Program-made: the position numbers and the translations under genes
The notes under the pieces: generated by a model
Told to the model about the DNA's origin: nothing
The model's database searches: none
The model's input: the letters and a program-made list of their open reading frames with translations, nothing else
In this document: piece after piece, positions 1 to 64,000 of the stretch
Numbering within the stretch: the first letter of the stretch is position 1
Layout: the number at the start of each line of letters is the position of its first letter
Assembly: GCA_965652295.1 (NCBI GenBank)
Contig: CBFGTS010000017.1
Location: 32,769 to 96,768 of the forward strand
Length of the DNA stretch: 64,000 nt
DNA from: an uncultured Haloferula sp.
GTDB taxonomy: Bacteria; Verrucomicrobiota; Verrucomicrobiia; Verrucomicrobiales; Akkermansiaceae
Reading direction: 5' to 3'

Positions 1-594
1 GCAAACGGTGCCATCGCAGCCGCGGGCGGTGCAGAACTCCCGGCCATAAAAAATGATCCGCAGGTGGAGCGCGTTCCAGTGCTCCCGCGGAAACAGTTTC
101 TTGAGGTCGCGCTCCGTTTGCTCGACCGATTTCCCCGAGGTCAGCTCCCAGCGCTGGGCCAGGCGGTGGATGTGGGTGTCCACCGGAAACGCCGGCACGC
201 CGAAAGCCTGCGCCATCACCACCGAGGCCGTCTTGTGGCCCACGCCCGGCAGCGCCTCCAGCGCCGCGAAATCGGCCGGCACCTCGCCGCCGTGCTCCTC
301 GATGAGGATTTGAGACAGCTTCGAGATCGCCGCCGCTTTCCGCGGGGAAAGCCCGCACGGGCGGATGATCCCCTGGATCACCTCCACCGGCACCTCCGCC
401 ATCGCCTCGGGGGTGTCCGCGATCTCAAACAGCGCCGGCGTGATCTGGTTGACCCGGACGTCGGTGCACTGGGCGGAGAGCAGCACCGCGATCAGCAGCG
501 TGTACGGATCCCGATGATCGAGTGGAATGGGGGTCTCCGGGTAAAGCGCGGCGAGGCGCTGGTCGATGGTGGCGGCGCGTTCGACGCGGGTCAT
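1..594 (-). CDS. nth: endonuclease III (3' end runs off the window)
   Basis: Manual translation from the ATG at 594 gives MTRVERAATIDQRLAALYPETPIPLDHRDPYTLLIAVLLSAQCTDVRVN (the LSAQxTD motif) and a Cys cluster near the window edge. Not in the ORF track because no stop lies inside the window. Confidence 0.92.
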   Translation of the reverse strand, partial: MTRVERAATIDQRLAALYPETPIPLDHRDPYTLLIAVLLSAQCTDVRVNQITPALFEIADTPEAMAEVPVEVIQGIIRPCGLSPRKAAAISKLSQILIEEHGGEVPADFAALEALPGVGHKTASVVMAQAFGVPAFPVDTHIHRLAQRWELTSGKSVEQTERDLKKLFPREHWNALHLRIIFYGREFCTARGCDGTVC

Positions 595-699
595 GGCGGG
601 AGGCTAGGGGTGGGAGCCGTCACCGGCAAAGCCGCGAATCATCTGTCAGTGGCCTGACCGCGTGCCCCGATGAGTCGGCGGTCCCGGTCATGGACCCAA

Positions 700-885
700 G
701 GCTCCTACATTTGGGAGGGAGCCGGGCTCTGCTTGGAACAAAATGGTTTTCGGGACCAGGATGGATGGGATGAATAGGATGGAAATGCAGGGGACCCGCA
801 TCCGGCAGCCTCATAATATCTCATCCATCCTATCCATCCTGGTCCACCAACAGCCAGTGGTCCTCGTTTTCCCAACGTAGGAGCC
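700..885. repeat. nested inverted-repeat (REP/REPIN-like) intergenic element
   Basis: Outer arms ggctcctacatttggga (700-716) and tcccaacgtaggagcc (870-885). Inner arms ggaccaggatggatgggatga (753-) and tcatccatcctatccatcctggtcc (821-845). Confidence 0.7.
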
Positions 886-950
886 CTGGTCAGGGACCCC
901 AGATGCCCGGATTGACAACCGCCTCTTCACGGCCAGAACGGACGTGTCTC

Positions 951-1403
951 CTACGCCGCACGCTTGCGGCGACGCGGGCGGATTGGGCGCGGCTTGTCCG
1001 GGTGGTCGTCACCCGTGTCCGGGTTCCACCAGCCGGGCTCAAGTGGGGGCAGGCCATGCGCCGCCCGGGCGCGATCGCAGTCGGCGTTATGCACCCCGTT
1101 TTCCCAGGACGCGGTGAAATCCCGGCACGGCGACGAGCGCGCCGGATGGATCGAACAGAAGACCGCCTCGCCCAACACCCCCTTCAAGGCCACGCAGCGC
1201 GCCGGCTTCGAGAGCGTTCCCAGCATCGCCAACCGGTGCGGGGTCACCGGCGAGGTCATTTCCTCCGGCACGCCCTGCGGTTTGCCCGCGGTCGATTCCG
1301 CCCAGTGGAAGGAGACGCGGAAGAACGCGCAGCACGCCCCGCAGGCCAAGCACGGATTCGCCGCTTGGATGGGAACGATGGGCGACGTGGAAATCTCCGG
1401 CAT
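951..1403 (-). CDS. YkgJ-family cysteine-cluster (Zn/Fe-chelating) protein
   Basis: NPCLACGACCAFFRVSFHWAE, RCVAL and CSIHPARSSPCRDF motifs. Start placed at MPEIST. Confidence 0.85.
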   Translation of the reverse strand: MPEISTSPIVPIQAANPCLACGACCAFFRVSFHWAESTAGKPQGVPEEMTSPVTPHRLAMLGTLSKPARCVALKGVLGEAVFCSIHPARSSPCRDFTASWENGVHNADCDRARAAHGLPPLEPGWWNPDTGDDHPDKPRPIRPRRRKRAA

Positions 1404-1643
1404 GCAACGAGTCGCGCGACTCCCTAGCCGGACCGCGGCACAAAGCAAGCGTGGTGAGATCATCCAGCCCCGCAGGGCGATCAAGCCCGGGAAAGGGTTG
1501 GGCGAGCGCCCGGCAGGAGTGGCGAGTGATGAGGAAAAGGGAAAAAGTAGCGGAGCATGGAAAAACGATCACTGGTTTGAGCTGCAGGCAGTCAGACCCA
1601 GTAACCCTGCCTGGCTTTTATGGGGGGATTCTGGCTCATGACT

Positions 1644-1895
1644 CTACGCATCCCATTTAAAGCCGAGGATCGAGGCGCAGCGTCCATCGACGAGTTCGGC
1701 GATGGCATCGCTACCGGAGAGTTTGTCCCGAAGAGACCGGGTTTGCTTCCGTGCCTTGGTGGACATGGCCCTCATCCTCTGGATAGCCATGGCAGGCCCC
1801 AACTCCGCCTCACCGAATAATGAGATCCAGTGCTTGGCATCCACGCGGACCGCTTCCCTTTCGCCACCGATCTTCATCGTCCTTTTATCACTTTG
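1644..1895 (-). pseudogene. possible C-terminal fragment of a HipA-family kinase toxin
   Basis: DKRTMKIGGEREAVRVDAKHWISLFGEAELGPAMAIQRMRAM resembles the MKIGG...HW..F..A.L.P C-terminal segment of HipA proteins. No kinase core is found upstream. Confidence 0.45.
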
Positions 1896-1930
1896 ACCGC
1901 CGGACCCTGCGGCACCTATTCTCCCACGCC

Positions 1931-2383
1931 ATGCTGCTGGAATTCCTGAAGCGGGCTTGGCGGCCTTATTTTGCAAGTGTCGCATCGGTTTCGGTGATGT
2001 TGGGAATCGTGTTTATGGTGACGTTGGGCATCGTGGATGTGCTGGGTCTGCCCATGCTTGTAGTAGCAAATATGATGATTGCCGCGCCGGTCATGCTGTT
2101 TCTTGGAATGCCGGCCGCCTACTGGGCGTGGCACAAGCAGCAGCGGAGGGCGGTATCCTTCAGTCACCTCGGGGCAGGGACATTGGGTTTCGGAGCGGGA
2201 TTCCTGCTCCATTTTGCCTTTCTAATGTGCTTGGGCGGATTCCTTCTGCCGCTTGAGGTCGTGTGGTGGACGATTCTTTGCGGGGGGGCCTACGGAGCTG
2301 TATTCGCGTTTCTCTTCTCCTACCTCGGTGGTCTCCGGCTTGTAAAAGACGAACCGGGCCTGGAGAGCATTCGTCCTTCTTGA
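1931..2383 (+). CDS. hypothetical membrane protein (about 4 TM)
   Basis: Hydrophobic ORF with somewhat lower GC than its neighbours. Start placed at MLLEFL. Confidence 0.6.
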   Translation: MLLEFLKRAWRPYFASVASVSVMLGIVFMVTLGIVDVLGLPMLVVANMMIAAPVMLFLGMPAAYWAWHKQQRRAVSFSHLGAGTLGFGAGFLLHFAFLMCLGGFLLPLEVVWWTILCGGAYGAVFAFLFSYLGGLRLVKDEPGLESIRPS

Positions 2384-2499
2384 GCTTCTTTCCCGTCGTC
2401 CCACCGAACCCCGTCGGTTTCGGTCATTCGACGGCAAACAGGAATTTCTCCGAAAACTTCCAATAGCGTCCCCCATGCCTCCCGCGCCACCTTCCGCGC

Positions 2500-3573
2500 A
2501 TGATATGGCCGTGGGTGATTTTTCTCGGGTTCGTGTTCGCGATGTTGGCTCTCGATCTGGGCGTCTTCCATCGGAAGTCCCACGTCATCGGCTTCAAGGA
2601 ATCGCTCGGCTGGTCGGCCATCTGGATCACGCTGGGCCTCGCGTTCTCGATCCTCGTTTACCACGCCTACGAGAACCATTGGTTCGGCCTCGGCGGCCGG
2701 GTGGACGCGGTGGACGGCATGATCAACAACGGCAAGCTGGCCGCGACGAAGTACCTCACGGGGTACGTGGTGGAGAAATCGCTGAGCGTGGACAACATCT
2801 TCGTCATCGCGATGATCTTCGGCTCGCTCTCGGTCCCCGCACGCTATCAGCACCGGGTGCTGTTCTGGGGCATCATCGGCGCTCTGGTGCTCCGCGGCGG
2901 CATGATTGGCATCGGCGCGGCGCTGGTACAGAATTTCCACTGGGTGCTCTATCTGTTCGGCGCCTTCCTGATCCTCACCGCGCTGAAGATGTTGTTCATG
3001 CGGGAAAAGGCGGAGCACCCGGAAAACAACCCGGTCGTCCGCTACCTGAAACGCCATTTCCCGATCACCCGGAACTACCACGGCGAGCACTTCATGGTCA
3101 CCGCCGGCAGCATGCAATCGCGCGAGGCGACGGAACCGGGTGCCGCGGTCGAGACCGATCCGGTGGTGGAAGCCGCGCCCGCGGGCAAGCACCTGCTCAC
3201 GCCGCTGGCGGTCGCCCTGATCCTCGTCGAGCTCACGGACGTGATCTTCGCCGTTGACTCCATCCCGGCCATTTTCGCCATCACGGCGGATCCGTTCCTG
3301 GTCTTCACCAGCAATGTCTTCGCCATCCTCGGGCTGCGCTCGCTCTACTTCGCGCTCGCCGGGATGATCATGAAGTTCCGCTACCTGAAGCCCGCGCTCT
3401 CGCTCGTGCTGCTGCTGGTGGGCGTGAAAATGCTGGCCAGCCACCCGCTCCGCGAATGGCTCGGGGATTCCTTCAATCTCATCGTGCTCGCGGTGATCCT
3501 CGCGATCCTCGCCACCGGCGTGCTCACCTCCCTGATGTTGGCGCGGAGAGACGAGAAACCGTCACCCCGGTAG
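2500..3573 (+). CDS. TerC/Alx family membrane protein
   Basis: YVVEKSLSVDNIFV, DVIFAVDSIPA and NVFAILGLRSLYF signatures. Confidence 0.93.
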   Translation: MIWPWVIFLGFVFAMLALDLGVFHRKSHVIGFKESLGWSAIWITLGLAFSILVYHAYENHWFGLGGRVDAVDGMINNGKLAATKYLTGYVVEKSLSVDNIFVIAMIFGSLSVPARYQHRVLFWGIIGALVLRGGMIGIGAALVQNFHWVLYLFGAFLILTALKMLFMREKAEHPENNPVVRYLKRHFPITRNYHGEHFMVTAGSMQSREATEPGAAVETDPVVEAAPAGKHLLTPLAVALILVELTDVIFAVDSIPAIFAITADPFLVFTSNVFAILGLRSLYFALAGMIMKFRYLKPALSLVLLLVGVKMLASHPLREWLGDSFNLIVLAVILAILATGVLTSLMLARRDEKPSPR

Positions 3574-3912
3574 CCAGGAGCGGTTGGCGGCGACGAAGCG
3601 GTAGGCGGCCTCGGCCACCGCGCGGAAACACCGCGAGCGCCGGTAGAGCGCGAGCAGCCGCCGCGCTCGACCTGCGCAGGCGAGGGCTTGCAGGACGGCG
3701 TGGGCGGCATGAAAGACGCGGCCATCGGGCATGACGAGCTGCACCGCGCGAGTGCACTGCTCGGCGGTGAGTTGGGGAAAATCTCCGATCACTTCCTGAT
3801 AGGGATGGTAAGCCACGGCCTCGCCGGTCACTTTTTTCCACCGGCGGATCCAGCGACCGCAGAATCCACAGTCGCCATCCCAGAGCATCGTCGGTCGGTC
3901 GGGGGTCGTCAT
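3562..3912 (-). CDS. DCC1-like thiol-disulfide oxidoreductase (DUF393)
   Basis: LWDGDCGFC motif and YRFVAANR tail. Its start overlaps the stop of the upstream LMF gene. Confidence 0.88.
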   Translation of the reverse strand: MTTPDRPTMLWDGDCGFCGRWIRRWKKVTGEAVAYHPYQEVIGDFPQLTAEQCTRAVQLVMPDGRVFHAAHAVLQALACAGRARRLLALYRRSRCFRAVAEAAYRFVAANRSWLPG

Positions 3913-5372
3913 CGTTTCGGGCGCAGCCGCGCGGGTGGAAGGTAGTCATCGAGGTAGCTCCGCGTCCACACCCGGCCGGTCTCGCGACGTTCGGCGCGGG
4001 TGGTGAAGCGGTAGAGGAAATAGCGCGCCCGGATGAAGACCGGCGGCGCGTCGGGAAACGGGTTCGTCTTGAGCAGGCGCAGCACGGCGCGATCCCCCTC
4101 CAGCAGCTTGCCGATGAATGCGAGGAACCACGTTTCCTCCCGCATCACCGCGATCCCGCGCGGCGTCACCCTCACGGAAAACGGCAGGAACCACATCAGC
4201 CAGTCGAGCCGCAGATGGTAGGGCGCGATCACCGGCGGGATGCGATCGAGCCGACCGGGCTTGGCCTTGAACTCGTACGGCAGCCACTCCGCCGCGGGAT
4301 CGTCCGCCACTTCGGCGCGGGTACCTTCGATCACGATCTCGTAACGTTTTTCCGTGACGGTTCCGAACGCGCCGTAGGCATTCACGAGGTGCCAGCGGTT
4401 CCAACAGTAATTCATGAGCTGGCGGCTTGAGCACAGGTTGCGCGCGGGGGAAATGCTGAGGTAAACGGTCCACCCGGCCAGTAGGGCCAGAGCCATGTCC
4501 CACGCGAAAGGTCGCGGAGCCAGCGCGGCGGGTGGGTCCAGCGGCGTGATACCCGCCAGCCACGCGCCGGGCAGGGCGGTGGAGGCCAGCACCACGGTCA
4601 GCCAGTTCAGCCACCCGTAGTTCCCCGCGACGATCAGCAGAAGCTGGTGCAGGATGATCAGCCCTGCCGCGATCCCCGCCGCCGGCTGCGGCAGGAACAG
4701 GCCGAACGGGGCTACGATCTGCACGGCGTGGCTGAACACCACGCCACCGCGCAGCGCCGACCGCGGAAGCTGGTGGAGCAGACGGCTCAGCGGGTTCGGC
4801 AGCGGCTGGGTTTCGTGATGAAAAAACAGCGCCGTGCGGTCACGCCAGGTGCCGCCAGCCCGCAGCTTGATCAGGCCTGCACCGACCTCCACGCGGAACA
4901 GCATCCAGCGCAGGATCAGCAGCGGCAGGATCGATGGTTCCATCCATTCCGGACCCAGGAACGCGGCGAAGAACCCGGCCTCCAGCAGCATCGATTCCCA
5001 GCCGAAGCTGTAGAAGGTCTGCCCGACATTCACGATCGAGAGATAGAGGAACCACACCGCCAGCCACGCGATCATCGCCACACCCAGCGGGGCGGCCGAA
5101 AATGCGCCGAGCGCGAGCGCCAGGGAAATCGCGATCCCGATCCAGGCGACGAGCCGCAGCAGCCCATCGGAGTATCGCCCATGGAAAAGCGAGGGCGCTT
5201 CGCGGAAACGCCGGTGTTTCAAAAACTCCGGAGCCGGCAGCAGCCCGCGCTCGCCGAGGAGCGCCGGGAACTGGTTGAGCGCGGAGAGAAAGGCGAGGAC
5301 ATACAGGACCCCCAGCCCGCGCTCGAACCAGAAGCGGGCATGCCATGCATCGGGTGCCGACAGGAAATCCAT
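3909..5372 (-). CDS. lipase maturation factor (LMF1) family membrane protein
   Basis: FYSFGWESMLLEAGF, ETQPLPNP, GNYGWLNWLT, YGAFG and PYHLRLDWLMWF motifs. Start at MDFLS. Confidence 0.92.
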   Translation of the reverse strand: MDFLSAPDAWHARFWFERGLGVLYVLAFLSALNQFPALLGERGLLPAPEFLKHRRFREAPSLFHGRYSDGLLRLVAWIGIAISLALALGAFSAAPLGVAMIAWLAVWFLYLSIVNVGQTFYSFGWESMLLEAGFFAAFLGPEWMEPSILPLLILRWMLFRVEVGAGLIKLRAGGTWRDRTALFFHHETQPLPNPLSRLLHQLPRSALRGGVVFSHAVQIVAPFGLFLPQPAAGIAAGLIILHQLLLIVAGNYGWLNWLTVVLASTALPGAWLAGITPLDPPAALAPRPFAWDMALALLAGWTVYLSISPARNLCSSRQLMNYCWNRWHLVNAYGAFGTVTEKRYEIVIEGTRAEVADDPAAEWLPYEFKAKPGRLDRIPPVIAPYHLRLDWLMWFLPFSVRVTPRGIAVMREETWFLAFIGKLLEGDRAVLRLLKTNPFPDAPPVFIRARYFLYRFTTRAERRETGRVWTRSYLDDYLPPARLRPKR

Positions 5373-5436
5373 GAGCCCCCACGGTAACACCCCGCGGTGT
5401 CTTGCCAAATCGTGGACGACCCGCAGAGTGAGCCGG

Positions 5437-6963
5437 ATGAAAGCCGCAGCGTGGATCTGGATCGGGCTTCTGACCGTCACGCTGGTGCTGGCATTCACGG
5501 GTCCCGGTGCGGGCTGGATCGCCTGCTGGCCGGCGGTGGTGGCGCTGGGCGTGATCGTGACCACCCGGCACGCCGCGGCCGGGCTGGCAGCGGGGGTGGT
5601 GGCCGGGTCGTTGCTGCTCGCGGGCGGGCGACCGGTCGAGGCGCTGCGGATCGGCCTCGGCGGGCATCTGTTTCCCTCGCTGGAGGGCTCCTGGCACATT
5701 GGCGCGCTGGTCTTCACCTTGTTGCTCGGAGCCTTCGCCGGGGTGCTCGAATCCTCCGGAGGTTTCGACGCCCTGCTGCGGCGGATGCTCCGCGGCGGCA
5801 CGGCCGACCGACGTGTACTAGGCTCGACGTATTTGCTCGGGCTGCTGTGTTTCTTCGATGGCCTCGCCAACAGCCTGCTGATGGGCCGCATCGCCCGCCC
5901 GGCCGCCGACCGTGCCGGAGTTTCGCGGGAAAAACTGGCGTGGGTCGTCGATTCCACCAGCTCTCCGGTCGCCTGCGTGGCCTTCATTTCCACCTGGATC
6001 GCCACCCAGCTCACCCTGATCGGCGACAGCCTTCCCGGCGCGGATCCCTATGCGCTCTACTTCCAGTCCATCCCCGGAAATCCCTACTGCGTGCTGACGC
6101 TGGTACTGGTCCCGGCGGCGATTTTCCTGCGCTGGGAACCCGGCCCGATGAGGCGTGCGCGGCCGGCCCCCGCAGAGATGGACCCCCCCGGCCCCGCGCA
6201 CGCCACCGGCATCTGGCGCGCCCTTGTGCCGCTGGGAGTGCTGGCGGTTTCGATCGCGCTCGGCTTCCAGTTGTTCTCGGGAAATGAAGTGCGGCTGTTC
6301 TCGCTGGCCGCTTGGCGGGAGGCCGCCTCGGGCTTGGCCGGGCCGGTCGCGTTGGTCGCCGGTGCGGGGGCCGGCCTGCTCGCCGCGTTCGCCTGCCATC
6401 CGCGCGACGGACGCGCCGGGGCAGCGGCCGTGACCGGCGCGGCGGGCCTGCTGCCCGCGCTCGTGATCCTGGTGCTGGCGTGGACTCTGGGAAGTGTGTT
6501 CGAGGCGATGGGCGCGGCCGAATCACTGCAAACGCTGCTCGGAGAACGGGTCGCCTCCGCCTGGTTGCCGCTGGCGGTTTTCGGCACAGCGGCGTTGACG
6601 GCTTTCGCCACTGGCTCGTCGTGGGGAACCATGGCGCTCGTCATGCCGCTCGCGCTGGGCCTGGCCGGGGCGGCCTCTGATCTCGATCCCGCGCTGCTGC
6701 CCGCGATCATTGGGGCGGTCTTCGGCGGCGCGGTGTTCGGTGATCACGCCAGCCCGTTTTCCGACACCACCATCGTCAGCGCGCTGGCCTCCGGCTGCGA
6801 ACCGGTCGCCCATGTCATCACGCAACTGCCCTACGCCCTCACCGCGGCGGGCGCGGCGGCGGCGGTCTATGCGGCGATCGCGCTCGGGCTGCCTTCGGGG
6901 ATCGCCACCGCGGGTGCCAGCGTGCTGCTCGTCGGTGGGATTGCTCTGGGATCAAGGAAATAA
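5437..6963 (+). CDS. Na+/H+ antiporter NhaC family transporter
   Basis: FFDGLAN, SREKLAWVVDSTSSP, TGSSWGT and GDHASPFSDTTIVSA motifs. Confidence 0.85.
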   Translation: MKAAAWIWIGLLTVTLVLAFTGPGAGWIACWPAVVALGVIVTTRHAAAGLAAGVVAGSLLLAGGRPVEALRIGLGGHLFPSLEGSWHIGALVFTLLLGAFAGVLESSGGFDALLRRMLRGGTADRRVLGSTYLLGLLCFFDGLANSLLMGRIARPAADRAGVSREKLAWVVDSTSSPVACVAFISTWIATQLTLIGDSLPGADPYALYFQSIPGNPYCVLTLVLVPAAIFLRWEPGPMRRARPAPAEMDPPGPAHATGIWRALVPLGVLAVSIALGFQLFSGNEVRLFSLAAWREAASGLAGPVALVAGAGAGLLAAFACHPRDGRAGAAAVTGAAGLLPALVILVLAWTLGSVFEAMGAAESLQTLLGERVASAWLPLAVFGTAALTAFATGSSWGTMALVMPLALGLAGAASDLDPALLPAIIGAVFGGAVFGDHASPFSDTTIVSALASGCEPVAHVITQLPYALTAAGAAAAVYAAIALGLPSGIATAGASVLLVGGIALGSRK

Positions 6964-8214
6964 CCCGCGCTGGGCTTTGACGTCGGAGACGGTTTTGACC
7001 GCCAGCGCCTGGGCGGCGGTGCGGACGGTCAGCTTGAAGCGATCCGCGAACTGGAGGACGCGTGCGAAGGCGGTCTCAAGCTGCGTTTCGAGGCGCGAGA
7101 TCACCTCCCGCTCGGTCCATTGGTAGCGCTGGAGGTTCTGCACCCACTCGAAGTAGGAAACGGTGACGCCGCCGGCATTGCACAGCACATCGGGGATGAT
7201 GAAGACGTCGCCGCGCTCCGCGAGGATCGCATCCGCCTCGGGTGTGGTCGGGCCGTTGGCACCCTCGGCCAGCACCTTGCAGCGGAGCTTCAGGGCGTTG
7301 TCCCGGGTGATCACCTGACCGGCCGCGGCGGGGGCCAGGATGTCACATTCCTGCCAGAGCATTTCCTCCGCATCGATACGATCGCCGCCGTCGAAATCCT
7401 CGACTCCGCCGGTGGTGCGGACGTAATTCGCGAGCTTCGTCAGGTCGAGGCCCGCCTCATTCCAAACCGCTCCGGTGATATCGGCCACACCGCGCACCTT
7501 CACGCCGTATGAGGCCAGCGTGAGCGCGGTGTGCAGGCCGACGTTTCCGAAGCCCTGGACGATCGCGCTCGCCTGGCGGATCGGCACGCCGAGCTTGTCG
7601 AGCGCGCGGGAGGCGAGGAAGGCGACGCCGTGGCCGGTGGCGCGCGTGCGTCCGGCGGAGCCCTGAAGGTTCAGCGGCTTGCCGGTGACAATGCCCGGAA
7701 CGAGGTGGCCGGCGTGGGTCGAATAGGTATCGAGCATCCACGCCATCGTCTGCTCGTTGGTGCCCATGTCGGGCGCCATCACGTCGATGTTCTCGCCGAT
7801 GAAGGGGATCATCTCCATGGTGAAGCGGCGGGTGATCCGCTCCAGCTCGGCGATGGACAAAGTACGAGGGTCGCAGTTGATGCCGCCTTTGCCGCCGCCG
7901 AAGGGCAGGTTCATGAGCGCGCACTTCCAGTTCATCCACATGGCCAGCGCGGCAACCTCGCCGAGATCGACGTCCGGGCTGTAGCGCAGGCCACCTTTCA
8001 CGGGGCCGCGGGTCAGGTGGTGCTGCACACGGTGGCCGAAGTAGACCCGCGTCGAGCCATCGTCGTGGCGCACCGGCACGGTCACGGTGATGAGCCGCTT
8101 CGGCCACTTGCAGCGCTCGCGGAGTTCGTCGTTGAGTTCGAGGAAATCGGCCACCTGGTCGAACTGGGTCGAGGCCATGGCGAACATGGAGTTTTTGAGG
8201 AGTTCGGTCCGCAT
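6952..8214 (-). CDS. gdhA: Glu/Leu/Phe/Val dehydrogenase (glutamate dehydrogenase)
   Basis: GPVKGGLRY, GGGKGG, APDMGT, QGFGNVG, EGANGP and NAGGVTVSYFEW motifs. Confidence 0.92.
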   Translation of the reverse strand: MRTELLKNSMFAMASTQFDQVADFLELNDELRERCKWPKRLITVTVPVRHDDGSTRVYFGHRVQHHLTRGPVKGGLRYSPDVDLGEVAALAMWMNWKCALMNLPFGGGKGGINCDPRTLSIAELERITRRFTMEMIPFIGENIDVMAPDMGTNEQTMAWMLDTYSTHAGHLVPGIVTGKPLNLQGSAGRTRATGHGVAFLASRALDKLGVPIRQASAIVQGFGNVGLHTALTLASYGVKVRGVADITGAVWNEAGLDLTKLANYVRTTGGVEDFDGGDRIDAEEMLWQECDILAPAAAGQVITRDNALKLRCKVLAEGANGPTTPEADAILAERGDVFIIPDVLCNAGGVTVSYFEWVQNLQRYQWTEREVISRLETQLETAFARVLQFADRFKLTVRTAAQALAVKTVSDVKAQRGLFP

Positions 8215-8334
8215 GGTGGAGGCATAGACGCGTCTGCGGAGGATCGCGAGGGATTTGAGGGTCTGTGTGCACAGCCCGGAATTTGCCCTGCTTCAATAAA
8301 CCTCGGCCCGGAAACGGAGGTAGCTCTCCGACCC

Positions 8335-11004
8335 ATGACGCTTCCACCGATTCCGCTGTTCCTCGCCTCCGCAGCCACCGCCTTCCTCCATGCGGCCGAG
8401 GTGGCACCGCCTTTGGAATCCTCGCCGGCGGAAGCGACGGCGGTGAATCCGGTCGATTGGCTTGACCCGATGATCGGTGCCGCGGGCCGTGGGTCGTGCC
8501 CGCCCGGGCCGGTGCTGCCTCATGCTTCCATTTATCCGAGCCCCGATACGCTGGAACCGGCCGCCTCGGGATACCGGCATGGCAGCCCGATCGTGGGCTT
8601 TTCCCAGCTTCACGCCTCGGGTGCGGGCAGCAGCACCGTTTCGTTCGGAAATTTCCTCGTGTCTCCTCGGATCGGAGCTGCCACGGAGGAGAAGGAACAT
8701 GCCTCGGAAATGTCGGAGATGGAGGCCAGGCCGTGGGCTTTCCGTGGAGTGCTCGATCGCTGGAAAACCCGCTGCACCGTGGTGCCGGCCCGCCGGGCAG
8801 CGCTCTATCAATTCGAGTTTCCGGCAGATGGTGACGCGCGGATCTGTTTCGATGTCGCACGCAAGTTGGGGAAGAGCGATGGCATGCGTGAGGGGACGCT
8901 GGAGATCGATGCGAAGAGTGGCGAGATCAGCGGCGGCGGAACCTTCGATGGCAACTGGAACCCGGCTCCCTACGAGCTGTTCTTTTGCGCCAAGGTGGAC
9001 CGTGTGCCCGTGTCGGTCGGAGCGTGGGAGGGTGAGCGGGTCACCGAGGGAAGCACGCGGGCGGCGATTCGCGCACGGGGGCGGATGGGCGCCTGGATGG
9101 CCTTCGACACCACGGATGAAAGGCCCGTGCGGCTGAAGATCGCGGTGTCATTCCGCTCGGTGGAAAAGGCCAGGGAGTATCTCGATGCGGATATCCCGGC
9201 GTGGGATCTGGCGGCGCTCGAGACCGATGCCCGGCAGGCTTGGGTTCAGGCTGTTTCGGCGGTGGAAGTCCCGGGCATCGACCCGGCGGAGGGACGCAAG
9301 CTCTATACGGCCCTGTTTCACAGCCTCATCCAACCGCGGAACCGCACCGGCGACGCCGAGGAATTCCCCGATGACGCGGAGTTCTGGGATGACCAGTACA
9401 CCTGCTGGGACACATGGCTGACTTTGTTTCCGTTGCTGACGATCATCCAACCAGAGACGTTGGCCTCGATCGTGAACTCCTTCGGCGAACGCCAGGAACA
9501 CAATGGTCGGGCAGAAACCGCCTTCATCCAGGGAAAGGATTATCAGGTCGGTCAGGGCGGCGACGAAGTGGACGTCATCATCGCCGATGCCTTTGCGAAG
9601 AAGGTGCCGGGCATCGACTGGGAGGGGGTTTGGAAGCTCCTCGCAGCTCACGCCAAGCGTCGCATGCCCGACTATCTCAAGCTCGGATACGTCGCGAGCG
9701 ACGGAGACCATGGCGACTACGACTGGCGGACCCGCTCGGGCTCTTCGACGCTGGCGTTCGCCTACCAGGACTGGGCTGTGGCGCAGGTCGCCCGCGGGCT
9801 GGGCGAGCGTGCGCTGGCGGACCGGCTGCTCAAGCGCTCCGGGTCGTGGCGCGAGGTTTGGGACGAGGAGGCCAGCGGCGATGGCTTCACCGGCTTCGTC
9901 CGAGCCCGGAAAAAAAACGGCAGGTTCAGTGACACTCCCCTGACCGGAGGCGACGATTTCTATCAGGGAACCTCCTGGAACTACTCGTGGAACGTGCCCC
10001 ACGAGCGCGATGCGATGATCGGGAAAATGGGAGGGCGTGCGCGTTTCCTGCAGCGCCTCGATTTCGCCTTCAGGCAGGAGAGCAACGCCTACGTGGACTA
10101 CACCAATGAGGTGTGCTTCCACAGCACCTGGCTCTTCGCGCACGCGGGCAGGCCCTATCTCAGCTCGCACTGGGCCGATCGCCTTCGGCAGCACTACGGA
10201 CCGGACTCGTTTCCCGGCGATGAGGATTCCGGCGCGATGTCGTCCCTCTATTTTTTCCTGACCGCCGGGTTTTTCCCCATCGCGGGTCAGGACCTTTACT
10301 ATCTTCACGGTCCGCGGATCCCGCAGCTCGATTTCCATCTGGCGAATGGCAGGACCTTCACGATCAAGACGGCCAAGGCCGGGGACGCGAATCCCTACAT
10401 CCAGGCGGTCACCCTGAACGGCAGACCACTGGAGCAGCCGGTCATCCGGCATGGCGACCTGATGGAGGGCGGCGTGCTGGCCTTCGAAATGGGAGCCGTT
10501 CCGACCACTTGGGGGACGGCCGGCGACTTTACCCCGGATCTGCGCAAGAGCCGCAGGATCGAATCGGGAGCGTGGAAAGAGTCCGCCGGCATGCAACGTG
10601 CACCGATCCCGCCGGTGACTTTGGAGAAGGAAGGAGACGCGATCACCCTGGCCGCCCGGTTCGAACCCCGCGAAGAGACAGGGAGGCTCGATTTCAGCTG
10701 GGGTATGAACGGATATCTCGCCCACTCCGGCAGTGAGCCGACCTTCACGAATCCCGCCGGAGAAACGGTCGCGCACTACTCCCTGCCTTCTGCTGCGGCC
10801 GCGCCCTGCCGGCTCGTCCTGACGCTGCGGAGAAACGCCCGTCAGGGCATCGATTTTCATGCGGCGGCCTACCGCGAGTCCGACTCTCAACTGGTCTGCG
10901 CGTTCACAGGCAGCGACCCGGCGCCGGCTTCCTACCGGATCGGTGAAGCGGTGTTTTCGAGCGACCACGAAGGCGAACTCCGCGCTGTCATGGCGACACC
11001 GTAG
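8335..11004 (+). CDS. exported GH92 family glycoside hydrolase (alpha-mannosidase-like) with C-terminal extension
   Basis: Signal peptide, LYTALFHSL, WDT, NEV and PGDEDSGAMSS motifs. The part of the 7531 ORF upstream of 8335 is an antisense shadow of gdhA. Confidence 0.85.
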   Translation: MTLPPIPLFLASAATAFLHAAEVAPPLESSPAEATAVNPVDWLDPMIGAAGRGSCPPGPVLPHASIYPSPDTLEPAASGYRHGSPIVGFSQLHASGAGSSTVSFGNFLVSPRIGAATEEKEHASEMSEMEARPWAFRGVLDRWKTRCTVVPARRAALYQFEFPADGDARICFDVARKLGKSDGMREGTLEIDAKSGEISGGGTFDGNWNPAPYELFFCAKVDRVPVSVGAWEGERVTEGSTRAAIRARGRMGAWMAFDTTDERPVRLKIAVSFRSVEKAREYLDADIPAWDLAALETDARQAWVQAVSAVEVPGIDPAEGRKLYTALFHSLIQPRNRTGDAEEFPDDAEFWDDQYTCWDTWLTLFPLLTIIQPETLASIVNSFGERQEHNGRAETAFIQGKDYQVGQGGDEVDVIIADAFAKKVPGIDWEGVWKLLAAHAKRRMPDYLKLGYVASDGDHGDYDWRTRSGSSTLAFAYQDWAVAQVARGLGERALADRLLKRSGSWREVWDEEASGDGFTGFVRARKKNGRFSDTPLTGGDDFYQGTSWNYSWNVPHERDAMIGKMGGRARFLQRLDFAFRQESNAYVDYTNEVCFHSTWLFAHAGRPYLSSHWADRLRQHYGPDSFPGDEDSGAMSSLYFFLTAGFFPIAGQDLYYLHGPRIPQLDFHLANGRTFTIKTAKAGDANPYIQAVTLNGRPLEQPVIRHGDLMEGGVLAFEMGAVPTTWGTAGDFTPDLRKSRRIESGAWKESAGMQRAPIPPVTLEKEGDAITLAARFEPREETGRLDFSWGMNGYLAHSGSEPTFTNPAGETVAHYSLPSAAAAPCRLVLTLRRNARQGIDFHAAAYRESDSQLVCAFTGSDPAPASYRIGEAVFSSDHEGELRAVMATP

Positions 11005-11073
11005 GCCGCCGGCGGCAGAGGAGCACGCTCTGTGCTCGTCGCCGACCCGTCGGCCGCCTAGCGTGGCGGGGAA

Positions 11074-13128
11074 ATGGAGCGTCTGCGGGTTGATGGAAGG
11101 TTCCTCCGGCAAGGGTCGGAGCGGATTTTTCTGCGCTTGGTGACCTACGGCCCCTTCCCCGGCGGCTGGCCGGCGGAGATGGCGGAGGATTTCCTGTGGA
11201 TCCGGGCGGCGGGCTTCGATGCGGTGCGGCTCTACTCGTGGCCCGGGGCCGATCTGCTCGATGCGGCGGGGGCGGCCGGGCTCCATGTTTTCGCCGCTCC
11301 GGAGTGGCCGCAGGCGGTGGACCTCCGCGATGGCGAAGCGCTCGGCATTGCCCGCGCGGCCTTGGCCGGCGGCCTGGCGGGGATCGGCAACCATCCGGCG
11401 CTGGCCGGCGTGTTCGTGGCGAACGAGATTCCCGCCGACCTGGTGCGCTGGATGGGCGCGGACTGGACGCGGCGGAGGATCGAGGCGCTGATCGATTTCG
11501 GCCGCGAGCGGGCACCGCACCTGATCTGGGCCTACGCCAACTATCCGACCACCGAATACCTTGAGCCGGGCAACGCCGACCTGACGGCGATGAATGTTTA
11601 TCTGGAGGACCCGGTGGCTTTCCGCCGCTACCTGCGCCGGCTGCATCACATCGCGGGCGACCGTCCGCTGCTGCTTTCCGAGTTCGGCATGGATTCGCAG
11701 CGACACGGCGTGGAGAGGCAGGCGGCGATGTTGGAGGCGGCGGTGCGTGCGGCCCGCGAGGAAGGAACCGCGGGATTCACGGTCTATGCGTGGAGCGATC
11801 GGTGGTTCAACGCGGGCGAGGAGATCACCGACTGGGCCTTCGGCCTGATCGATCGCGAAGGGCGGGAAAAACCGGCCCTGACAGCGGTGCGCGAGGCTTT
11901 CTTCGAAGAGCCGGCGACACCGGAGAGGGCGTCGTTTTCCGTGATCGTCTGCACCCGCAACGGACGGGAGAGGATCGGTCCCTGCCTGCGCTCGCTGGAA
12001 AAACTCCACGGCCCGCGACCGGAGCTGATCGTGGTCGATGATGGCTCTACGGACGGCACCGCGGAGATCGTCGAAAGCGAGTTCCCCGGCGTGAAACTCC
12101 TCCGCCAGGAACCGTCCGGCCTGAGTGCCGCGCGCAACGCGGGAGCGGAGGCGGCAGGTGGCGAGCTGCTGGCCTTCACCGATGACGACTGCGAGGCCGA
12201 CGCGGATTGGCTGGCCGAGCTGGCGGCGGTCTTCGCCGACGGTTGGGACGCGGTGGGTGGGCCGAACCTGCCGCCGCCGCCCGTCGGGCCGGTCGAGGCG
12301 GCGATCGCCTCCGCGCCCGGTGCGGCCAGCCACGTGATGCTCGATGACCGCGAGGCCGAGCACGTCCCGGGTTGCAATCTCGCGGTACGACGCACGGCGT
12401 ATTTCGCCATCGGCGGCTTCGACCCGCGCTTCCGCACGGCGGGCGATGACGTGGACTTCTGCTGGCGGCTGCGCGATGCGGGGATGCGGATCGGTTTCGC
12501 CCCGAACGCCTTCGTCTGGCACCACCGGAGGCCTTGCGCGGTTGGCTACCTGAAGCAGCAGCTCGGATACGGCCGGGCGGAGGCGCTGCTGATGGCGAAG
12601 TTCCCGCGGCGTTTTTCTCCGGCAGGCGATGCGCGCTGGCAGGGTGTTATCTACACCGGTTCACCGGTCCGCGCGACCGGTTCGGCGGTCATTTACCATG
12701 GGCCGATGGGTCTCGCCGGCTATCAGGGGGTGATCGCCCGCATGCAGCCGCTGCGGGATCTGGAGGCGGGCTACGATCGACCGTGGGCGCGTGTGCTCCT
12801 GAAGACCCTCACCTGGCTTGCCCCGCGGTTGCGTGCCAAGGCGCGGACCGGGAAATTCATCGGGCCGGTGGACGCCCGTCCGCCCGCGATTCCTCCGGCA
12901 GACAAGGAGTTTTTCCATTGGGACCAGAGGCCGCGGGAAGTGATTCTGCGCGCGTGGCTGGCCGACGGCTGGAAGGCGGCGGGCAGCGGGGATTTCTGGG
13001 ATTTGGAAAAGCGCGGGACCCGGGTGCTGATCGCCTGCGAACGCCACGATCACGGTGTGACCCGGGTGTGCGTGAGGGTGTGGGGGAAGATCGACGCGAT
13101 CGAGTTCCAAAGGAGCGGCGGGCAGTGA
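11074..13128 (+). CDS. GT2 glycosyltransferase fused to an N-terminal GH-A-like TIM barrel
   Basis: N-terminal VANE and LSEFG. C-terminal SVIVCTRN, VDDGSTD, FTDDDC and GDDVDFCWR. Confidence 0.85.
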   Translation: MERLRVDGRFLRQGSERIFLRLVTYGPFPGGWPAEMAEDFLWIRAAGFDAVRLYSWPGADLLDAAGAAGLHVFAAPEWPQAVDLRDGEALGIARAALAGGLAGIGNHPALAGVFVANEIPADLVRWMGADWTRRRIEALIDFGRERAPHLIWAYANYPTTEYLEPGNADLTAMNVYLEDPVAFRRYLRRLHHIAGDRPLLLSEFGMDSQRHGVERQAAMLEAAVRAAREEGTAGFTVYAWSDRWFNAGEEITDWAFGLIDREGREKPALTAVREAFFEEPATPERASFSVIVCTRNGRERIGPCLRSLEKLHGPRPELIVVDDGSTDGTAEIVESEFPGVKLLRQEPSGLSAARNAGAEAAGGELLAFTDDDCEADADWLAELAAVFADGWDAVGGPNLPPPPVGPVEAAIASAPGAASHVMLDDREAEHVPGCNLAVRRTAYFAIGGFDPRFRTAGDDVDFCWRLRDAGMRIGFAPNAFVWHHRRPCAVGYLKQQLGYGRAEALLMAKFPRRFSPAGDARWQGVIYTGSPVRATGSAVIYHGPMGLAGYQGVIARMQPLRDLEAGYDRPWARVLLKTLTWLAPRLRAKARTGKFIGPVDARPPAIPPADKEFFHWDQRPREVILRAWLADGWKAAGSGDFWDLEKRGTRVLIACERHDHGVTRVCVRVWGKIDAIEFQRSGGQ

Positions 13129-13227
13129 TCGCCGGGCAGGGATAGGGCAGCCGGAGTGCTGTCGCAGTCGGGTTCGAGGTCCTTCAGGTGGTTTGTTCCC
13201 GCAGAGCCGTAGGGGGAGCTCATTCCT

Positions 13228-13869
13228 TCAACCTCTGCCGCGCAGCAACGGATGGCCCTTCTTCGCCTCGGTGATGTGCGGGGGACGCAGGTAGGCGGGC
13301 TGGGGGGGCTCGGAGCGGAGGCGGACCTTCGTTTCCTCCGGCAGGGAAAGCCAGGTCTCGGCGAGGAGCGTGGCCTTCGGATGCAGTTGGACGACCTCCC
13401 GACCGAGGCCGAGACGGGTGACGTTTTCGAAAGAAAAGACCGTCCGGACATCGCCCAACAGCTCCGCCAAGGCGGCGGGATCGAGGAGTTCGGGCTCCGG
13501 GATGCCTTTTCCTACGCGGGCCCACCAGGCACTGCCGCGGCGCGCGTCGCCGACCGCCACCCCCTCCCTCACCGGGGTCGCCAGCAGCGATGAAAGTCCG
13601 ACCGCCGGGCAGGCATGAACCAGCGCCACGCCCTGGCCGGCGGCGATTCCGACCCGCGTGCCGCTGTAGCTGCCAGGGCCGGTCCCGATCACGACCTCAT
13701 CGAGCCGCTCGTCTCCGAGGATCCGCAGCGCCTCCTCCAGTGGAGCGAAAAGCAGCGAGTTGTGATTCCGGTCGCTCTCGAAGCCGCCCTCGAAAACACA
13801 TCCGCTGTCACGGAACAGCGCGAGAGAGGCGCGGTTCGTGCTGGATTCGATCGCAAGCAAGGTCGGCAC
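13228..13869 (-). CDS. tsaB: tRNA threonylcarbamoyladenosine biosynthesis protein TsaB
   Basis: LAIESS, GPGSYSGTRVG, DARR and PAYLRPP motifs. Confidence 0.9.
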   Translation of the reverse strand: MPTLLAIESSTNRASLALFRDSGCVFEGGFESDRNHNSLLFAPLEEALRILGDERLDEVVIGTGPGSYSGTRVGIAAGQGVALVHACPAVGLSSLLATPVREGVAVGDARRGSAWWARVGKGIPEPELLDPAALAELLGDVRTVFSFENVTRLGLGREVVQLHPKATLLAETWLSLPEETKVRLRSEPPQPAYLRPPHITEAKKGHPLLRGRG

Positions 13870-13997
13870 CCCCGGGCGATACCTCCCGAACGCCCGTCTA
13901 GCAAGGATTGGGGATTCTCCCTTGCACGGATTCGGCCGACCCGCTTTGTTGCCTCAGGACCGCCATGAGGGGCGGTTTCCAAAAATTTCCACCAATC

Positions 13998-15128
13998 ATG
14001 ACCGAATACTCGAAAGGCCTCGCAGGAGTCATCGCCAACGAATCCTCGCTCTCGAATGTCCGCGGCGAAGAAGGAGAGCTGATTTACGTCGGTTATGGCA
14101 TCGACAGCCTCGTCGAGCACTGCACCTACGAGGAAGTCGTCCACCTGCTTCATCACGGAAAATTGCCGAACCAGCAGGAATTGCACGCCTTTGAGAAAGC
14201 ACTGCGGGCCGAACGCAGCCTGCCTGACGGCGTGATCGCGTTCCTCAAATCCGCACCGAAAGATGCGAATCCAATGGATGTGCTGCGCACCGGCGTCTCC
14301 ATGCTGGGTCTCTATGACCACCGTGCCGAGATTGGTGAACCGGACCACGCGAAGCTCGCCGCGTGCGCCATCTCGTTGGTTTCGAAGGTTTCATTGATCG
14401 TCGCCGCCTTCCACCGTTTCCGCCAAGGCTTGGAGCTGCCGAAAATCCGCAAGGACCTCTCCGAAGCCGGCCATTTCCTATGGCTCATCACCGGCGAAGA
14501 GCCGACCGCCCGCGCCACCAAGATCCTCGACGTGGCGCTGACGCTGCACGCCGACCACGGCATGAACGCCTCGACTTTCTCCGCCCGCGTCACCGTGGCC
14601 ACGCTGTCCGACATCTACTCGGCCATCACTTCGGCCGTCGGGACGCTCAAGGGGCCGCTCCATGGCGGGGCCAACGAGGGCGTGATCCAGATGTTGCTGG
14701 AAATCGGCGATCTCGACAAGGTGGACGCCTACGTCGAGGGCAAGCTCGAGCGGAAGGAAAAGATCATGGGCATCGGCCACCGCGTGTATCGGACGCTCGA
14801 TCCACGCGCTCCCCACCTGCGCAAGCTGGCCATCCAGCTGACCGAAGAACTCGGCGAGCCGAAGTGGATCCAGATGTCCGAGCGCATCGCGGAAATCATG
14901 CGCGAGCGGAAGAACCTCAACGCGAACGTCGATTTCTATTCGGCCACCGTTTACTACTCGCTGGGCATCCCGACGGACCTGTTCACGCCGATCTTCGCGA
15001 TCGCCCGCACCAGCGGCTGGACCGCCCAGGTGCTTGAGCAGCTGCGCGACAACCGCCTCTACCGCCCGCTCACGCTTTACACCGGGCCGGAGGAAGCCCA
15101 GTCGGTCCCGCCGATCGAGCAACGTTGA
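13998..15128 (+). CDS. gltA: citrate synthase
   Basis: HADHGMNASTF, GPLHGGANE, GIGHRVY and NVDFYSA motifs. Confidence 0.93.
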   Translation: MTEYSKGLAGVIANESSLSNVRGEEGELIYVGYGIDSLVEHCTYEEVVHLLHHGKLPNQQELHAFEKALRAERSLPDGVIAFLKSAPKDANPMDVLRTGVSMLGLYDHRAEIGEPDHAKLAACAISLVSKVSLIVAAFHRFRQGLELPKIRKDLSEAGHFLWLITGEEPTARATKILDVALTLHADHGMNASTFSARVTVATLSDIYSAITSAVGTLKGPLHGGANEGVIQMLLEIGDLDKVDAYVEGKLERKEKIMGIGHRVYRTLDPRAPHLRKLAIQLTEELGEPKWIQMSERIAEIMRERKNLNANVDFYSATVYYSLGIPTDLFTPIFAIARTSGWTAQVLEQLRDNRLYRPLTLYTGPEEAQSVPPIEQR

Positions 15129-15135
15129 CCCGACG

Positions 15136-15852
15136 GTGCGCGCCTTTGATCCGCTGGCGTTCCTGAAGCAGTTCGGTGACGAAGCGCGGCACCGAGGGCT
15201 CACCGCCCTGCGCCTCGCCGAAACCGCGGCCGGACCGGTGATGGCCTACACGCCCTCCTCCCCCGAGGGCGCGCGATATCTTTCCGCCGGGATCCATGGC
15301 GACGAACCCGCCGGCCCGCTTGCCGCACTTGAATTGCTGCGTGGCGGACAGCTCGACGACGGCTGGATCATCTGCCCCGCGCTCAACCCCACCGGCCTCG
15401 CCGCCGCCACCCGGGAGAACGCCGAGGGTGTCGATTTGAACCGCGATTACCTCCGCCTCGAAACCGCCGAGATCCGTGCCCACGCTGCCTGGTTGGAATC
15501 GATGGTCACCCCGCAGGCCTTCGTTTCCCTGCATGAGGACTGGGAATGCAGCGGGTTCTATTTTTACGAGATCAACCTTGGCGAAGACCGCCCGGAGCGG
15601 GCCCAAGCGATCCTCGATGCCGTCACTCCGTGCTTCCCGCCCGAGCCGGAAGCCAGCATCGACGACCACGACACCCGCGAGCCCGGCTGGATTTATCATG
15701 GTGCCGAGGCCGATCTGCCCCACGACTGGCCGGAAGCCATCTACCTCGCCAAACGCGGCTGCCCGATCTCCTTCACTTTCGAAACGCCGAGTTCGAAAGA
15801 ACTCACGAAGCGCATCGCCGCCCACGTCGCCGCCTTTAAGGCGGCGATGTAG
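15136..15852 (+). CDS. M14-family metallopeptidase / succinylglutamate desuccinylase-like protein
   Basis: SAGIHGDEPAG, RENAEGVDLNRDY, SLHEDWE and FETPS motifs. GTG start assumed. Confidence 0.82.
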   Translation: MRAFDPLAFLKQFGDEARHRGLTALRLAETAAGPVMAYTPSSPEGARYLSAGIHGDEPAGPLAALELLRGGQLDDGWIICPALNPTGLAAATRENAEGVDLNRDYLRLETAEIRAHAAWLESMVTPQAFVSLHEDWECSGFYFYEINLGEDRPERAQAILDAVTPCFPPEPEASIDDHDTREPGWIYHGAEADLPHDWPEAIYLAKRGCPISFTFETPSSKELTKRIAAHVAAFKAAM

Positions 15853-15927
15853 GAGGCGGGACGCCTCCGTCCCACAACCGGTGACGCCCGCTGCCACCCT
15901 CGCAGGACGAGGGCGTCCCGCCTCCTA
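15850..15927. repeat. REP-like inverted doublet
   Basis: Perfect 16-bp inverted repeat taggaggcgggacgcc (15850-15865) / ggcgtcccgcctccta (15912-15927). Confidence 0.8.
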
Positions 15928-15967
15928 TTTGATCGAAGCGCCGCGACCGAGTCGTAGCATGGGTCAC

Positions 15968-18157
15968 ATGAAGTGGCTGCTGCCTTTTGCCCTCGTCGCC
16001 ATCGCGACTGCGGAACCGGTCGATGAGTTCATCTCCGCCGCCGCTTCGGAGCACGGTGCCTTCGGCGAAAAGGCGGCCCGTTTTCTGGTGGAGCACATGC
16101 CGGAGAAAGATCGCGACACTCTCAGCGCGGATTTCCTGATCGAGAACCTCGATCTTGCACTGAAGGCTCGCGCGGTTTTCCCGTGGGCCCGGGATGTGCC
16201 GGAAGATCTCTTCCTTAACGACGTGCTTCCCTACGCGGTGTTTGATGAAGCGCGCGACCCGTGGCGGGCGGATTTTTTCGAGAAGTGCGCCCCTCTCGTG
16301 AAGGACACCGCGACCGCCAGCGAGGCGGCGCAGCTCCTCAACAGGGAGTTCTTCGACCTGATCGGAACCCACTACGATACCCGCCGTAGCAAAACCAACC
16401 AGAGCCCGAAGGAATCGATGGAGCAGGGCAAGGCGACCTGCACCGGGCTCTCGATCCTGTTTGTCGATGCCTGTCGCGCGGTCGGCATCCCGGCACGAGC
16501 GGTCGGCACGCCGATGTGGTCCAATGGCCGCGGCAACCACACCTGGGTCGAGATCTGGGACGAGGGTTGGCGCTTCACCGGTGCGGACGAATACGACGAG
16601 GCCGGGCTGAACCGAGGGTGGTTCACCGCCGATGCCGCGCAGGCCAAAGCCGACGACTCCGAACACGCGATCTATGCAACGAGCTGGCGGCGCGATGGCA
16701 TCCATTTCCCCATGGTATGGTCGCCGGGCTCCAAGACCGTCGCCGCGGTCAACGTCACTCATCGCTATGCCAAGAATACCGACGTCCGCCCGCAGCTCGG
16801 CGTGCGCCTGTTCAGTGACGGCGAACGCATGGCGGGGAAAGGCTGGCTGACAAGCGCGAACGGCCGGCGGTTGGCGGAGTTCACGACCAAGGCCGGAACC
16901 ACCGATCTGAACGACATGCCGCGGCTCGCCGTGACGCCCGGTCAAAGCTATCGCTTGTCCTTCGATGATCACGGCGAAACCCCGCCTTTCATCGCGGCAG
17001 CAGGCGAGAACACGCATGACGCCCGGCTCGCCGAGCTGACGCAGCCACCCGCGGCGGTCCTCGCGCTCGCCGCCGACCCCCTGGCCGACCCGTCGTTGTC
17101 CGCCGCGGATGCCGAACGCGTCATTTCCCTGCTCTCGGAGATCGAGCTGGAGAAAAGTCGCGCGGCGCGCGCCGCGGAGTTGGAGAAACGCGGGATCTCC
17201 CTCGATGGCACGACGTTGCGCTGGCTGGAAAAGGACTTCGGCGAGGCCGAGTCAGGCGGTCGCAGCCTGTGGATCTCCATGCACGGCGGCGGCGGCGCAC
17301 CGACGGAGGTGAACGACCAGCAGTGGCGGAACCAGATCGATCTCTACGAACCGGAGGAAGGCATTTACGTCGCCCCGCGGGCGCCGACGGATACCTGGAA
17401 CCTGTGGCATCAGGACCACATCGATCCGCTCTTTTCGCGACTCATCGAGAGCATGATCGCGCTGCGCGGCGTGCATCCGAACAAGGTCTATTTGATGGGG
17501 TACTCCGCCGGCGGTGACGGCGTGTGGCAGCTCGCCCCGCGGATGGCGGACCGTTTCGCCGCGGCGGCGATGATGGCGGGCCACCCGAACGAGGCTTCGC
17601 TGCTGCCGCTGCGGAACCTGCCTTTTGCGATCTTCATGGGTGGCGAGGATGCGGCTTACGACCGGAACAAGATCGCCGCGGAACGGGTCGCCGAGCTCGG
17701 TCGTTTGCGAGCCTCCGATCCGCAGGGTTATGTTCACCTCGCCCGCATCTATGAAGGCCTCGGGCATTGGATGGACCGGCGAGATGCCGAGGCGCTGCCA
17801 TGGATGGCCAAGTTCGAACGCGACCCGTGGCCGCGGAAGATCGTCTGGGTGCAGGACGACGTCACCCACCGCCGCTTCTACTGGCTGCAACTCCCTGGCA
17901 ACTACGCGCCGCAGGCCGGTGAAAGGATCGACGCCTCCGTGGACGGCCAGACCATTCATCTCTCCGAAAGCACGCCGCCGGGGACGGTGCTTCTCCTTCA
18001 CGACGACCTGTTCGATCTCGACCGTCCGGTGCGGATCGAATGGCGCGGCCGGACCTTCGAGCGGAAACCCAAGCGTCACGCGGATGTCATCCGCCGGGCC
18101 CTCGCTTCGCGGCTCGACCCGCCTTCGTGCCCGACGGCGGAGGTCACCGTCGAGTAG
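15968..18157 (+). CDS. exported transglutaminase-like domain plus alpha/beta-hydrolase fusion protein
   Basis: ATCTGLSI...GIPAR...NHTWVE (Cys/His triad), then HGGG and GYSAGG nucleophile elbow with GLGHW. Confidence 0.8.
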   Translation: MKWLLPFALVAIATAEPVDEFISAAASEHGAFGEKAARFLVEHMPEKDRDTLSADFLIENLDLALKARAVFPWARDVPEDLFLNDVLPYAVFDEARDPWRADFFEKCAPLVKDTATASEAAQLLNREFFDLIGTHYDTRRSKTNQSPKESMEQGKATCTGLSILFVDACRAVGIPARAVGTPMWSNGRGNHTWVEIWDEGWRFTGADEYDEAGLNRGWFTADAAQAKADDSEHAIYATSWRRDGIHFPMVWSPGSKTVAAVNVTHRYAKNTDVRPQLGVRLFSDGERMAGKGWLTSANGRRLAEFTTKAGTTDLNDMPRLAVTPGQSYRLSFDDHGETPPFIAAAGENTHDARLAELTQPPAAVLALAADPLADPSLSAADAERVISLLSEIELEKSRAARAAELEKRGISLDGTTLRWLEKDFGEAESGGRSLWISMHGGGGAPTEVNDQQWRNQIDLYEPEEGIYVAPRAPTDTWNLWHQDHIDPLFSRLIESMIALRGVHPNKVYLMGYSAGGDGVWQLAPRMADRFAAAAMMAGHPNEASLLPLRNLPFAIFMGGEDAAYDRNKIAAERVAELGRLRASDPQGYVHLARIYEGLGHWMDRRDAEALPWMAKFERDPWPRKIVWVQDDVTHRRFYWLQLPGNYAPQAGERIDASVDGQTIHLSESTPPGTVLLLHDDLFDLDRPVRIEWRGRTFERKPKRHADVIRRALASRLDPPSCPTAEVTVE

Positions 18158-18160
18158 CCC

Positions 18161-20110
18161 TCAGCAGAACTTCGCGTGGAGGATGTGGAGGCCGAGGAGG
18201 TGGTTGAGGAGGGCGTCCTTGCGGACGAGTGAAGTGGGGTCGCGGTCGGCGTCGTATTCCTTGAGGAAACCCTCCACCGCATCGGCGGAGAGGATGCCGC
18301 AGCGATTGACGGCGTCGCGGTTGAGGAAGGCGTCGATGAGTTCGCGAACCTTGGCCTTCTTCTTCTCGTCGGTGTGCGCGGGCGGGGCCATGAAGGCGAA
18401 CTTCTCGCGCTTGTAGAGGATCTCGGGAAGGACGCCGCAAACGGCCTCGCGGAGGACGTATTTCTCGATGTTGCCCTTGATGCGGTAATGCGGCGGCACC
18501 TTGAAGGCTGCCTCCGCGAGGTGGTGGTCGAGGAAGGCGGGGCGGCTTTCCATCGAGTTCGCCATGTCAACGCGGTCGCCGCCCCAGTTGAGGATCTGGC
18601 CTTCGAGCTGACACTTGGCCCAGGTGTACTGCGCGCGGTCGAGCGGGTGCCGGCCTTCCATCATCGAGTTGTCGATGCGTGAGGCGATTTCCTCGATGGG
18701 ATCGTAGTCCTTCAGATGCTCGGCCACATCGGGATCGAGCAGCGGGCGGGCGAGGTCGAGGGTCTCCATCCAAGGCTGAAGCCAGGACGGCGTGAAGCCG
18801 CACATGGTGTCCCACGCGGGGTGGTGGCGGACGTTTTCGGAGAGGATCGCGCCCTTGAAGAGCTTGTTGGTTTTCTCCAATGCCTCGGCGTATTCGGCGC
18901 GGATGTGCTCGGGCTCGTGGCTGATGCCGTGGAGGAACATGTCGCGCTTGAAGCCGGGGTAGCCGGCGAAAATCTCGTCGGAGCCCTCGCCGGTAACGAC
19001 GCAGCGGTAACCGCATTCCCAGACGCGCTTGGACATCAGATTCTTCGCCACGCCGAGGGTGTTGTAGAAGGTGCGCTCGGCGTGCCAGACGGTGTCGATG
19101 TAGTTCTCGCCGTAGAGATCGTCGGCGGCCAGGGTGATCATTTCCTGGTCGGCGTTCATCGACTCCGCCATCTCGCGGGCGATACTAGACTCGTCGTAGT
19201 CGTCGTTGTCGAAGGCGATGGTGAAGGCCTTGACCGGCGATTGCATGGCGCCGGTGGCGAGGCCGAGGATGCAGCAGGAATCGATGCCGCCGCTGAGGTA
19301 GCAGCCGACCGGGACGTCGGCCTCAAGCCGGAGGACCACGGCGCGGGTGAGCTCCTCGCGGATCTTCTCGACGTGGTATTCCTCGTTCTCGGGCTGGTCG
19401 TGGCCGCCTTCTTCGGGGAAATCGAGGTCCCAGTATTTGATCTTCTCGATTGAAAGGCGGTCGCCGTTTTTCCGCACGCGGAGCAGGTGGCCGGGCGCGA
19501 GCGACTCGATGTTTTTGAACGCGCTCATGCCGGGCGCGATGGTCTGCATGAGCTGGTGCAGCGCGGCCTTTTCGTCGAGTTCGGCGGGGATCTCCGGGTG
19601 GGCGAGGAGGGCCTTGACCTCGGAACCCCAGTGGATGGTGTGGCCGTCCTGAACGTGGATGAAGAGCGGGCGGATACCCCAACGGTCGCGAACGAGGAGC
19701 AACTCGTCGTTCTCCTGATCATAGAGCGCGAAGGCGAACTCGCCGCGGAGGTGCTTGAGGAAATCGAGGCCGTGTTTGCGGTAGAGGCCGAGCGCGATCT
19801 CGGAGTCCGACTTGGTGCGGAACCGCTGGCCCTCGGCCATGAGGACGGAGCGGTGGAACTTGAAGTCGTAGAACTCGCCGTTGACGGTGGAAACGAAGCG
19901 GTCGTCGTACGAGCGGATCGGCTGGCAGCCGCCTTCGAGGTCGTTGATGGAGAGCCGAGTGTGCCCGAAGGCGATCCCACGTTCGGGCCGCAGCCAGGTG
20001 GTTTGCGCGTCGGGTCCACGGTGAAGGATGGCCTGGAGCTGATCGTGAAGGATCGGCTCACGGGCGTCGGTGAGAGGTCGGGCGGAAAAGCTGCCGGTAA
20101 TGCCACACAT
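18161..20110 (-). CDS. asnB: asparagine synthase (glutamine-hydrolysing) family amidotransferase
   Basis: MCGITG N-terminal Cys, HTRLSI, NGEFY, LSGGIDS, GEGSDE and ESRPAFLDH motifs. Confidence 0.9.
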   Translation of the reverse strand: MCGITGSFSARPLTDAREPILHDQLQAILHRGPDAQTTWLRPERGIAFGHTRLSINDLEGGCQPIRSYDDRFVSTVNGEFYDFKFHRSVLMAEGQRFRTKSDSEIALGLYRKHGLDFLKHLRGEFAFALYDQENDELLLVRDRWGIRPLFIHVQDGHTIHWGSEVKALLAHPEIPAELDEKAALHQLMQTIAPGMSAFKNIESLAPGHLLRVRKNGDRLSIEKIKYWDLDFPEEGGHDQPENEEYHVEKIREELTRAVVLRLEADVPVGCYLSGGIDSCCILGLATGAMQSPVKAFTIAFDNDDYDESSIAREMAESMNADQEMITLAADDLYGENYIDTVWHAERTFYNTLGVAKNLMSKRVWECGYRCVVTGEGSDEIFAGYPGFKRDMFLHGISHEPEHIRAEYAEALEKTNKLFKGAILSENVRHHPAWDTMCGFTPSWLQPWMETLDLARPLLDPDVAEHLKDYDPIEEIASRIDNSMMEGRHPLDRAQYTWAKCQLEGQILNWGGDRVDMANSMESRPAFLDHHLAEAAFKVPPHYRIKGNIEKYVLREAVCGVLPEILYKREKFAFMAPPAHTDEKKKAKVRELIDAFLNRDAVNRCGILSADAVEGFLKEYDADRDPTSLVRKDALLNHLLGLHILHAKFC

Positions 20111-20126
20111 GGTTTTGGAAGGAGAG

Positions 20127-20155
20127 ATAGGTCGTATAAGTCCTATGGGACCTAT
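20127..20155. repeat. 9-mer degenerate tandem repeat / palindrome
   Basis: ataggtcgt ataagtcct atgggacct at. The ends ataggtc and gacctat are complementary. Confidence 0.6.
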
Positions 20156-20157
20156 TT

Positions 20158-21243
20158 CTAGGAGCCCGCGAATTCAGGAAGACGGTCAAGTCGGCCGAGC
20201 ACCGCGAGCAGCAGCGCCTGGCGGACGAAGACGGCCCCGTGAGCCTGGCTGAAGTAGAGGTTGTGCGGGGTTTTGTCCAAGGAGGTGTCCAGCTCATCAA
20301 GGCGGGCGAGCGGGTGGAGGATCACGGCTTCCTGCTTCAGCGGGCTGTCAGCGTCGAGCTTGTAGCGGGCGTCGAGCGCCTTGTAGGAGTCCCCGAGGAA
20401 GGCGATCGAGTTCATGTAAATCACATCGAGACGCGGTAGGCTTTCGCGGATGTCGTTGGTGACCTCGTATTCGATGTTGGCGCGGTTGAGGCTCTCGGTG
20501 ACGTCCTTGCCGAAGGGGTCGGCCATTTCCGAAATGACGGTGACCTTCTCGATGTGTTCGTGGAAAAGCAGCGCCATGAGCAGGAAGGATTTCACCGCGC
20601 GCATCGACCCGGGCGTGCCGAGGATGCCGAGCTGGAGTTTCTGGTCGCCGGTCTCGAAGGGTGCGGCGAGGCGGGGCTTCCATTTCAGCAGCGCATACCA
20701 GTCGGCCAGCGCCTGGGTCGGGTGCTCGCCGGAGCCGTTGCCGGCGTTGATGAGTGGGACGCGGAGGTTCTCGAGCATCTGCTTCGGCGCGTCGGTCTCG
20801 GTGTGACGCATGACGACGCAGTCGCAGTAGGCGTTGAACATTTCGCCGATGTCCTGGAGGGACTCGCCCTTCTTCGCGCCGGTCACGCCGCCATCGGGGA
20901 TGGAAATGATCTTCCCGGCCAGGCGGTGGACGGCGCTCTCGAAGCTGGTGCGGGTGCGGGTGGAGGCTTCGAAGAAAGCGGTGGTGACGATTTTTCCATC
21001 GAGCGGATGGTAGGGCCAGATCTCGACCTGCTCGAGGAAGGCGGCGAGCTTGCACAGCTCGGCCACCTGCTGGAATGAGAACTGGCGGGCGTAGAGGACG
21101 TTCTGGCCGGAAAGTTCGGCCAGGACGTTGAGATCGGGCGCGGCGGACGCAAAGAGGTTCCTCGGCTCGGGCCGGGTGGCGTCGGAGTCGCGCGGCGGCT
21201 TGAGATAGGGAGTCGCCGGGTTCGGCGTGAATGCTTCGCTCAT
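20158..21243 (-). CDS. aspartate/ornithine carbamoyltransferase family protein (atypical, ATCase-like)
   Basis: FFEASTRTRTSFE, KKGESLQD, VMRH, EHPTQALAD and HPLAR motifs. Start at MSEAF. Confidence 0.88.
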   Translation of the reverse strand: MSEAFTPNPATPYLKPPRDSDATRPEPRNLFASAAPDLNVLAELSGQNVLYARQFSFQQVAELCKLAAFLEQVEIWPYHPLDGKIVTTAFFEASTRTRTSFESAVHRLAGKIISIPDGGVTGAKKGESLQDIGEMFNAYCDCVVMRHTETDAPKQMLENLRVPLINAGNGSGEHPTQALADWYALLKWKPRLAAPFETGDQKLQLGILGTPGSMRAVKSFLLMALLFHEHIEKVTVISEMADPFGKDVTESLNRANIEYEVTNDIRESLPRLDVIYMNSIAFLGDSYKALDARYKLDADSPLKQEAVILHPLARLDELDTSLDKTPHNLYFSQAHGAVFVRQALLLAVLGRLDRLPEFAGS

Positions 21244-21389
21244 GGGTGAATCGAGGTTGGAGGGAGTTACCAAAGTTCGCCGCGCTTCCAGTCGCGGACC
21301 AGCAGCACGATCAAGGCAAGCGCGCCGAGACCGGTCCACACGAGGCCGAGGTAGACGAGGGCTTGGAGAAAGGTGGAGGAGAACATGGC

Positions 21390-22811
21390 TTAGTGACCGA
21401 TGGCATCGAGGGGCTTGGCTCCGATCCAGCGCGCGGCGAGGGTGAACACCATCGAGACCGCGCCGCCAACGAGTGCGCCGGTGTAGGTTTGGAGTTCAAA
21501 ATACGCCCAAAGCCCGCTGGCACAACCGGCGATGATTCCGGCGATGACGAGCGGGGCATTGAGTCGTTTCCAGAAGAGCCCGGCGATCACCGGCCAGATG
21601 AGGCTGGCGACGAGCGCGCCGGCGCTGAAGAGGACCTGATCGATGTTCCAGCCGCTGAGGGCGAGGCTCCAGGCGACCACGGAAACTACGATGATCGCCG
21701 TAGCGGCGACGGGGCGGAATTTCTGCGGATCGAGGTGCTGCTTGAAGACGCCCTCGTAGATGTCGCGGACCAGCAGGTCGGAGGTGGCGGCGAGGAGTGA
21801 ATCGATCGAGGAAGCCATCGAGCAGAACAGCACGACGAGGATGATGACGCCGGCGAACTGGCCCAGCCCGGCGAGGCCGAGGACGTGCTCGGCGACCTGC
21901 GGGCCGACTTTTCCGGGATCGGTTACGTTCACGCCCAGCGGCCCCGCGCAGAGGGCGATGAAGCCGGCGGCGATCGGAATCGGGAACCACAGCACGCCGG
22001 AGAGGAAGAACGCCTTCGGCGCGACCTTTTCGCGCATGGCGAACGCGCGCGACCACCAGACGTTGTTGTGCATGACCTCGCCGAAGCCGAAGAGCATGTT
22101 GTTGAAAATGGCCAGCAGGGCGGCGGGCATCATCACGTCGAGCAGCGCCGGCTGCTCCGCCATGAGGTGGCGGTGGACGGTGGGGACATCGACGTGATTG
22201 AGCACTTCGTAGCCGATGAAGACGATGCCGATCAGGATGATCAGGCTCTGGATGAAATCGGTGCCGATGACCGCGTAGAGCCCGCCGAAGAGCGTGTAGA
22301 GCACGCAGACGACGAGGATCAACGTCATGCCGTGGACGTATTCGATGCCGCCGAGAGCCTCCAGCAGCTTGCCGCCGGCGATGGCCATGGTGACCAGCCA
22401 GGTGATGGAATACACCAGCGTAATGACGAGAAATACGCCCCATCCCGTACGTCCGTAGCGCAGCCGGAAGAAATCGCCCGCGGTGACGCCCTCGGGGAGC
22501 AGCTTGCGGATGCGGAAGGCGAGCGGCGCGAAGAGCATCAACCCGAACGAGGCCGAGGCATAGGCGAGCATCCCCCAGACGCCTTTCTCGTAGGCGAGCA
22601 GCGGCGCGACCATGGTGGTGTTCGAGGTCACCCACGTAGCCATGGCGGTGGCGGTGCCGAGGGAAAGCCCGACGTTGCGTCCGGCGAGCATGAAACCCTC
22701 GCTGGTCTTCGCTTTCCTGCCCCACCACATGCCGAGCGCGACCCACAACACGCCCAGCCCGATGACGATGGCCCAGGCGGTGGAGTGGGAAATGGAAGCG
22801 GCGAGGATCAT
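21390..22811 (-). CDS. sodium:solute symporter family transporter
   Basis: FMLAGRNVG, YTLFGGLYAVIGTDFIQ and SMASSIDSLL motifs; polytopic membrane protein. Confidence 0.88.
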   Translation of the reverse strand: MILAASISHSTAWAIVIGLGVLWVALGMWWGRKAKTSEGFMLAGRNVGLSLGTATAMATWVTSNTTMVAPLLAYEKGVWGMLAYASASFGLMLFAPLAFRIRKLLPEGVTAGDFFRLRYGRTGWGVFLVITLVYSITWLVTMAIAGGKLLEALGGIEYVHGMTLILVVCVLYTLFGGLYAVIGTDFIQSLIILIGIVFIGYEVLNHVDVPTVHRHLMAEQPALLDVMMPAALLAIFNNMLFGFGEVMHNNVWWSRAFAMREKVAPKAFFLSGVLWFPIPIAAGFIALCAGPLGVNVTDPGKVGPQVAEHVLGLAGLGQFAGVIILVVLFCSMASSIDSLLAATSDLLVRDIYEGVFKQHLDPQKFRPVAATAIIVVSVVAWSLALSGWNIDQVLFSAGALVASLIWPVIAGLFWKRLNAPLVIAGIIAGCASGLWAYFELQTYTGALVGGAVSMVFTLAARWIGAKPLDAIGH

Positions 22812-23362
22812 CGCGATTTGGCAAACCCGTGGAGGATGGCTCCGATGGTGAGGACGGCGACAAACGCACCGGTGCCGAGCAACAGGTGGAGCTGCCCGCG
22901 GTGCATGTATTCGACCTTGATCCGGAGCGGCTCCGACCACTCGGTGGCTCCTGTTTCGCGGACGCGGAAATGGTAGGTCCCTTCGGCGAGGCCGGTCAGC
23001 ACGCTCTCGGTGTCAGGACCGCGGTAGCGCAGGTGCGCGTCGGAGAAATCGGCGTCGGTGCTTTGTTGCAGCTCGTATTCGGGTCCTTCGCCCCGCCAGA
23101 CGAGGTCGATGGTGCCGTCGTCGCTGACTCCGGCTCTCGGGCCGAGATCGCTTTCCAGCAAAGGCGCGGCCATCGCGGAGCCGACCACTCCACCCACGAC
23201 GAGGCCGGCGAAAACCGACCTGCAGAAATGGATGTTGGGCGAAGGAAGAAAGATGGTTCCGTCGGGTTGGATGGCGGCTGTCCGGCAACGGCGGTTGCTG
23301 AAAAACGGCGCGGCTACCCTTGGGTCTAACCGCCGCGATGGCAAATTCTTTCTGGAATCCAT
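22808..23362 (-). CDS. small membrane-anchored protein with FN3-like domain (start uncertain)
   Basis: LVWRG..YELQQS...GLAEGTYHFRVR...WSEP followed by a C-terminal TM segment. Its stop overlaps the SSS start. Confidence 0.65.
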   Translation of the reverse strand: MDSRKNLPSRRLDPRVAAPFFSNRRCRTAAIQPDGTIFLPSPNIHFCRSVFAGLVVGGVVGSAMAAPLLESDLGPRAGVSDDGTIDLVWRGEGPEYELQQSTDADFSDAHLRYRGPDTESVLTGLAEGTYHFRVRETGATEWSEPLRIKVEYMHRGQLHLLLGTGAFVAVLTIGAILHGFAKSR

Positions 23363-23400
23363 GCCGTCGCACGCGTTGGGTGGACCTCATGGTCGAGACG

Positions 23401-24645
23401 ATGCCCGAAATATCCATCGAAAGGCTCGGCGGCGATCTACGGGAACTCTCGGAGATCGGACGCGCGGAGGATGGCGGCGTGTACCGCATGGCTTTCACCG
23501 AGGCCGACATGCGCGGCAAGGCATGGCTGGAGCAGCGCATGCAGGACGCGGGCCTGGAAACCTCGCGCGATGGCGCGTGCAACGTGATCGGCCGGCTCGC
23601 CGGAAAAAACGCGGAGGCCCCCGCGCTGGTGATCGGCTCCCACATCGACACGGTGCCGTGCGCCGGGATCCTCGATGGCACCCTGGGCGTGCTGACCGGG
23701 CTCGAATGCCTGCGCGCGGTGAAGGAAAGCGGCCGCGTGCCGGAGCGCGACATCGAGCTGATCGCCTTCTCCGATGAGGAAGGCCGCTTCGGCGGCATGC
23801 TCGGCTCGCAGGCATTCGCCGGGCAGGTCACGCCGGATGTCATCCACACCGCGGTCGATCCCGCGGGCGAAAAAATGGCCGATGCGATGGCCGCGCACGG
23901 CCTCGATCCCTGGCTCGCGTTGCAGGCGCGGCGCGATCCGCAGACGATCGCCGCCTACCTGGAGCTGCACATCGAGCAGGGCCCGGTGCTTTCCGGAAAC
24001 GACGAGCAGATCGGCGTGGTCGAGGCGATCACCGGGCTCTTCAAGTGGACCGTGACGCTTTCCGGCGAGCCGAACCACGCCGGCACCACGCCCATGCCGA
24101 TGCGGCGCGACGCGTTCATGGGCGTGGCCGATTTCGCCCACGAGATCCCGCGCCTGCTCGACGAGAACGGCTCCGAACGCTCGCGGGCGACGATCGGCCG
24201 CGTGGATCTCACGCCCGGCTCCGCCAACACGGTGCCGGGCGAGGCCCGGTTCACCCTCGACGTGCGCGATACGGACGAGACGGTGATGCACGAACTCGCC
24301 GACTCCGCACGCAAGGCGCTCAACGCGATCGCCCGACGCCGCGGGCTGCGTTTCAACTACGAGGTCGATAGCTGGATCAATCCGGTCGATTGCGATGCCG
24401 CGCTTTCCGACATGGTTGAAGCCGCGGCGAAAGACGCGGGCACCCGTTTCCGCCGCATGATCTCGGGTGCCGCCCACGATGCGCAGATCGTCGCCTCGCT
24501 CTGTCCCGTAGGCATGATTTTCGTCCCGTCGCTGGAGGGAAAATCCCACTCGCCCGCGGAATGGACCGCCTGGGACGACATCGAGGCCGGGGCCCGCGTC
24601 ATGCTCGGCACGATCGAACGCTTCGCCTTCCCATCCGCTTCCTGA
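23401..24645 (+). CDS. M20 Zn-dependent hydrolase, N-carbamoyl-amino-acid / allantoate amidohydrolase family
   Basis: GSHIDTV, DEEGRF, ELHIEQGP, NHAGTTPM, SGAAHDA and SHSPAE motifs. Confidence 0.92.
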   Translation: MPEISIERLGGDLRELSEIGRAEDGGVYRMAFTEADMRGKAWLEQRMQDAGLETSRDGACNVIGRLAGKNAEAPALVIGSHIDTVPCAGILDGTLGVLTGLECLRAVKESGRVPERDIELIAFSDEEGRFGGMLGSQAFAGQVTPDVIHTAVDPAGEKMADAMAAHGLDPWLALQARRDPQTIAAYLELHIEQGPVLSGNDEQIGVVEAITGLFKWTVTLSGEPNHAGTTPMPMRRDAFMGVADFAHEIPRLLDENGSERSRATIGRVDLTPGSANTVPGEARFTLDVRDTDETVMHELADSARKALNAIARRRGLRFNYEVDSWINPVDCDAALSDMVEAAAKDAGTRFRRMISGAAHDAQIVASLCPVGMIFVPSLEGKSHSPAEWTAWDDIEAGARVMLGTIERFAFPSAS

Positions 24646-24649
24646 ACCC

Positions 24650-25393
24650 ATGTCCGTCACCTCCATCACCGACCCCCTCCGCCAGCAATATCGCGAAGCC
24701 TTTGTCACCAATCCGCGCCGCGCGGAGCACCTCGCCGATGGCAAGGTGGCGCTGTTGTGCATCGACGTGCAGTACCTCGACGCGGCCGATGGCTACGGGC
24801 TCTTCGCCGATCCCGACACGAGCGGCGTGCCGGAGGAGGGACGGAAGTACTACTTCGAGCGTTTGGAAACGCTGGTGCTGCCCGGCATGCGGCTGCTGCA
24901 GGATGCGTTCCGCGGCGAGAAGCTGGAGGTCATCCACATTCGGATCTGCGCGCTGACCCACGACGGCCGGGACCGGAGCGCCGGGCACCGACGGCTCAAC
25001 CTGCTGGCCGCTCCCGGCAGCAAGGAGGCGGAGTTTCTCGAGCAGGTCGCGCCGGAGGGCGATGAGATCGTGATCAACAAAACCGCCAGCGGCGTATTCT
25101 CCAGCACCAACATCCATTACGTGCTCGGCAACCTCGGCATCCGCTCGCTCTATCTCTGCGGCGTCTACACCAACGAGTGCGTCGAGACCGCCGCACGCGA
25201 CGCCTGCGACCTCGGGTATTTCGTGACGATCGTCGAGGATGCCTGCGCGACGGTGACCGAGCGCCTGCACGAGGCCTCGCTGGCGACGCTGCGCGACCGC
25301 TACGCGCGGATCAATTCCGTGCGCGATGTGCTGAGGGAACTCGACGTCCTGCGCGACAGCTCCACGGCCGCAATCCTCTCGCGGACCGAATAG
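24650..25393 (+). CDS. isochorismatase-family cysteine hydrolase (amidase-like)
   Basis: LLCIDVQ (Asp), INKTASGVF (Lys) and GVYTNECVETAARDA (Cys) triad. Confidence 0.9.
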   Translation: MSVTSITDPLRQQYREAFVTNPRRAEHLADGKVALLCIDVQYLDAADGYGLFADPDTSGVPEEGRKYYFERLETLVLPGMRLLQDAFRGEKLEVIHIRICALTHDGRDRSAGHRRLNLLAAPGSKEAEFLEQVAPEGDEIVINKTASGVFSSTNIHYVLGNLGIRSLYLCGVYTNECVETAARDACDLGYFVTIVEDACATVTERLHEASLATLRDRYARINSVRDVLRELDVLRDSSTAAILSRTE

Positions 25394-25493
25394 GAGCCGG
25401 GCGCTCCTGCGGGCGACGAGGGTGTCCGGCTTTTTTGATCACAGAACAGCGGAGGGGAGGACGTCCGACTGGATCATCCGGAATTCAGTTTTT

Positions 25494-25611
25494 CTCTGTG
25501 ACCTCCGTTTTCCTCGGTGCCTCCGTGTTGAAAAAAGGCGTTCCCGTTCCTGGAGCAAACCCACCGAGCCCCCGGACTGCCCAGGTTGCGGGGCGAGGGC
25601 GTTCTACTTCC
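25494..25611. repeat. 9-mer tandem repeat plus degenerate REP copy downstream of tRNA-Glu
   Basis: ctctgtgac ctccgtttt cctcggtgc ctccgtgtt (25494-25529). 25585-25611 matches 43100-43126 at 22/27 positions. Confidence 0.55.
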
Positions 25612-25651
25612 AAAAAAATCCCGCCGGAAGGGCGGGAACTCAAGGAGGAAG

Positions 25652-25726
25652 TGGCAACCCGTAGGGGAATCGAACCCCTATTGCCAGAATGAAAATCTGG
25701 AGTCCTAACCGTTAGACGAACGGGTC
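25652..25726 (-). tRNA. tRNA-Glu (TTC)
   Basis: The reverse complement GACCCGTTCGTCTAACGGTTAGGACTCCAGATTTTCATTCTGGCAATAGGGGTTCGATTCCCCTACGGGTTGCCA folds as a cloverleaf with anticodon TTC and an encoded CCA. Confidence 0.97.
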
Positions 25727-25955
25727 TCACTTCGCGAAGCTTGCCGGAGCAGGCTTCCTTCGCCCACCGGGGTGGGCTGGGCCGGAAAGCTAGTCAGAGC
25801 CCTCCGACTGACAAGCACATTTTTGGGAAAAAAATTCCGCATCCATTCATGGGTTGGATGAAACGTTCCCTGAGTGGTGGATGAATGGCGGCTTGCCAGC
25901 GGGGACATCGTCCCTACCCTGCGCGCCCTGTCCGACAAGCACTTACGGATTGCCC

Positions 25956-27935
25956 ATGAATACAGACATCCTCTCCCAAGCCGCCGCCCAGGCGCGTGGC
26001 CTCGCCATTGATGCCGTCCACGCGTGTTCCTCCGGCCACCTCGGCCTGCCGCTCGGCTGCGCCGAGATCGGTGCCGTCCTCTGGGGTGCCGGCGGCCTGC
26101 GCTACAATCCGGAAGCTCCGAAGTGGCTGAACCGCGACCGTTTCATCCTTTCCGCCGGCCACGGCTCGATGTTCCTCTACAGCTGGCTGCACATGACCGG
26201 GTACGACGTGCCGATGGAAAACGTGCGGAACTTCCGCCAGCTCGGCTCGCACACCCCCGGCCACCCGGAGTCGTTTGAAACCGCCGGCGTCGAGGCCACC
26301 ACCGGCCCGCTCGGCCAGGGCGTGGGCAACGCCGTGGGCTTCGCCCTCTCCGGCAAGCGCGCCGCAGCCCGCTTCAACACCAAGGATCACACGATTTTCG
26401 ACCACCACGTCATCGCCCTCCACGGCGACGGCTGCCTTCAGGAAGGCGTGGCCAAGGAGGCGATCGCTTTCGCCGGCCACAACAAGCTGGATAACCTGAT
26501 CCTCATCTACGATTCGAACGACGTCACCCTCGACGCCATGGCCGAGGTGACCCAGAGCGAGGACGCCGCCGGCTACTTCGTTTCCCAGGGTTGGGACGTC
26601 GTCACCATCGACGGCCACGATTTCACCGCCATCCACAAGGCGCTGGAAAACGCGAAGAACGACGACAACGGCAAGCCGAAGGTGATCATCGCCAAAACCA
26701 CCATCGGCAAGGGTATCCCGGAAGTCGAAGGCACCTCCAAGGGCCACGGTGAGGGCGGCGCGAATTTCTCCGACGCCGCACGCAAGGGCCTCGGCCTGCC
26801 GGAAGAGCACTTCTATGTCTCCGACGAGGTGCGCGATTACCTCAAGCAGGTCGCCGACAACCACAAGCACGCCTTCCTTTCCTGGCAGAGCGACTACGAG
26901 GCCTGGGCGCAGGCGAATCCCGAGCTGGCCGTCGAGCTTCGCGCCGGCGTGCAGGGGGAGATCCCGAGCGACCTCGTCGAGCGCATCCCGGCCTTTGCCG
27001 AGGATTACAAGGACGCGACCCGCGGCGCGGGCGGCGTGGTGATCCAGTCGGTGGCCAAGGAAGTGCCCCACTTCATCACCGGCTCGGCCGATCTCTACGG
27101 CTCGACCAAGAACTACATCAAGGATGCCGGCGACTTCGGTCCGGAGAACCCGACCGGCCGCAACATCTGGTTCGGCATCCGCGAGCACGCCATGGGAGCC
27201 ATCTGCAATGGCATCGCCTACGACGGCATCTTCCGCGGTTCCGGCGCGACCTTCCTGGTCTTCGCCGACTACCTCCGCCCCTCCATCCGTCTGGCCGCGC
27301 TTTCCCGCCTGCCCGTCACCTACATCTTCACCCACGATTCCGTGGGCGTCGGTGAGGACGGCCCGACCCACCAGCCGGTGGAAACCGTGAGCGGCCTGCG
27401 CGTGATCCCGCAGCTCGACGTGATCCGCCCGGCCGACGCCGAGGAAACCGCCGGCGCCTTCGCTGCGGCGATGCTCCGCACCGATGGTCCCACGGCCCTC
27501 ATCCTGACCCGCCAGGGCGTGCCGCCGATGAGCCAGCTGTCCGTTTCCGAGCGCCGCAACGGCGTGATCCGCGGCGGCTATGTCGTCCGTAAGGAGAAGG
27601 GCGAACTCACCACCATCCTCCTCGCCACCGGTTCCGAGGTGCAATACTGCCTCAAGGCCGCCGAGGAACTCGGCGACGGCGTGCGCGTCGTCTCGATGCC
27701 CTGCTTCGAGCGCTTCGACCGCCAGGACGCCGCCTACCGCGAGGCGGTCCTGCCGAAGTCCTGCACCCGGCGCGTCGCCATCGAGGCCGGCGTCACCGGC
27801 CTGTGGTGGAAATACGTCGGCACCGAAGGCAAGGTCGTCGGCATCGACCGCTTCGGCCTCAGCGCCCCCGGCAACACGGTCTTCAAAGAACTCGGCATCA
27901 CCGTCGAGTCGGTCGTTGCCGCCGCCAAAGCCTGA
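25956..27935 (+). CDS. tkt: transketolase
   Basis: [33 protein letters not shown] and GEDGPTHQP motifs. Confidence 0.96.
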
Positions 27936-27937
27936 TC

Positions 27938-27959
27938 GTGGCGGCGGATTTCATCCGCC
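27938..27959 (+). repeat. single REP-like unit (GTGG plus hairpin)
   Basis: gtggc ggcggat ttc atccgcc immediately after the tkt stop. Confidence 0.45.
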
Positions 27960-27982
27960 AAGCCCACCGCTTCAATATTCAT

Positions 27983-28016
27983 GCCGCCCCGGGAAACCGG
28001 GGCGGCGTATTTTTTG
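27983..28016 (+). terminator. intrinsic terminator after tkt
   Basis: gccgccccgg-gaaa-ccggggcggc followed by gtattttttg. Confidence 0.8.
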
Positions 28017-28037
28017 ATGCCCGCCGCTCCTTTCCGG

Positions 28038-29006
28038 CTACGGCGTGAAGAGCACCTTGCCATGACGGTCCGGTGCGTCGAGACAGGCGAGCGCCTGCTT
28101 GAATTCCCCGAGCCGGTGCGTCGAGTCGATCGGCACGTCCAGTTTCCCTTCCGCCATCCATTTCGCGAGCAGACCATATGTCCGGTGCACCTCAGGCAAC
28201 CGCGCGTTCTCGAGCCACTTCGTCATCCAGAACCCGTGCAGGCTGATGTCCTTGAAAATGAGGAGACCGTTCGGCACCTTGAGCGGCTTGCGACCCATTG
28301 CGCCGTAGGTCACGTGGCTGCCGCCGACCGCCAGCAGGTTCATCAGGCGCAGCGCGCTGTCGCCCCCCACGGCATTCAGCGCGAGCACCGGGCGGTCCTT
28401 GCCGAGCACCTCTTTGGCCGCATCCACCGCGTCGCCGTTGTCCAGGAAAACGTGATCCGCGCCGATCGCCTTCAGCTCGCCAACCAACTCCTCGCGACGT
28501 ACGAGGTTCACCGTACGCCAGCCGAGCTGCTTGCAGAGCTGGATCACACATCGTCCCACCCCGGAATTCGCCGCGTTCTGGACCACCCAGCCGCCGGGAG
28601 GCACGGCCACGAAGCCATGAAGCATGCGGAAGGCCGTGGCGGGATTGACCTTGAGCATCGCCGCCTGGAGCGGATCGATGCCCACCGGCAGCTTGAAAAG
28701 CAGATCCCCATGCACGTCCGCCTGCTCCGCCCACGACGAGGCACGTGTCAGGAAAATGACGTGGTCGCCGGGCACGTAAGCTGCATGCCGGCTTTCCAGC
28801 ACCTCCGCGCAGCCTTCGATTCCCGGCGTCGCTGGCAGCTCCGGCATCACGCCGTAGGTGCCCTCGATGAAATTCAGATCCGCCGGGTTGACCGGCGCGG
28901 CGAGGACCTTCACGCGCACATGGTTTTCAGCCAGGGTGCCGGCTTCATCGTCCACGCATTCCAGAACCTCCACAGGGACACCACACGATCGGAAGGCAAG
29001 CTTCAT
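28038..29006 (-). CDS. 2-enoyl thioester reductase (MECR-like, MDR family)
   Basis: APVNPADLNFIEGTYG, VNPATAFRML, QNAANSGVG and TYGAM motifs. Confidence 0.88.
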   Translation of the reverse strand: MKLAFRSCGVPVEVLECVDDEAGTLAENHVRVKVLAAPVNPADLNFIEGTYGVMPELPATPGIEGCAEVLESRHAAYVPGDHVIFLTRASSWAEQADVHGDLLFKLPVGIDPLQAAMLKVNPATAFRMLHGFVAVPPGGWVVQNAANSGVGRCVIQLCKQLGWRTVNLVRREELVGELKAIGADHVFLDNGDAVDAAKEVLGKDRPVLALNAVGGDSALRLMNLLAVGGSHVTYGAMGRKPLKVPNGLLIFKDISLHGFWMTKWLENARLPEVHRTYGLLAKWMAEGKLDVPIDSTHRLGEFKQALACLDAPDRHGKVLFTP

Positions 29007-29086
29007 GCCCGTAGGTCGGCCTTTTCCGCGATGGGGTCAAGGGGGCGCCGCTCCATGCACGATCATGCGGAAGATTCCGCAAAATG

Positions 29087-30448
29087 CTAACCGCTCGCAT
29101 GGATCCACGACCCGCGCACGAAGAACGCCTGCGGCAGTGTCGCCATGGTGCCAAACATCAAGGCGAGCAGACGCTCGTCGAAGGGATTCGAAGTCAACGT
29201 GAGGCTGAGGAAGCTGGCGGTGAAAACAAAAGGCAAGGAGGCCAGCCAGTAGTCCGGACCGGGCAGAGCGGAGTTCGCTCGAGCCACGGCGATCGACTGC
29301 CACATGGTCGCGACGAAGAGCAGGATCATGCTCAGCAGCGCTACAACGCCGCCGGAGAAAAGCGAGTAGGTCCAGATGGAGTGACCGGCGAACCAGACAT
29401 CCTCTCCGATTTCCTCATCCGGCGGATACACGAGATGGATCTCAGGCAGATAGGCGGCGTCCCAGGAATAGCTCGCCCCAATCCCATGGCCGTAGAGGTA
29501 GTGCACTGGATCGGCGTCGAGGATCTTGAAAATGCCGGACGCCTCGGCTTCGCGGGTGAGCCATGAGATATCGATGGCGATGTTCCGGTCCGCCGCGTGA
29601 TGAAACAGCCGCTCGTTCCAGCGCTCGATCAGCTGCGGCTTCGACACCCATGTGACGGCCAGCGCAAGCACCGCGAATCCGCTGAGGGCAAACACCGGCA
29701 TCAACCGTCGCGCCACCTCCGACCACCGATAAACGCCCCATTTCACACCCAACGCGAAGGCGATTCCGGCGGTCAGCGCCGAGGCACCGATTGGCAGGAT
29801 CATCGAACGCGTGATCGTGATCACGATGCCGATGAACAAGGCTGCGGTGGCAGCGATCGTGGTCCAATGGAAACGCGAGCGGAGCAGCAGTGCGCACGCG
29901 ATGAATGCCGCGAGCCAGGCCAGCGCCGCGCTCAGAACCTCGGTGCGGACGTTTTCCATGGTTACCCCCTTGAAGGCGAAGCCGTGGAAAATCCGCCACA
30001 GGACATTCACGCACGCCGCCACCAGGATGGGAGCGACGATCCGTGCCGGGCGGACGCCCAGGCAGCCGGCCAGGTGGACATTGATCATACCGGCGAAGCA
30101 CAACATCAGGGGCAGGATGATGCGCAGCGACCGGCCGGGCTCGACGCCTTGGACGAAAGCATTCCCCAGCATGTAAACGAGGAATGCGCCCCAGAACGCC
30201 AGCATCCACGACCCGGGCCGCACGGTGATCATGCGCCAGCCGAGCAGGACGATTCCCGCCGTGGAACCCATCGCCCCGGCCAGGAACACAAGCTGATCGA
30301 GCCCCGCTCCCGAGGCGCCGGCTCGCGCTTCGCCCGCCCGGTAGTCGAGCGAGAAGGAAAGCATGAAGATCCAGAACAGCACCTCCACCCACACACGAGG
30401 GCCCGTGCGCGGGAAGGACACGGGGTCCTCGCTGTCGTCTAAAATCAT
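29087..30448 (-). CDS. O-antigen ligase/polymerase-like membrane protein
   Basis: Polytopic, with ITRS, a periplasmic R...GHGIG motif and a late GHS. Confidence 0.6.
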   Translation of the reverse strand: MILDDSEDPVSFPRTGPRVWVEVLFWIFMLSFSLDYRAGEARAGASGAGLDQLVFLAGAMGSTAGIVLLGWRMITVRPGSWMLAFWGAFLVYMLGNAFVQGVEPGRSLRIILPLMLCFAGMINVHLAGCLGVRPARIVAPILVAACVNVLWRIFHGFAFKGVTMENVRTEVLSAALAWLAAFIACALLLRSRFHWTTIAATAALFIGIVITITRSMILPIGASALTAGIAFALGVKWGVYRWSEVARRLMPVFALSGFAVLALAVTWVSKPQLIERWNERLFHHAADRNIAIDISWLTREAEASGIFKILDADPVHYLYGHGIGASYSWDAAYLPEIHLVYPPDEEIGEDVWFAGHSIWTYSLFSGGVVALLSMILLFVATMWQSIAVARANSALPGPDYWLASLPFVFTASFLSLTLTSNPFDERLLALMFGTMATLPQAFFVRGSWIHASG

Positions 30449-30723
30449 GGGTGCGGGTGCGGAAGGTGGACGGCCGGAGCCGCCGGGAAGGAGGGGAACA
30501 GCGGGCGCAGTCTAGGTTTCAGGCGGGGAAGCGTCAATGGAGGCGACGCCGTGCCCGACCTTGCACCCGCGCAGCCGGGACCATCCGGGCTTTTCCCACA
30601 TCATGGAGCAGCGGAGAAAACGGAGGGGACAACCGGCAGCCGCGGCCCGAGGGCGAATAACGCTCGCCGCAGACGCGTGTCCGGGTCAAATCGGCCGCAG
30701 CCCGATCTTTTCCAATCCACCTG

Positions 30724-31632
30724 ATGACCACCCTCTGCCGAGAATCCTTCCCCTCCGACAGGATGACCTGTTGGCTTGAAATGCGGGAGGCGCTGCAAGC
30801 GGAGCTGGGCGAAGCGATCACGCTCGACGCGCTGACCGGGCCGAAGGGACGTCTGGAAAGCGAAGCGTGCCGTGACGATGCGGGCGGCGAGGCCGGATGG
30901 TTGATCGCACAGCGGAAGAAAGGGCACCGGCACTCGATCGATGACGTGCTCACCGCCTGGTATGCGCTGCGGAATTCGCCGCCTGTCACCAGACATCTCG
31001 ACCTCGGCACCGGGATCGGCACCGTCGGGCTCCTCACGCTGTGGGGCATGGGTCGCGAGACGCGCCTGACTTGTGTCGAGGCGCAGGAAATCAGCTACCG
31101 TTTGCTGCAGGCGAATCTGGAGACCAATGGCCTGCGTTCCCGGGTGGACGCCTCGCATGGCGACCTGCGGGAGTTCGCGCCGGGCCGGCGGTTTCCGCTG
31201 GTGACCGGCAGCCCGCCCTACTTTCCGACGACGGCGGGGATCGTCCCCCAGGATTCGCAGAAGGCGCACGCCCGCTTCGAGCTTCGGGGCGATGTCTCGG
31301 ACTACGCCAGGGCCGCGGTCCGCCATCTGGAGCCGGACGGCTGGTTCGTGCTTTGTTTTCCCACGCCGCAGCGCCAGCGCGCTCTCGATGGCATCGCCGG
31401 TGCCGGCCTCAAGATTGTCCGGCTGCGGCCCGTCATCCCACGGGCATCGCTTCCGCCTCTGTTCGATCTGATCGCCTGCCGTCATCCCGGTTTCGTGCCG
31501 AATGAGATGGAGATCGAGGCACCGTTGATCGTGCGCGAGGCAAGCGGCCGGCTCACCGCCGAAATGGCTGGGGTGCGCCGTGGCTTCGGGTTTCCCGATG
31601 GAGCGGCCCACGGCGATTGGCAGACGGGTTGA
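30724..31632 (+). CDS. SAM-dependent methyltransferase (TrmN6/YfiC-like)
   Basis: LDLGTGIG, GSPPYF and ARFE motifs. Start uncertain. Confidence 0.8.
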   Translation: MTTLCRESFPSDRMTCWLEMREALQAELGEAITLDALTGPKGRLESEACRDDAGGEAGWLIAQRKKGHRHSIDDVLTAWYALRNSPPVTRHLDLGTGIGTVGLLTLWGMGRETRLTCVEAQEISYRLLQANLETNGLRSRVDASHGDLREFAPGRRFPLVTGSPPYFPTTAGIVPQDSQKAHARFELRGDVSDYARAAVRHLEPDGWFVLCFPTPQRQRALDGIAGAGLKIVRLRPVIPRASLPPLFDLIACRHPGFVPNEMEIEAPLIVREASGRLTAEMAGVRRGFGFPDGAAHGDWQTG

Positions 31633-31666
31633 GATGAAAGGAAGCTGCGGAGTCGCCGCCCCGCCC

Positions 31667-34600
31667 TTATTCCGCGGGTTCGACCACCACCCTGTAAAAG
31701 CCCGGCTCTTGGCCATCGGGAGACGACATGGCGGTGAGGGTGACCAGGCCCGTGGCCTCGGTGATCGTGAATGCGTCCGTCGCGTCCGCCCATTCGTCCA
31801 GATCGGGTGACGATTCGAGGTGCCAGACAAACGCGCTCAAGTCCTCGCGGCAGGTAATTTTCAGTTCGGGAACGCCGCTCTCGTTGATGATGATGGCGAC
31901 GTTCGCCGATCCATGATCCGGCACGGTCGGATCGGTCCCGAAAAACAACTCCAGCAGGGTGGTCATGCCATCGCCATCGGGATCGATCTCGAGCCCGACG
32001 AGCGATCCGTCGGTCATCTCCGCTGGGGTGAAGTGCTGGGCCAGGAGTGCGCGCAGCGGGTCGTCATTCTCGGCTTCGCCGGGATTGCCACCCCACGAAA
32101 TACTAGAGGTCCAGTTGCCCGCCAGGCTGTGGTCCGGGGCGGAGTCCGGGTTCACCAGGACCAGGGCCGGGCCGCCGCCATCGGGAGCCAGCGGCCACGG
32201 CGGATCATCGAGGTATTCGAAGCGCTGGAGGATGCCCCCGTCCTGATCCATCAAGGCCAGAAACTCGCCGCCGTTTCCGAGCGCGGTATCGTCTTCGAAT
32301 TCGCCGGCCACCGGCAGACCGCTACCGTAGCGGTGGGCGAAGGCGGTGGCGTTCCGGACGATCAGAACCCGCGCGCCGGGTGCCAGCTCGTGGACGCTGG
32401 AGGCATCGAAACCGAACTGGATGCCCTCGTTGAAATGCACCCCGGAGAGGTCGAGCGTGTCGCTGCTGGCGTTCTTCAGCTCGATGTATTCGAAGTCGCC
32501 ATCGTCGAGATACCCCGCCGCGATCTCGGCGGACGTGGGATTCAAGGGGTGGTAGTGGATTTTTGAAACGACCAGATTCGACGGGGTGGGCGCGACGGCA
32601 TCGACCACGAAATCCGCTTCCGTCACGGGCGACCATTCGCCGCCATTCAGCACGCGGGCTTTCAAAGTCAGCGTCTGGTCCAGAAGCAGAGGGTCTCCCT
32701 CATAGGGCACGGCGGTTTCCGCCACGCCATTCGCTCCTCCTTCGATTTCGAGGCCTTCCAAGGTCGGCCAGATCAGGAAATCCGAGCTCGAGGCACCGCG
32801 GTTGAGGGCGTGGACGGCGAGCACGTTGTTTCCCGGGACGAGCAGGCCGAGGTGGTCTGAGATGTCGAAAGTGTGGAACTCGACCGCTTCGGAATCATCG
32901 TGCGTGGTGGTGGCCTGGCTGTTCCAAGCCGCGGGTTCGCCGGGATTCCCCGGGGCATTCTGCCGGGCGACTTCCACCCCGTTGAGATAGGCGATGAAGC
33001 CGTCGTCATAACGCAGGCCGAGGCGCAGCACGTTGAGGTCCGGATTGGAGGAATAGGTGAAGCCGGCTCGCAGGTAGATGCTCTCGAAATTGCTGCCATT
33101 GACGACTCCGGCGAAGTCGAGGTTCGGATCGATCAGACTCTCGTAGTCGCCGCCGACGCTGTTTTCGTAGCCGGCACCGAGCGTGCCGGCAGGCCATGCG
33201 GAGTCGTCGAAGCCGCTCTGCGTCCAGGCCGTGCCGAGCAATCCGCTCGTCGGAACGAGGGCGCGTTTGGTGGCGAATTCCCCGAGCATGGTGACGGAGT
33301 CGACCACCTCACCGGAGGCGGAGACGCGCGGGTCGCTGCCATCGGTGGTGTAGTAGATGGTCCCGGGTGAGGGGCTGGAAAGGGTGATCGGGGTGCCCCC
33401 GGGGAATCTCCCTCCGTGAGAGGAAAAGGCGGGTGGTTCGGTATTCGGGTACCATCCGCGGGAACGAAGCTGGTTGAGGAAGATCTCCGGACGGCGGTTG
33501 AAATAATCCCCGAAGTCGCCGTCTGTGCGCACGCCCAGAAAGCGCTCTCGGTTCGCCAGCCAGTCCAGCCGGGTGTAGGGCTGGGCGCGTTGGTTGTCGC
33601 CCCAGCGCGCGGATTCCAGCCGGATGACTTCGAAGATCGGTGCCGTGCGGCGGGCGTACAGATCGAGGGTTCGCTCCGGTGTCATCGCGCCCCCATGGTG
33701 GAGGTGGTGGTGGACCCGGTCTGCGAAACGCAGCCGGTATTCGGCATTCGCGGAAAGATCCTGCTGGAGGTTTGTGGGTCCTCCGGAGTCGCTGCGGCCG
33801 GTGACGTTGTCCGTGAGGTAGTTCATCACGTTTTCCGCATCCCAGCTGTGGAACTGCCACTTGCCTTCCGGGGTGGTGTGGTTGCGGGAGGCGTACCAGT
33901 TCTGGTGCCCCCAGTCGGTGTTCCCGAGGAAGTAGTTGAGGATGATGTAGTCGATGAAGGCATCGATATCCAGAAGCTCGGCCACCCGGTCGAAGTTCCC
34001 TTGGATGGAAAGATCCTGATCGGCCAGGGAGTGGAGTTGCACGTACGAGTCCCGGGAGCCGCTGACGACCGTGTTGATGTTGTGCTTCACCACGTCGTAG
34101 TCGTCCTTGTCCCCGCCCATGTAGCTGGCGGCGAAGTCATCGTCCGGGCGCTCGTGCAGCGTTCGCATGCCCCAGAAAATGCCGTTGATGTAGAGCAAGA
34201 CGTGTCGTCCGTGCGGGGAAAAGCCGCCGATCTCGCGGTGGAGGTCGGCGGCGAACTGGTCCCGCGCATACTGGGCCCTGCCTTGCTGGGTGGCGGGAGA
34301 GAACTCTCCGCCGTAGTGCCAGCACTCGCCGAGTTGCGCATCCAGCACCAAGGTATCGAAGCGGTCGGTCGCGTCCTCGCCGAGGACCGGGAACCTGAGG
34401 TCGCGATCGAACTTCAGCCGCAGCGAAAGGTTGTCGGATTTCCATCGATTCGGGCTGCTGCCACCGACGATCTGGACCGTTCCATCCAGCTGGAAACCCT
34501 CGGCCTCGTTGGGAAACGCCACGTTGTCCTCCGGATTCAGGAGTTCGATCGAGACGTTCTTTTCGACATCCTGACCGGCGATGTAGATGCCCCCGCTGCC

Positions 34601-35626
34601 GAACATTTCGTCGAAGTTCATCGAGATGGACAGCGTCGGAATCCGCTTCAAGTCGTCGCTCACCGGCCTGATCTCGGGATCCGGGTGGCTCACGATCTGC
34701 GGGTCCATTTCCCAGTCCGGCCCGGCGTGTCCCCAGTCGACCGCTTGATCGAAGGGTGCGCCCAGCCCGTTCTGCTGCAAAACATGAGCCGGGAAAATGT
34801 AGGTGTGGCTGTCCACATCCGTCGGTTGGAAGCCGGGCTTCACCGCCATCGCCCGCAGGCAGGTGGTGGTGGTGATCGCGACCGTGGCGGACGGCGTTTC
34901 CGTTCCGCTCGGAGCCGAGATCTGAGTGCCGTTCGTTTCATCCGGCCACGAGCCGTCCGTGGTGTAAATCAACGTCGAGCCCGGAGTCGCGGACGTGATT
35001 ACGACGGAAAGCGGCGCGTCGTAGAGCCCGCGGTTCACGCTGAACTTGGTGTCATCGACGAATCCGTCGACCGAGTCCATGCTGTTCGCCGTGCCGGGGG
35101 TCGGCTCCGAGAAGTAAGCGGTGGTGCCGGACCCGTCCTGCAAGGCGAGCCCGTAGGAGGTGTCCTCGAACTGGTCGGGATAGGGCAGATAGGACGAGAC
35201 GATGCTGACGCTGGTGTCCGGCTCCATCCGCGAGAGTAGCAGGTTGCCCGGCGAGAGCCGGCCGAGCTTGAAGTTGGTGTGGAGTTCGTCGGCAGGGTTT
35301 CCGAGATCGCGTCCGGAGGCGAAGATGAGCCGGTATTCCCCGGCACCGATCATGAAATCCGGGAGGGGCCACAAGGTCGGTTCATCCGGATCGTCGCTGA
35401 GGAACCAGCCGCCGGTGCTCACCGGCTCGTTGCCGGAGTTCCAGATCTCGATCCAATCGGAAGCCTCGCCGAAGGAATCCGTGAGGCCGCTGCCGTTGTC
35501 GGCCAGGAACTCGGAAATCGCCAGCTCGCCGGAGGCGGGACAGAAGAAAAAGGGCGCGGCGAGCCACCACGCGGAACGGGAGAGGAAGGGCATGCGAACA
35601 AAGGGGTTTTCGCCTCGGTCAGGCAT
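31667..35626 (-). CDS. large exported protein with lamin-tail domains, chitobiase/FN3-associated repeats and a CotH kinase-like domain
   Basis: ISEFLADN...DWIEIWN, two IYTTDGS.P repeats, NTDWGHQNW...WDAE and SKIHYHP. The true start may be MPFLS near 35593. Confidence 0.8.
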   Translation of the reverse strand: MPDRGENPFVRMPFLSRSAWWLAAPFFFCPASGELAISEFLADNGSGLTDSFGEASDWIEIWNSGNEPVSTGGWFLSDDPDEPTLWPLPDFMIGAGEYRLIFASGRDLGNPADELHTNFKLGRLSPGNLLLSRMEPDTSVSIVSSYLPYPDQFEDTSYGLALQDGSGTTAYFSEPTPGTANSMDSVDGFVDDTKFSVNRGLYDAPLSVVITSATPGSTLIYTTDGSWPDETNGTQISAPSGTETPSATVAITTTTCLRAMAVKPGFQPTDVDSHTYIFPAHVLQQNGLGAPFDQAVDWGHAGPDWEMDPQIVSHPDPEIRPVSDDLKRIPTLSISMNFDEMFGSGGIYIAGQDVEKNVSIELLNPEDNVAFPNEAEGFQLDGTVQIVGGSSPNRWKSDNLSLRLKFDRDLRFPVLGEDATDRFDTLVLDAQLGECWHYGGEFSPATQQGRAQYARDQFAADLHREIGGFSPHGRHVLLYINGIFWGMRTLHERPDDDFAASYMGGDKDDYDVVKHNINTVVSGSRDSYVQLHSLADQDLSIQGNFDRVAELLDIDAFIDYIILNYFLGNTDWGHQNWYASRNHTTPEGKWQFHSWDAENVMNYLTDNVTGRSDSGGPTNLQQDLSANAEYRLRFADRVHHHLHHGGAMTPERTLDLYARRTAPIFEVIRLESARWGDNQRAQPYTRLDWLANRERFLGVRTDGDFGDYFNRRPEIFLNQLRSRGWYPNTEPPAFSSHGGRFPGGTPITLSSPSPGTIYYTTDGSDPRVSASGEVVDSVTMLGEFATKRALVPTSGLLGTAWTQSGFDDSAWPAGTLGAGYENSVGGDYESLIDPNLDFAGVVNGSNFESIYLRAGFTYSSNPDLNVLRLGLRYDDGFIAYLNGVEVARQNAPGNPGEPAAWNSQATTTHDDSEAVEFHTFDISDHLGLLVPGNNVLAVHALNRGASSSDFLIWPTLEGLEIEGGANGVAETAVPYEGDPLLLDQTLTLKARVLNGGEWSPVTEADFVVDAVAPTPSNLVVSKIHYHPLNPTSAEIAAGYLDDGDFEYIELKNASSDTLDLSGVHFNEGIQFGFDASSVHELAPGARVLIVRNATAFAHRYGSGLPVAGEFEDDTALGNGGEFLALMDQDGGILQRFEYLDDPPWPLAPDGGGPALVLVNPDSAPDHSLAGNWTSSISWGGNPGEAENDDPLRALLAQHFTPAEMTDGSLVGLEIDPDGDGMTTLLELFFGTDPTVPDHGSANVAIIINESGVPELKITCREDLSAFVWHLESSPDLDEWADATDAFTITEATGLVTLTAMSSPDGQEPGFYRVVVEPAE

Positions 35627-35774
35627 GGGGCCTCACCGATCTCATCGGGAAGGCTATTTCTCCGCCCGGGCATGAACAGAAAAATGGCTCTCGGGCAGCA
35701 CCGCACGATTTCAGGGGGGAATCACCGTGGCCTCCGTGTTCGAAAAAATAGAGGACCGCGTTCTCCGCCGAATC

Positions 35775-36605
35775 CTACCGCGACTCATGGATCTTCCGAT
35801 CTTCCTCGATCCGCCGCTCCAGCTCGATGGGGTCGACCATGGTGAAGATGGACCAGGAGTGGATCCGGGGGTGCAGGAACCACCGGGCTTCCGTGACGAT
35901 GCCAACCAGCCGACCTTTTTCATCCGCCACCGGTCCTCCGCTCATGCCGCCGCGGACAGGCATGGTGGAGGTGTGGATCGTGCCATTTCCATGTTTTTCA
36001 GTCCGGCTGATCCGCCCGGCGGTGGCGTAGGATCCATTTCCGACACTCCGCTTTTTCAGGACCTGGAGGTCCTTGAAGTGCAGCGGACCGGTCGCCCGGA
36101 ACACCCCAAGCGATGAGCCACTGAAGACCGAGGTGCCTTCTTCCGCTGGCTCGCGAGCGAGGGGAAGGGGCGCCGCGAACTCCACCGGGAACTTCACGAG
36201 CGCCAGGTCGAGGTGCTCGCTTTCCCACACCACCCGGCCTTTGTGGCATACTTGGGAAAACGGAGGTGCGGCGCCCATTTCCAAAAGCCACCACGGCTCT
36301 TCCTGCACCACGTGTAGGGCGGTCAAACAGTAGCCGTCACGCGTCACCGGAACGGCTCGTCCGCCGCCGATGTCTTTTGGATCGAACGTGATCAGGGCGG
36401 TCCGGTCCGTGAAGAACTCCCTCACCGACTTGCCCTCGATCGGACGCGGGGAAAATGCCGAGACGGCCCGTTCCTGGCGGGCGCGCATCGTGGCGTTGTC
36501 GTGGGTCACCTCGGAAACAGGACCGCAGGCCGCCATCAGGACTGAGGCGAAGACGGCCAGATGAGGGCCGGCGGCAGGGACTGGCTTTTGTGGTTGGGGG
36601 TTCAT
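35775..36605 (-). CDS. trypsin-like serine protease, probable lipoprotein
   Basis: LTALHVV, DLAL and GMSGGP triad; LMAAC lipobox. Confidence 0.8.
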   Translation of the reverse strand: MNPQPQKPVPAAGPHLAVFASVLMAACGPVSEVTHDNATMRARQERAVSAFSPRPIEGKSVREFFTDRTALITFDPKDIGGGRAVPVTRDGYCLTALHVVQEEPWWLLEMGAAPPFSQVCHKGRVVWESEHLDLALVKFPVEFAAPLPLAREPAEEGTSVFSGSSLGVFRATGPLHFKDLQVLKKRSVGNGSYATAGRISRTEKHGNGTIHTSTMPVRGGMSGGPVADEKGRLVGIVTEARWFLHPRIHSWSIFTMVDPIELERRIEEDRKIHESR

Positions 36606-36925
36606 GGTAAAAGATCACGCCAACTCCTTGAGGAAAGCAGCGCCTTGCGAAGCCTGCGTCGCGAGACCCGGAAGGAAGAGCATGAGGAGGAAGAGGCGAA
36701 TCATCATGGGATCGGAGAAGCTGAGGTGCCCGGACGTTGGACGCGGATGCCCCATCCAATGCAGGGCACCATCGTTCATGTTCGAAACCTTCGTTCAAGG
36801 CCGCGCTGACCCGAAGCCTGGGAAACCGCCGCCCGCACCGATCCTGAAAACTGCCGCTTCATTTGACATCCGGCGACAGCGGACAGGATCTCTGCTAGAA
36901 TGGTCTGACACCACCATTGAGAACC

Positions 36926-37378
36926 ATGAGCTCCGATTCCACCCATCACTCTCTGGCCGAAAGCCTCAATCAAGTCCTCGCCGATTCGTATGCGCTGATG
37001 GCGCTGACCCACTCGGCGCATTGGAATGTCGAAGGCCCGGGGTTTTTCGCCCTGCACACGGCTTTCCAAACGCAGTACGAGGAGCTTTTCGCCGCGGTCG
37101 ATGAGATCGCCGAGCGCATCCGCGCAATCGGTGCCTACGCCGTCGGAGGCCTCGGCCAATTGGCGTCCGCCGCCGCGATGAAGGAGTTCACCGCGCCGCT
37201 TGCCCAAGAGGATTACGTGAAGGCGCTTCTGGGCGCGAATGAGAAGCTGGTGGCCGATGCGAGCGCAGCCCGCGACCTCGCCGGACAGGTGGATGATCCG
37301 GAAAGCGAAGACCTCATGATCGGCCGGATCACCCTGCACCAGAAGACGATCTGGATGCTGAGGAGTTTCCTCAAATGA
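36926..37378 (+). CDS. dps: Dps family ferritin-like protein
   Basis: HWNVEGPGFFALH, DEIAERI and HQKTIWML motifs. Confidence 0.93.
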   Translation: MSSDSTHHSLAESLNQVLADSYALMALTHSAHWNVEGPGFFALHTAFQTQYEELFAAVDEIAERIRAIGAYAVGGLGQLASAAAMKEFTAPLAQEDYVKALLGANEKLVADASAARDLAGQVDDPESEDLMIGRITLHQKTIWMLRSFLK

Positions 37379-37552
37379 CCGGCGGTCCGACCGCATCAAG
37401 ACGTCGGAAAAGCAAAATATGCGGAGTGTAACCGGCGGGCGGCGTGGCGGTGGCTGGCGGGCCTGCCATGCTGCTTGGGGTGACGAAGGTGCCCGGGAGC
37501 CCCGATCCCGGCGTGTTCCCTTCGTTCCTGATCCACCAACCCCCACCTCGCT

Positions 37553-38218
37553 ATGAATCCCATCGGACGATTGCTCCTGCTTGGAGCCTGGTCGCTGGCA
37601 GGAAATGTCTCCGCCGCGATCACCATCCCCACCGTCTCCGCAGGGGACGGGTATCATCACAACGAACTCGGAACAAGTTACGACTTTTTCGACGCCAGCT
37701 CGACGAGTGCAAGTGCCTACTACACCTACTGGGGTACGAGCGACACGGTGCAGCATAACATCGGTTACCTGCAGTTCAGCCTCGGCTCGGTCACGCCCTC
37801 GACCCCGACCACGGTGATCACGCTCCACCTGAACATCACCTCCAGCCACTACTCTTCGGACAGCCCTTCCGCCGGTTTCGTGAAGCACGTGGCGGCTCCC
37901 ACGGCTGCAAACGGCAACGCCTCGCAACGGCTTGCGGGAACCGAGCAGGTGGTGGAAATCAAGGACCAGGGCACCGGATGGCTTTCGCTCGACGTGACGG
38001 CGATGGTTCAGAACGACCTCGCCAACGACTACGCCTACTCCTGCTTCAGCCTGGATCCGAACACGGCGGGGTATTTCCGCGACGCGGGCTTCTCGGTTTC
38101 CACGGCGGAAAGCGGCAACGCTCCCTATCTTTCCTTCGCCGTGCCGGAACCCCCGGCAGCGCTCCTCGGCATCGGCGGACTGCTGATGCTGCTCCATCGG
38201 AGACGCCGCTTGGCCTAG
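37553..38218 (+). CDS. PEP-CTERM sorting domain protein
   Basis: Signal peptide and C-terminal VPEP-TM-RRRR. Confidence 0.9.
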   Translation: MNPIGRLLLLGAWSLAGNVSAAITIPTVSAGDGYHHNELGTSYDFFDASSTSASAYYTYWGTSDTVQHNIGYLQFSLGSVTPSTPTTVITLHLNITSSHYSSDSPSAGFVKHVAAPTAANGNASQRLAGTEQVVEIKDQGTGWLSLDVTAMVQNDLANDYAYSCFSLDPNTAGYFRDAGFSVSTAESGNAPYLSFAVPEPPAALLGIGGLLMLLHRRRRLA

Positions 38219-38221
38219 CGA

Positions 38222-38857
38222 TCAACCCCGCTGTTGGAGAAACGGCTCCACGTCGAGGAAGTCTTGGCCGTGGATGATTTCGGCTAGGATCGGAGCCTCG
38301 ACGAGGTCCTCGATGACGCCCTTGTTGGTGACGGCGGCGGTGTCGAGTTCGTCCTGGAGGTGGTTGAGCACCAGGCCGGCGACTTCGAGGCCGCTGGCGC
38401 GGATGTCCTCCACGGTGAGGATCGTGTGGTTGAGAGCGCCGAGGCGGTTCGCCACGACGACGATCACCGGGTGGCCGAGGTCGGTGGCGAGGTCGGCCAT
38501 GTCGTAGCCCTCCGCCAAAGGCACGCGCCAGCCGCCCGCGCCCTCGATGACGACGGTGTCGAAGCGCTTCTCGAACTGCTTGAAGCCGGCCACGATCGCC
38601 CCGGGGTTGACGCGGGAGTTGTCGAGCATGGCGGCGATTTTGGGGGCGACGGCCGCCTTCAGGTAGATGGGGTTGATTTCCTCGACGGAGAGCCCGCCGG
38701 AAACTTCCGCCAGCGCGATGGCGTCGTCGCGATCCCCGCAGCAGACCGGCTTGTAGCCGGCGGCGTTGAGGCCGTTTTCCCGCAGCGCGGAAACGAGCAG
38801 GCGCGAGAACCAGGTCTTGCCGACTCCGGTATCGGTTCCAGTGATAAACCAGCTCAT
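38222..38857 (-). CDS. bioD: dethiobiotin synthase
   Basis: ITGTDTGVGKT, KPV, IEGAGG and LGALNHT motifs. Confidence 0.93.
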   Translation of the reverse strand: MSWFITGTDTGVGKTWFSRLLVSALRENGLNAAGYKPVCCGDRDDAIALAEVSGGLSVEEINPIYLKAAVAPKIAAMLDNSRVNPGAIVAGFKQFEKRFDTVVIEGAGGWRVPLAEGYDMADLATDLGHPVIVVVANRLGALNHTILTVEDIRASGLEVAGLVLNHLQDELDTAAVTNKGVIEDLVEAPILAEIIHGQDFLDVEPFLQQRG

Positions 38858-39042
38858 TGTCCTTCGAAGGCTCGGGCTTCGTCCTCGGGCACGATGATCG
38901 CGCGCTTCGGGACCTGATTGCCGTTCTCGTCCTCCCACTCTCCGTTAGCGATCAGCTGAGCCCGGATCACGATCCAGATCGCGATCGCCAGAATCAGCGA
39001 GATCAGTTTCGGACCCAAGTTCCTGCGAAATGCCTTTCTCAT
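38854..39042 (-). CDS. 62-aa single-TM protein (resembles the CdaR/YbbR N-terminus)
   Basis: NLGPKLISLILAIAIW; lies between cdaA and bioD and overlaps the bioD start. Confidence 0.6.
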   Translation of the reverse strand: MRKAFRRNLGPKLISLILAIAIWIVIRAQLIANGEWEDENGNQVPKRAIIVPEDEARAFEGQ

Positions 39043-39814
39043 GCTCTTTCGGTTTGCTCAGGAAGATTTCTTCCAACCGTTCCTGGAATTTCTCCTCGGA
39101 CAAACCGCGCTCGATCTGCCCGTCCATGCAAATGGAAATCGCGCCAGTTTCCTCGCTGACCACCACGCAGACCGCGTCGGTTTCCTCCGTGAGGCCGATT
39201 GCCGCGCGGTGGCGGAGGCCGATCGAGCGGTCGCTGAGCTCCTTCTGGCTCACCGGCAGTACGCACGCGGCGGCCTGGATCCGCTCTTCGGCGAGGATCA
39301 GCGCGCCATCGTGCAGAGGGCTCTTCGGATAAAAAAGCGAGTGGGCGATCTCGGGCGAAAAGATCGCGTTGATCGTCACCCCGGTGTCCTGCTGGGGTTT
39401 CAGCGAAATGTTCCGCTCGATCGCGAAGAGGGCACCGATGCGTTTTTTCGAAAGCGAGACGACCGCCTCGCCGAGGATCCCGAGGAAGGCGACCTGGCGG
39501 CGTTCGTTGCGCAGCAGCCAGTCGAGCCAGCGGCTGCTGCCCACCCGGGCCAGCGCGGTGCGGATCTCCGGCTGGAAGATCACCGGCAGGGCCACCAGCA
39601 GCACGAACAGCGCCTTGGTCACCAGCCAGGTGATCACCTGGAACTTGAACAGCTGAAGGAGCCCCGTGAAAACCACCAGAATCACCACCAACCCGACCAG
39701 GATGCGCGCGCCGCGGGTCGCCCGGAAAGCCCGGTAGACTTGATAGATCAGCACGGTGAGCACGAGAATCTCGACCGCGTAGCGCCAGTGACGGCTGATG
39801 TAGTCCCATACCAT
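38945..39814 (-). CDS. cdaA: diadenylate cyclase CdaA
   Basis: Three TM segments, IFQPE, PLHDGA, GLRHRAA and VVSEETG motifs. Confidence 0.92.
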   Translation of the reverse strand: MVWDYISRHWRYAVEILVLTVLIYQVYRAFRATRGARILVGLVVILVVFTGLLQLFKFQVITWLVTKALFVLLVALPVIFQPEIRTALARVGSSRWLDWLLRNERRQVAFLGILGEAVVSLSKKRIGALFAIERNISLKPQQDTGVTINAIFSPEIAHSLFYPKSPLHDGALILAEERIQAAACVLPVSQKELSDRSIGLRHRAAIGLTEETDAVCVVVSEETGAISICMDGQIERGLSEEKFQERLEEIFLSKPKEHEKGISQELGSETDLADSGDRDLDRDPGSADR

Positions 39815-39963
39815 GAACGGCGGGAGGCTACCCCGCCCCCCACGCTTCTGTCACCTGCTATCCGGAGCGAGAGCCTTCGCCCTCCGCGATCAGGGCGGAT
39901 CGGCGGGCAGGGGGTAGCGTTGACGCTCGACGCTCCCTTGACTAAACATCTTTCACCCACCCC

Positions 39964-41238
39964 ATGTCCGATCACACCCTTCGCTTTCCGTGCCCTTCCT
40001 GCCAAACGGCGCTGACGGTCCCCGCAGCCATGGCCGGAGTGCGGGGTCCGTGCCCGATTTGTTCGGCGGAAATCCAAGCTCCCCAGGTGCCGGAGCCCGC
40101 GCCGCCTCCCACGGCCACCCATGCTCCGCCGCCCGTCGAGGAAGCGCGGCAGGAACCGCAGCCGGAGCCCAAGCCGGAGCCCAAGCCGGAGCCCAAGCCG
40201 GAGCCCAAGCCGGAGGTGCCGAGGCTCCCGCCGGAGCCCCGCGCCGTGCCGGGGGAACGTGCGAAGAAGGGCATTCCCGCTCGGCCCTTGGAAGAGTTTC
40301 AGCGCGTCCCCGAAACCGCTTCCGGCCGCTCGACGCGTCCGTCCCAGTCGGGCGGGGGTGGAAACCTGCTGCTGCGTATCGGCATCCCCGTGCTGCTGCT
40401 GCTGGCCAGCGGTGCCGTGGTGTTTTTCATCATGAAAGCCCGCGGCGAAGAAGATGCCGCGCCGCGCGCCGTGCCTTCCGCCGCCCTCTCCGAGGTCGAG
40501 GAAATCGCCCCGCGCCTCCCGGAGCAACCGAAGCCCGCCCCGGCGGCCCCTGCTCCACCGGAGAAGGAACCCGTACCCGTCTCCGCAGTCCAGGCCGCCC
40601 AACGGGTTGCCGTCTCCTTCCTCCAGGCCACCTCGCTCGAGTCGCGGATGGAAATGATCGAGCCCGCTCTGGACCCCGCCCAACTCAAGGGCACCATCGC
40701 CGCCGGGCCGATGCCGGAGATGACCGCGATCAAGGAGCTGCCGCAGCGCCGCGACCTCATCGAACAATACATCGATTTTCCGTTTCTCGTGGCTTTCGCA
40801 AAAGGGGCCGAAGTCGAGCGCATGTTGCTGATGGTCCGCCAGCGTGAGCACCAGCCGCCCAAGGTTCTCGTCCAGCCGGTGATCGATCTGCTCGGCGGCC
40901 GCCTCGCCGAGTTCGCCGCCGCGCCCACCGGCGATGGCTCCGCGGTGGAATTCCGTGCGGTGATCGAGCCGATGCCGCGGGTCTTTGAAGAAGGCGTGCC
41001 CAACCCGGACGACAAATTCACCTACAAGCTCCTTTCCGCCGACGGCGGCACGGAGATCGCCCGCGCCTACGCCAGTGTGCACTCCAAGCTCGCCGAGCAG
41101 CTCTATTCGTTTTCCTCGAACCTCCGGTGGGGCAAGCGCCTGTGCGCCACCCTTCTGCTGACATGGAACACCACCGAGGACCCCGATCAGCCCTACATCT
41201 GGGTCGCCGACATCAAGAATCTCAACTGGTCCCCCTGA
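39964..41238 (+). CDS. hypothetical zinc-ribbon / proline-rich membrane-anchored protein
   Basis: CPSC...CPIC, a Pro-rich linker and one TM segment. Confidence 0.75.
   Translation: MSDHTLRFPCPSCQTALTVPAAMAGVRGPCPICSAEIQAPQVPEPAPPPTATHAPPPVEEARQEPQPEPKPEPKPEPKPEPKPEVPRLPPEPRAVPGERAKKGIPARPLEEFQRVPETASGRSTRPSQSGGGGNLLLRIGIPVLLLLASGAVVFFIMKARGEEDAAPRAVPSAALSEVEEIAPRLPEQPKPAPAAPAPPEKEPVPVSAVQAAQRVAVSFLQATSLESRMEMIEPALDPAQLKGTIAAGPMPEMTAIKELPQRRDLIEQYIDFPFLVAFAKGAEVERMLLMVRQREHQPPKVLVQPVIDLLGGRLAEFAAAPTGDGSAVEFRAVIEPMPRVFEEGVPNPDDKFTYKLLSADGGTEIARAYASVHSKLAEQLYSFSSNLRWGKRLCATLLLTWNTTEDPDQPYIWVADIKNLNWSP
40161..40215 (+). repeat. 12-bp coding tandem repeat (PEPK)
   Basis: gccggagcccaa repeated about 4.6 times. 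Confidence 0.9.
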
Positions 41239-41293
41239 TCACGCCCGGCCTTCGGGGTGCATCAGTTCCGTGGAAAACAGCGGCCTGTTTTCC

Positions 41294-41983
41294 TCACGCC
41301 CGCCGTGGCCGTGCAATCCACGGCATCGGAGCGACCAATGAGGTCAGCAGAAGCCCGGTGGTGAAGCCACCGACATGGGCTCCGACCGCGATGTTACCGG
41401 CCGAGCCGGTGAACATCGAGTGGTAGTCCATCGCCACGAACACCGCCGCGAGCGCCGCCAGTTTCCACGGTTCCACCGGCGTGGCCAGCGGCCAGATGTG
41501 GGGATCCGGCAGATCCCAGCGCAACGCCATTCCCAGATAGGCGCCCATGAAACCGGAGATCGCGCCCGATGCCCCGAGCGCTGGAATCCACGAATCCCGC
41601 TCGATGATCACATGCGAGGTGGAGGCCCCCAGTGCACTCAGGAAGAAGATTCCCAGCATCCATCTCCATCCCAACAGCTCGCTGACCAGCGCGCCGAAGC
41701 CCCACAGGTAGAGCATGTTCCCCGCGAGGTGGAAGACGTCGCCGTGGAGAAAAACGGAGGAGATCAAGGTGCCGAACTGCCACGCCTCCACCACGCCCGC
41801 CGTTCCCTCGCGGAGGTTGCGCCAGCTTTCGGCGACCGCCCCGGGAACCGTCATCAGCAGTGCATCCCAACCTTCCGGTCCGAGGACCTGCGCGAGGAAC
41901 ATCAGGATCATCACGACGATGATTCCCAGCAGCACCGCCTGCGCCCGTAGCAGATCCCTGAAACTCTCGCACGCCCATCGCAT
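41294..41983 (-). CDS. rhomboid family intramembrane serine protease
   Basis: FLHGDVFHLAGNM, GASGA and AHVGG motifs. Confidence 0.9.
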   Translation of the reverse strand: MRWACESFRDLLRAQAVLLGIIVVMILMFLAQVLGPEGWDALLMTVPGAVAESWRNLREGTAGVVEAWQFGTLISSVFLHGDVFHLAGNMLYLWGFGALVSELLGWRWMLGIFFLSALGASTSHVIIERDSWIPALGASGAISGFMGAYLGMALRWDLPDPHIWPLATPVEPWKLAALAAVFVAMDYHSMFTGSAGNIAVGAHVGGFTTGLLLTSLVAPMPWIARPRRA

Positions 41984-42163
41984 GGCAGAAACCCTCCGCT
42001 GCCGCCCCGCCGATGGCAATGTTGGAGGTGGCTTCCTCATCGCCGGCGGGCACCCTCCAGGAGCCTCGGATACCATTCATGACTCGCGCTTGTTGAGCTG
42101 ATTTCGTCTTCTATTCGGCTCGGACGGCTACACCGGCGGCATGAACGCCCGCCAGTATGTCGC

Positions 42164-42838
42164 TCATTCATCTTCATACTGTTCCTCAAGGTATTCAGCG
42201 AGTTGATCCGTGACCCAGGCGCAGGTGGCGGTGAGGTCTTTTCCGAACAGCCCGGATTGCTGGCGGTACTGGTCGAGCGTGCGAACGGGGAGCTGGTCGT
42301 TGTGCGGGTAGCTGCCGCTCTCGGTGCGCCAGAGGACGGTGCCATCAAGTGCGGTGAGGGTGGCCTCGACCTCGATGAGGATCTGCATTTCACCGGAGAC
42401 GCCCTTCAGCGGCATCAGGCCGAGCTGCTTGTATTCGAGGTGGAGGGTCGAGCGGGCACCGGACGGGGAAACCGTAGCGATCTTCCTGCGCCGGATGGCG
42501 CTCTCCATCGACTGGCGCAGCGGGTTGCCTGCGTCACCGACGCTCGAACGGATCATTTCCTCCAGCTCATCCCGTTTTCCGGAAGTCATGCCTTCGTGGA
42601 TGGCTCCGGCGACCACGCCGCCGACCAGTCCGCCGGCGACAATCAAGGGAAACGCCGCCGCTTCGGCACCCCGGTCGGTATAGGCGAGCTTGTCGGGTCG
42701 CTTGACCTCGGGCGAAATGCGCATGCGGGAAGCCTCCGCACGGCGGGCCGGGTCGAGATCGACGCTGTTTCCGCAGGAGGTGAGCAATGCGGCGGCGAAG
42801 AGGGCGGAAAGTCGGCAGAGTTTGGTGATAGAGCTCAT
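42164..42838 (-). CDS. hypothetical lipoprotein
   Basis: LLTSC lipobox and a glycine-zipper-like GGLVGGVVAG stretch. Confidence 0.7.
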   Translation of the reverse strand: MSSITKLCRLSALFAAALLTSCGNSVDLDPARRAEASRMRISPEVKRPDKLAYTDRGAEAAAFPLIVAGGLVGGVVAGAIHEGMTSGKRDELEEMIRSSVGDAGNPLRQSMESAIRRRKIATVSPSGARSTLHLEYKQLGLMPLKGVSGEMQILIEVEATLTALDGTVLWRTESGSYPHNDQLPVRTLDQYRQQSGLFGKDLTATCAWVTDQLAEYLEEQYEDE

Positions 42839-43099
42839 CGAGTTGTCTCTAACGATAGCAAGGAACAGGCTGCGAGATCAAAAATGGAGATTTTATTATT
42901 CCGGGCGAATCGCGAGTCGATCCGTGAAACGGGTAGGAACCAGGGGGCATGCTGCTGGGAAGCCGGTCGATGGACTCGGCCATGGCATCTACGTTGATCT
43001 TCCTCGATCGGATACAGCGCTCTGTCGTAAAGGGAGTTTTAGAAGGTAGGGCTTCGACGTCAGGGGAAAGCCGGTTTGCCGGAGTTCGGGGCTGCGGGG

Positions 43100-43156
43100 G
43101 TTGTGGGACGAGGGCGTCCCACCTCCAAGCACGAGGGCAGGATTGCCCTCGCTCCC
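43100..43156. repeat. REP-like doublet downstream of pntB
   Basis: gttgtgggacgagggcgtcccacctcc (reverse complement matches 15852-15878 at 24/27), then cgagggcaggattgccctcgctccc. Confidence 0.75.
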
Positions 43157-44577
43157 TATTCTTTGAACTGCGCGACGAGGTCGGTGATGGTCTGCTTGGC
43201 GTCGCCGTAGAGCATCCTCGTGTTCTCGCCGAAGAAGAGGGCGTTCTCAAGGCCGGAGAAGCCGGTGCCCTTGCCGCGCTTGAGGCAGTAGACGGTCCTC
43301 GCTTCGTGGGCGTGGATGATGGGCATGCCATAGATGGGGCTGCCGGGGTCGTTCATGGCGGCGGGGTTCACGACGTCATTGGCACCGATGACGATGGCGA
43401 CATCCACCGACGGCATGACGGCGTTGACCTGATCCATTTCCTGAAGCTGCTCGTAGGGCACATCGGCCTCGGCGAGGAGGACGTTCATGTGGCCGGGCAT
43501 GCGGCCGGCGACGGGGTGGATGGCGAAGCGGACTTCGGTGCCGTTGTTCTCCAGCAGGGCGGCGAGTTCTTTCACGGCGTGCTGCGCTTGGGCGACGGCC
43601 ATGCCGTAGCCGGGGATGAAGACGACGCTCTGGGCGGCTTCGAGGACGTAGTAGGCGTCCTCGGTGGTGGCGGGTTTCATCTCGCCCTCGACGCCTCCGG
43701 CGGCCGCGGCGGTGGCTCCGAATCCGCCGAACAGGACGTTGGGCAGCGTGCGGTTCATGGCTTTGCACATGATGACCGTGAGGATGATGCCGGAGGCTCC
43801 GACGAGGCAGCCGGCGACAACGAGGACGTTGTTGAGAATGATGAAGCCGGCCAGGGCGGCGGCGACGCCGGAGAGGGAGTTGAGCAGGGAAATGACGACG
43901 GGCATGTCGCCCCCGCCGATGGGGAGGGTCATGAGAACGCCGATGGCCAGGGCGAGGGCGATGAGAACGATGCCGGCGGTGAGGGCGAGGGCGGAATCGC
44001 CGCCGACGACCATCAGAACGATGCCGGCGAGGGAGGTGGCGAGAATGAGGAAATTGAGGCCTTTTTGACCGGCGAAAAGCACGGGTTTGCCGCCGAGTTT
44101 TCCGGACAGTTTGCCATAGGCGATCATGCTGCCGGTGAAGGTGATGCCGCCGACGAGGATGGTGAGGCCGATGGCGACGAGGGCGAACCAGGCGGGGACG
44201 GTGAAACCGCTCTGGGCCTTGAGGGCATCGAGGTAGTGGGCGATGCCGCCGACGCGGAGTTTCACGAACTCGGCGCTGCCGACGAGCAGGCTGGCGAGGC
44301 CGCCGAAGCCGTTGAAGAGGGCGACCATTTCCGGCATGCCGGTCATGGCGACGCGGGAGGCGGCGATGTAGCCGATGGCGCTGCCGATGGCCATGCCGAG
44401 GGCGATCATCCACCACTCGAGGCCGAGATAGAGCAGGGTGGCGACGATCGCGAGGGTCATGCCCACGGCGGAAATCGCATTGCCGCGGCGGGCGGTTTCG
44501 GCGGAGCCGAGTTTCTTGATCCCGAAGATGAAGAGGATCGAGGAAACGATGTAGAGCAGGTTGATGAGAACGCTCAT
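43156..44577 (-). CDS. pntB: NAD(P) transhydrogenase subunit beta
   Basis: MTGMPEMVALFNG, GGGDMPVVISLLNS, HPVAGRMPGHMNVLLAEA and GANDVVNPAA motifs. Confidence 0.96.
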   Translation of the reverse strand: MSVLINLLYIVSSILFIFGIKKLGSAETARRGNAISAVGMTLAIVATLLYLGLEWWMIALGMAIGSAIGYIAASRVAMTGMPEMVALFNGFGGLASLLVGSAEFVKLRVGGIAHYLDALKAQSGFTVPAWFALVAIGLTILVGGITFTGSMIAYGKLSGKLGGKPVLFAGQKGLNFLILATSLAGIVLMVVGGDSALALTAGIVLIALALAIGVLMTLPIGGGDMPVVISLLNSLSGVAAALAGFIILNNVLVVAGCLVGASGIILTVIMCKAMNRTLPNVLFGGFGATAAAAGGVEGEMKPATTEDAYYVLEAAQSVVFIPGYGMAVAQAQHAVKELAALLENNGTEVRFAIHPVAGRMPGHMNVLLAEADVPYEQLQEMDQVNAVMPSVDVAIVIGANDVVNPAAMNDPGSPIYGMPIIHAHEARTVYCLKRGKGTGFSGLENALFFGENTRMLYGDAKQTITDLVAQFKE

Positions 44578-44879
44578 GGCTGCGGGCCTCCCTTCTCCTT
44601 CTTCTTGAACATGCCGAGCATGCGGTCGGTGACGAGATAGCCGCCGACGACATTGATCATGGCGAGGATGACGGCGAGAAAGCCGATCCATTTCGCCAGC
44701 GTGGGCTCGAGATCGGAGAGGGCGAGCAGGGCTCCGACGATGGTGATGCCGGAAATCGCGTTCGATCCGGACATCAACGGCGTGTGGAGCTGGGAGGGGA
44801 CTTTCGAGATCAGCTCGAAGCCGAGGAAGATCGCCAGGGTGAAGGCGAACAGCAGCAGCAGGAGTGGGGCAAGTTCCAT
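44574..44879 (-). CDS. pntA: NAD(P) transhydrogenase subunit alpha, part 2
   Basis: LHTPLMSGSNAISG and NVVGGYLVTDRML motifs. Confidence 0.95.
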   Translation of the reverse strand: MELAPLLLLLFAFTLAIFLGFELISKVPSQLHTPLMSGSNAISGITIVGALLALSDLEPTLAKWIGFLAVILAMINVVGGYLVTDRMLGMFKKKEKGGPQP

Positions 44880-44890
44880 GGGAGTTTGCT

Positions 44891-44913
44891 AGTTTTCAGT
44901 GTTCAGTTTTCAG
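44891..44913. repeat. 7-mer tandem repeat
   Basis: agttttc agtgttc agttttc ag, overlapping the stop of pntA part 1. Confidence 0.55.
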
Positions 44914-46082
44914 GAATTCCTGAACGCGGGGTGCGGGTTCACGAATTGGCCGTCTCGGGTGAGGGTGGCTCCCTTGACGATCGGGTCTTCGGGGTCCTGC
45001 TTGAGGGTCTTCGTTTCCTTGTCCCAGAAGTGGTCGATGAAGTTGGCGAGGTTGTTGGCGAACATGGCGCTGGCATCGCGGGCGACGTGACACTCGAGGC
45101 GCCGGTGACCGATGATGCGGACGCCGTTGTCGGTGACGACCTCCTCGCCGGGGACGGTGCCCTCGACGTTGCCACCGGTCTCTGCGGCGAGATCGACGAG
45201 GATCGCGCCGGGGCGCATCGAGGCGACGACGTCCTTTGCGACGAGCCGCGGAGCGGGGCGGCCGAAGAGCTTGGCGGTGCAGATGACGATGTCGCTCTCG
45301 GCGCAAATTTTGGCCTGGCCGGCTTTTTGTTTTTCGATCTGCTCGGGCGTGAGTTCCTTGGCGTAGCCTTGGTCGGTGGAGCCGGTTTCGCCGAGGTCGA
45401 TGCGGAGGGCTTTGGCACCGAGCGATTCGGCTTGTTCGAGGGCTTCGGCGCGGGTGTCGAAGGCGGTGACGCGGGCGCCGAGGCGTTTGGCGGTGGCGAT
45501 GGCCTGAAGACCGGCGACGCCGATGCCGATGATGAAAATCTTGGCCGGAGAGATGGTGCCGGAGGGGGTCATCATCATCGGCAGGATCTTGTTCATCCGC
45601 GCGGTGGCGAGGGTGACGGCGACGTAGCCGGCGAGGTTCGCCTGGGAGCTGATGGCGTCCATTTTCTGCGCCAGCGTGCTGCGCGGCATCATTTCGACCG
45701 AGATGCCGGTGACGCCGGCTTCGACGAGCGCATCGAGCCGGGCTTTTTCCTCGGTTTCGGCGGGTGGATCTCCGGAGCCGAGGTGGATGTGGAAGGGGGC
45801 GAGGAAGCCGAGGGAGACGGCCCCGCGTTTCATCCGGCGGATGAGGTCGGCCGGCGGCGGGGTGAGGTGGAGCACGAGGTCGGCGGTGGAGATTGCCTCG
45901 TCGCGGGGCAGGGGTTTCGCGCCGGCGGCGGTGTAGTCGGCATCGGAAAAATCGGCCCCCGCGCCGAGACCGGGCTCGAAGGCGACGTCGAGGCCGAGCG
46001 CGGCGAGCTTGCGGGCGGTCTCGGGCGTGAGGGAGGTGCGGGTTTCCTCGCCGGCGAGTTCGTTGAGGGCGTAGAGCAGCAT
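44910..46082 (-). CDS. pntA: NAD(P) transhydrogenase subunit alpha, part 1
   Basis: AQKMDAISSQANLAGY, GIGVAGLQA and VDLAAETGGN motifs. Confidence 0.95.
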   Translation of the reverse strand: MLLYALNELAGEETRTSLTPETARKLAALGLDVAFEPGLGAGADFSDADYTAAGAKPLPRDEAISTADLVLHLTPPPADLIRRMKRGAVSLGFLAPFHIHLGSGDPPAETEEKARLDALVEAGVTGISVEMMPRSTLAQKMDAISSQANLAGYVAVTLATARMNKILPMMMTPSGTISPAKIFIIGIGVAGLQAIATAKRLGARVTAFDTRAEALEQAESLGAKALRIDLGETGSTDQGYAKELTPEQIEKQKAGQAKICAESDIVICTAKLFGRPAPRLVAKDVVASMRPGAILVDLAAETGGNVEGTVPGEEVVTDNGVRIIGHRRLECHVARDASAMFANNLANFIDHFWDKETKTLKQDPEDPIVKGATLTRDGQFVNPHPAFRNS

Positions 46083-46224
46083 GGGTGGGCGCGTGAGTGG
46101 ATGACCGGACGATCTCATCCGGCGCTGTTAACAAATTGCTGTGCCGGCGACGGAGAAACAAGCATCAACAAAGATTGCGCGATGGTCGCGGAGGGATGCG
46201 GAATGGTTGGTGGGAAGGCGACGA

Positions 46225-46653
46225 TCAATCGCGGAGCAAGTCGTCGGGTAGCTCGTTCGGGTTCGGGCTATCCGCGGGCCAATGGCTGGCCAGCTGTTGG
46301 CCGAGTTCGGCGATGGCGGCCTCGAGGGCACCAACTTTGTCGCCGGCGTGGAAGCGATCGGACATGGCGGCGGCGAGGGTTTCCCAAAGCCCGGGTGCGA
46401 GGACTTGGTCGAGACCTTTATCGCCGTAGAGCACGAAGCGGCGGCGGCGCGGGATCACGAGGATGAGCGCGGCGTTGCGCTCGCGGGTCTGGCGCATGCC
46501 GAAGCGGTCGAACAAGCGGCGGACGTATCGCTCCGGCCGCCAGATCCAGCGGGAGGTGATGCAGACGCGGATCTCGCCGCGGGTGCCCTGCTCCGCACGG
46601 CGGATGGCCTCGACCAGCCGTTGTTCGTCATCGCTTGTGAGAAAAGTCTTCAT
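46225..46653 (-). CDS. TPM domain-containing protein
   Basis: IRRAEQGTRGEIRV, TRERNAAL, GDKG and NELPD motifs; third gene of the lemA operon. Confidence 0.88.
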   Translation of the reverse strand: MKTFLTSDDEQRLVEAIRRAEQGTRGEIRVCITSRWIWRPERYVRRLFDRFGMRQTRERNAALILVIPRRRRFVLYGDKGLDQVLAPGLWETLAAAMSDRFHAGDKVGALEAAIAELGQQLASHWPADSPNPNELPDDLLRD

Positions 46654-46661
46654 GATCGCAA

Positions 46662-47441
46662 TCACCAGCCGCCGCTTGCTCCGCCGCCGCCGGAGGAGCC
46701 GCCTCCTCCTCCGAAACCACCGCCGCCGCCGAAGCCCCCGCCGCCGCCAAAGCCGCCACCTCCCCAGCCGCCCCAGGATCCATGGGTCGTGCCGCGGTCG
46801 GTGATGACGACATCGCCGGCGTCGAGGTTGCGATAGGCGCGGATGAGCATCCACAGCACCCAGCCGATGACGAGGATGGCAAGGATGGTATTGGCGGAAA
46901 GATCGGTGCCCCGGTCGAGTTCAGTTCTGCCATCGCCGCGGTAGGGCTCGCCCTTGGCGGCGGCGATCACGGCCGCAGTGCCGGCGAGCACCGCGCCCTG
47001 GCGGTCGCCGTCGCGGAGGCGAGGCGTCATGATGTCATCCAGAATCCGCTGGCAGCGGGCGTCTGGCAGCGCGCCCTCCAGGCCGTAGCCGGTGTGGATG
47101 CGGAGCTTCCGGTCGTCGGCGAAGACGAAAAGGATCGCCCCATTGTCCTCCGCCTGCTGGCCGGGCCGCCATTTCTCGAACACACGTTGGGAGAAATCGA
47201 ACAGCTCGGCGTCCGGAGGCAGCTGGCGGAAGATGGCGACGAGAACCTGGCTGGAAGTCTCGCGCTCAAGCGTTTCCAGCTGTTGGTCGAGCGAGGAAAA
47301 CGCGGCCGCATCGAGCCAGCCGGGCTCATCGAGCACGTAACGCGGCGAGGGGCTGGTGGGCAGCGGTGCGGCCGCGGACCAGCCGCCCAGCAGGAGGAGA
47401 AAGATCCCCCCCAGGCAGCGGAATGGACGGTGCCGCGTCAT
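46662..47441 (-). CDS. TPM domain protein (YgcG-like) with Gly-rich tail
   Basis: DNGAIL, TGYGLEGALPD and GGGGASGGW motifs. Confidence 0.9.
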   Translation of the reverse strand: MTRHRPFRCLGGIFLLLLGGWSAAAPLPTSPSPRYVLDEPGWLDAAAFSSLDQQLETLERETSSQVLVAIFRQLPPDAELFDFSQRVFEKWRPGQQAEDNGAILFVFADDRKLRIHTGYGLEGALPDARCQRILDDIMTPRLRDGDRQGAVLAGTAAVIAAAKGEPYRGDGRTELDRGTDLSANTILAILVIGWVLWMLIRAYRNLDAGDVVITDRGTTHGSWGGWGGGGFGGGGGFGGGGGFGGGGGSSGGGGASGGW

Positions 47442-48055
47442 TCGGCGTCGCCGCGGAAGTTGAAATCGACTTCCGGCGGCTTCTCAGACCCCGCCTCGGC
47501 TTCAAAGTAGGGTTTCGGAGTGAAGCCCATCATGCCTGCGAAGACGACCGCGGGAAACTGTCGGATGGTCGTGTTGTAGGCTTGGGCGACCTCATTGAAG
47601 CGGCCCCGCTCGACGGCGATGCGGTTCTCCGTCCCCTCCAGCTGCGCCTGCAAGTCGCGGAAGCCGGCGCTGGCCTTGAGGTCGGGGTAGCGTTCGACGA
47701 CGACCAACAGCCGGGAAAGGGCGCTGCCGAGCTGTTGCTGGCTTTCTTGGAAATCCCGGAGCGCCGTCTCACTGTCCGGAGCGCCGCTTGCATCCAGGTT
47801 CACCTGCCCGACCTTGGCGCGGGCATCGACGATGTCCTGCAGCGTGGATTTCTCGAAATCCGCCGAGCCTTGGACCGTCTTGACCAGATTCGGGACGAGG
47901 TCGGCTCGGCGCTGGTACTGGTTGGCGACCTGTGCCCACGCGGCATCGACCGCCTGTTGCTTGCCAACGAGGCCGTTGTAGGTGCCGACGATGGCGAAAA
48001 TGAAGACGAAGAAGGCCGCGACCAGGCCGAGGAGCACGATGAGTCCCTTTTTCAT
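47438..48055 (-). CDS. lemA: LemA family protein
   Basis: YQRRADLVPNLV, ERYPDLKA and LEGTENRIAVER motifs. Confidence 0.95.
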   Translation of the reverse strand: MKKGLIVLLGLVAAFFVFIFAIVGTYNGLVGKQQAVDAAWAQVANQYQRRADLVPNLVKTVQGSADFEKSTLQDIVDARAKVGQVNLDASGAPDSETALRDFQESQQQLGSALSRLLVVVERYPDLKASAGFRDLQAQLEGTENRIAVERGRFNEVAQAYNTTIRQFPAVVFAGMMGFTPKPYFEAEAGSEKPPEVDFNFRGDAE

Positions 48056-48105
48056 GCCTAGGATCTAACCGCGGCGCGGAGTGCTGTCGATGGGCTTGTG
48101 CGCTC

Positions 48106-48477
48106 TCATCCCTGCCGCTGCTGCATCAGCACGAAGGGCGTGACGACGACCGCCGTGAAAAGCTCGTCGCCGCCCTTCCATTGCGCGGCGTGGAGCTGGC
48201 CGACGCGGACGAGGTCGCCATTTCCAAGCCAGTCGGCGACGCGGGTGGCTTCGTCGTGGATGATCGCGAGAGCGACGTCCTCCAGCGGCAGCGCGGGATC
48301 GACCCAGAGCAGCGCGTCGCGCTTGTAGTGGGGTTTCAGGTAGCTCCAGCGGACGTCTCCGGTGTATTTGGAAATCTTGTCATGCTCGCTGAGCGCGTCT
48401 TCGCCGAGAATGCCGTATTTCATGGGTTCGTCGGAATGCATGCGGATGAGAGTCGGCGTGAAGTCGGCTGGGATCAA
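48106..48477 (-). CDS. DUF2288-like small protein (start uncertain)
   Basis: W..LKPH, VDPAL.L.DV, W and AVVVTPFVLMQ pattern. Confidence 0.7.
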   Translation of the reverse strand: MIPADFTPTLIRMHSDEPMKYGILGEDALSEHDKISKYTGDVRWSYLKPHYKRDALLWVDPALPLEDVALAIIHDEATRVADWLGNGDLVRVGQLHAAQWKGGDELFTAVVVTPFVLMQQRQG

Positions 48478-48553
48478 GGCGGAGAGATGCGCCTCGGGGG
48501 CGGCTTACCTTCCCTTGTCGCGCGCAGATCCGTGGTGTATCCCGACGGGACGC

Positions 48554-51097
48554 ATGAGCGACCCCGTGGTTCTCCAATACTGTCCCGACCTGCTTTCCTA
48601 CACCCGCCGCCGCAGCCGCGAGGTGATGGTGGGAAAGGTGGGCATCGGCGGCGGCCACCCGATCCGGCTTCAATCGATGATCACCGCCGACACGCGCGAT
48701 ACCCCGGCGTGTGTGAAGGAAATCCTGGAGCTGGCGGAGGCGGGCTGCGAGATCGTGCGGGTGACCGCCCAAACGAAGGTTTACGCCGCGAATCTGGAGA
48801 ACATCGCCCGCGAGGTCCGCGCTGCCGGTTGCGAGGTGCCGCTGGTGGCGGACATCCATTTCAAGCCCGATGCCGCGATGGAGGCGGCGAAGTGGGTGGA
48901 AAAGGTCCGCGTGAACCCCGGCAACTACGTGGACAAGAAAAAGTTCGAGGTCCGCGAGTACAGCGACGACCAGTATGAGGAGGAGCTGGAGCGGATCCGG
49001 CAGGAATTTTCGCCGCTGGTGGAGCGGTGCAAAGAGCTGGGCCGGGCGATGCGGATCGGCACCAACCACGGCTCGCTGTCCGACCGCATCATGAACCGCT
49101 ACGGCGACACGCCGCTGGGCATGGTGGAAAGCGCCCTGGAATTCGCCCGGATCGCGCGGGATCTGGATTATCACAACTTTGTGTTCTCGATGAAGGCCTC
49201 GAACCCGAAGGTCATGATCGAGGCCTACCGGCTGCTGGTCGCGCGGCTGGATCAGGAGGGCGATGACTGGAATTACCCGATCCACCTCGGAGTGACCGAG
49301 GCCGGCGATGGCGAGGACGGTCGGATCAAGAGCGCGATCGGCATCGGCTCGCTGCTGGCGGATGGGATCGGCGACACGATCCGTGTCTCGCTGACCGAGG
49401 ATCCGGTGTATGAGATCCCCGTCGCCCGGGTCCTGGCGGAGCCATTTCAGGGAGGTGGCTGCTCCGGCCCGGGGCAGGCCGTGGAGGCTGCGGCTCGCAG
49501 CCGTTCTTTGGCGGCGGATGGTGCGGAGATCGCCATCAACTGGGACGAGGTCGAGAAATCCGACGCGTCATTTCTCCCACACTGGAGCATGCCGGGTGGT
49601 GCTTATGCGGTGACCTTTCGGTTGGAAGACTCCCTGCCGGAAAGCGCGATCCTCGCGTATCGCGAGCGCCGCGAGATCCTGCTCGCCCGACTGGAAAAGC
49701 TGTCCCGAGCCTCCGGTTCGAGGAGTGTCCGCGAGGAGTTGATCCAGCTCCGCGGCGAACTCGCCGGGCTGCGGGAAGCGGTGGTGGAGTCCGAGCTGGA
49801 TCGCAGTCATGGCTCCTGTTTGTTCCGTGACGATCAGCTGGCCGGGTTGGTGGAGGAATGTCTCCATCACTTCGATGGCGTCAGGTATGATCTGTTGGCG
49901 TGGTGCGTGATGCCGAATCACGTTCACGCGGTTTTGCGACCACGGAGCGGGTTCTTGTTGGAAAAGATTCTCCACACTTGGAAGAGCTTCACGGCGCACG
50001 AGATCAACCGGCTGCTCCAGCGGGAAGGGACCATCTGGGAGAAGGAGAGCTACGATCATTTGGTTCGCGACGGCGCGGATCTCCGGCATCAGGTGGAGTA
50101 TGTGTGTCGGAATCCCGGCAAGGCGGGGTTGCAGGGATGGCGGTGGGTGGGGAGTGCGTATGAGGTGGATGGCGTTGCGGCGGGCCGCCGCAACCACGGT
50201 CTGCCCCGGGCCGGGGCAGCCACGGATGCTTCCCAGCCCGCCCCTTCCTACGACCCATTCTCCTATGCTCGCCGTAGTTCGGAGGTGATGGAAATCGCCG
50301 GCCTCGAGCTGGGAGGCGACCGGGAGATCCGGGTCTTCACCTCGCAGGAAAAATGGAACGCGGTGGCCCACAAGATCGCGAAAATGGGCGACTTCAAGCC
50401 GGAGATCGTGGTGGAGAAATCGGGCGTGGTGGTGATCGATCCCCGCGACGAGGCCGCCCTCCACGACATCAACACCATCGAAGGAACCCGTCTGGTGACG
50501 GTGGCGGACGGGCTCGACCTGGCACCGATCCACGCCTTCCGGATGCTGGCTTTCCGCCTGGACGCCCGGCACCCGATCCTGCTCAAGGACACCTTGCAGC
50601 CCGCGGCGGAAAGCGGGGACTTCGTGGAAACCCTGCTGGTCGCGGCCCGCAACCTCGGCTCGCTGATCTGCGATGGCATCGGTGACGCGGTGCTGGTGCA
50701 AGGGGAGCCGGCGCCAGGGCAGTCCCTGCGACTTTCCTACAACATCCTCCAGGCCTCCGGCGCGCGGATTTTCAAAACCGACTACGTGGCCTGTCCGAGC
50801 TGCGGGCGGACCTTGTTCAATCTCCAGACGACAACCCAGAAGATCCGCGCGGCGACCGGCCACCTCAAGGGCGTGCGGATCGCGGTGATGGGCTGCATCG
50901 TCAACGGCCCCGGCGAGATGGCGGATGCGGACTTCGGCTACGTCGGCGGCGCGCCGGGGAAGATCAACCTGTACGTGGGCAAGCAGGCGGTGAAATTCAA
51001 CATTCCGGAAGGCGAGGCGGTCGAGCGGCTGATCGATCTGATCCGCGAGCACGGCAAATGGATCGACGCGCCGGCAGGCGAACCGGTGGAAGTCTGA
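48554..51097 (+). CDS. ispG: (E)-4-hydroxy-3-methylbut-2-enyl-diphosphate synthase, long type, with an in-frame RAYT insertion
   Basis: QSM, VADIHF, RVNPGN, RIGTNHGSL, HLGVTEAG, DTIRVSLT, CPSCGRT and MGCIVNGPGE motifs; 847 aa. Confidence 0.95.
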   Translation: MSDPVVLQYCPDLLSYTRRRSREVMVGKVGIGGGHPIRLQSMITADTRDTPACVKEILELAEAGCEIVRVTAQTKVYAANLENIAREVRAAGCEVPLVADIHFKPDAAMEAAKWVEKVRVNPGNYVDKKKFEVREYSDDQYEEELERIRQEFSPLVERCKELGRAMRIGTNHGSLSDRIMNRYGDTPLGMVESALEFARIARDLDYHNFVFSMKASNPKVMIEAYRLLVARLDQEGDDWNYPIHLGVTEAGDGEDGRIKSAIGIGSLLADGIGDTIRVSLTEDPVYEIPVARVLAEPFQGGGCSGPGQAVEAAARSRSLAADGAEIAINWDEVEKSDASFLPHWSMPGGAYAVTFRLEDSLPESAILAYRERREILLARLEKLSRASGSRSVREELIQLRGELAGLREAVVESELDRSHGSCLFRDDQLAGLVEECLHHFDGVRYDLLAWCVMPNHVHAVLRPRSGFLLEKILHTWKSFTAHEINRLLQREGTIWEKESYDHLVRDGADLRHQVEYVCRNPGKAGLQGWRWVGSAYEVDGVAAGRRNHGLPRAGAATDASQPAPSYDPFSYARRSSEVMEIAGLELGGDREIRVFTSQEKWNAVAHKIAKMGDFKPEIVVEKSGVVVIDPRDEAALHDINTIEGTRLVTVADGLDLAPIHAFRMLAFRLDARHPILLKDTLQPAAESGDFVETLLVAARNLGSLICDGIGDAVLVQGEPAPGQSLRLSYNILQASGARIFKTDYVACPSCGRTLFNLQTTTQKIRAATGHLKGVRIAVMGCIVNGPGEMADADFGYVGGAPGKINLYVGKQAVKFNIPEGEAVERLIDLIREHGKWIDAPAGEPVEV
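49455..50223 (+). mobile_element. REP-flanked RAYT/Y1 tyrosine-transposase module inserted in frame in ispG
   Basis: LPHW, VTFRL.DSLP, VMPNHVH, KSFTA, WEKESYDHLVR and YVCRNP motifs; 30-bp terminal inverted repeat (28/30). Confidence 0.9.
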
Positions 51098-51099
51098 CC

Positions 51100-51378
51100 A
51101 TGCCGGCCACTGAGACAGTCACGGAAACGAGCGTCGGCATCGATGTGCCGTGGAACGTCGTCGTGCATGACGACCCGGTGAACCTGATGGCCTATGTGAC
51201 CTGGGTTTTCATGAAGGTTTTTTCGTATTCGCAAGGTCGGGCGGAGGAGCTGATGCTGGAGGTTCATCAGGCTGGGCGCTCGATCGTCTGGACCGGCGAC
51301 CGCGAGCGGGCGGAGCTGTATACGCATCAGTTGCAGGGCTTCCAGCTCAGGACCACCATGGAAAAGGCGGCGGAATGA
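51100..51378 (+). CDS. clpS: ATP-dependent Clp protease adaptor ClpS
   Basis: WNVVVHDDPVNLMAYV and MLEVHQAG motifs. Confidence 0.92.
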   Translation: MPATETVTETSVGIDVPWNVVVHDDPVNLMAYVTWVFMKVFSYSQGRAEELMLEVHQAGRSIVWTGDRERAELYTHQLQGFQLRTTMEKAAE

Positions 51379-51821
51379 AGGCGGCTCCGACGTTGGATGG
51401 CAGGCTGCGGATCGATCTCGAAAGCGAGGCCGACGCGCTGGTGCTGATGTCGATCGTGGCCGATGCCGGTGGGCGCGTCAGCGAGCTGTCGGAGGATGTG
51501 GCGGGCGTGATGCCCGGGGAGTTGGAGGAGGATTGGCAGGAATTCGTGATGCCGGAGCTGCGGGTGCGTTTCGGCGGCCAGATCGCGCACGTGGCCCAGC
51601 AGGTGAGCCCTTTGAGCGAGGGCGACACGTTGTTCATCGGCGGAGACGAGGCGGAGGAGTGGTTCGGCACGCTCAACCAAGCGCGGCTGGCGCTGGAGGC
51701 GCGCTATCATTTCGCCTCGCGGGGTGCGGGGGAAGCGGACACGGAAGTCCGCAGCGCCGGGATCCGCTCGCGTTTCTACCTGATGCTCCAGGGGTTGATC
51801 CTCGATTTCCTCATGAAATGA
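51375..51821 (+). CDS. DUF2017-like protein
   Basis: DWQEFVMPEL and W..TLNQARLAL; translationally coupled to clpS. Confidence 0.7.
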   Translation: MKAAPTLDGRLRIDLESEADALVLMSIVADAGGRVSELSEDVAGVMPGELEEDWQEFVMPELRVRFGGQIAHVAQQVSPLSEGDTLFIGGDEAEEWFGTLNQARLALEARYHFASRGAGEADTEVRSAGIRSRFYLMLQGLILDFLMK

Positions 51822-52734
51822 GGGGGCGCACGGCCTGGAAGACGCGCTCGACGGATAGCTCCCGCTGGCAGCGCAGGTCCATGAGGCATTTCGCCGCGAA
51901 GCAGGGCGCGCACTCCGCCTTCTGACGCACGGCGATGTGCTGCCTGCCGAGGGGACGGTGAAGTACCGGCTCGCCGGGCCCATAGAGCACGGCACAGGTT
52001 GCACCGAAGGCTCCGGCGAAATGCGGCCAGGGGGACTCTGCGGCGATCATCGAGCGGCAACGGACGAGCACTTCGGGGGCGTCGGCCGCGTTGATCACGG
52101 GGAGCTCGTGGCTCTCCGCCCAAGCGGCGATGTCGGGACGGTCGGCCAGCACTTGGATCGCGGCATGGAGCGGGCGGATCGATTCCAGCAGTTCCGACCA
52201 ACGTTCGAGCGGCCATTCGAAATGCGAGCCGAAGGAGCTTCGGGGCGAGAGGATCAGGGAGTCGCCGCGCGTCTCGGGTGCGGCCAGGGGCGCGAAAAAG
52301 CGGCTGTCGAAGGGGTCGCAGCCGAGTTCGCTCGCGAGGCCGAGGTAGAAGCGGACGACGTGTTGCATCGCGCCGGGCGGATCGTCTCGCTGGATCGGAC
52401 ATGTGAGTCGTTTCGCGAGGCGCGGGTTGTCCGGCCCGATGCGCTGGGGCACCTTGGCGCGGACGGCGGCATCCGCCAGCACGCCGGGTTCCCAGAGCAG
52501 GATTTCCGGGGCATCGGCGAAGGCGGAAACGGCCGTGCGCTTGGTGGCGGCGTCCGCCACGGGCCGGACTTCACCGAGGCTGGCCGCGCGCCACAGGAAG
52601 GCTTGGTTCTCGTGGCAGACCAGTGTCACCGGCCGGCGGGCGGCCAGCGCCCTGACGGCGGGAAGAGAGAAGCAGGCATCGCGACCGCAGCGCGGCGCGG
52701 CGATCCAAAGGGGAGTGTCTTCAGAGCGGGTCAT
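51811..52734 (-). CDS. glycosyltransferase family 9 (heptosyltransferase-like)
   Basis: GRDA...LP, WP.ERW, ES...H.A.A.G, YGP and CAPCF...C motifs. Confidence 0.8.
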   Translation of the reverse strand: MTRSEDTPLWIAAPRCGRDACFSLPAVRALAARRPVTLVCHENQAFLWRAASLGEVRPVADAATKRTAVSAFADAPEILLWEPGVLADAAVRAKVPQRIGPDNPRLAKRLTCPIQRDDPPGAMQHVVRFYLGLASELGCDPFDSRFFAPLAAPETRGDSLILSPRSSFGSHFEWPLERWSELLESIRPLHAAIQVLADRPDIAAWAESHELPVINAADAPEVLVRCRSMIAAESPWPHFAGAFGATCAVLYGPGEPVLHRPLGRQHIAVRQKAECAPCFAAKCLMDLRCQRELSVERVFQAVRPLIS

Positions 52735-53354
52735 GGAGCGGCGGGCACATCGACATCGATCCGGTGCGGGATCGGAAAGGCAGCGGGCTGGTGGAAATCG
52801 GGCTCCGCACCCGGGAGCCCGGCGACGGAGAGATGGCGTGGGGTGGCTGAACCCAACATGAAAGTCAGGTTGGCGGGACTTGAGTCGCTGAAATCCAGCT
52901 CCTTGCGGAGAAAATCAAGCGGCAGCGACATTGCCGCGACCCATGAGCCGGGGCGGCTGAGGTCGGCGTGGGTTTCGAAAGGGAAGTCCGGCTGGTAGGA
53001 GGACCGCTGGCGGGGAGCGTCGAACAGGCAGGCCCAGTGGGCGCCGTTCGGGGCGAGATTGATTTCCAGGTAACGGCGGCGCTGGGGGTGGGCGATGAAA
53101 AGTTCGACCACATCGTGGTGCCAGAGGCCTTCGATGAAGCGGCCTGCGGATGAGCCGGGCATCAGGTCGGGCCCGCTCTCGCGGCTGGCGATGATCCAGA
53201 GCGCCTCGGTGTCCTCCACCAGGCACCAGCCGGGCGGGGGATCGACCGGTTTTCCGAACCAGTCGCGCCCGGCACCGAAGAGCGGAACGTCCATTTCTCC
53301 CCAGTGGAGGGTGTGGCGGGTCCGGAGGATTTGCATCGCGGGGAGCCTCATCAA
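52731..53354 (-). CDS. hypothetical DOMON/CBM9-like protein
   Basis: GLWHHDVVELFI, YLEINLAPNG.HW and PDFH motifs. Confidence 0.65.
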   Translation of the reverse strand: MMRLPAMQILRTRHTLHWGEMDVPLFGAGRDWFGKPVDPPPGWCLVEDTEALWIIASRESGPDLMPGSSAGRFIEGLWHHDVVELFIAHPQRRRYLEINLAPNGAHWACLFDAPRQRSSYQPDFPFETHADLSRPGSWVAAMSLPLDFLRKELDFSDSSPANLTFMLGSATPRHLSVAGLPGAEPDFHQPAAFPIPHRIDVDVPAAP

Positions 53355-53472
53355 CCCGCGCCGCCCTGTCCAGACCTGCGGGTCGGCGGCAATGGTGCGC
53401 AGTGAATCGGAAATCCGTGCAAATCAGCCATTGAGTTTCTCCGGGAAGTCCGATAGCCCCATAGGGCAACCA

Positions 53473-54267
53473 ATGGCCCGCCGCAAATCCGCCTATCTGG
53501 GGACGATCGAATACATCGGTCCCCGGCCGAAGAAAGCTCCCAAGCGCCCGAATTTTCTGGCTGGATGGGTGGTGCTTTTGCTGGCGGCGAGCGGCGTGTA
53601 TTTCATCGGAAAGCCGTTGATCCTGCCGTTGGTGGAAGCGCAGGAGAACATCGCTTCGGTCGAGAACACGGACGAAGCGATCTCCAGGCTGCGGCAGGAC
53701 GGCGAATTTGGTTCCAAGCTGGCCGCCGCGGCATTGGCGCGGACGCAGGAGTCGGTGCAGTACGAGGACAGCTACTTCCAGATCGCCTATCCGAACGGCG
53801 ATATTCCCGCCGACAAGGGCAAGGCCGAGGATGTGGTCGTGCGAGCCTATCGAGCCTTGGGCGTGGATCTGCAACAGCGGGTTCACGAAGACATGAAGGA
53901 TCATTTCGCGGACTATCCGCAGATCTTCGGCCGCCGGATGGCGGATTCGAATATCGACCACCGTCTCACCGCCAATCTCCAGCGGTTCTTCCGCCGGGCT
54001 GGCGCGGAGATCACGGTGATGGATCCGTTGGGCAATCCGGTGCCAAGCCGGAACGTGGGGGACTACGAGCCGGGTGACATCGTGGCTTGGCGGTTCGCCG
54101 GAGGAGCCAGCCACATCGGGGTGGTGGTTCCGGGGCCGGCGGAGGCTTCGGGCGAACGCTGGGTCGTTCACAACCTGGGTCAGGGGCCCGTCTGGGAGAA
54201 CTGCCTGTTCAACTTCAAAGTCACCGGGCATTACCGCTATCAGGGCGACGAGGCGGTTGACCGCTGA
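53473..54267 (+). CDS. DUF1287 (YijF-like) protein
   Basis: YPNGDIP, DVVVRAYR.LG.DLQ..VHED, NIDHR, HIG and HN.G.GP motifs. Confidence 0.85.
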   Translation: MARRKSAYLGTIEYIGPRPKKAPKRPNFLAGWVVLLLAASGVYFIGKPLILPLVEAQENIASVENTDEAISRLRQDGEFGSKLAAAALARTQESVQYEDSYFQIAYPNGDIPADKGKAEDVVVRAYRALGVDLQQRVHEDMKDHFADYPQIFGRRMADSNIDHRLTANLQRFFRRAGAEITVMDPLGNPVPSRNVGDYEPGDIVAWRFAGGASHIGVVVPGPAEASGERWVVHNLGQGPVWENCLFNFKVTGHYRYQGDEAVDR

Positions 54268-54479
54268 GTCAGCCTGGCGTGCCAGAGTGAAGCGGATTCG
54301 CTGGATTTGATCGCAGCGACGGCGGTCGGCTGTGGATGCGGAAGCCGGATCCCCTTTCTCGATCGGAACCGGGTGGGATCCATCCGCCTCTCCCGGGTGC
54401 GGAGCGGTCACTCTTTGGAATCGAGGGCTTCACGAGGGGTCCGATCCAGCCCTGATGCGGCGGATTGCGTGGAACGGGG

Positions 54480-54590
54480 GAAAATACGCATGCGTAACTA
54501 ATTGAGGATAAGACATAGACGAAGAAAAGAAACTTATTTGAGGGATAACATTCAAATCACCGATTGGAGATATGCAGGAATTTTTTTCCA
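54480..54590 (+). promoter_or_regulatory. AT-rich promoter region upstream of the LysR pair
   Basis: Abrupt AT-rich stretch (taactaattgag, aaagaaacttatttg) in a GC-rich background. Confidence 0.4.
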
Positions 54591-55490
54591 GTGACTAGCG
54601 GACGACACATTCCGGATTTCTATCACCTCCGGGCCTTCATGGCTTTGGTTAATGAGGGACGGGCGGGTGCGGCCGCAACGGCCCTCCAAACGAGTCAGGG
54701 AAACCTGCGGCGGATGGTGAACCAACTGGAGAGTTGGGCTGGCGCGCCATTGTGCCAATCCGGGGGTGGGGGAGAGGTGAAGCCGACGACCATGGGTCGG
54801 AAGCTGATGGAGGGGTATCCGTCCCTGATGGAAGCCTGCCGGGAGTTCCAGGCGAAAGTGGACCGCATTCATCACCGCGGCCGTCTTCTGCGGGTGGGGG
54901 TGGACGAGGGGCTCTTCCGAAGCCGCCTGTTTGGCAGGGTGGTGGCCCTGCTCCGGCGCGACGGTCGCTTCCGCCCGGTGCCGGTTCGCGCGGATTCGTC
55001 CGGTCTCAGCTCGTTGGAGAGCGGGGCATCGGATCTTCTGATCTCGACCGTGGAATGGAAAGGCAGGCGGACCTCGACACGGGTCGTCGGGCGGTTCGGG
55101 CTCAGTCTGCTTTCCCACCGCTGGGAGCGCCGCGAGGCACCCCGGCTCCAAGATGTCTCCGAGCGGGGGTTGTATCTCTCCCCCGCCGTTTCCGAGGCAT
55201 GCGGTTCACGGCTTTCGGCGGAGTGTCGGACGTTGGAATGCGGGGCATGCTGCCACCGGTTGGCTCCAGCCGAGTTCGTAAGCTGGCGGGAATCCGGAGG
55301 CGAGCGCCCCTTCTGCGCCGTGGTGGACAACGAGGTGGATCTGAACGGTTTCGAAGGATCCGTGCATCCTTTTCCCGGCGAGTTTTTGTCAACGCTGACG
55401 GTCACCCGTTTATTAAATCATCCCTATCCATTTCTTGAAGAAGTGACCGGTCGGCTTGCCTTCCATTTCGGGCCGCAGCACATCATCTGA
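54564..55490 (+). CDS. divergent LysR-family transcriptional regulator (start uncertain)
   Basis: HLRAF..L...G....AA..L..SQ......NQLE...G..L HTH, then LRVG; about 300 aa. Confidence 0.75.
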   Translation: MEICRNFFPVTSGRHIPDFYHLRAFMALVNEGRAGAAATALQTSQGNLRRMVNQLESWAGAPLCQSGGGGEVKPTTMGRKLMEGYPSLMEACREFQAKVDRIHHRGRLLRVGVDEGLFRSRLFGRVVALLRRDGRFRPVPVRADSSGLSSLESGASDLLISTVEWKGRRTSTRVVGRFGLSLLSHRWERREAPRLQDVSERGLYLSPAVSEACGSRLSAECRTLECGACCHRLAPAEFVSWRESGGERPFCAVVDNEVDLNGFEGSVHPFPGEFLSTLTVTRLLNHPYPFLEEVTGRLAFHFGPQHII

Positions 55491-55491
55491 C

Positions 55492-56427
55492 ATGGACCTT
55501 GAGGGACTCTCCACCTTCGTTCTTCTCGCGGAACATGGCTCGGGCTCGCAAGTTGCGAGGCTGCAGGGCCTGAGTCAGGCAGCCGTGAGTCAGCGGATTT
55601 CGCGGGTGGAGTCGGCTTATGGCGTGAGGCTTTTCGTGCGTCTGGGAGAGGGCATGACCCTGACCGAGGAGGGCCGCCTGCTTTTGCCTGACGCCCAGCG
55701 GATTCTCCAGCGACTGGTCGATCTCGGTGCCTCGGTGACGCGGGCGGATCGCGACGAGCAGGGCGTCACGCGGATCCTCGTCGATCAGTCGATCCGGGGT
55801 GAGCGGCTGGTAAAGCGGTTGCAGGGGATCTCCACCGTGGATCTCGTCCGGGTGCTCCCCCAAACCTCGTGGGCGACATCCCTGGAGGTCGGGGAAAGCG
55901 ATCTCGTTTTCCAATCCACCTGCGGGCCGCTGTCGGAAATTCCCGGATTGCAGCGGATCGAACTGAAGTTCCAGTCGGGAATCTCCTTCGCATGGAATCC
56001 GGAAAGCCTGCCGATTGCGGAAGCCGCGGGGATCGAAGTGCTGCTGCGGGAAACCCTCATCGTGCCTTCGGAGGAGCTGATTCCAGGTTTTGGAAAGCTG
56101 GTCGAACTGTTGGGAGCCAAGTCGCTCATCTCAGGAAACCTCGTGACGGTGGAAGTGCATTCCGAACTCGATGCGCGCGAGGCATGCACCCACGGGATCG
56201 GCGTGCTGTTCTTTCCCGGGGATGCCATTGCCCGCCTCGGACTCGACTCCACACAGCTGGCAAGCCGCCGTGCGATGGAGTTCTCCATGCCGAAGTCATA
56301 CCGGGTGAATCTATTCGCCCGGGAGGACGAGGCCCGTCCGCATGTGTTGGAGGTCATCAGACAATTCGTCCGCCCCGGCACGAAAAAGGACGCCGTCAAT
56401 GGCTCTTCTGATATTTTCCGAGACTGA
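55492..56427 (+). CDS. LysR-family transcriptional regulator
   Basis: MDLEGLSTFV.LAEHGS...SQAAVSQRISRVE..YGVRLF.R...LTEEG HTH. Confidence 0.85.
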   Translation: MDLEGLSTFVLLAEHGSGSQVARLQGLSQAAVSQRISRVESAYGVRLFVRLGEGMTLTEEGRLLLPDAQRILQRLVDLGASVTRADRDEQGVTRILVDQSIRGERLVKRLQGISTVDLVRVLPQTSWATSLEVGESDLVFQSTCGPLSEIPGLQRIELKFQSGISFAWNPESLPIAEAAGIEVLLRETLIVPSEELIPGFGKLVELLGAKSLISGNLVTVEVHSELDAREACTHGIGVLFFPGDAIARLGLDSTQLASRRAMEFSMPKSYRVNLFAREDEARPHVLEVIRQFVRPGTKKDAVNGSSDIFRD

Positions 56428-56505
56428 ATAATTAATCTCCAATAAAAGATTGATTACCTAAAGTGCTCGGCAGCCGCCCGGGGTCTCGGCGAGTCTTCCG
56501 CCATC

Positions 56506-57336
56506 ATGAATCTTCTACATCCCGCGGCTGCCGTGGCCGCTCTGATGGCCATTCCTGTGGCGACCGCCCAGTCGTTTGTGGATCCGACCACTTATCCTGA
56601 TCTTTTCGGTCCCGTCGGATCCGTCGAGGTGGAAGCGCCCCCGCCCGCGGTCCTCGGGTTGACCCTCGGAGGCAATGCCTCGGGTGCCTTGGGCAGCCAC
56701 TGGCAAGCCGCCGCCGATGGCGGTGCCTCGCTTTCCCTGCTGGGAGGTGGGCTCCTCGAAACAGGGGCCGTGGTCGGGCTCACCGGCAGCTCGCTTGAGT
56801 TCGATATCTCGAATGGCTCCGACGCCTTTCTGAGCGCTCTTTCCATCGGGGCGTCGCTTTCTTATGGCTGGACGGCTACCGCGACGTTCGACGCAGCCGG
56901 GTCGGAGTGGGTTCTCGCTCCGGACACGCTCTATCAAGTCAGCTTCGATCTGTTGGGCAGCGACACGCTGTTCAGCTCGACCGGCGGTCTGACACCTTCG
57001 TTTTCCGTGGAACTTCTGGATGGCGGAGGAAACGCGGTGGCCAGCAACGGCGGCGACACCGTAGTCAACATCCTCGGGCTCTCCCTGGCACCCGTCGTGG
57101 GGAATCCGGTCGGTGACAGCCGGGCGACAATGACCTTTCTCACGCCATCATCGGTCGATGGCGGGGCGGCATCCCTGCGCTTTGTCGGTGATGCCGAGCT
57201 GACCGCGACGGCGCTGGGCCTCGGAACCGATTTCGCCACCATTTCGAATCTTCAGGTGACTGCGGTGCCGGAACCGGCCGCGTTTCTGACCTTCGCCGGC
57301 TCGCTGCCCCTGTTGCTGCTGCGCCGGCGGCGATGA
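56506..57336 (+). CDS. PEP-CTERM sorting domain protein
   Basis: Signal peptide and C-terminal VPEP-TM-RRRR. Confidence 0.9.
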   Translation: MNLLHPAAAVAALMAIPVATAQSFVDPTTYPDLFGPVGSVEVEAPPPAVLGLTLGGNASGALGSHWQAAADGGASLSLLGGGLLETGAVVGLTGSSLEFDISNGSDAFLSALSIGASLSYGWTATATFDAAGSEWVLAPDTLYQVSFDLLGSDTLFSSTGGLTPSFSVELLDGGGNAVASNGGDTVVNILGLSLAPVVGNPVGDSRATMTFLTPSSVDGGAASLRFVGDAELTATALGLGTDFATISNLQVTAVPEPAAFLTFAGSLPLLLLRRRR

Positions 57337-57384
57337 CTTTACACGGTTGTGTGTGGAGCCCCGTGGGTGTTAAGGGGACGACTA

Positions 57385-57417
57385 AAGGGGCGGGCCTTGG
57401 CAAGAGGCCCGCCCCTT
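57385..57417 (+). terminator. stem-loop after the PEP-CTERM gene (probable terminator)
   Basis: aaggggcgggcc / ggcccgcccctt 12-bp stem followed by catgtttt. Confidence 0.5.
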
Positions 57418-57513
57418 CATGTTTTCGCGAAACCGGGGCGGCTTCCCGGGCTTTACTCGGCTCCGGGATTTCCCCATCGTCCCGCCCCTTCGTTTCCAAC
57501 GACTCCCGCGCCC

Positions 57514-60500
57514 ATGACCGCCGCCGAAATCCGCCAGTCCTTCCTCGATTTCTTCAAGGAGAAGCAGCACACCGTCGTGCCCTCCGCCTCGCTCCTGCCG
57601 CAGTCGCCCGGCCTGCTTTTCACCAATGCGGGAATGAACCAGTTCGTGCCCTATTTTCTTGGCACCGACAAGGCACCCTACAACCCGCCGCGTGCCGCGG
57701 ACACGCAGAAATGCATCCGCGCCGGGGGCAAGCACAACGACCTCGAGGACGTCGGCTACGACACCTACCACCACACGATGTTCGAGATGCTCGGGAACTG
57801 GTCGTTCGGCGACTACTTCAAGCCCGAGGCCATCCGCTGGGCGTGGGAACTGGTGGTCGAGCGCTGGGGCGTGCCCGCCAACCGCCTCTACGCCACCGTC
57901 TATGCGCCGGACAAGGCGAAGGGTGATCCCGGTGAATTCGACCAGGAAGCGTGGGACATCTGGGCCGAGCTGTTCCGCGGAAAGGGTCTCGATCCCCGCG
58001 TGCACATCGTCGATGGCAACGTGAAGGACAACTTCTGGATGATGGGCGAGACCGGCCCCTGCGGCCCGTGTTCGGAGCTGCATGTTGATCTCACGCCGAA
58101 CGGCGATTCGAACGGCCAGCTCGTCAACGGCGACTCCGACCTCTGTATCGAGATCTGGAACCTCGTCTTCATCCAGTACAACGCCGAGGCCGACGGTTCC
58201 TTCCGCGAGCTACCCGCCAAGCACATCGACACCGGCATGGGCTTCGAGCGCGCCTGCTCGATCATCCAGAACACCAAAGGTTTCACGGATTTCTCGGTGA
58301 AACCCAGCAACTACGCCACCGACGTTTTCACCCCGATCTTCCGCAAGCTGGAGGAACTCAGCGGCAAAACCTACGTCAACATCTACCCCGAGCCCGGTGC
58401 CGACCGCTCGGCCTTCAGCGAGGAGATGAAAACGGCCATCGCCTTCCGCGTGATCGCCGACCACCTGCGGACGCTCAGCTTTTCCATCGCCGATGGCATC
58501 CTGCCCGGCAACAACGGCCGCAACTACGTCCTCCGTCGTATCTTGCGCCGCGCCGTCCGCTACGGCCGCCAGCTCGGCTTCTCCGGCGACAAGCCGTTCT
58601 TCGGCGCGCTGGTCTCGACGCTGGTGGAGCAAATGGGCGGCGTCTTCCCCGAACTCAAGGAACGCGAAGCCGCCGTGCGGGTGACGCTGGAACGGGAAGA
58701 GGCGAGCTTCAATGAGACGCTGGACCGGGGGTTGAAGCGCTTCGAAGACGCGGTCGGGACGGGGAGCGCCGGCGTCCCGCCCGGTCCTTCTTCTCCCGCC
58801 GAAGGCCCACGCTATTCCAAGCACCATGGCCTCCCTCACTTCGAACGTCCTTGGGGCAAGTATCTGATCACGGTTTCCACCGACCAGCGGTGTGAGCTGT
58901 CTGAAGAAGCTCGGGAGATCGTGCTCAATGCCATCCGTCACTTTCACCCCGACCGTTACGTTCTCTTCGCAGCAGTGGTGATGCCGGATCATTTCCATAT
59001 GCTCATCGAGCCTCAGCCAAAGACCCATGGTGCCGATGGCACCCCGGAGTTCTGGGAACTCGGGGAGTTGATGCATTCGATCAAATCTTTCACCGCGAAG
59101 GAGATTAACAAGCTCACTGGTGGTGCCGGGACGGTATGGGAACGGGACTACCACGATCGATTGATCCGCTCGGAGTCCGACCTCCAGGAGAAGTTCTCGT
59201 ACGTCACCTCGAATCCGTCGCGAGCCGGATTGACCCGAGATGACGATTACCCATTCGTCTGGTCCCAAGGGTGGAGCGAGGGTTCCAGGGAAGACTTCCG
59301 GCAGGATGCCGGAAGCAGCCGGCGGGACGCCGGCGCTCCCCGTCCCGTCACGACGCTCTCCGGCGAAATCGCCTTCGAACTCTACGACACCTTCGGTTTC
59401 CCCATCGACCTCACCGAGCTGCTCTGCGCCGAACGTGGCATCAAGGTCAACATGCAGCGCTTCGAAGAGCTGATGGAGCGGCAGCGTGAGCGCGCCCGTG
59501 CGGCGCAGAAATCGACGGTCGTCCGCGCGCTCGACATCTCCACCGAAGCGATCACCGCCTTCACCGGCTTCGATGGCGATGAAGCGGAGGCCCTCGTGCT
59601 CGAAGTCCACGAGCAGGAGGACGCGCTTTTCATCATCACCGACAAAACGCCCTTTTACGCCGAAATGGGCGGCCAGGCCGGCGATACCGGAACGCTCGTT
59701 AAAGAGGCCGTGGCCGTGAGCGTCACCCACGTGCAACAAATCGGCCGCGCCCGCGCGCATGCGGTTTCCAAATCGGAAATCTCCAATCTCCAATCTTCAA
59801 TCCAGCCCGGCGACACGGTGAAGCTCCGCATCGACGCCAAACGCCGTCGCCCGATCGAGGCCCACCACACCGCCACCCACCTCCTCCACTGGGCCTTGCA
59901 CGAGGTCGTTTCGAGCGACGCGGCGCAGCAGGGTTCGTCGGTCGATGACACCCGCCTGCGGTTCGACTTCAACAGCGCGCCGGTCACGCCGGAGCAGATC
60001 GAGGCGATGGAGGAAAAGGTGAACGCCTGCATCGCCGCCGATCAGCCGGTTTCCTGGAAGGAAGTGCCGCCCGCCGAGGTCAAGGATCGCAAGGATGTGA
60101 TGCAGTTCTTCGGTGACAAGTACGGAGATACGGTGCGCGTCGTACAAATCGGCGGCACGCCGGGCGCGATTGATGGCTACTCGATGGAACTCTGCGGCGG
60201 CACCCACGTCCGCACGACCGGCGAGATCGGGCTTTTCAAGATCAAGAGCGAGGGGGCGATCGCCTCCGGCGTGCGGCGGATCGAAGCCGTCTGCGGCGAG
60301 AGCGCGTGGGAGCACCTGCGCGAGGTGGTGGCACAGCTTGATGAGGAATCCGACAACCTGCACGCCAAGCTTTCCGCGGCGAACGCACGTCTCTCGGAAC
60401 TCGGTGAGGAGCCGCTTCAGGTGGGCGAGGCCCCGCGCATCATGATGGCGATGCTCACGGAGAAGGGCGACGTCACCCAGATCAACCACACGCTCAACAT

Positions 60501-60933
60501 GGTCCGCGTGAAGCTCGATGAGCTGCGCGAGGCGGGCATTGAGGCGGAGAAGAAGGTGAAGAAACTGCAAGCCTCCTCCGCCGCCAAGCAGGCCGATGCA
60601 GCGTTGGCTTTGCTCATCGAGCAAGGCGGCCCGATCGTCACCTCTTTGGAATCGGACGCCTCGTTGCTGCAAGAGCTGCTCAACGGGCTGAAGAAAAAGC
60701 AGTTCGCGGAAGCGGCGTTCCTGATCGTGGACGATGGCGAGAAGCTCCACCTCGGCACCTACTGCGGCGAGGCGGCGCTGGGCCGGGGTCTCAAGGCGGG
60801 CGACCTGCTGCGCGAGCTGGCGGCGATCGCCGGCGGCAAAGGCGGCGGCAAACCGGACATGGCCCGCGGTGCCGCACCCGAGCGCGTGAAGCTGACGGAG
60901 ATGGAAGAGGCGGCGAAAGCGAAGCTCGCCTAG
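57514..60933 (+). CDS. alaS: alanine--tRNA ligase with an in-frame RAYT insertion
   Basis: FTNAGMNQF, FEMLGNWSFGDYFK, GPCGPCSE, DTGMGFER, LYDTFGFP, HTATHLLH, ELCGGTH and GGKGGG motifs; 1139 aa. Confidence 0.97.
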   Translation: MTAAEIRQSFLDFFKEKQHTVVPSASLLPQSPGLLFTNAGMNQFVPYFLGTDKAPYNPPRAADTQKCIRAGGKHNDLEDVGYDTYHHTMFEMLGNWSFGDYFKPEAIRWAWELVVERWGVPANRLYATVYAPDKAKGDPGEFDQEAWDIWAELFRGKGLDPRVHIVDGNVKDNFWMMGETGPCGPCSELHVDLTPNGDSNGQLVNGDSDLCIEIWNLVFIQYNAEADGSFRELPAKHIDTGMGFERACSIIQNTKGFTDFSVKPSNYATDVFTPIFRKLEELSGKTYVNIYPEPGADRSAFSEEMKTAIAFRVIADHLRTLSFSIADGILPGNNGRNYVLRRILRRAVRYGRQLGFSGDKPFFGALVSTLVEQMGGVFPELKEREAAVRVTLEREEASFNETLDRGLKRFEDAVGTGSAGVPPGPSSPAEGPRYSKHHGLPHFERPWGKYLITVSTDQRCELSEEAREIVLNAIRHFHPDRYVLFAAVVMPDHFHMLIEPQPKTHGADGTPEFWELGELMHSIKSFTAKEINKLTGGAGTVWERDYHDRLIRSESDLQEKFSYVTSNPSRAGLTRDDDYPFVWSQGWSEGSREDFRQDAGSSRRDAGAPRPVTTLSGEIAFELYDTFGFPIDLTELLCAERGIKVNMQRFEELMERQRERARAAQKSTVVRALDISTEAITAFTGFDGDEAEALVLEVHEQEDALFIITDKTPFYAEMGGQAGDTGTLVKEAVAVSVTHVQQIGRARAHAVSKSEISNLQSSIQPGDTVKLRIDAKRRRPIEAHHTATHLLHWALHEVVSSDAAQQGSSVDDTRLRFDFNSAPVTPEQIEAMEEKVNACIAADQPVSWKEVPPAEVKDRKDVMQFFGDKYGDTVRVVQIGGTPGAIDGYSMELCGGTHVRTTGEIGLFKIKSEGAIASGVRRIEAVCGESAWEHLREVVAQLDEESDNLHAKLSAANARLSELGEEPLQVGEAPRIMMAMLTEKGDVTQINHTLNMVRVKLDELREAGIEAEKKVKKLQASSAAKQADAALALLIEQGGPIVTSLESDASLLQELLNGLKKKQFAEAAFLIVDDGEKLHLGTYCGEAALGRGLKAGDLLRELAAIAGGKGGGKPDMARGAAPERVKLTEMEEAAKAKLA
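58755..59347 (+). mobile_element. REP-flanked RAYT/Y1 tyrosine-transposase module inserted in frame in alaS
   Basis: LPHF, YLITVST, VMPDHFH, KSFTA, WERDYHDRLIR and YVTSNP motifs; perfect 27-bp terminal inverted repeat. Confidence 0.9.
59770..59802 (+). repeat. 7-mer tandem repeat inside alaS
   Basis: aaatcgg aaatctc caatctc caatctt caatc, read as KSEISNLQSSI. Confidence 0.7.
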
Positions 60934-60940
60934 CCTTCAT

Positions 60941-60976
60941 CCAAGGAGCGGCGGTCAATGCCTGCCGCTCCTTTGG
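60941..60976. terminator. stem-loop between the convergent alaS and hypothetical genes
   Basis: ccaaggagcggc...gccgctcctttgg hairpin. Confidence 0.6.
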
Positions 60977-61003
60977 GCTCTGCAACCCATTGGCTCGTTG
61001 GGG

Positions 61004-61963
61004 TCAATTGGCGGCGGCGGCCTGCGGGCTGAGCGCCTGCCGGAGGTCGGCCTCCCACTCGCGCGCCTTGCTGTGGGTCACATTCTCTTCGAGGTGCTCG
61101 ACGAGCGCGACGACCGCCTTTTTCTGATCGCCCGACTGGAAGGCATCCATTTCCCTGCGCCACTCGAGGTCCGGCTTCGTTTCGCGGAGAAACTCGGCGC
61201 GGTTCGGGTGGTTCCCCTCTTCGGCGAGTTCCTCCATGTGCTTGTCCTCCTGTTTGTCGTCGCCCGTCCAGAAGCCGGCGATGACTTCCTCGAAGTGGAT
61301 GCGCCGGTCCCATGCCTCCCGCAGGCCCGCGTAATCCTTCTTCGCTCGGAAATAAGGCAACACCGCCTTTTCGAAGGTCTCGCCCAGTTCGATCTCTTTC
61401 TCCTCCTTCTGGATGGGTGCCGCGGGCCAGTCCTTCAAGCGGTCGCCGCGGATGCCGTAGGCTTTCGCGAAAATCGTCTCATTCATCGGCGTGGCGAGAA
61501 AGCCGGTGTGTCGGGCGAGTGCCTTGGGATCGCGGAAGATACCTTCCAGGCATTCGAGGGTTTCGGGGCCGAGCTGGTTCGCCTGGGTCGGTTTGGCGGA
61601 TGCCTTCAGCGAGAGCATGAGCCAGCGGATCTGGTGGCGGATGGCGGTTCCGAAGCCGTCGGATTCCAGCTGGCCACGGTTCCGGCGACGCCACTCGCGA
61701 AAGTCATTCGAGCTCCGCTTCGCGGAGAGGAAGTCGGCCTGCTCGACGCATTGGAGGTAGAGATCGAAGGCTGCCTTGTCGTTTTCCATCGCCTTCCTGA
61801 GGGCGGCGGACGCGTCGCTGAGCCGGGTCGTTGCCTTTTTTCCTGCTTCCTCCTTGAAGGAATCGAGCCGTTCCAGGACCTGCTGGCGATCGGCATCGCT
61901 CAGGGTTTCAGCGCGGAGCATGGGGGAAAGGAGCACGAGCAGTGCGGCGAGTGGGGTTTTCAT
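61004..61963 (-). CDS. hypothetical exported helical protein
   Basis: Signal peptide MKTPLAALLVLLSPMLRA followed by a charged helical body. Confidence 0.75.
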   Translation of the reverse strand: MKTPLAALLVLLSPMLRAETLSDADRQQVLERLDSFKEEAGKKATTRLSDASAALRKAMENDKAAFDLYLQCVEQADFLSAKRSSNDFREWRRRNRGQLESDGFGTAIRHQIRWLMLSLKASAKPTQANQLGPETLECLEGIFRDPKALARHTGFLATPMNETIFAKAYGIRGDRLKDWPAAPIQKEEKEIELGETFEKAVLPYFRAKKDYAGLREAWDRRIHFEEVIAGFWTGDDKQEDKHMEELAEEGNHPNRAEFLRETKPDLEWRREMDAFQSGDQKKAVVALVEHLEENVTHSKAREWEADLRQALSPQAAAAN

Positions 61964-62006
61964 GGGCAGGTCCATGCCACATTCTACGCCGCACCGCCAC
62001 CGCACT

Positions 62007-62852
62007 TTACGGCGAGATCGTCAGCACCTCGTCCGCCACGAAAAGCCCCGACGCCAGCGCACGTCGGCCCTGGCGGGCAAATGCCAAGACTTCCGGCACG
62101 TCCGCCGTCCGCAGGGCCTCGGTGCCGCAGAGGCGGACGGCTTCAAAAAGCGCGCGGCCGCTTGGATCCCGCTCGTCGGCAAGGATCGCCACTCCTTCCG
62201 AGCAACGGGCCAGCCGGGTGACGGCCCTCTCCCTGATGACGAAGCCGGGGTCCCGGGTATCGAGCATGACCAGTGAGCTGTCGGGGTGCCGGCGGCGCAG
62301 CGCCGAGGCGACCGTGGCCCACCTTTCGCTCCCCACATGACTCTGGCACACCAGGCCGAAGCGGGGCGAAAACGGAAGCTGCATCGCCCGGTCCACGTCC
62401 TGAACCACCACAGCTCCTTCGGCAGCGAGCGTCCGGACCTCGGCCGAGTCCGGATCCCCCACCAGAACGACTTGGCGGCTCTCGAGCTTCAGCATCCGGA
62501 TGGTCGCTCGCGTGCGGCGGATGGACGGCAGTGTCAGGTCAAGGATTTCGCATCCGGCCTCGCGAAACCGTTGCTCCTCCGCCTGGGGCAAGCCGGTGAG
62601 GGGAAGCGCGACGCACCCTTGGCAGGGGAGATCCTCCGCTGCCTCCAGGGCGCCTTGGCGACGGGCCCGGTCCAGAAGCATGCGGTCGGGAGCCAGCTCG
62701 CCCGCGAGCGTGACCGGCCCCCTTTCCAGACGCGTGAGCAATCGCCCGAACGCATCCCGCACCTCCTGGCTCATCCCGAGCACCGCCGCCGATTCCCCAT
62801 GCAACGGCAACCAAACACCTGGAGAAACATACTTTGTATTGCAAAGCGACAT
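62007..62852 (-). CDS. IspH/LytB homologue lacking Fe-S ligands (start uncertain)
   Basis: Colinear with IspH by eye: DLTLP for DATCP, VGDPDSAEV for IG...HPEV, CQSH for SQTT, DTRD for DTIC. Confidence 0.7.
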   Translation of the reverse strand: MSLCNTKYVSPGVWLPLHGESAAVLGMSQEVRDAFGRLLTRLERGPVTLAGELAPDRMLLDRARRQGALEAAEDLPCQGCVALPLTGLPQAEEQRFREAGCEILDLTLPSIRRTRATIRMLKLESRQVVLVGDPDSAEVRTLAAEGAVVVQDVDRAMQLPFSPRFGLVCQSHVGSERWATVASALRRRHPDSSLVMLDTRDPGFVIRERAVTRLARCSEGVAILADERDPSGRALFEAVRLCGTEALRTADVPEVLAFARQGRRALASGLFVADEVLTISP

Positions 62853-62904
62853 GACGAAAAAAGAACCGGCGATCCGGTCGAGGCTTTAGCTTTGTAATGC
62901 AAAG
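62832..62904. promoter_or_regulatory. two CTTTG-N5-CAAAG palindromes (candidate operators)
   Basis: ctttgtattgcaaag (62832-62846) and ctttgtaatgcaaag (62890-62904). Confidence 0.65.
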
Positions 62905-62969
62905 CCAATTAAGGCAAGTCAAATCTCAGGCGGTTCTGAAGAAGCGGTCGGTGACCCGAGACAACGCTT

Positions 62970-63269
62970 TCATTTCCCCAGATCGAGAATCTGTTCGAGC
63001 ACGGCGAGGTAGCTCTCGAAGGCGTTTTTTCCGGCCGGGGTGAGCGAGTAGTTGGTCTGCGGCCGGCCGTCGCCGGTGAGCTTTTCGGAGCTGACGAAGC
63101 CGGCGGCGGCGAGGGTGCGGAGGTGGGTGATGAGGTTGCCGTCGCTCATTTCCAGCTCGGCCTTGAGGTCCTGGAAGGCCCACGGCTCCACGCGCGAGGC
63201 GAGCAGCGTCATGATGGAGAGCCGCCCCTTTTCGTGGATCGTTTTGTCGAGCTTGGAGAAGTCGATCAT
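62970..63269 (-). CDS. winged-helix transcriptional regulator (ArsR/MarR-like, HTH_34 type)
   Basis: LDKTIHEKGRLSIM..L, FQDLK..L.MSDGNL..HL..L...G.V and RPQT.Y.LT..G..AF..YL pattern. Confidence 0.88.
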   Translation of the reverse strand: MIDFSKLDKTIHEKGRLSIMTLLASRVEPWAFQDLKAELEMSDGNLITHLRTLAAAGFVSSEKLTGDGRPQTNYSLTPAGKNAFESYLAVLEQILDLGK

Positions 63270-63895
63270 TCGCCGGCGGGTTCGCGACGGGAGGTGGTGA
63301 CGATGGCGGCCCCGTAAGCGAGATGAAAACCGCCGAAGGTGGCGGCCATCAAGCCCGAGGGACCCATTCTCATGATGATGGGCGCGGCGGCCTGGACGAA
63401 GGTCACGGCGCTGAAGCAGGCGATGCCGGTGGTGGCGAACGCGATGCCGAGCCATGCCATCGATTTCGGGGCGAACTCGCGGATGGCGAGGAGGGCGAGA
63501 CCGTAGTGGAGGATCCACATCGAGGCGGCATGAATCTCGACCCCGGAGCCCTGGCCGTGGCGGAGAAAGAGAAGCCCGAGAAAACCGCCTGCGATCAGCG
63601 ACGGCAACGCACCGCGGAGGGCGACTTTGAGGCCATGGCTCCAGACGGTGCGGCCGGAGGCACGCGCGGTGCGGAAAAGCTGCCAGAAGGCGAAGAGCAG
63701 GGCCACGCCCAGAAACCCGAGCCATACGGAGCCCCATTCCCAACGGTGCTTTCCTTCTGAAAGCCATCCGGCGGCGAGCGAAACGGCCCCGCCCATGAGG
63801 GCCGCCTCCCCGGACAGCGCGCGGAAAATCGTCGCCCGCTCCATCATCGTGCGGATGGCCCTCAGCTGCTCGGCGGCTTCCTCATGGGTCGTCAT
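63266..63895 (-). CDS. hypothetical membrane protein (about 6 TM) coupled to the regulator
   Basis: L..IR.MMER....LSG and FGGFHL.YG pattern; its stop overlaps the regulator start. Confidence 0.78.
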   Translation of the reverse strand: MTTHEEAAEQLRAIRTMMERATIFRALSGEAALMGGAVSLAAGWLSEGKHRWEWGSVWLGFLGVALLFAFWQLFRTARASGRTVWSHGLKVALRGALPSLIAGGFLGLLFLRHGQGSGVEIHAASMWILHYGLALLAIREFAPKSMAWLGIAFATTGIACFSAVTFVQAAAPIIMRMGPSGLMAATFGGFHLAYGAAIVTTSRREPAGE

Positions 63896-63903
63896 GGCGG
63901 GAG

Positions 63904-63918
63904 CTTTGCTTAGCAAAG
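63904..63918. promoter_or_regulatory. CTTTG-N5-CAAAG palindrome just upstream of the regulator operon
   Basis: ctttgcttagcaaag, 8 bp upstream of the ATG at 63895. Confidence 0.65.
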
Positions 63919-63945
63919 TAGCGGGTAGCAAGGAGCAAGTGGCGG

Positions 63946-64000
63946 TGGAGGATGGAGGATGGAGGATGGAGGATGGAGGATGGAGGATGGAGGATGGAGG
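63946..64000. repeat. perfect 7-mer tandem repeat (TGGAGGA)n, truncated by the window end
   Basis: About 8 exact copies running to position 64000. Confidence 0.95.

What the first reader, a model, noticed from the sequence alone, without database searches (positions are those of the whole stretch)
18161..25393. Candidate pathway for synthesis, uptake and recycling of an N-carbamoyl amino-acid amide (possible osmolyte)
Seen: a divergent six-gene cluster. Minus strand: FN3-like protein, SSS transporter, atypical carbamoyltransferase, AsnB-type amidotransferase. Plus strand: M20 N-carbamoyl-amino-acid hydrolase and isochorismatase-type amidase. Known: an AsnB paralogue (AsnO) amidates the osmolyte NAGGN, and N-alpha-carbamoyl-L-glutamine-1-amide is a described compatible solute of Ectothiorhodospira marismortui; I know of no genes assigned to it. 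Inference: carbamoyl transfer plus ATP-dependent amidation would build such a compound, and the two hydrolases would remove those same two groups.
Basis: partly seen in the sequence, partly recalled or inferred. Interest (0 to 1): 0.8.

Follow-up and report, generated by a model that had tools for sequence, protein, structure and literature searches.

The report
Candidate carbamoyl-amino-acid-amide osmolyte gene cluster
A conserved gene set pairs a new kind of carbamoyltransferase with an amide-forming enzyme, two matching hydrolases and a transporter, and it is the best candidate so far for making the orphan salt-protection compound carbamoyl-glutamine amide.

Summary
The six genes are real and sit at the stated coordinates. 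The carbamoyltransferase belongs to a distinct clade derived from aspartate carbamoyltransferases. It keeps every carbamoyl-phosphate and alpha-carboxylate residue but has lost the two residues that hold aspartate's side chain (238 of 238 members). The genome has separate pyrB and argF genes. The AsnB-type amidotransferase follows the transferase in 12 of 12 loci from five phyla, and two same-genus genomes lack both genes.

In Verrucomicrobiota the transferase and the amidase occur in the same 5 of 401 genomes. In the order that holds Ectothiorhodospira, where N-carbamoyl-glutamine amide was described, the transferase and the AsnB are each in 49 of 55 genomes. That includes a genome whose transferase is identical to one named E. 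mobilis. There the operon reads MarR, M20, amidase, transferase, AsnB, and sits between sucrose synthase and fructokinase genes.

This layout parallels the known NAGGN osmolyte operon. No paper in the searched library assigns genes to the compound.

The reading is well supported by comparative genomics but remains biochemically untested. The amino acid, the product and any salt response are inferred. The hydrolases are often co-transcribed with the synthetic genes, and the compound has not been reported from most organisms that carry the cluster.

The parts
18161..20110 (-). AsnB-type glutamine-dependent amidotransferase (649 aa). Proposed to amidate the alpha-carboxylate of the N-carbamoyl amino acid.
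   Evidence: Pfam Asn_synthase 5.9e-77, GATase_7 2.2e-35. TIGR01536 377.2 bits, above the cut-off of 267.1. NAGGN AsnO model TIGR03104 253.5 bits, below 570.1. Cys2 is kept in 24 of 24 orthologues, and G274, G275 and S278 of the SGGIDS PP-loop in 24 of 24. It is the only full-length PF00733 match in the genome. It lies directly downstream of the transferase in 12 of 12 loci.
20158..21243 (-). Atypical carbamoyltransferase (361 aa; the ORF extends to 21339), a member of a distinct clade derived from ATCases.
   Evidence: OTCace_N and OTCace domains. Below the cut-offs of all 15 NCBIfam models hit; the best, TIGR00670, scores 177.1 against 236.95. Best solved relative is the P. abyssi ATCase 1ML4, 8.1e-45. 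STRTR, K125, R146, HPTQ and R215 are kept in 238 of 238 members. TRxQ is replaced by N-(S/A)-I-A, and HPLPR by HPLAR. The clade has 100/100 support on a branch of length 1.55.
21390..22811 (-). Sodium:solute symporter (473 aa; the ORF extends to 22940). Proposed importer or re-uptake system for the compound.
   Evidence: PF00474 1.5e-28. All 8 NCBIfam hits are below their cut-offs (PanF 94.1 against 328; PutP 92.6 against 515.5). It is present in 10 of 13 loci from other phyla.
22808..23362 (-). Small membrane protein with an N-terminal hydrophobic segment, an FN3-like domain and a C-terminal membrane helix. The start codon is uncertain. Proposed accessory subunit of the symporter.
   Evidence: No Pfam family at E<=0.001. 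AlphaFold2 pLDDT 86.5, seven strands plus helix 95-123. Foldseek top hits are FN3 domains 2DB8 (2.9e-4) and 1X4X (6e-4). It is found in 14 of 14 loci that have the symporter and its upstream DNA, and in none of the 10 full-length loci without the symporter.
23389..24645 (+). M20 N-carbamoyl-L-amino-acid amidohydrolase-type enzyme (418 aa; the ORF starts at 23320). Proposed to remove the carbamoyl group.
   Evidence: TIGR01879 387.7 bits (above 204). NF006771 516.7 bits (above 399). ErtE N-carbamyl-L-glutamate amidohydrolase model 392.3 bits (below 520). Best solved relative is the L-carbamoylase 3N5F, 5.4e-83.
24650..25393 (+). Isochorismatase-family cysteine hydrolase (247 aa). Proposed to hydrolyse the 1-carboxamide.
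   Evidence: PF00857 3e-30. All 5 NCBIfam hits are below their cut-offs. Solved relatives include cysteine hydrolases, biuret hydrolase, RutB and N-carbamoylsarcosine amidase. D39, K144 and C177 are kept in 17 of 17 orthologues. In the phylum sample it occurs in the same 5 of 401 genomes as the transferase.
25410..25436 (+). Terminator-like hairpin with a T-run just after the amidase stop codon.
   Evidence: The number of such sites in the region (7) is not above the shuffled expectation (5.9), so this is weak.

Best explanation
The cluster makes, takes up and recycles a small neutral N-alpha-carbamoyl amino-acid amide. [quoted passage not shown]

Proposed steps, all inferred from enzyme families and conserved residues:
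1. The atypical transferase moves the carbamoyl group of carbamoyl phosphate onto the alpha-amino group of an amino acid that has a free alpha-carboxylate and an uncharged side chain, probably glutamine.
2. The AsnB-type enzyme activates that alpha-carboxylate with ATP and amidates it with ammonia from glutamine. This matches what AsnO does to N-acetylglutaminylglutamine.
3. For turnover, the cysteine hydrolase first removes the 1-amide.
4. The M20 carbamoylase, whose family needs a free carboxylate, then removes the carbamoyl group and returns the amino acid.
5. Where present, the symporter with its FN3-like single-pass partner imports or recaptures the compound.

What is shown: the gene families, the catalytic residues and the conserved linkage. 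What is inferred: the substrate, the product and the physiological role.
For: Chemistry. The two synthetic families add exactly the two groups that CGA carries, and the two hydrolase families remove those same groups.

Transferase site. The residues for carbamoyl phosphate and the alpha-carboxylate are invariant in 238 of 238 members. The residues matching ATCase R229 and Q231 are S/A and A, which are small and uncharged.

Not housekeeping.
- pyrB-like and argF-like genes lie elsewhere in the genome.
- Three other carrier genomes also have three OTCace_N genes each.
- Two same-genus genomes lack the transferase, the AsnB and the amidase together.

Linkage.
- All six genes lie together in 4 of 4 other Verrucomicrobiota carriers, in two gene orders.
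- The transferase and AsnB are adjacent in 12 of 12 loci from five phyla.
- They are adjacent in 45 of the 48 Ectothiorhodospirales genomes that have both.
- The transferase and the amidase occur in the same 5 of 401 phylum genomes.

Producer lineage. CGA was described from Ectothiorhodospira marismortui, which one review equates with E. mobilis (PMC1224877 passage). Orthologues are named from E. mobilis and five other species of the family. Genome G409 encodes a transferase identical to the E. mobilis protein P0400.

Osmolyte context.
- In G409 the operon MarR, M20, amidase, transferase, AsnB lies between a sucrose synthase (PF00862, 515 bits) and a PfkB kinase.
- In L020, sucrose-phosphate synthase/phosphatase, PfkB and an amylosucrase-like gene follow directly.

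Precedent. The NAGGN operon combines an AsnB-type amidotransferase, an N-capping enzyme and a peptidase under a MarR repressor, and it is osmotically induced (PMC8070244 passages).

Other osmolyte systems. The window's genome shows no ectoine synthase above cut-off, no OtsA and no BCCT transporter.

A catabolic role is unlikely. No carbamate kinase was found, and 8 of 9 Ectothiorhodospirales loci have no transporter, so the substrate is probably made inside the cell.
Against: - There is no biochemical, metabolite or expression evidence for any member of the cluster.
- CGA is reported only from E. marismortui in the texts seen, yet the cluster is near-universal in its order and also occurs in Thioalkalivibrio and Nitrosococcus. 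The papers read for those organisms name betaine, ectoine or sucrose, not CGA.
- A salt-shift RNA-seq paper on T. versutus does not mention these genes in its main text. Its full gene table could not be read.
- In many loci the hydrolases are co-transcribed with the synthetic genes. Unless they are regulated after transcription, this risks a futile cycle.
- The window protein is only about 47% identical to the Ectothiorhodospira one and sits in the other subclade of the family, so the two may use different amino acids.
- The AsnB passes the generic asparagine-synthase model TIGR01536.
- DNA near-identical to the window was found in runs labelled rhizosphere, soil and sludge, not plainly saline ones.
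- In Actinosynnema the transferase-AsnB pair sits among nucleoside-type genes with none of the other four genes.
Confidence: 0.5

Rival explanations
1. The chemistry is the same but the product differs. For example, the AsnB makes asparagine from aspartate and the transferase then makes N-carbamoyl-L-asparagine. Alternatively the substrate is glutamate or another neutral amino acid. The role may be nitrogen storage rather than osmoprotection.
For: The AsnB passes the generic asparagine-synthase model TIGR01536 (377.2 bits against 267.1) and is the only AsnB in a genome that has an AsnRS and no AsnA. Losing R229 and Q231 would also suit asparagine's amide side chain. Nothing in the data identifies the side chain.
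Against: Two same-genus genomes have neither an AsnB nor the transferase, so asparagine supply does not depend on this gene in the genus; GatB is present in the window's own genome. N-carbamoyl-asparagine would leave the isochorismatase-type amidase without a clear substrate, and I know of no report of it as a solute. A glutaminase lies next to the cluster in L019, which hints at glutamine.
Confidence: 0.2
2. The cluster is a catabolic or salvage route for an imported ureido-amide compound. The symporter brings it in, the hydrolases or a phosphorolytic transferase break it down, and nitrogen or carbamoyl phosphate is recovered.
For: A transporter and two hydrolases suit a degradative route. 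Catabolic transcarbamylases are known from established knowledge, for example in the arginine deiminase pathway. In the window the hydrolases form their own divergent unit.
Against: An ATP-consuming glutamine amidotransferase has no place in catabolism, yet it is the gene most tightly linked to the transferase. No carbamate kinase was found in the genome. The transporter is absent from 8 of 9 Ectothiorhodospirales loci. In L016 and L025 the symporter accompanies the synthetic pair with no hydrolase within 10 kb. The amidase never occurs without the transferase in the 401 phylum genomes sampled.
Confidence: 0.1
3. The transferase-AsnB pair supplies a building block for a secondary metabolite, such as a nucleoside-type or peptide antibiotic, and the remaining genes provide self-protection or recycling.
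For: In Actinosynnema pretiosum (L023) the pair is followed by a Cupin_8/JmjC-like gene, an APH-HAD fusion, a cytidine-deaminase-like gene and a nucleoside 2-deoxyribosyltransferase-like gene. No M20, amidase or symporter is present there.
Against: This context was seen in 1 of 13 loci from the collection scan. No NRPS, PKS or tailoring genes were seen in the other loci examined. Near-universal presence in a whole order, at 70% identity or more, looks like core physiology.
Confidence: 0.07
4. The genes are ordinary paralogues of pyrB and asnB for pyrimidine and asparagine synthesis that merely lie beside unrelated hydrolases.
For: Public annotations call the transferase an aspartate carbamoyltransferase.
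Against: The aspartate side-chain residues are lost in 238 of 238 members. The protein scores below every ATCase cut-off. A canonical pyrB-like gene is present elsewhere. Linkage of the genes is conserved across five phyla.
Confidence: 0.02

Closest known systems
NAGGN (N-acetylglutaminylglutamine amide) system: asnO-ngg plus a peptidase, under the MarR-type repressor PA3458 in Pseudomonas aeruginosa (PMC8070244, passages read)
   Same: Both are built to make a neutral osmolyte from glutamine by capping the alpha-amino group and amidating the alpha-carboxylate with an AsnB-type, glutamine-dependent amidotransferase. Both carry a hydrolase gene in the same operon. Many versions of both have a MarR-type regulator.
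   Different: Here the cap is a carbamoyl group added by an ATCase-derived transferase, not an acetyl group and peptide bond made by the GNAT/ligase Ngg. The AsnB scores below the AsnO model (253.5 bits against 570.1). The hydrolases are an M20 carbamoylase and an isochorismatase-type amidase rather than an aminopeptidase. A symporter with an FN3-like partner is often attached.
Aspartate carbamoyltransferase catalytic chain (PyrB)
   Same: Same fold and the same carbamoyl-phosphate site (STRTR, HPTQ, R105 and K84 equivalents). The alpha-carboxylate arginine (R167 equivalent) is kept. The best solved relatives are ATCases at about 1e-45. The E. coli residue numbers are recalled.
   Different: The R229 and Q231 equivalents are replaced by S/A and A. 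GDLKxGR becomes G(T/V)PxxMR, and HPLPR becomes HPLAR. The protein has an N-terminal extension of about 45 residues. It forms a separate clade with 100/100 support and is a third paralogue beside pyrB and argF.
N-carbamoyl-L-amino-acid amidohydrolases of family M20 (for example 3N5F; also the ErtE N-carbamyl-L-glutamate amidohydrolase model)
   Same: The M20 protein passes the hydantoinase/carbamoylase family model and is closest to a solved L-carbamoylase.
   Different: It is below the ErtE equivalog cut-off (392.3 bits against 520). Its gene partners are not hydantoinases or ergothioneine genes but a carbamoyltransferase and an AsnB.
Ectoine systems: ectABC with the MarR-type EctR, doe degradation genes and TeaABC re-uptake.
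   Same: The general logic matches: a nitrogen-containing osmolyte with dedicated synthesis, degradation and re-uptake functions, and a MarR-type regulator.
   Different: The enzyme families and chemistry are unrelated, and in ectoine systems the degradation genes usually lie apart from the synthesis genes.

Membership tests
Aspartate carbamoyltransferase (PyrB) | Score above the curated equivalog cut-off (TIGR00670, NF002032) | tested here: not met
   177.1 bits against 236.95, and 172.7 against 263.
Aspartate carbamoyltransferase (PyrB) | Carbamoyl-phosphate site (STRTR, HPTQ, R105 and K84 equivalents) | tested here: met
   Invariant in 238 of 238 family members. The residue roles are recalled from E. 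coli ATCase.
Aspartate carbamoyltransferase (PyrB) | Aspartate beta-carboxylate ligands (R229 and Q231 equivalents in the TRxQ motif) | tested here: not met
   N-(S/A)-I-A replaces T-R-x-Q. R is never seen at position 279, nor Q at position 281, in 238 sequences.
Glutamine-hydrolysing asparagine synthase superfamily (AsnB type) | N-terminal Cys nucleophile, PP-loop SGGxDS, and the family model | tested here: met
   Cys2 in 24 of 24 orthologues. G274, G275 and S278 in 24 of 24. TIGR01536 377.2 bits, above 267.1.
NAGGN amidotransferase AsnO (TIGR03104) | Score above the equivalog cut-off | tested here: not met
   253.5 bits against 570.1.
NAGGN system | Presence of the Ngg acetyltransferase/ligase beside the amidotransferase | tested here: not met
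   No such gene lies among the six; the neighbour of the AsnB is the carbamoyltransferase. Ngg elsewhere in the genome was not searched.
M20 hydantoinase/carbamoylase family amidase (TIGR01879) | Score above the subfamily cut-off | tested here: met
   387.7 bits against 204. Also NF006771, 516.7 against 399.
Isochorismatase-like cysteine hydrolases | PF00857 domain and the Asp-Lys-Cys triad | tested here: met
   PF00857 3e-30. D39, K144 and C177 in 17 of 17 orthologues. The identity of the triad is recalled.
RutB / biuret hydrolase / N-carbamoylsarcosine amidase equivalogs | Score above the equivalog cut-off | tested here: not met
   RutB 56.9 bits against 377.95. BiuH 56.2 against 370.
Sodium:solute symporter family | PF00474 domain; equivalog models for PutP and PanF | tested here: inconclusive
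   PF00474 is met at 100.2 bits. PutP, PanF, ActP and the superfamily model TIGR00813 are all below their cut-offs, so it is a member of the superfamily with unknown substrate.
Fibronectin type III domain | Sequence family match, or the FN3 fold | tested here: inconclusive
   No Pfam match at E<=0.001. The predicted fold matches FN3 domains, but only 2 Foldseek hits reach E<=0.001.
CGA biosynthetic pathway (no genes known) | Production of N-carbamoyl-glutamine amide by these enzymes | not testable with these tools
   This needs enzyme assays or metabolite analysis. Only presence in the producer genus could be shown.

The most novel reading that the evidence does not exclude
[quoted passage not shown] This nitrogen-rich solute, or a close analogue, would then be a widespread and overlooked osmolyte of marine and soda-lake bacteria from at least five phyla, not a curiosity of one purple sulfur bacterium. 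It would come with its own new class of transcarbamylase, a built-in recycling pair and a dedicated symporter that works with an FN3-like single-pass subunit.
Probability: 0.35. Interest if true: 0.8.

Novelty: new variant of a known kind. Interest (0 to 1): 0.72.

Why it matters
CGA was described more than thirty years ago (date recalled), and in the texts searched here no gene has been assigned to it. This cluster gives a concrete two-enzyme hypothesis that can be tested in E. coli within weeks.

If it holds, it would add three things:
- a new substrate class to the transcarbamylase family, whose members are now annotated wholesale as aspartate carbamoyltransferase;
- a second example, after NAGGN, of AsnB-type enzymes making osmolyte amides;
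- a genomic marker for a nitrogen-costly osmolyte in marine Verrucomicrobiota, Planctomycetota and Gammaproteobacteria, which bears on nitrogen budgets and salt adaptation.

The hundreds of close homologues in metagenomes suggest that the function is common.

Tried and rejected
- Expression data. No listed sequencing run that holds the stretch is on record as RNA.
- Symporter and FN3-like partner. The complex prediction could not be run.
- Earlier notes of this scan. Two look-ups gave nothing.
- Literature on gene assignment. Searches under eleven spellings of the compound's name, and with Ectothiorhodospira plus carbamoyl, found only reviews that name the compound.
- Literature on salt response. 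Searches for salt-response data on the orthologues in Thioalkalivibrio and Nitrosococcus found nothing relevant. The T. versutus RNA-seq paper does not mention the genes, and its supplement is not held. The papers on Spiribacter and Acidihalobacter had nothing on them.
- Synteny test for a simple insertion. The flanking genes are scattered in the two same-genus genomes, so no conclusion could be drawn beyond absence of the cluster DNA.
- Promoter and terminator scan. Site counts are not above chance.
- Housekeeping pyrB/asnB reading. Rejected on the residue and paralogue evidence.
- A beta-lactam-synthetase-like ring-closing role for the AsnB. Considered and set aside, because the N-terminal Cys nucleophile for glutamine hydrolysis is conserved in 24 of 24 orthologues.

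Full report
**What is in the window.**

On the minus strand:
- A 649-aa AsnB-type amidotransferase, 18161-20110.
- An ATCase-like transferase. The ORF runs 20158-21339; the start at 21243 gives the 361-aa form that is identical to database protein P0001.
- A sodium:solute symporter. The ORF runs 21390-22940, with a likely start at 22811 that overlaps the stop of the next gene.
- A 184-aa ORF, 22808-23362.

On the plus strand:
- An M20 hydrolase, likely start 23389, ending at 24645.
- An isochorismatase-family protein, 24650-25393.

The small ORF has no Pfam family. A model built from 11 orthologues (pLDDT 86.5) shows seven strands followed by a membrane helix, and FN3 domains are its best structural matches. 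The flanking genes are unrelated housekeeping genes: citrate synthase, a transglutaminase-core/DLH fusion and transketolase.

**The transferase is a new branch, not a pyrB.** It falls below the cut-offs of all 15 NCBIfam carbamoyltransferase models that it hits. Its closest solved relatives are ATCases at about 1e-45.

I aligned 238 close homologues, drawn from the two 120-row listings and kept if 330-420 aa long. Two of the 240 were dropped for length.
- STRTR, K125, R146, HPTQ and M214-R215 are invariant. By recalled E. coli numbering these form the carbamoyl-phosphate site and the alpha-carboxylate arginines.
- The TRxQ motif, which supplies R229 and Q231 to aspartate's beta-carboxylate, reads N-(S/A)-I-A in all 238, with A at the last position in 235 of 238.
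- HPLPR reads HPLAR in 237 of 238.

In a maximum-likelihood tree of 43 proteins, the family forms a clade of 28 rows with 100/100 support on a branch of length 1.55, set apart from canonical ATCases. The tool warned that the genome's own pyrB and argF are long branches that may join falsely. That warning does not affect this clade.

The genome has two further OTCace_N genes. By motif inspection, not by a family search, one reads as argF (HCLP, next to an aminotransferase) and the other as pyrB (RVQMER, HPGP). Three other carrier genomes also have three such genes each.

**The AsnB belongs to the cluster, not to asparagine supply.**
- It is the only full-length PF00733 match in a genome that is 98% complete. 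The genome also has AsnRS and GatB and lacks AsnA.
- Two same-genus genomes, 98-99% complete, have no orthologue of the transferase and no real AsnB. One has a single 22-bit partial hit and the other has none.
- The glutamine-hydrolysing Cys2 and the PP-loop are kept in 24 of 24 orthologues.
- It passes the generic asparagine-synthase model but not the E. coli-type AsnB model or the NAGGN AsnO model.

**Conserved linkage.**
- *Verrucomicrobiota.* In a sample of 401 genomes, the transferase has an orthologue in 5, counting the window's own genome. The isochorismatase-type amidase is found in exactly the same 5. In the four others all six genes lie together. Two have the divergent layout of the window. 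In the other two, M20 and the amidase follow the AsnB on the same strand.
It returned 13 family loci at 42% identity or more. They come from Verrucomicrobiota, a Novosphingobium, a Rubripirellula, several Gammaproteobacteria including Thioalkalivibrio, Pseudidiomarina and Pseudoalteromonas, an Actinosynnema, and a contig filed under Prochlorococcus.
- *Within those 13 loci*: the AsnB lies directly downstream of the transferase in 12 of the 12 that hold downstream DNA. The symporter is present in 10 of 13, the M20 in 8 of 13 and the amidase in 4 of 13.
- *The FN3-like gene tracks the symporter.* It is in 14 of 14 loci that have the symporter and its upstream DNA: the window itself, 10 by tblastn and 3 by a profile built from the orthologues. 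It is in none of the 10 full-length loci without the symporter.

[quoted passage not shown] They list it as a candidate solute for relatives that lack betaine and ectoine genes (passages of PMC1224877 and PMC7824335).
- A search with the Thioalkalivibrio transferase found members that NCBI names from E. mobilis (three proteins), E. marina, E. shaposhnikovii, E. lacustris, E. magna, Ectothiorhodosinus mongolicus, Thiorhodospira sibirica, Thiohalobacter and Nitrosococcus oceani/watsonii.
- In the 55 genomes of the order that holds the Thioalkalivibrio genome, the transferase is in 49 and the AsnB in 49. Both are in 48, one alone in 2, and neither in 5.
- By my reading of the two coordinate tables, the two genes lie within about 420 bp of each other in 45 of the 48. 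In two genomes they are on different contigs, both at contig ends. In one (G457) they are 700 kb apart, with neither hydrolase nearby.
- G409 encodes a transferase identical to the E. mobilis protein P0400.
- Of nine loci fetched from this order, eight carry M20, amidase, transferase and AsnB on one strand. Seven of those are preceded by a MarR-type gene. Only one has the symporter and the FN3-like gene.

**Genomic company.**
- In G409 the operon lies between a sucrose synthase (PF00862, 515 bits) and a PfkB kinase. Similar hits flank seven and six of the nine loci respectively.
- In a Chromatiales genome (L020) the AsnB is followed directly by a sucrose-phosphate synthase/phosphatase fusion, a second phosphatase, PfkB and an amylosucrase-like gene, with a MarR gene upstream.
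- Sucrose is named as a compatible solute of these bacteria in the papers read.
- The window's genome shows no ectoine synthase above cut-off, no OtsA and no BCCT transporter. Other osmolyte routes were not searched.

**Proposed mechanism.**
1. The transferase keeps the alpha-carboxylate ligands, so it should act on the free amino acid and therefore act first.
2. The small uncharged residues that replace R229 and Q231 suggest a neutral side chain larger than aspartate's. Glutamine fits, but the data do not identify the side chain.
3. The AsnB would then amidate the alpha-carboxylate, as AsnO does for N-acetylglutaminylglutamine (PMC8070244).
4. For breakdown, the Asp-Lys-Cys hydrolase (triad kept in 17 of 17 orthologues) would remove the amide. 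Its solved relatives include biuret hydrolase and RutB.
5. The M20 enzyme would then remove the carbamoyl group. Its closest solved relative is an L-carbamoylase.

Every step is inferred. Hydrolase genes inside a synthetic operon have a precedent in the NAGGN operon, which carries an aminopeptidase and is repressed by a MarR-type protein until osmotic stress.

**Evidence against, and open points.**
- No member of the cluster has been assayed. No RNA data could be found for the window.
- The compound is reported from one species in the texts seen, whereas the cluster is near-universal in its order.
- The papers read on Thioalkalivibrio name betaine and sucrose only. The salt RNA-seq study does not mention these genes, and its supplement could not be read, so it may bear on this claim.
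- The Verrucomicrobiota proteins are only about 47% identical to the Ectothiorhodospira ones and fall in the other subclade. Their substrate could differ.
- Near-identical DNA occurs in runs labelled rhizosphere, soil and sludge.
- In Actinosynnema the transferase-AsnB pair sits with nucleoside-type genes, so the pair may also serve other pathways.

**Prior knowledge and novelty.** Four full-text searches found only three papers that name the compound, and none assigns genes to it. They used eleven spellings of the compound's name, plus Ectothiorhodospira together with carbamoyl. The library lacks most subscription journals, so this is not proof of absence. All the enzyme families are known. 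What is new is the transferase clade, its fixed pairing with an AsnB, the mirrored hydrolase pair and the FN3-partnered symporter. I class it as a new variant of a known kind: an osmolyte cluster built on the NAGGN logic.

**Verdict.** My confidence is 0.5 that the cluster makes and recycles an N-carbamoyl amino-acid amide, and about 0.35 that the compound is CGA serving as an osmolyte.

Noticed in passing
L023:9830-17600 (Actinosynnema pretiosum): The transferase-AsnB pair occurs here without M20, amidase or symporter. It is followed by a Cupin_8/JmjC-like gene, an APH-HAD fusion, a cytidine-deaminase-like gene and a nucleoside 2-deoxyribosyltransferase-like gene. This may be a nucleoside-type biosynthetic cluster that uses the same two-enzyme module.
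   Followed up: partly
proteins P0142, P0143, P0144, P0150, P0155, P0158, P0159, P0162: A subgroup nested inside the atypical transferase clade (100/100 support) has a degenerate STRTR motif (SRT-R or QCTGR) and has lost HPLAR. It may be non-catalytic or may carry out different chemistry. Its gene context was not examined.
   Followed up: no
L027:6061-6747: On the contig filed under Prochlorococcus, a DUF1028 (PF06267) gene follows the M20 gene where the isochorismatase-type amidase would be. This may be a non-homologous replacement.
   Followed up: no
L019:14351-17893: A 659-aa glutaminase (PF04960) and a second, shorter AsnB lie just downstream of the cluster in a gammaproteobacterial genome. 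This is a weak hint that glutamine is involved.
   Followed up: no
window 38945-39814 (-): A CdaA-type diadenylate cyclase (DAC plus CdaA_N domains) lies about 14 kb from the cluster. From recall, c-di-AMP is an osmoregulatory messenger in many bacteria. No link to the cluster was tested.
   Followed up: no
window 20158-21243 (-), first ~45 residues: The transferase carries an N-terminal extension ahead of the ATCase core, partly conserved across the Verrucomicrobiota members (PP.DS.A.RPEP). Its role is unknown.
   Followed up: no
window 13000-31000 versus G348, G081, G327: The cluster sits in a different genomic neighbourhood in the one same-family carrier (G348). The flanking genes are scattered in the two same-genus non-carriers. 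This fits an accessory module that moves as a unit.
   Followed up: partly
window 15476-18157 (+) and 31667-35626 (-): Two large unusual proteins lie near the cluster. One is an 893-aa fusion of a transglutaminase core with a dienelactone-hydrolase-like domain. The other is a 1319-aa protein with CotH, lamin-tail and Fn3-associated domains.
   Followed up: no

Follow-up and report, generated by a model that had tools for sequence, protein, structure and literature searches.

A REPtron-like RAYT cassette apparently translated within the interdomain linker of IspG in an uncultured Haloferula sp.

The ispG gene of an uncultured Haloferula sp. contains an in-frame insert that is best explained as a REPtron-like cassette, in which a RAYT domain (an HUH/Y1 nuclease of the TnpA-REP type) would be bracketed by a REP doublet and an inverted REP doublet. 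The cassette lies in the flexible linker between the IspG TIM-barrel and the next domain, where it would be translated through as part of ispG, kept by selection and exchanged at the site. A probability of roughly 0.7 was assigned to this reading, which was drawn from sequence comparisons and structure prediction. All positions given below are those of the window, i.e. the whole 64,000-nucleotide stretch of DNA that was analysed, and all features are on the + strand.

The ispG coding sequence with its insert occupies 48554..51097 (ATG at 48554, TGA at 51095-51097) and encodes 847 aa in a stop-free frame. The N-terminal TIM-barrel (A) domain was placed at 48617..49447 (aa 22-298), with the best stretch of the Pfam GcpE match at aa 22-294 and the strands and helices of the AF2 model at aa 24-298. 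The middle (A*) and C-terminal 4Fe-4S (B) domains were placed at 50246..51094 (aa 565-847), starting with the conserved SYDPF motif. We take the 847-aa protein to be an IspG of the long three-domain type, which was reportedly described by Liu and colleagues in 2012. GcpE matched IspG in two stretches (418 bits), the IspG equivalog model TIGR00612 was passed (476 bits versus a cut-off of 280), and the match to the 613-aa IspG model PRK02048 was split into two stretches by the insert, with 586 bits versus a cut-off of 886. IspG is an enzyme of the MEP pathway and a drug target. As a single ispG locus was found in the genome (a draft of 35 contigs, 98% complete), ispH was present, and no HMG-CoA reductase was found in this 98% complete genome, the IspG host was taken to be essential.

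The span from the SLTED motif to the EIAG/EIMG motif, which directly follows the insert, was 305 aa here, compared to 53-64 aa in the loci of 21 of the 25 aligned relatives, and the insert therefore amounts to about 252 codons. An earlier note on this DNA, made from its letters alone, had counted about 256 extra codons without a stop; the absence of stops was correct and the length was revised. The alignment that it had proposed in order to define an empty site found the site empty in these 21 relatives, at the same position, which in the relatives is a variable linker of 13-14 aa. The insert sits between the last TIM-barrel helix (284-298 in the AF2 model) and the SYDPF start of the next domain, which agrees with the location after the TIM barrel given in that note. 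In the AF2 model of the whole protein, two stretches fell below a pLDDT of 50, aa 302-316 and aa 540-562; both correspond to REP-coded ends and are flanked by folded domains. These ends are predicted to be disordered linkers around a separately folded RAYT domain.

No Met was present between the host linker and the LPHW motif, as had been noticed before, and a Met upstream of LPHW occurred in 8 of 88 IspG fusions. Unlike a free-standing gene, the RAYT lies within the ispG frame and appears to lack a conserved Met start, so that production of the transposase domain by straight translation through ispG is most likely. GTG and TTG codons were found in frame upstream of LPHW, and separate internal initiation may occur at these. 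The frame was open through both junctions in all 62 genomes with the RAYT clade and in 92 aligned public fusions, and ispG was the sole copy, which gives indirect support to the earlier proposal that the module is expressed as part of IspG. Among the sequencing runs listed as containing this stretch, none was recorded as RNA. The RAYT cassette thus seems to be translated within its host protein and would borrow the expression signals of the host gene.

The possibility of an assembly or gene-calling artefact was judged to be negligible. The genome is a multi-contig draft, and unexpectedly long TnpA-Y1 proteins were discarded as gene fusions or annotation errors in a passage of Quentin et al. 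2018 (PMC6006769), both of which would fit an artefact. However, the misassembly that had been named as fatal to the original interpretation is contradicted by contigs of other studies, which bridge the left junction (three studies: X3 record 12, X6 record 18 and X7 record 26) and the right junction (X7 record 28). The ispG-clade RAYT was present in 62 of 401 genomes of the family, with one match in each and no stop in any of the 62. All 20 fetched loci were IspG fusions with the TIM and Fe-S motifs in one frame, some of them on contigs of 1-5 Mb. Of the 120 top-ranking long proteins in public data, 101 were IspG fusions, and the same architecture was shared by about 100 clusters of public proteins, with named isolates among them.

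HUH/Y1 enzymes of the IS200/IS605 family excise their elements as single-stranded circles, as in IS608, and by this known chemistry the cassette could be excised from the DNA; it could also be spliced from the RNA or the protein, in either case giving a working IspG without it. Such removal before translation is very improbable, as both junctions were in frame in every genome, for which there would be no reason if the cassette were removed. In addition, no joint skipping 49455-50223, no empty-site joint and no circle joint were seen in the contigs of four runs, which drop rare forms, and the precise-excision junctions that the earlier note had suggested looking for were absent from these contigs. 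Three other kinds of joint were encountered and not taken as excision. One skipped 1395 nt, had a side of 21 letters and probably came from the IspG of a different organism; one joined opposite strands at the inverted repeat; and the joints that go back agree with the REP copies of contig C6. With respect to splicing, a Pfam search at E values up to 0.01 returned GcpE and Y1_Tnp and no Hint or intein domain, and an Rfam search of 49200-50500 at E values up to 1 returned no group I/II ribozyme (the single match, to a lncRNA with 13.5 bits, was a chance one). Both the intein and the intron readings were rejected on this basis.

The RAYT-type HUH/Y1 domain extends over 49508..50158 (aa 319-535) and comprises the LPHW motif, a long helical hairpin, the HUH motif (aa 453-458, with H456 and H458 encoded at nt 49919-49927) and the catalytic Tyr516 (nt 50099-50101). 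All of the motifs quoted originally (LPHW, HUH, WKSFTA, W..ESYDH.VR and the Tyr motif) were found in the translation. The suggested HMM search with Y1_Tnp (PF01797) gave 24.3 bits over aa 443-497, above the Pfam cut-off of 23, and the NCBIfam model REP_Tyr_transpos (NF047646) gave 69 bits, below its cut-off of 80. The AF2 model of the domain had a pLDDT of 89.8. Its top match in the PDB by Foldseek was 4er8_A (E 2.1e-7, TM 0.63 on the target), and ranks 2-10 were transposases of IS608, ISDra2 and IS200. An extra long helical hairpin follows the first strand of the domain in the model.

The left end of the cassette, at 49455..49501, is a REP doublet of the form GTGG-hairpin, GTGG-hairpin and is read as aa 302-316. 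The right end, at 50177..50223, is the inverted doublet (hairpin-CCAC, hairpin-CCAC) and lies within aa 540-562. The two ends form the arms of a terminal inverted repeat of 47 nt that are 85% complementary. A repeat of 30 bp had been described, and its outermost 30 nt agree at 28 of 30 positions within these longer arms. Folding as single-stranded DNA gave two GTGG-preceded hairpins at each end, as had been seen in the letters. For the right end the folding energy was -23.7 kcal/mol (z -3.66), which none of 200 shuffles equalled; for the left end it was weaker, -17.5 kcal/mol (z -1.83), and 11 of 200 shuffles did as well. The identification as a RAYT with REP-doublet ends is borne out by the sequence, by the fold and by the structure of the ends. 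The hairpin tag, GTGG here, was GTAG in the relatives G008 and G021. The repeat sequence varied between lineages, yet inverted ends were kept in all 22 loci compared, with each left end scoring on average 63.5 (minimum 40) against its own right end and 32.7 against the right ends of other loci.

About nine further cognate REP doublets were located in the genome, on contigs C2, C3, C6 (three), C7, C8, C16 and C24, and some of these fall within long open frames. The family was detected by short-word BLAST, and a search with the exact pattern gave just four strict copies. With about nine cognate copies outside ispG, there was no sign of a recent spread of REPs.

The catalytic residues H456, H458 and Y516 were invariant in all 92 IspG fusions, and dN/dS was 0.16-0.33 for the insert compared to 0.05-0.12 for the flanks. 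That the insert is an ancient one, tolerated by a floppy linker and decaying neutrally, might be suspected from its protein distance, which grows about 2.8 times faster than that of the flanks, from its lower GC3 (0.75 versus 0.86) and from the existence of remnant forms. Such an inert relic is, however, quite improbable in view of the dN/dS values, the invariant HUH and Tyr residues, the absence of stops in 62 of 62 genomes and the inverted ends kept in 22 of 22 loci. Selection has kept both the catalytic residues and the pairing of the hairpin ends, and the RAYT domain would therefore most likely still cut and join its cognate single-stranded hairpins.

Remnants of the cassette were observed in two relatives. 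G021 has kept both REP doublets without the RAYT, as 39 extra codons with a fold of -67 kcal/mol, and G011 has one REP left at the site. With these remnants and 21 of the 25 aligned relatives empty at the site, the insert is, by comparison of the loci, dispensable for IspG. The position in an essential gene would allow the cassette to be removed only by precise in-frame deletions.

The trees of the core and of the flanks were in conflict (AU p 4.5e-5 and 4.6e-7), and vertical inheritance of all ispG inserts was rejected by these tests, in which the clades were drawn from the trees of this analysis, each from the other partition, and the host tree was that of one gene. Vertical inheritance does fit G000, G008 and G021, and a grouping of the three full carriers in a single clade was not rejected (p 0.11). 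Between G346 and G277 the flanks differed by 2.6% at the protein level and the RAYT core by 48.6%, with a DNA identity of 87-100% outside the insert and 37-69% over the insert alone. Such sharply bounded divergence indicates that cassettes have been replaced at a single ispG site in related bacteria. Flank and core distances were positively correlated (r 0.31, reached by 2 of 2000 permutations), which suggests that much of the history of the cassette was vertical. By comparison, then, the cassette is inherited with ispG over short distances, and over longer ones it is lost, leaving in-frame remnants, and exchanged at the site for other members of its clade.

A single copy at a fixed site, under purifying selection and with invariant catalytic residues, might also indicate that the RAYT now works as a component of IspG, e.g. 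in regulation or in tethering nucleic acids, and is maintained for the benefit of the enzyme rather than as a mobile element; the same pattern is usually read as RAYT domestication, according to a passage in Corneloup 2021 (PMC8266576). This exaptation is unlikely, given the many aligned relatives without the insert, the in-frame loss of the RAYT in G021, the presence of the same domain in many unrelated hosts, the hairpin ends that are kept and co-vary, and the swapping of cassettes between near-identical ispG alleles.

REPtrons, i.e. RAYT/TnpA-REP genes flanked by a REP and an inverted REP (E. coli YafM, PDB 4ER8), were reportedly described by Nunvar in 2010 and Ton-Hoang in 2012. The ispG cassette shares with them the HUH/Y1 fold (4ER8 being the top match), a coding part bracketed by inverted, tetranucleotide-tagged hairpins, a single copy per genome and a small set of dispersed cognate REPs. 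It differs in lying in frame within an essential gene, in having no conserved Met, in its extra helical hairpin and in being apparently mobile as a whole, whereas a passage of Corneloup 2021 (PMC8266576) states an absence of evidence for tnpA-REP mobility. The IS200/IS605 elements IS608 and ISDra2 have the same catalytic fold and also have subterminal hairpin ends. However, the 769-nt ispG cassette is filled by the RAYT, with no space for tnpB, and it terminates in inverted repeats, not in a pair of different hairpins on the same strand. The genome holds six members of the family, all diverged, and a reading as an IS200/IS605 copy was rejected, since near-identical copies were absent and the best paralogue of the ispG insert was 46% identical.

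The cycle proposed here would resemble intein-like homing without splicing. As with inteins that have homing endonucleases, a selfish in-frame insert occupies conserved genes and reuses its site, full, degenerate and empty states occur together among relatives, and the phylogenies of insert and host disagree. Unlike inteins, the ispG insert has no Hint/splicing domain, seems to be retained in the mature protein and has an HUH rather than a LAGLIDADG/HNH nuclease. REP hairpins in ORFs, read as short peptides, were described in a passage of Di Nocera et al. 2013 (PMC3733652) for genes that include Verrucomicrobia genes and tRNA synthetases, and Rickettsia RPEs in ORFs are cited in the same place. 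Solo REP doublets lie in open frames here too, but the repeats in those reports are non-coding, whereas here the transposase itself is in the host frame. The element of a 2025 paper (PMC11855218) is also a stop-free, non-splicing insertion in a host gene with a nuclease and homing-like evolution. Its nuclease is of the HNH type and has a GTG start and a reading frame of its own, whereas the RAYT shares the frame of its host; the host range and enzyme family are also different. The main texts of the literature searched yielded the ShiLan element and REPs within ORFs, but no account of a RAYT that is translated as part of a host gene.

RAYTs have so far been pictured as single-copy, free-standing and immobile 'domesticated' transposases; here they lie inside essential genes and appear to be exchanged as a cassette. 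Staying in the protein would be a third way to hide in a coding gene, besides introns and inteins. Such cassettes would map the places where essential enzymes, IspG among them, tolerate an inserted domain; about 100 public 'IspG' records silently hold a nuclease domain, and cultured Luteolibacter species offer a testable system.

Sister elements were found in other genes. A second, more distant element, at 58755..59347, is carried in frame by alaS (57514-60933), its terminal inverted repeats being 36 nt long and 92% matched, and a third is in frame in metH of the same genome. Neither this wider family nor the movement of the cassette between ispG alleles had been recognised in the earlier note. 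In relatives, sister elements were in frame in LeuRS (seven loci), MetH, U32 peptidase, CarB and others, the 20 long-frame loci having been chosen for their long frames. It is tentatively suggested, at somewhat less than even odds, that in Verrucomicrobiota and some Planctomycetota the RAYT cassettes are a selfish class sheltering in flexible linkers of essential proteins. Their transposase would be produced and active as an internal domain, would maintain its hairpin ends and a small set of REPs, in-frame copies in further genes included, and would drive or at least profit from site-specific cassette replacement between species. The RAYT clades tracked the host gene, and many other RAYT matches were in short frames and free-standing in appearance.

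The ispG gene of the uncultured Haloferula sp. (G000) was read as a frame of 847 residues, from an ATG at 48554 to a TGA at 51095-51097, which ran without a stop through the insert (49455..50223), as the earlier note had claimed. Pfam matched GcpE (IspG) in two stretches with Y1_Tnp between them; the HMM match to Y1_Tnp (aa 443-497) scored 24.3 bits against a cut-off of 23, in agreement with the transposase assignment of that note. With NCBIfam, the 613-aa long-type IspG model was matched as two pieces split by the insert, and the REP-associated tyrosine transposase model scored 69 bits, under its cut-off of 80. All of the motifs reported from the sequence alone were present in the translation: LPHW, HUH (H456, H458), WKSFTA, W..ESYDH.VR and the Tyr motif (Y516). 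A Met upstream of LPHW was not conserved, being present in 8/88 fusions, two of which had the insert at another site. The terminal inverted repeat (49455-49501 versus 50177-50223) was 47 nt long and 85% complementary; its outermost 30 nt, noted before as an inverted repeat, matched at 28/30. Each end folded as single-stranded DNA into two short G+C-rich hairpins with GTGG before each, the arrangement described in the earlier note. The fold of the right end was far better than that of shuffled sequences (z -3.66), and that of the left end weakly better (z -1.83). The GC3 of the insert (0.75) was lower than that of the flanking IspG parts (0.86). The original observation is confirmed.

A structural model of the middle domain was built from 27 family members (pLDDT 89.8). 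In the PDB it best matched the E. coli REP-associated tyrosine transposase in complex with a REP hairpin (4er8_A, E 2e-7), and next the IS608, ISDra2 and IS200 transposases. On the basis of the predicted fold, the middle domain of the fusion is a RAYT. It differs from these proteins by an additional long helical hairpin that follows the first strand.

The possibility that the fusion was an assembly artefact was rejected, as contigs from outside the possible source study cross the junctions (three studies for the left junction, one contig for the right) and the same fusion is present in many genomes. In a survey of 401 genomes of the family, including G000, RAYTs of the ispG clade (counted at E up to 1e-58) were present in 62, G000 among them. 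They were found in 5 of 34 other genomes from its own genus, in 54/102 genomes of a second genus and in 1/2 and 1/20 genomes of two further genera, and were not found in the 16 other genera surveyed. Each of the 62 carriers had exactly one match, without a stop, and the open frame around it was 594-1213 aa long. For all of the fetched loci (20/20), the TIM and Fe-S motifs of IspG were in the frame of the RAYT. Among public proteins longer than the query, 295 matches were obtained at E up to 1e-10, and 101 of the best 120 were IspG fusions, with source names given as IspG of Luteolibacter species, Akkermansiaceae or Verrucomicrobiota.

IspG from 25 loci of relatives was aligned, and the span that separates the TIM barrel from the conserved SYDPF motif was measured. 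This span was 53-64 residues in 21 loci, which provided the empty site sought in the earlier note, and 305, 302 and 297 residues in G000, G003 and G008, which have the full insert. In G021 it was 92 residues: both REP doublets were kept and the transposase had gone by an in-frame internal deletion, leaving 117 extra bases that fold as one long hairpin (-67 kcal/mol). A single GTAG-tagged hairpin was present at the insertion place in G011. When the whole protein was modelled with AlphaFold (mean pLDDT 77.4, from an alignment of 92 rows), the TIM barrel (24-298), the middle domain (about 319-535) and the C-terminal domains (579-832) came out folded, and pLDDT was <50 at 302-316 and 540-562, the residues encoded by the REP ends. 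Both the alignment and these low-confidence joints bear out the placement in the linker after the TIM barrel. Comparison of the loci shows a cassette that lies in frame in a permissive linker of ispG and that can be lost in frame. One public IspG (P0002, 1133 aa) had two RAYT inserts, and in two others (P0105 and P0108) it occupied a second site, past the middle domain; IspG therefore accepts inserts in at least two places. In the ispG fusions of L067 (G392) and L079 (G344), short tandem repeats with six-residue units were expanded beside both REP ends, and in L079 the right-end REP peptide was present in three copies, all still in frame.

In the tree of the IspG flanks, G000, G008 and the remnant-bearing G021 clustered together (support 88/93). 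A single clade of the three full carriers was not rejected (p 0.11); a single clade of all five non-empty species was rejected (p 3e-5). Flank and core (RAYT) distances among 23 carriers were weakly correlated (r 0.31, reached by 2/2000 permutations). G346 and G277 differed by 2.6% in the IspG flanks versus 48.6% in the RAYT core, and their DNA identity was 87-100% in the flanks, falling to 37-69% across the insert only. In AU tests of groups picked from the trees of this same analysis, with a host tree of one gene, the flank clade G346+G277+G364 was rejected by the core data (p 4.5e-5) and the main core clade by the flank data (p 4.6e-7). The ends travel with the core, since each core lineage had its own REP type. 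We read this pattern of sequence divergence as a history that was partly vertical and partly one of replacement of the whole cassette at the same ispG site. The replacement may have gone by RAYT chemistry at the hairpins already in place or by ordinary recombination.

Among G000, G008 and G003, dN/dS was 0.16-0.33 for the insert versus 0.05-0.12 for the flanks, rough values as dS was near or past saturation. Both HUH histidines and the Tyr were invariant in 92 aligned IspG fusions. Across 22 loci, left ends scored a mean of 63.5 (minimum 40) in local alignment with their own right ends versus 32.7 with those of other loci, and the hairpin sequences were of at least four types between lineages. 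Left ends thus pair much better with their own right ends, and the ends are maintained despite their differing hairpins; the comparison shows conservation of the catalytic residues as well as of the pairing between ends.

G000 (98% complete) had a single ispG locus and an ispH, the main one on contig C7, and HMG-CoA reductase was not found in it; established pathway knowledge then makes the MEP pathway its probable sole source of isoprenoids. A weak second LYTB (IspH-like) match was seen in the window at about 62100-62735 on the minus strand (Pfam, 46.7 bits, 292-aa frame). The cassette would probably be translated within IspG, as one of its internal domains, and the RAYT domain would probably act on its own hairpins; residence in an essential gene would shield the cassette from deletion and provide its expression.

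REP and RPE hairpins in frame within genes are already described (Di Nocera 2013, PMC3733652). Corneloup 2021 (PMC8266576) presents RAYTs as single-copy, free-standing genes without evidence of mobility, and Quentin et al. 2018 (PMC6006769) took over-long family members for gene fusions or annotation errors and discarded them. A phage methylase carries the ShiLan element, a non-splicing insert with an HNH nuclease read in another frame (PMC11855218). In the literature searched, no account was found of a RAYT being translated within a host gene. The ispG cassette is a genuine and widespread variant of the RAYT/REP system, and one undescribed in that literature.

The RAYT family of G000 had six members, three free-standing with their own Met and three in frame, in ispG, metH and alaS. 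The metH member (L004:1471-2151, contig C3) was in the activation domain of a 1514-aa frame and was 46% identical to the ispG insert; G018 and G039 had the same metH arrangement. The alaS element (58755-59347, within alaS at 57514-60933) encoded about 198 aa with HUH and Tyr motifs, had 36-nt terminal inverted repeats (92%) and was much more diverged, Y1_Tnp not being matched at E up to 1e-5 in Pfam. Among 20 loci of relatives chosen for long frames, the hosts assigned by Pfam were LeuRS (7), MetH, U32 peptidase and a DUF5107/TPR protein (2 each), CinA (2, as a C-terminal fusion), and adenosine deaminase, CarB, an Eco57I-type methylase, a NUDIX protein and a glycosyltransferase (1 each). Many other RAYT matches in relatives were in frames of 200-360 aa and appeared free-standing. 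The clades of the RAYT tree tracked the host gene (ispG clade support 100/99), and the nesting of the U32 clade next to that of metH suggests that an element jumped from one host to another.

In G000, REP doublets cognate to the ispG element were present at about nine other places. Two were solo doublets inside long frames (C7:142525-142571 and C24:40265-40296), one frame being of 1953 aa with UvrA-like motifs by eye and the other a U32 peptidase, in which the doublet occupied exactly the RAYT site of G004. Three of the cognate doublets, in the same orientation and about 1 kb apart, were at C6:256344-258519, and these probably explain the 'goes back' joints in contigs of sequencing run X1.

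Follow-up and report, generated by a model that had tools for sequence, protein, structure and literature searches.

To our knowledge, the RAYTs on record are stand-alone genes, and a given REP type usually comes with a single one; together with their REPs or REPINs they have been treated as intergenic, with a transposase that stands free and occurs in a single copy. According to the available parts of two reports (PMC5581495; 10.1101/2021.07.10.451892), such REPtrons are inherited mostly vertically, with RAYT and REP changing together. The roles of residues H59, H61 and Y115 of TnpAREP are dealt with in the available text of PMC3479197, where Y1 transposases of the IS200/IS605 type are also described as excising seamlessly. 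REPs are furthermore known from inside genes: as far as the available text of Di Nocera et al. 2013 (PMC3733652) goes, the intragenic REPs of Opitutus terrae and the RPE of Rickettsia lie in frame in housekeeping genes and are translated, the hosts of intragenic REPs being uvrA, ligase, helicases and tRNA synthetases, and the O. terrae heads being mostly GTGG. TIRYTs (TIRtrons) are given there as tyrosine transposases between long terminal inverted repeats. In-frame REPs are in other words part of the literature, while the literature searched, including passages from the main text of PMC6006769, PMC3479197 and PMC3733652, did not yield any account of a RAYT embedded in the frame of a host gene.

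Here we describe two RAYTs of this kind, one inside IspG and one inside AlaRS, in a stretch of 64,000 nucleotides from an uncultured Haloferula sp. living in soil (the window, by which we mean that whole stretch).

Anatomy of the two inserts

An earlier note, made from the letters alone, had reported two sense-oriented, in-frame nuclease inserts in essential proteins, and both inserts were located where it had placed them (Table 1). IspG is contained in the ORF at 48362-51097(+), where the Pfam GcpE match is interrupted, and AlaRS in the ORF at 57349-60933(+). Only one tblastn locus was obtained for IspG in the genome, and the 847-aa database protein P0003 is 100% identical to it; alaS is likewise single-copy, with P0123 (1139 aa) as its database counterpart. 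Inverted arms, measuring 47 nt with 85% complementarity in IspG and 36 nt each in AlaRS, enclose a RAYT in sense orientation and in frame, with 0 internal stops in either cassette, and neither RAYT brings its own start or stop codon. Each insert is confirmed as an in-frame REP-RAYT-REP unit ("REPtron") within a single-copy essential gene.

Table 1. Features of the two cassettes, with positions counted in the window
Feature	Position	Strand	Details
ispG CDS	48554..51097	+	847 aa from MSDPVV...; GcpE 417.8 bits, two stretches
IspG cassette, left arm	49455..49501	+	two REP hairpins, GTGG head on each; predicted to be translated as linker ..GCSGPGQAVEAAARS..
RAYT (HUH/Y1) domain in IspG	49559..50161	+	without own start or stop codon
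IspG RAYT motifs			LPHW 49574; HUH (HVH) 49919-49927; catalytic Tyr within 50096-50116 (EYVCRNP)
IspG cassette, right arm	50177..50223	+	reverse complement of left arm; predicted to be translated as linker ..AAGRRNHGLPRAGAAT..
alaS CDS	57514..60933	+	1139 aa from MTAAEIR...; tRNA-synt_2c 588.5 bits, two stretches; TIGR00344 795.6 bits
AlaRS cassette, left REP arm	58755..58790	+	GGAG-type head and GC-rich palindrome; predicted to be translated
RAYT domain in AlaRS (short subfamily)	58831..59256	+	LPHF 58831; HUH (HFH) 58990-58998; Tyr motif SYVTSNP 59197-59217
AlaRS cassette, right REP arm	59312..59347	+	92% complementary to left arm

The sites are length-variable loops or linkers, in agreement with the inter-domain or linker positions first suggested for them. 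The two inserts had also been taken as independent of each other, and this is borne out by the REP heads (GTGG with a hairpin in IspG, GGAG-type in AlaRS) and by the RAYTs, which belong to different subfamilies. Ten other genomes of the genus carry an extra 27-138 aa at the AlaRS loop. These residues were considered as decayed RAYT remnants, but they show no likeness to RAYT in the alignment and are consequently taken only as a sign that the loop tolerates changes in length. A 3-nt direct repeat brackets the AlaRS cassette (GTC..GTC in G000, GTT..GTT in G006), but two cases do not suffice to speak of target duplication; no direct repeat was seen to bracket the IspG cassette. The absence of intein and intron features that the earlier note remarked on also holds, as neither fusion matched any intein, Hint or LAGLIDADG family at E<=0.01, and both strands of 48000-61200 gave 0 Rfam matches at E<=1. 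With no Hint domain or splice motifs, the RAYT is presumably retained when the protein matures.

Fold, catalytic residues and selection

On the IspG insert, Y1_Tnp (Pfam PF01797) scored 24.1 bits against a cut-off of 23, and the NCBIfam model REP_Tyr_transpos (NF047646) scored 68.8 bits at aa 494-590, below its cut-off of 80. The AlaRS ORF exceeded the latter cut-off with 85.1 bits (aa 498-636, model positions 5-145 of 146), and its insert scored 18.3 bits with Y1_Tnp, below 23. The transpos_IS200 model NF033573 reached only 17 bits, its cut-off being 55. Compared by sequence with 4ER8, the IspG RAYT matched at E=2.3e-5, with its HVH and the Tyr of EYVCRNP aligned to H59, H61 and Y115, and with an Ala aligned to the metal ligand H123 of TnpAREP. 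No PDB sequence match was obtained for the AlaRS insert at E<=0.01. A fold search with the whole IspG fusion retrieved only IspG and TIM-barrel structures, for which reason the RAYT domain was modelled alone (predicted with a pLDDT of 92.5). The best PDB fold match of this model is 4er8_A (E=6.9e-8, TM 0.66 by target), followed by TnpA of IS200/IS608/ISDra2 (2xma, 2vjv, 2f4f), and the prediction also suggests an extra long helical hairpin in RAYTs of the IspG type. In an AF2 model of the complete fusion the RAYT and IspG domains fold, while the REP-coded arms (residues 301-316 and 538-563) have a pLDDT of <50.

The HUH histidines and the tyrosine (H456/H458/Y516) are invariant in all of 58 IspG-RAYT fusions, and the corresponding residues are invariant in 54 out of 54 embedded and solo RAYTs. 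No conserved Met was found in the fusions at the point where free-standing RAYTs begin. Omega (NG86) of the RAYT core lies between 0.11 and 0.31 in 10 of 15 pairs, with 0.07-0.19 for the host, values that are only rough because dS is saturated (not computable in five of the 15 pairs, and elsewhere >1.3 in the RAYT core and 0.55-1.2 in the host). The comparison of dN/dS and of HUH/Tyr residues that the earlier note called for accordingly speaks for purifying selection, at an omega of about 0.1-0.3, and reveals no catalytic decay.

REP arms and dispersed REPs

The arms covary between species. One IspG stem is common to G000, G045, G047 and G021, another is found in G003 and a third in G046; within each genome the two arms match, and the GTGG head is kept throughout. 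The AlaRS arms of G000 and G006 differ in the same manner, again matching within each genome. The arm motif of G003 occurs seven times in that genome, versus 0 for the control. In G000, the IspG type of REP amounts to 8 copies and the AlaRS type to 12, own arms included, and with families this small the activity of the RAYTs may be low.

A third in-frame RAYT of the genome is situated on a separate contig, in the single-copy MetH. The REP beside it is that of F1, the most abundant REPIN family of the genome with 43 copies, many of which form inverted pairs spaced by about 90 nt; F1 adjoins none of the genome's other RAYTs. One and the same MetH site holds different RAYT lineages, in G047 versus G000 and G018. 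In the MetH/peptidase U32 subclade, a His replaces the Asn of the Y..NP motif. Three out of six clear RAYT-family loci of the genome (HMM-scan finds with NF047646 at E<=1e-15) lie inside the frames of single-copy essential enzymes. In-frame REPs of the already described type occur as well, as the arms of both cassettes are predicted to be translated in the host ORF, and REPs are found within the frames of UvrA, PurL and LeuRS in the same genome and in a mini-element in G021. A DUF5107-TPR gene carries a RAYT in G002, G045 and G046; the F5 REP in the G000 copy of this gene was rejected as a RAYT scar, since it sits elsewhere in the gene, and the place taken by the RAYT in the other genomes is cleanly empty in G000.

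Distribution and inheritance

Among 31 IspG alleles of the genus, six have the insert, all in one clade, two have deletion scars and 23 are empty, and 30 of 32 AlaRS alleles are without a RAYT. Presence is thus as patchy as the earlier note anticipated, with flanking inverted arms in place, and the empty IspG alleles within the carrier clade have linkers of normal length. In one of the scars (G021) both arms are kept and the RAYT is deleted in frame; in the other (G011) a single palindrome is left. The IspG insert is 45-72% identical between carriers, compared to 83-89% for the host, i.e. it has diverged several-fold faster. Between one internal host and another, RAYT identity does not exceed 62%, and no sign of recent transposition was seen in this comparison. 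The species topology for the IspG/RAYT insert was borderline rejected (AU p=0.046; KH and SH 0.06), a result that decides nothing on horizontal spread. Judging by the low identity between hosts, the single IspG clade, the faster divergence and the borderline AU test, the inserts look old and mostly vertically inherited, with repeated loss.

In public databases, one search gave 328 long proteins at E<=1e-10, with GcpE in 98 of the best 120, and another gave 448 at E<=1e-8. The source names of the IspG fusions include Luteolibacter ambystomatis and L. pohnpeiensis. The hosts, mostly of Verrucomicrobiota, comprise many nucleic-acid-handling proteins (AlaRS, LeuRS, ThrRS, RecG, UvrA, DnaE, HsdR and Rad3-type helicases), but unrelated metabolic ones too (IspG, MetH, CarB, peptidase U32, Sua5 and a chorismate-binding enzyme). 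This recurrence in hundreds of proteins, together with the arms that covary between species, places the pattern in IspG and AlaRS beyond chance. The proposed class of in-frame domain elements is partly supported, but not its current mobility, given how far cassettes in different hosts have diverged. With respect to what would have spoken against such a class, the inserts are neither fixed nor catalytically decayed; largely vertical inheritance, on the other hand, seems to apply.

Probable origin and activity of the inserts

We favor, with a probability of roughly 60%, the reading that these are old REPtrons, translated as internal domains of their host enzymes and still acting on their own REPs. 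A complete REPtron would long ago have entered a single-copy essential gene, in sense orientation and in frame, at a loop or linker that tolerates changes in length, and would have lost, or never needed, start and stop codons of its own. The RAYT would now be translated as a separately folding internal domain with the REP arms as flexible linkers; it is the long upkeep of the frame and of the RAYT residues that argues for translation of the fusion by read-through. The domain is probably a working single-strand DNA nuclease/transferase, to go by its conserved residues, with the flanking REPs and the dispersed REP/REPIN copies as substrates. E. coli TnpAREP is a monomer, and by analogy a RAYT embedded in another protein might be able to act alone. 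The essential frame may give the element host-driven expression, and deletions that survive would have to keep the frame open. The resistance to imprecise deletion suggested at the outset would follow the same logic, and in-frame deletion derivatives do occur, as in G021 and G011. Inheritance would be mainly vertical, with occasional loss through deletions that fall between the arms or inside them and leave REPIN-like or hairpin scars.

The foremost alternative is that the inserts are inert relics, i.e. neutral, tolerated domains that cut no DNA and are conserved since misfolding would harm an essential host. Their age and largely vertical descent, the small REP families of the IspG and AlaRS types, the several-fold faster evolution compared to the host and the IspG score below the NCBIfam cut-off all fit with this. 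A constraint on folding, however, leaves the complete invariance of the HUH and Tyr residues unexplained, as well as the matching changes of arms between species with retention of the GTGG head, and a 43-copy REPIN family whose only RAYT neighbor is the one embedded in MetH. We therefore hold inert relics to be unlikely. Exaptation, in which the RAYT has been recruited for a host role such as single-stranded nucleic-acid binding or enzyme regulation, would agree with purifying selection on the RAYT and with the many nucleic-acid-handling hosts. It is nevertheless distinctly improbable, as the hosts include unrelated metabolic enzymes, most close relatives manage without the insert at both IspG and AlaRS, and the REPs are kept as DNA palindromes, for which a role at the protein level has no need.

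The insert might also be removed before translation, either by precise RAYT-mediated excision of the DNA in part of the population or through an mRNA structure formed by the arms and skipped by ribosomes; both possibilities had been raised in the earlier note. Seamless excision is within the repertoire of Y1 transposases of the IS200/IS605 type, at least in the available text of PMC3479197, pairing of the arms would be possible over 36-47 nt, and the linkers of empty alleles in the carrier clade are of normal length. If so, however, nothing would keep the frame stop-free in 58 IspG fusions and hundreds of others, and the loss of own start and stop codons would lack an explanation. Furthermore, no intron-like RNA family was detected, and contigs assembled from four runs, each belonging to a different study, contained (with the proviso that contigs drop rare variants) no trustworthy empty or excised joint across either insert. 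With nothing in support of either route and with frame and RAYT residues kept for so long, we regard removal as very improbable. Some joints were listed in these contigs, with sides of 20-32 nt or unknown letters in between, and probably go back to different organisms or to further copies of the REPs. An assembly chimera or mis-joined contigs, finally, may be dismissed: although the window was assembled from a metagenome and the REP arms are points where assemblies from other runs break off, contigs from other studies cross the left IspG junction (X3, 49136-50222; X6, 49382-733) and the entire AlaRS insert (X3, 58689-59573), with the right IspG junction bridged by only 26-30 nt, under the 31-nt rule, and the same architecture exists in the one-contig genome G003 and in named isolates.

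Going beyond old REPtrons that still act on their REPs, a bolder version can be formulated, to which we give somewhat less than even odds. In-frame REPtrons would constitute a distinct, phylum-spanning lifestyle of HUH transposases and a non-splicing counterpart of inteins, in which the fusion itself is an active nuclease that maintains REPINs (the MetH RAYT and the 43-copy F1) and in which loops of essential proteins are repeatedly colonised. Repeated colonisation of the same loops by different RAYT lineages, as at MetH, would imply a homing-like, site-directed insertion.

Should the domains be both translated and active, a domain that cuts DNA would be part of essential enzymes such as AlaRS, IspG and MetH, and the gene of a mobile element could persist hidden in a frame that cannot be broken. 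The IspG of G021 would then show how a REPIN comes into being on the spot once the transposase is deleted. On a practical level, surveys of transposases that discard matches as "too long" miss the in-frame class, and the label "alanine--tRNA ligase-related protein" may misname the only alaS of a genome. The cultured Luteolibacter carriers bring the in-frame RAYT question within direct experimental reach.

Comparison with known systems

The closest relatives of the two cassettes are the REPtrons, e.g. E. coli yafM (PDB 4ER8) and the REPIN-RAYT systems of Pseudomonas. In common with these, they have an HUH motif and the single Tyr of Y1 enzymes, a predicted 4ER8-like fold (IspG-insert model), REP hairpins in inverted orientation, headed by a 5' tetranucleotide, and a matching dispersed REP/REPIN family; descent that looks mostly vertical and the joint change of RAYT and REP are shared as well. 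The differences are the head, GTGG or GGAG-type instead of GTAG, and the RAYT, which is devoid of start and stop codons and continues the frame of IspG, AlaRS or MetH as a predicted internal domain. The intragenic REPs of O. terrae and the Rickettsia RPE, as covered in the available text of PMC3733652, add 20-80 aa and consist of the repeat only, whereas here a whole transposase gene lies between the repeats.

With inteins that contain a homing endonuclease, the cassettes share the nature of a selfish nuclease element which is located in frame in conserved essential proteins and is patchily present at a fixed site, with different element lineages at one MetH site. They differ from these in having neither Hint domain nor splice motifs, and in a nuclease of the HUH single-strand type instead of LAGLIDADG or HNH. 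IS200/IS605 elements and IStrons also combine a Y1 HUH transposase with subterminal hairpins, but the cassettes are without near-identical copies, TnpB and a group I ribozyme, and their best match in family and fold is RAYT. Lastly, the 47-nt IspG arms act like the long terminal inverted repeats of TIRYTs (TIRtrons), being composed of two hairpins each, but they are REP units headed by GTGG, of which the genome has further copies at other places, and the gene between them is embedded in frame.

Structure of the IspG and AlaRS cassettes

Two long plus-strand frames encompass both inserts, in a stretch of the window with a G+C content of 61-69%. Between the two GcpE halves of IspG, we found matches to the Pfam domain Y1_Tnp (24.1 bits, cut-off 23) and to the NCBIfam family REP_Tyr_transpos (68.8 bits, under the cut-off of 80). 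The AlaRS insert matched the latter at 85.1 bits, above its cut-off, with model positions 5-145 of 146 covered. Judging from the matching database proteins (847 and 1139 aa), the true starts are likely at 48554 (IspG) and 57514 (AlaRS), respectively. Every IspG arm holds two hairpins, each headed by GTGG, and each AlaRS arm combines a GGAG-type head with a GC-rich palindrome. No intein or Hint family matched either protein, and 48000-61200 searched against Rfam (E<=1) returned zero matches. The earlier note's description of two in-frame, sense RAYT cassettes with different REP types and no intein or intron was thereby borne out throughout. Each insert is a complete REPtron (REP-RAYT-REP unit) without a start or stop of its own, placed in the host frame at a length-tolerant loop.

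Features of the in-frame cassettes and related loci (bare positions refer to the window; C numbers are contigs and L numbers loci)
Feature	Position	Strand	Remarks
IspG/GcpE frame	48362-51097	+	Pfam GcpE 417.8 bits, match split in two
IspG insert, inverted arms	49455-49501 / 50177-50223		47 nt, 85%
AlaRS frame	57349-60933	+	alaS TIGR00344 795.6 bits, in two stretches
AlaRS insert, inverted arms	58755-58790 / 59312-59347		36 nt, 92%
AlaRS loop, unrelated extra sequence in relatives	equivalent of 58750-59360		L062, L079, L080, L083-L085, L087, L088, L090, L077
MetH with third in-frame RAYT cassette	C3:248833-253374 (L007), outside window		1514-aa frame
UvrA frame	C7:140863-146721 (L124)		one IspG-type and one AlaRS-type REP inside, no RAYT
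PurL frame	C2:77933-81733 (L127)		another REP family inside, no RAYT
LeuRS frame	C1:249858-254384 (L126)		another REP family inside, no RAYT
Second HUH/Y1-like family	C20:3931-4965, C6:142054-143229, C29:7773-8888, C1:131179-131850		weak NF047646 matches

An assembly chimera is contradicted by contigs assembled from the sequencing runs of other studies, by the one-contig genome of a relative (G003), whose IspG has the same insert architecture, and by proteins of that architecture source-named Luteolibacter ambystomatis and L. pohnpeiensis. Contigs from runs X3 (49136-50222) and X6 (49382-49733) both bridge the left IspG junction, and another from X3 (58689-59573) spans the entire AlaRS insert; the right IspG junction was bridged by only 26-30 nt in such contigs, short of the 31-nt rule. 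The X3 contig, from a related strain, carries 21 additional in-frame bases after 58777, inside the left AlaRS arm, which look like an added REP-like unit.

Host proteins

RAYT matches in 40 relatives comprised 150 listed and 235 further ones, and 22 of the 150 listed lay in frames of at least 565 aa. After the 20 of these 22 outside the window's own genome had been fetched and scanned with Pfam, 16 proved to have the RAYT inside a recognised protein with host domains flanking both sides, namely LeuRS (six), IspG and DUF5107-TPR (two each), AlaRS, RecG, an Eco57I-type methylase, a GT1 glycosyltransferase, peptidase U32 and CarB. The other four were terminal or uncertain, with the RAYT N-terminal to NUDIX, after MnmG, after CinA, or in a 914-aa frame without any other domain. 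Thirteen further frames from the genus were fetched; one is a 322-aa solo RAYT, and Pfam scans of the remaining 12 gave as hosts LeuRS and CinA (three each, C-terminal in CinA), and MetH, peptidase U32 and DUF5107-TPR (two each). In the cinA genes of four genomes (loci L021, L097, L099 and L100 of G018, G047, G010 and G045) a RAYT follows at the C-terminal end without interruption of the reading frame. The RAYT most closely related to it is a solo gene in G046. Either an end-fusion or read-through into a neighbouring gene may explain the CinA-RAYT frame.

The database search for embedded RAYTs was confined to proteins more than 1.75 times the query length. With the IspG-type RAYT as query, 328 long proteins were found at E<=1e-10 (8000 scored), and 98 of the best 120 carried GcpE. 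The remainder of these 120 include MetH, Rad3-type helicases, HsdR (one carrier source-named Zavarzinella, a planctomycete), Sua5, LeuRS and UvrA. The AlaRS-type query gave 448 long proteins at E<=1e-8 (3372 scored), in which AlaRS predominates, alongside ThrRS, RecG, MetH, CarB and DnaE, from sources named Luteolibacter, Opitutaceae, Ereboglobus and Chthoniobacter. Existing annotations read e.g. 'alanyl-tRNA synthetase/REP element-mobilizing transposase RayT' and 'alanine--tRNA ligase-related protein'. Two long IspG proteins, P0004 and P0005 (1133 and 1141 aa), reached a near self-match score at only 47-59% identity and may carry two RAYT cassettes. The internal fusions and long database proteins together place the two inserts in a wide class of in-frame elements, as the earlier note had inferred.

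The MetH cassette and dispersed REPs

NF047646 matched 11 times in a scan of the window's own genome. Six clear RAYT loci (found by HMM scan and at NF047646 E<=1e-15) were obtained, three of them embedded; the third cassette sits within the activation domain of MetH. IspG, AlaRS and MetH are all single-copy in this genome. On both sides of the MetH cassette lies the F1 REP, in inverted orientation; it has 43 copies at <=2 mismatches, and many of them form inverted pairs with a spacing of about 90 nt (REPIN arrangement). No REPIN family of the genome is more abundant than F1, whose k-mers head the list of repeated 14-mers, and no RAYT of this genome adjoins F1 copies besides the MetH-embedded one, the solo RAYTs having other flanks. 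The IspG-type REP has 8 copies (<=3 mismatches) and the AlaRS-type 12 (<=2 mismatches), own arms counted. REPs inside frames that lack a RAYT were seen in UvrA, PurL and LeuRS, and intragenic REPs have been reported in Opitutus terrae (Di Nocera et al. 2013, PMC3733652). A second, longer HUH/Y1-like protein family, with frames of 345-392 aa and an HFHLL motif, also occurs in the genome.

Relationships among the RAYTs

The RAYTs of IspG, MetH, peptidase U32 and DUF5107 proteins form one clade of embedded members only (support 0.89), inside which the IspG inserts are monophyletic (0.98). Those of LeuRS, inserted after the editing domain at either of two slightly offset positions, fall into two clades close to solo RAYTs, and those of AlaRS and RecG make up a distinct short subfamily. 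The IspG and AlaRS inserts, thought independent from the outset, thus belong to different groups. The MetH cassettes of G047 (L092), G018 (L094) and the window's own genome share one host site, but that of G047 departs from the others in its REP and in the placement of its RAYT, which groups with those of DUF5107 proteins (0.98); the other two group with peptidase U32 (0.999). Since REP and RAYT lineage differ at one site, the sequences suggest repeated colonisation or a cassette swap. Cassettes in different internal hosts share at most 62% identity, and therefore no recent jump is apparent.

Gain, loss and divergence in the genus

In the genus set of 35 genomes, the query IspG was matched end to end, insert included, in six. 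The IspG alignment comprised the 31 alleles that remained once four genomes with a split or partial gene had been set aside: six carry the full insert, always at the same site, 23 are empty, and the last two are a mini-element and a footprint. The site is a variable linker joining the TIM barrel to the next domain. In the mini-element (G021, L035) both double-hairpin arms are kept and the RAYT is deleted in frame, making it a REPIN-like element born in place; the footprint (G011, L047) retains one palindrome. These two scars prove that loss does occur. On a species tree built from IspG and AlaRS host sequence (30 genomes, 1480 columns), one 15-genome clade contains all carriers and both scars, with seven members empty, and outside it all 15 genomes are empty. 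A single gain followed by at least six losses fits best; six gains are possible. Of fixed, vertical inheritance across the clade, the fixation part is contradicted by the counts of full and empty alleles. Among carriers, IspG identity is 83-89% in host parts vs 45-72% in the insert, and rejection of the species topology by the insert alignment was borderline (AU p=0.046).

Out of 32 AlaRS alleles, two have a RAYT (G006 and the window's own genome), 10 have 27-138 aa of unrelated extra sequence and 20 have a short loop, so this loop tolerates length change.

Signs of function

In public data, the HUH histidines, the tyrosine and the following N-P were invariant in 58 of 58 IspG-RAYT fusions, and HUH motif and tyrosine in all 54 RAYT domains compared, embedded and solo; in the MetH/peptidase U32 subclade, His replaces the Asn after the catalytic Tyr. 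In an alignment with E. coli TnpAREP, the two histidines and the tyrosine fall on H59, H61 and Y115. Nei-Gojobori omega was 0.11-0.31 in the RAYT core (10 of 15 pairs yielding an estimate) and 0.07-0.19 in host parts, with dS saturated and RAYT-core dS not computable in the remaining five pairs. Together with the invariant residues, this speaks against catalytic decay. Modelled alone, the IspG RAYT domain reached a pLDDT of 92.5, its closest solved structure being 4er8_A (E=6.9e-8), with IS200-family transposases next. The whole fusion was modelled at a pLDDT of 78.2; near the insert, confidence is low over long stretches only in the two arms that the REPs encode.

The IspG arms vary among species in step: three stem sequences occur, each in both arms of its genome, and all retain the GTGG head. 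The AlaRS arms of the two carriers show the same paired change between genomes. In G003, the arm motif occurs 7 times, vs 0 for the reversed control.

Proposed mechanism and rival explanations

We propose that the ribosome reads through the insert, whose REP-coded arms would serve as flexible tethers. By analogy with the E. coli enzyme, described as a monomer with its own active site blocked by a C-terminal tail (PMC3479197), the RAYT domain may work by itself, and its substrates would be its own REPs together with dispersed REP and REPIN copies. Residence in an essential frame would provide expression and weed out frame-breaking deletions. Catalytic residues and paired hairpins have been retained over long periods, and cassettes have been lost repeatedly. 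Less likely rival explanations are an inert relic, exaptation for a host function and removal before translation. Such removal, by excision or mRNA looping-out as the earlier note had alternatively suggested, is hard to square with frame upkeep in every fusion seen. As to mobility, cassette identity points to no recent jump, and the fusion proteins are putative nucleases.

Comparison with known systems

A full-text literature search found no description of a RAYT inside a host reading frame; in one passage of Quentin et al. 2018 (PMC6006769), unexpectedly long proteins are discarded as fusions or annotation errors. In-frame REPtrons are thus genuine and widespread, and represent a variant, seemingly not yet described, of an element type already known. 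Their working would be that of the REPtron, and they show the RAYT characters that could be tested, save a free-standing gene. With inteins they share a similar population pattern, but the cassettes lack a splicing apparatus. The known in-frame REPs and RPEs are here extended by the transposase itself.

Follow-up and report, generated by a model that had tools for sequence, protein, structure and literature searches.

The alaS gene carries an in-frame insertion

The window, i.e. the whole stretch of DNA analyzed, comprises 64,000 nucleotides on contig C17 of a 4.37-Mb metagenome bin that is 98% complete and belongs to a soil bacterium of the Verrucomicrobiota. It contains the alanine-tRNA ligase (AlaRS) gene alaS at 57514..60933 on the plus strand, with 1139 codons including the insert. 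The reading frame is open over its full length from 57349 to 60933, and the ATG at 57514 is the likely start. The product scores 795.6 bits against TIGR00344 (cut-off 457) with a match split into two stretches, and contains the Pfam domains tRNA-synt_2c, tRNA_SAD and DHHA1. Both AlaRS family models are broken at a single point, by 198 extra codons at 58756..59349 (plus strand). The N- and C-terminal parts of alaS were each found at one place in the genome by tblastn, and this is the sole copy in the assembly. Since alaS is single-copy, we infer that the chimeric enzyme must still charge tRNA-Ala.

The insert comprises in order a left REP arm, a RAYT (REP-associated HUH/tyrosine transposase), a second hairpin and a right REP arm. 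The trinucleotide GTC at 58753-58755 is repeated at 59347-59349, and deletion of 58756-59349 (594 nt) leaves the frame intact, joining FEDAV to TTLSGE. The extra codons, the flanking GTC and the frame-keeping removal had all been described in an earlier reading made from the sequence alone, and the coordinates check out. One correction is needed, in that the insert is more than an addition of codons; judged against relatives with an empty site, about six native loop residues (LPEVKD) have been replaced. A codon printout reveals no ATG, GTG or TTG in frame from the left arm to the LPHF motif, and the insert has no stop codon of its own, the frame continuing into AlaRS. Being continuous with AlaRS on both sides, the RAYT is not a stand-alone gene, and lacking a start or stop it should be made only as part of AlaRS. 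The GC content at third codon positions is 0.70 for the insert and 0.86 for the host alaS. A similar gap to the host is seen for inserts in ispG and metH, and for that of a second genome of the genus (G006). The low value is compatible with weaker codon selection or with later arrival.

The insert encodes a RAYT domain

The insert alone scores 89.6 bits against the NCBIfam model REP_Tyr_transpos (NF047646; cut-off 80), and the full AlaRS protein scores 85.1 bits. The sequence-only reading had made its assignment depend on a match to Pfam Y1_Tnp. This was found, at a borderline 23.3 bits against a cut-off of 23. The motifs that it had listed (LPHF, VMPDHFH, KSFTA, WERDYHDRLIR and YVTSNP) are all present. 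The HUH motif is H493-F-H495 (codons 58990-58998), while Tyr563 (codon 59200-59202) lies within YVTSNP and is followed by Asn567 at +4. By analogy we take Y563 to be the catalytic nucleophile of the domain. An AlphaFold model of the insert calculated from a 47-sequence alignment has a pLDDT of 80.3. On searching with Foldseek its top match in the PDB was 4ER8, the E. coli RAYT-REP complex (E = 1e-7), followed by the IS200, ISDra2 and IS608 transposases. The curated family score, the HUH motif with a single tyrosine, the TnpA-REP fold and the inverted REP flanks confirm that the insert encodes an intact RAYT, a class 2 Y1 HUH transposase. Assignment as an IS200/IS605 insertion sequence was rejected. 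The score against NF033573 is only 20.8 bits where 55 is required, the ends are inverted, and there is a single open reading frame in the 594 bp.

A model of the full-length AlaRS (pLDDT 80.7, 53 sequences) shows how the domain might be accommodated. The AlaRS helix of residues 385-414 stops exactly at the insertion point, and the AlaRS fold picks up again at about residue 614. Between these, the folded RAYT core (residues 441-587; 58834..59274, plus strand) is modeled with a pLDDT of about 85-98, and the REP-coded residues 416-440 and 588-610 fall below 50. The combination of low-confidence arms with a confident core suggests that the REP-coded stretches are flexible linkers of roughly 25 residues, and that the RAYT forms a separate lobe. 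Independent folding of the insert, which the sequence-only reading had raised as a question for modeling, is thus what the models predict.

Inverted REP hairpins flank the RAYT

The left terminal inverted repeat (58755..58790, plus strand) has the head GGGGAGC at 58761-58767 followed by a hairpin, and is translated as VGTGSAGVPPGP. The right repeat (59312..59347) reads on the minus strand as GGGGAGC followed by GCCGGC-GTCCC-GCCGGC, forming an intact REP hairpin, and is translated as RRDAGAPRP. The arms 58755-58781 and 59321-59347 are perfectly complementary at 27 of 27 positions, as had been reported, and extension to 58755-58790 and 59312-59347 gives 36 nt at 92%. A perfect inverted repeat of 27 nt in a 600-nt span greatly exceeds what chance would give. 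The right-hand REP unit includes a second hairpin at 59295..59315 (plus strand), also reported previously; folded as DNA it has a 9-bp stem CTTCCGGCA/TGCCGGAAG and a GGA loop.

About ten further copies of this REP were found in the genome using blastn-short, on contigs C2, C3, C7, C8, C9, C10 and C12. Three of them have the second hairpin, this two-hairpin unit recurring at C2:371246-371300, C2:370443-370496 and C12:5614-5657, and two copies are inverted doublets. Several are translated in frame, in a uvrA-like gene, in acnA (aconitase) and in a gene for an Fe-S protein, where singlets encode peptides of the type GSAGVPP. None of the other RAYTs in the genome is flanked by REPs of this family. 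It is likely that the AlaRS-borne RAYT acts on these approximately ten same-family copies.

We aligned the left arm with arms from other loci, using 96 of the 104 found after dropping eight that were out of register. The left arm is in register with the 96, in which the head G-G-[G/T]-A-G is invariant or nearly so, with GGAG here and GTAG in many relatives. In the 7-bp stem 96.3% of 672 cells are paired, compared to 78.7% in shuffled arms and 27-58% with a slid partner. Compensatory cells number 89, compared to 21.9 in the shuffles, and none of 500 shuffles gave as many, where it should be borne in mind that the two arms of an element are interdependent and that the loci are related. Thus the hairpin stems at both ends have been preserved through compensatory change. 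Among repeat heads found by pattern, 29 of 31 share one reading phase. This is weak as proof of selection at the DNA level, since common descent would give the same result.

Integrity of the locus

The stretch is present in near-identical form in runs of a rhizosphere study, its probable source, and is also present in soil and sludge studies. The right junction is crossed by contigs of two independent studies, covering 58790-59414 (three differences) and 59206-59445 (no differences). The left junction is spanned solely in the probable source run. As far as the contigs show, this excludes the misassembly that the sequence-only reading had allowed for, and the same architecture is found in dozens of independent assemblies.

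That reading had also proposed that the insert might be excised. No joined form was found in the contigs of four runs, where rare forms could be missed, and the only joint found there is another genomic locus with two REP copies. Moreover the empty relatives have the loop DALPEVKDxTLSGE and not the DAVTTLSGE that excision would leave. Metatranscriptome X18 yielded only short conserved pieces of alaS with mismatches, from other organisms. At the RNA level, base-pairing of the arms would give a long panhandle enclosing the insert (MFE z = -5.85), as is to be expected from the inverted repeat itself. An Rfam scan of 58400-59700 matched no intron family, giving only a chance miRNA match (E = 0.91); with no ribozyme core in that scan, we rejected a group I or II intron or an IStron. 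An intein was rejected likewise. The first residue of the insert is Gly and the last two are Pro-Val, where an intein would have Cys or Ser at the start and His-Asn at the end, and the fold is HUH and not Hint.

Distribution of the embedded lineage

The sequence-only reading had called the alaS insert a second, distinct RAYT, and this is borne out. A RAYT also lies in frame in ispG within the window (ORF 48362-51097), and is only 37% identical to that of alaS. The genome has two such further in-frame RAYTs, in ispG and metH, of a lineage different from that of the alaS insert.

Relatives of the alaS insert were found in 448 long proteins (E ≤ 1e-5), within AlaRS, MetH, ThrRS, RecG, CarB, DnaE and a DNA methylase, although many of these are metagenome proteins so that the sampling favors filled sites. 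Named sources include Luteolibacter, Opitutaceae, Ereboglobus, Chthoniobacter and Verrucomicrobium. Some of the embedded-RAYT proteins are named 'alanine--tRNA ligase-related protein' at NCBI. Relatives of the insert are encoded by at least 571 stretches of species-representative genomes. Within the best 80 of these loci, 77 lie in a recognized host gene, i.e. AlaRS (34), RecG (23), CarB (8), ThrRS (7), MetH (3) or DnaE (2); one is in an unassigned frame of 786 aa, and the remaining two, of about 229 aa, stand free. When 401 genomes were sampled evenly from the phylum, six gave matches (E ≤ 1e-25), all six in ORFs of 730-1198 aa. A library clustered at 50% gave 57 best representatives (E ≤ 1e-30), of which only 25 reach 350 aa, and the shorter ones may be fragments or free forms.

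Embedding of the lineage is not strictly obligatory, since free-standing copies of around 200 aa exist, amounting to two or three of the best 80 loci plus several proteins on long contigs. The ORFs of these likewise read through both repeat arms. Within AlaRS the location is closely fixed. Where both flanks could be mapped, 71 of 72 RAYT segments, including our own, are at the same loop, and in one AlaRS protein a further insert is located around residue 300. The same loop is occupied by this lineage in several families of Verrucomicrobiota. It is most likely that these are old Verrucomicrobiota RAYTs that live almost only inside housekeeping genes.

Selection on the RAYT core

The HUH histidines, the tyrosine and the asparagine at +4 are invariant in all 53 AlaRS-embedded copies. 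We calculated dN/dS by the Nei-Gojobori method using 149 codons of the RAYT core from 22 AlaRS genes, where 31 of the 231 pairs have unsaturated dS; for these 31 the values range from 0.11 to 0.44. Comparing our insert with its nearest relative at the DNA level (L049) gives dN/dS = 0.12 for the RAYT core and 0.16 for the host part. The RAYT core is under purifying selection. Synonymous divergence could not serve as a clock to distinguish vertical from horizontal descent, because dS is saturated in most pairs and the strong codon bias of the host is a confounding factor.

The sequence-only reading had suggested that the insertion was recent or actively maintained. The low dN/dS, the invariant residues and the covarying stems uphold the second part. 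The first does not survive, since the nearest known copy is only 71% identical and the same loop holds RAYTs of this lineage in several families.

Host and RAYT phylogenies

The comparison of alaS across the genus that had been proposed earlier covered 30 of 35 genomes at the sequence level. A RAYT is present in two, our own (G000) and G006; the junction is identical, but the RAYTs are only 42% alike. The native loop DALPEVKDxTLSGE is present in 18, and the remaining 10 have unrelated inserts of 8-116 residues in the loop. Nine of the latter (that of G018 being left out) gave no match to the RAYT HMM (all E > 0.3) and have no mutual similarity, so there is no support for regarding them as decayed RAYTs. 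The closest AlaRS relatives of our sequence are G032 (90%) and G035, both empty, and G003, which has an unrelated insert.

The relationships between the inserts do not follow those of their hosts. The closest RAYT to our insert is 71% identical, yet its AlaRS host is only 80% alike. Conversely, four hosts that are all about 90.5% alike have inserts that are either 57-59% or 82-84% alike. Placing the presence of a RAYT on the AlaRS tree requires at least five changes. On the host tree the two well-supported sublineages of the RAYT are distributed at random, requiring six changes compared to a mean of 6.3 when shuffled. Forcing the hosts of one sublineage into a clade is worse by 408 log-likelihood units (AU test p = 8.8e-50), for groups that were defined after the RAYT tree had been seen. 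On the RAYT tree itself the host-gene label switches at least 20 times. DnaE and methylase copies are nested within AlaRS clades, and there are ThrRS and MetH clades beside AlaRS ones.

The conflict between the RAYT and AlaRS trees, together with the empty sites of the closest relatives, indicates horizontal turnover at a fixed site. As shown by the tree conflict, related hosts have exchanged the cassette horizontally at the AlaRS loop. It is an element of long persistence that sometimes jumps between genes.

DISCUSSION

We consider it very probable, from the sequence comparisons and structural models, that the alaS insert is a translated, linker-tethered RAYT domain belonging to a gene-embedded lineage of REPtrons. 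It would be a complete REPtron-type unit, with a class 2 Y1 HUH transposase between two inverted REP hairpins headed by GGAG or GTAG. This unit lies in frame within the tRNA-recognition part of AlaRS, in a surface loop immediately after the helix of residues 385-414. The RAYT would then be produced solely as a domain of AlaRS, with the REP-coded stretches serving as linkers. Purifying selection on protein and DNA hairpins alike keeps the lineage in being, and the cassette occasionally jumps to other genes. Its exchange at the loop might occur either by re-insertion at REP remnants or by homologous recombination via the conserved flanks of alaS.

A more far-reaching reading can be offered only tentatively. 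The element might be a counterpart of an intein that does without splicing, a read-through transposon whose transposase would act solely as part of an essential enzyme. It would have neither start nor stop, and its REP ends would double as protein linkers. The transposase would mobilize its own REPs into coding regions, and the loop would be re-invaded in new hosts by a site preference, for example for REP remnants, and not by passive recombination. The essential host gene would thus act as both an expression vehicle and a shield against loss.

Alternatively the RAYT might be an exapted domain that is no longer mobile, is inherited vertically and serves the host, for example in nucleic acid binding or genome maintenance. 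The purifying selection on the RAYT is as strong as that on AlaRS itself, it has persisted in the same loop across families, and the identities of host and insert are broadly correlated. In addition RAYTs are typically single-copy and vertically inherited, according to the part of PMC5581495 that was available. Yet we think such exaptation unlikely. The terminal DNA hairpins maintained by compensatory change, the same-family REP copies dispersed in the genome, the conflict with the host tree and the movement of the lineage among at least six host genes all speak against it, and the closest relatives manage without it.

The insert might instead be removed before use, by excision of the DNA or by skipping at the level of RNA or the ribosome, to yield a normal AlaRS. 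Enzymes of the IS200/IS605 type excise seamlessly, and the GTC on both sides, the frame-preserving removal and the RNA panhandle would all suit such a process. However, hundreds of homologs have an open frame that lacks a start or stop, which is expected only if the insert is translated with the host. No intron family was matched, the empty alleles have a different loop, and no joined form was seen in the contigs of four runs, the last being a weak test. Removal is therefore very improbable. Protein splicing in the manner of an intein, or a chimera of assembly, is scarcely credible. The gene is conserved and essential, as for inteins, and the genome is a metagenome bin, but the terminal residues and HUH fold do not correspond to an intein, the right junction is crossed in two other studies, and the 34 AlaRS loci among the best 80 share the architecture.

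The usual description of RAYTs is of quasi-domesticated genes that stand alone and are present in single copy. A whole lineage living inside the frames of essential genes contrasts with that picture. This would be a third route, beside inteins and self-splicing introns, by which a selfish element can occupy a conserved gene, in which the host survives because the insert is tolerated in the protein. It would provide a natural test of the tolerance of aminoacyl-tRNA synthetases, RecG, CarB, MetH and DnaE to domain insertion, and a handle on how REPs enter coding sequences. It also carries a warning for annotation, in that hosts of embedded RAYTs may be given '-related protein' names at NCBI.

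Comparison with known systems

The closest known system is the REPtron, a RAYT (TnpA-REP) gene located between inverted REPs, exemplified by E. coli yafM (PDB 4ER8). Our insert shares with it the HUH motif and single tyrosine, passes the NCBIfam equivalog model, and has 4ER8 as its best fold match. It also has a pair of REP hairpins in inverted orientation, their 5' head being conserved, and a small dispersed family of genomic REPs. Unlike a REPtron, it does not form a separate gene: start and stop codons are lacking, translation runs through both REPs, and the whole is nested in frame in an essential gene. Its lineage is found repeatedly at the same loops in several housekeeping genes.

TIRtrons (TIRYT) are RAYT-like genes with longer inverted repeats and moderate repeat families (Di Nocera et al. 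2013, PMC3733652, here and below as far as its accessible text goes). Some of their repeats have a GGGGWSAS-like motif and arms that overlap the ends of the ORF, and REPtrons and REPs inside ORFs are described there, including tRNA synthetase genes and genes of Opitutus terrae (PMC3733652). The accessible text describes stand-alone transposase genes together with intragenic REPs, whereas here the transposase is embedded in the host frame, and the head GGGGAGCG matches GGGGWSAS at only seven of eight positions. In a large survey of Y1 proteins, over-long sequences were discarded as fusions or annotation errors, according to the available part of that study (Quentin et al. 2018, PMC6006769). In our literature searches no description emerged of a RAYT lying within the reading frame of a host gene, although the supplementary tables of PMC3733652 might list related cases.

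The likeness to inteins is one of lifestyle only. Both are selfish in-frame coding inserts at conserved sites of essential genes, sporadic among close relatives, with reuse of the site and a phylogeny uncoupled from that of the host gene. Unlike inteins the insert has no Hint fold, splicing residues or homing-endonuclease fold, and is presumably kept in the mature protein. IStrons consist of an IS200/IS605-like element fused to a group I intron, and are spliced from mRNA. They too illustrate that an element of the IS200/IS605 superfamily can be tolerated inside genes, but the Rfam scan of our insert region gave no intron and there is no tnpB.

Lastly, Rickettsia palindromic elements, which are mentioned in the accessible text of PMC3733652, and other in-frame REP or REPIN insertions are palindromes that are translated as extra loops in functional proteins. 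The REP singlets in the uvrA-like, acnA and Fe-S protein genes of our own genome are similar to these. Such elements are non-coding passengers of some tens of bases, whereas in alaS the unit inserted is autonomous and codes for an enzyme.

In-frame RAYT cassettes and single REP units elsewhere in the genome

A second in-frame RAYT cassette is present in the window at 49455-50223, lying inside the ispG ORF (48362-51097) and splitting that gene. It is bounded by an inverted repeat of 47 nt with 85% identity between its arms (49455-49501 and 50177-50223). The RAYT of ispG shares 37% identity with that of alaS, and belongs to a different lineage, near a free-standing RAYT on contig C1 of the same genome. 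Beyond the window, metH also carries an in-frame RAYT, within a frame of 1514 codons (C3:248833-253374). An inverted repeat with a score of at least 11 was sought around this RAYT, and none was found. The same RAYT match occurs in two relatives, G018 and G041, in frames of 1512-1514 aa.

The alaS insert (window 58756-59349) has a GC3 of 0.70, compared with 0.86 for the remainder of alaS. The RAYT inserts of ispG, of metH and of the genus genome G006 show the same gap in GC3 to their hosts.

Single REP units of the alaS-cassette family are translated in frame in a uvrA-like gene of 1953 codons (C7:142976-142999), in aconitase (C10:75136-75162) and in an Fe-S protein (C2:370443-370496). A peptide in the uvrA-like gene resembles the end of the ispG cassette. 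The gene for the Fe-S protein covers part of C2:370443-371300, where a pair of REP units lies in the same orientation with ~800 bp between them. This pair surfaced as a 'goes back' joint when contigs from sequencing runs were mapped.

Occupancy of the AlaRS loop and other members of the lineage

The AlaRS loop used by the RAYT holds non-RAYT inserts of 8-116 residues in 10 of the 30 genus genomes examined (loci L020, L027, L030, L032, L034, L035, L037, L039, L041 and L042). These are unrelated to one another in a mutual comparison that covered nine of the ten, i.e. all but the G018 insert (L027).

Among the homologous proteins found with the alaS insert, P0003, P0004 (MetH) and P0005 (AlaRS) each have two RAYT cassettes, located at separate sites of one gene. 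Three of the best 80 loci, taken from at least 571 related stretches in species-representative genomes, come from bins labeled Nitrospirota, Chitinophagaceae and Kiritimatiellaeota (L078, L094 and L111). These labels may reflect either binning error or a broader spread of the lineage. Five proteins of ~200 aa, all from long contigs, are free-standing members of the lineage (P0134, P0137, P0150, P0156 and P0165). In each the ORF includes both repeat arms and extends only a few codons beyond them; the start and stop seem to be provided by the flanking DNA.
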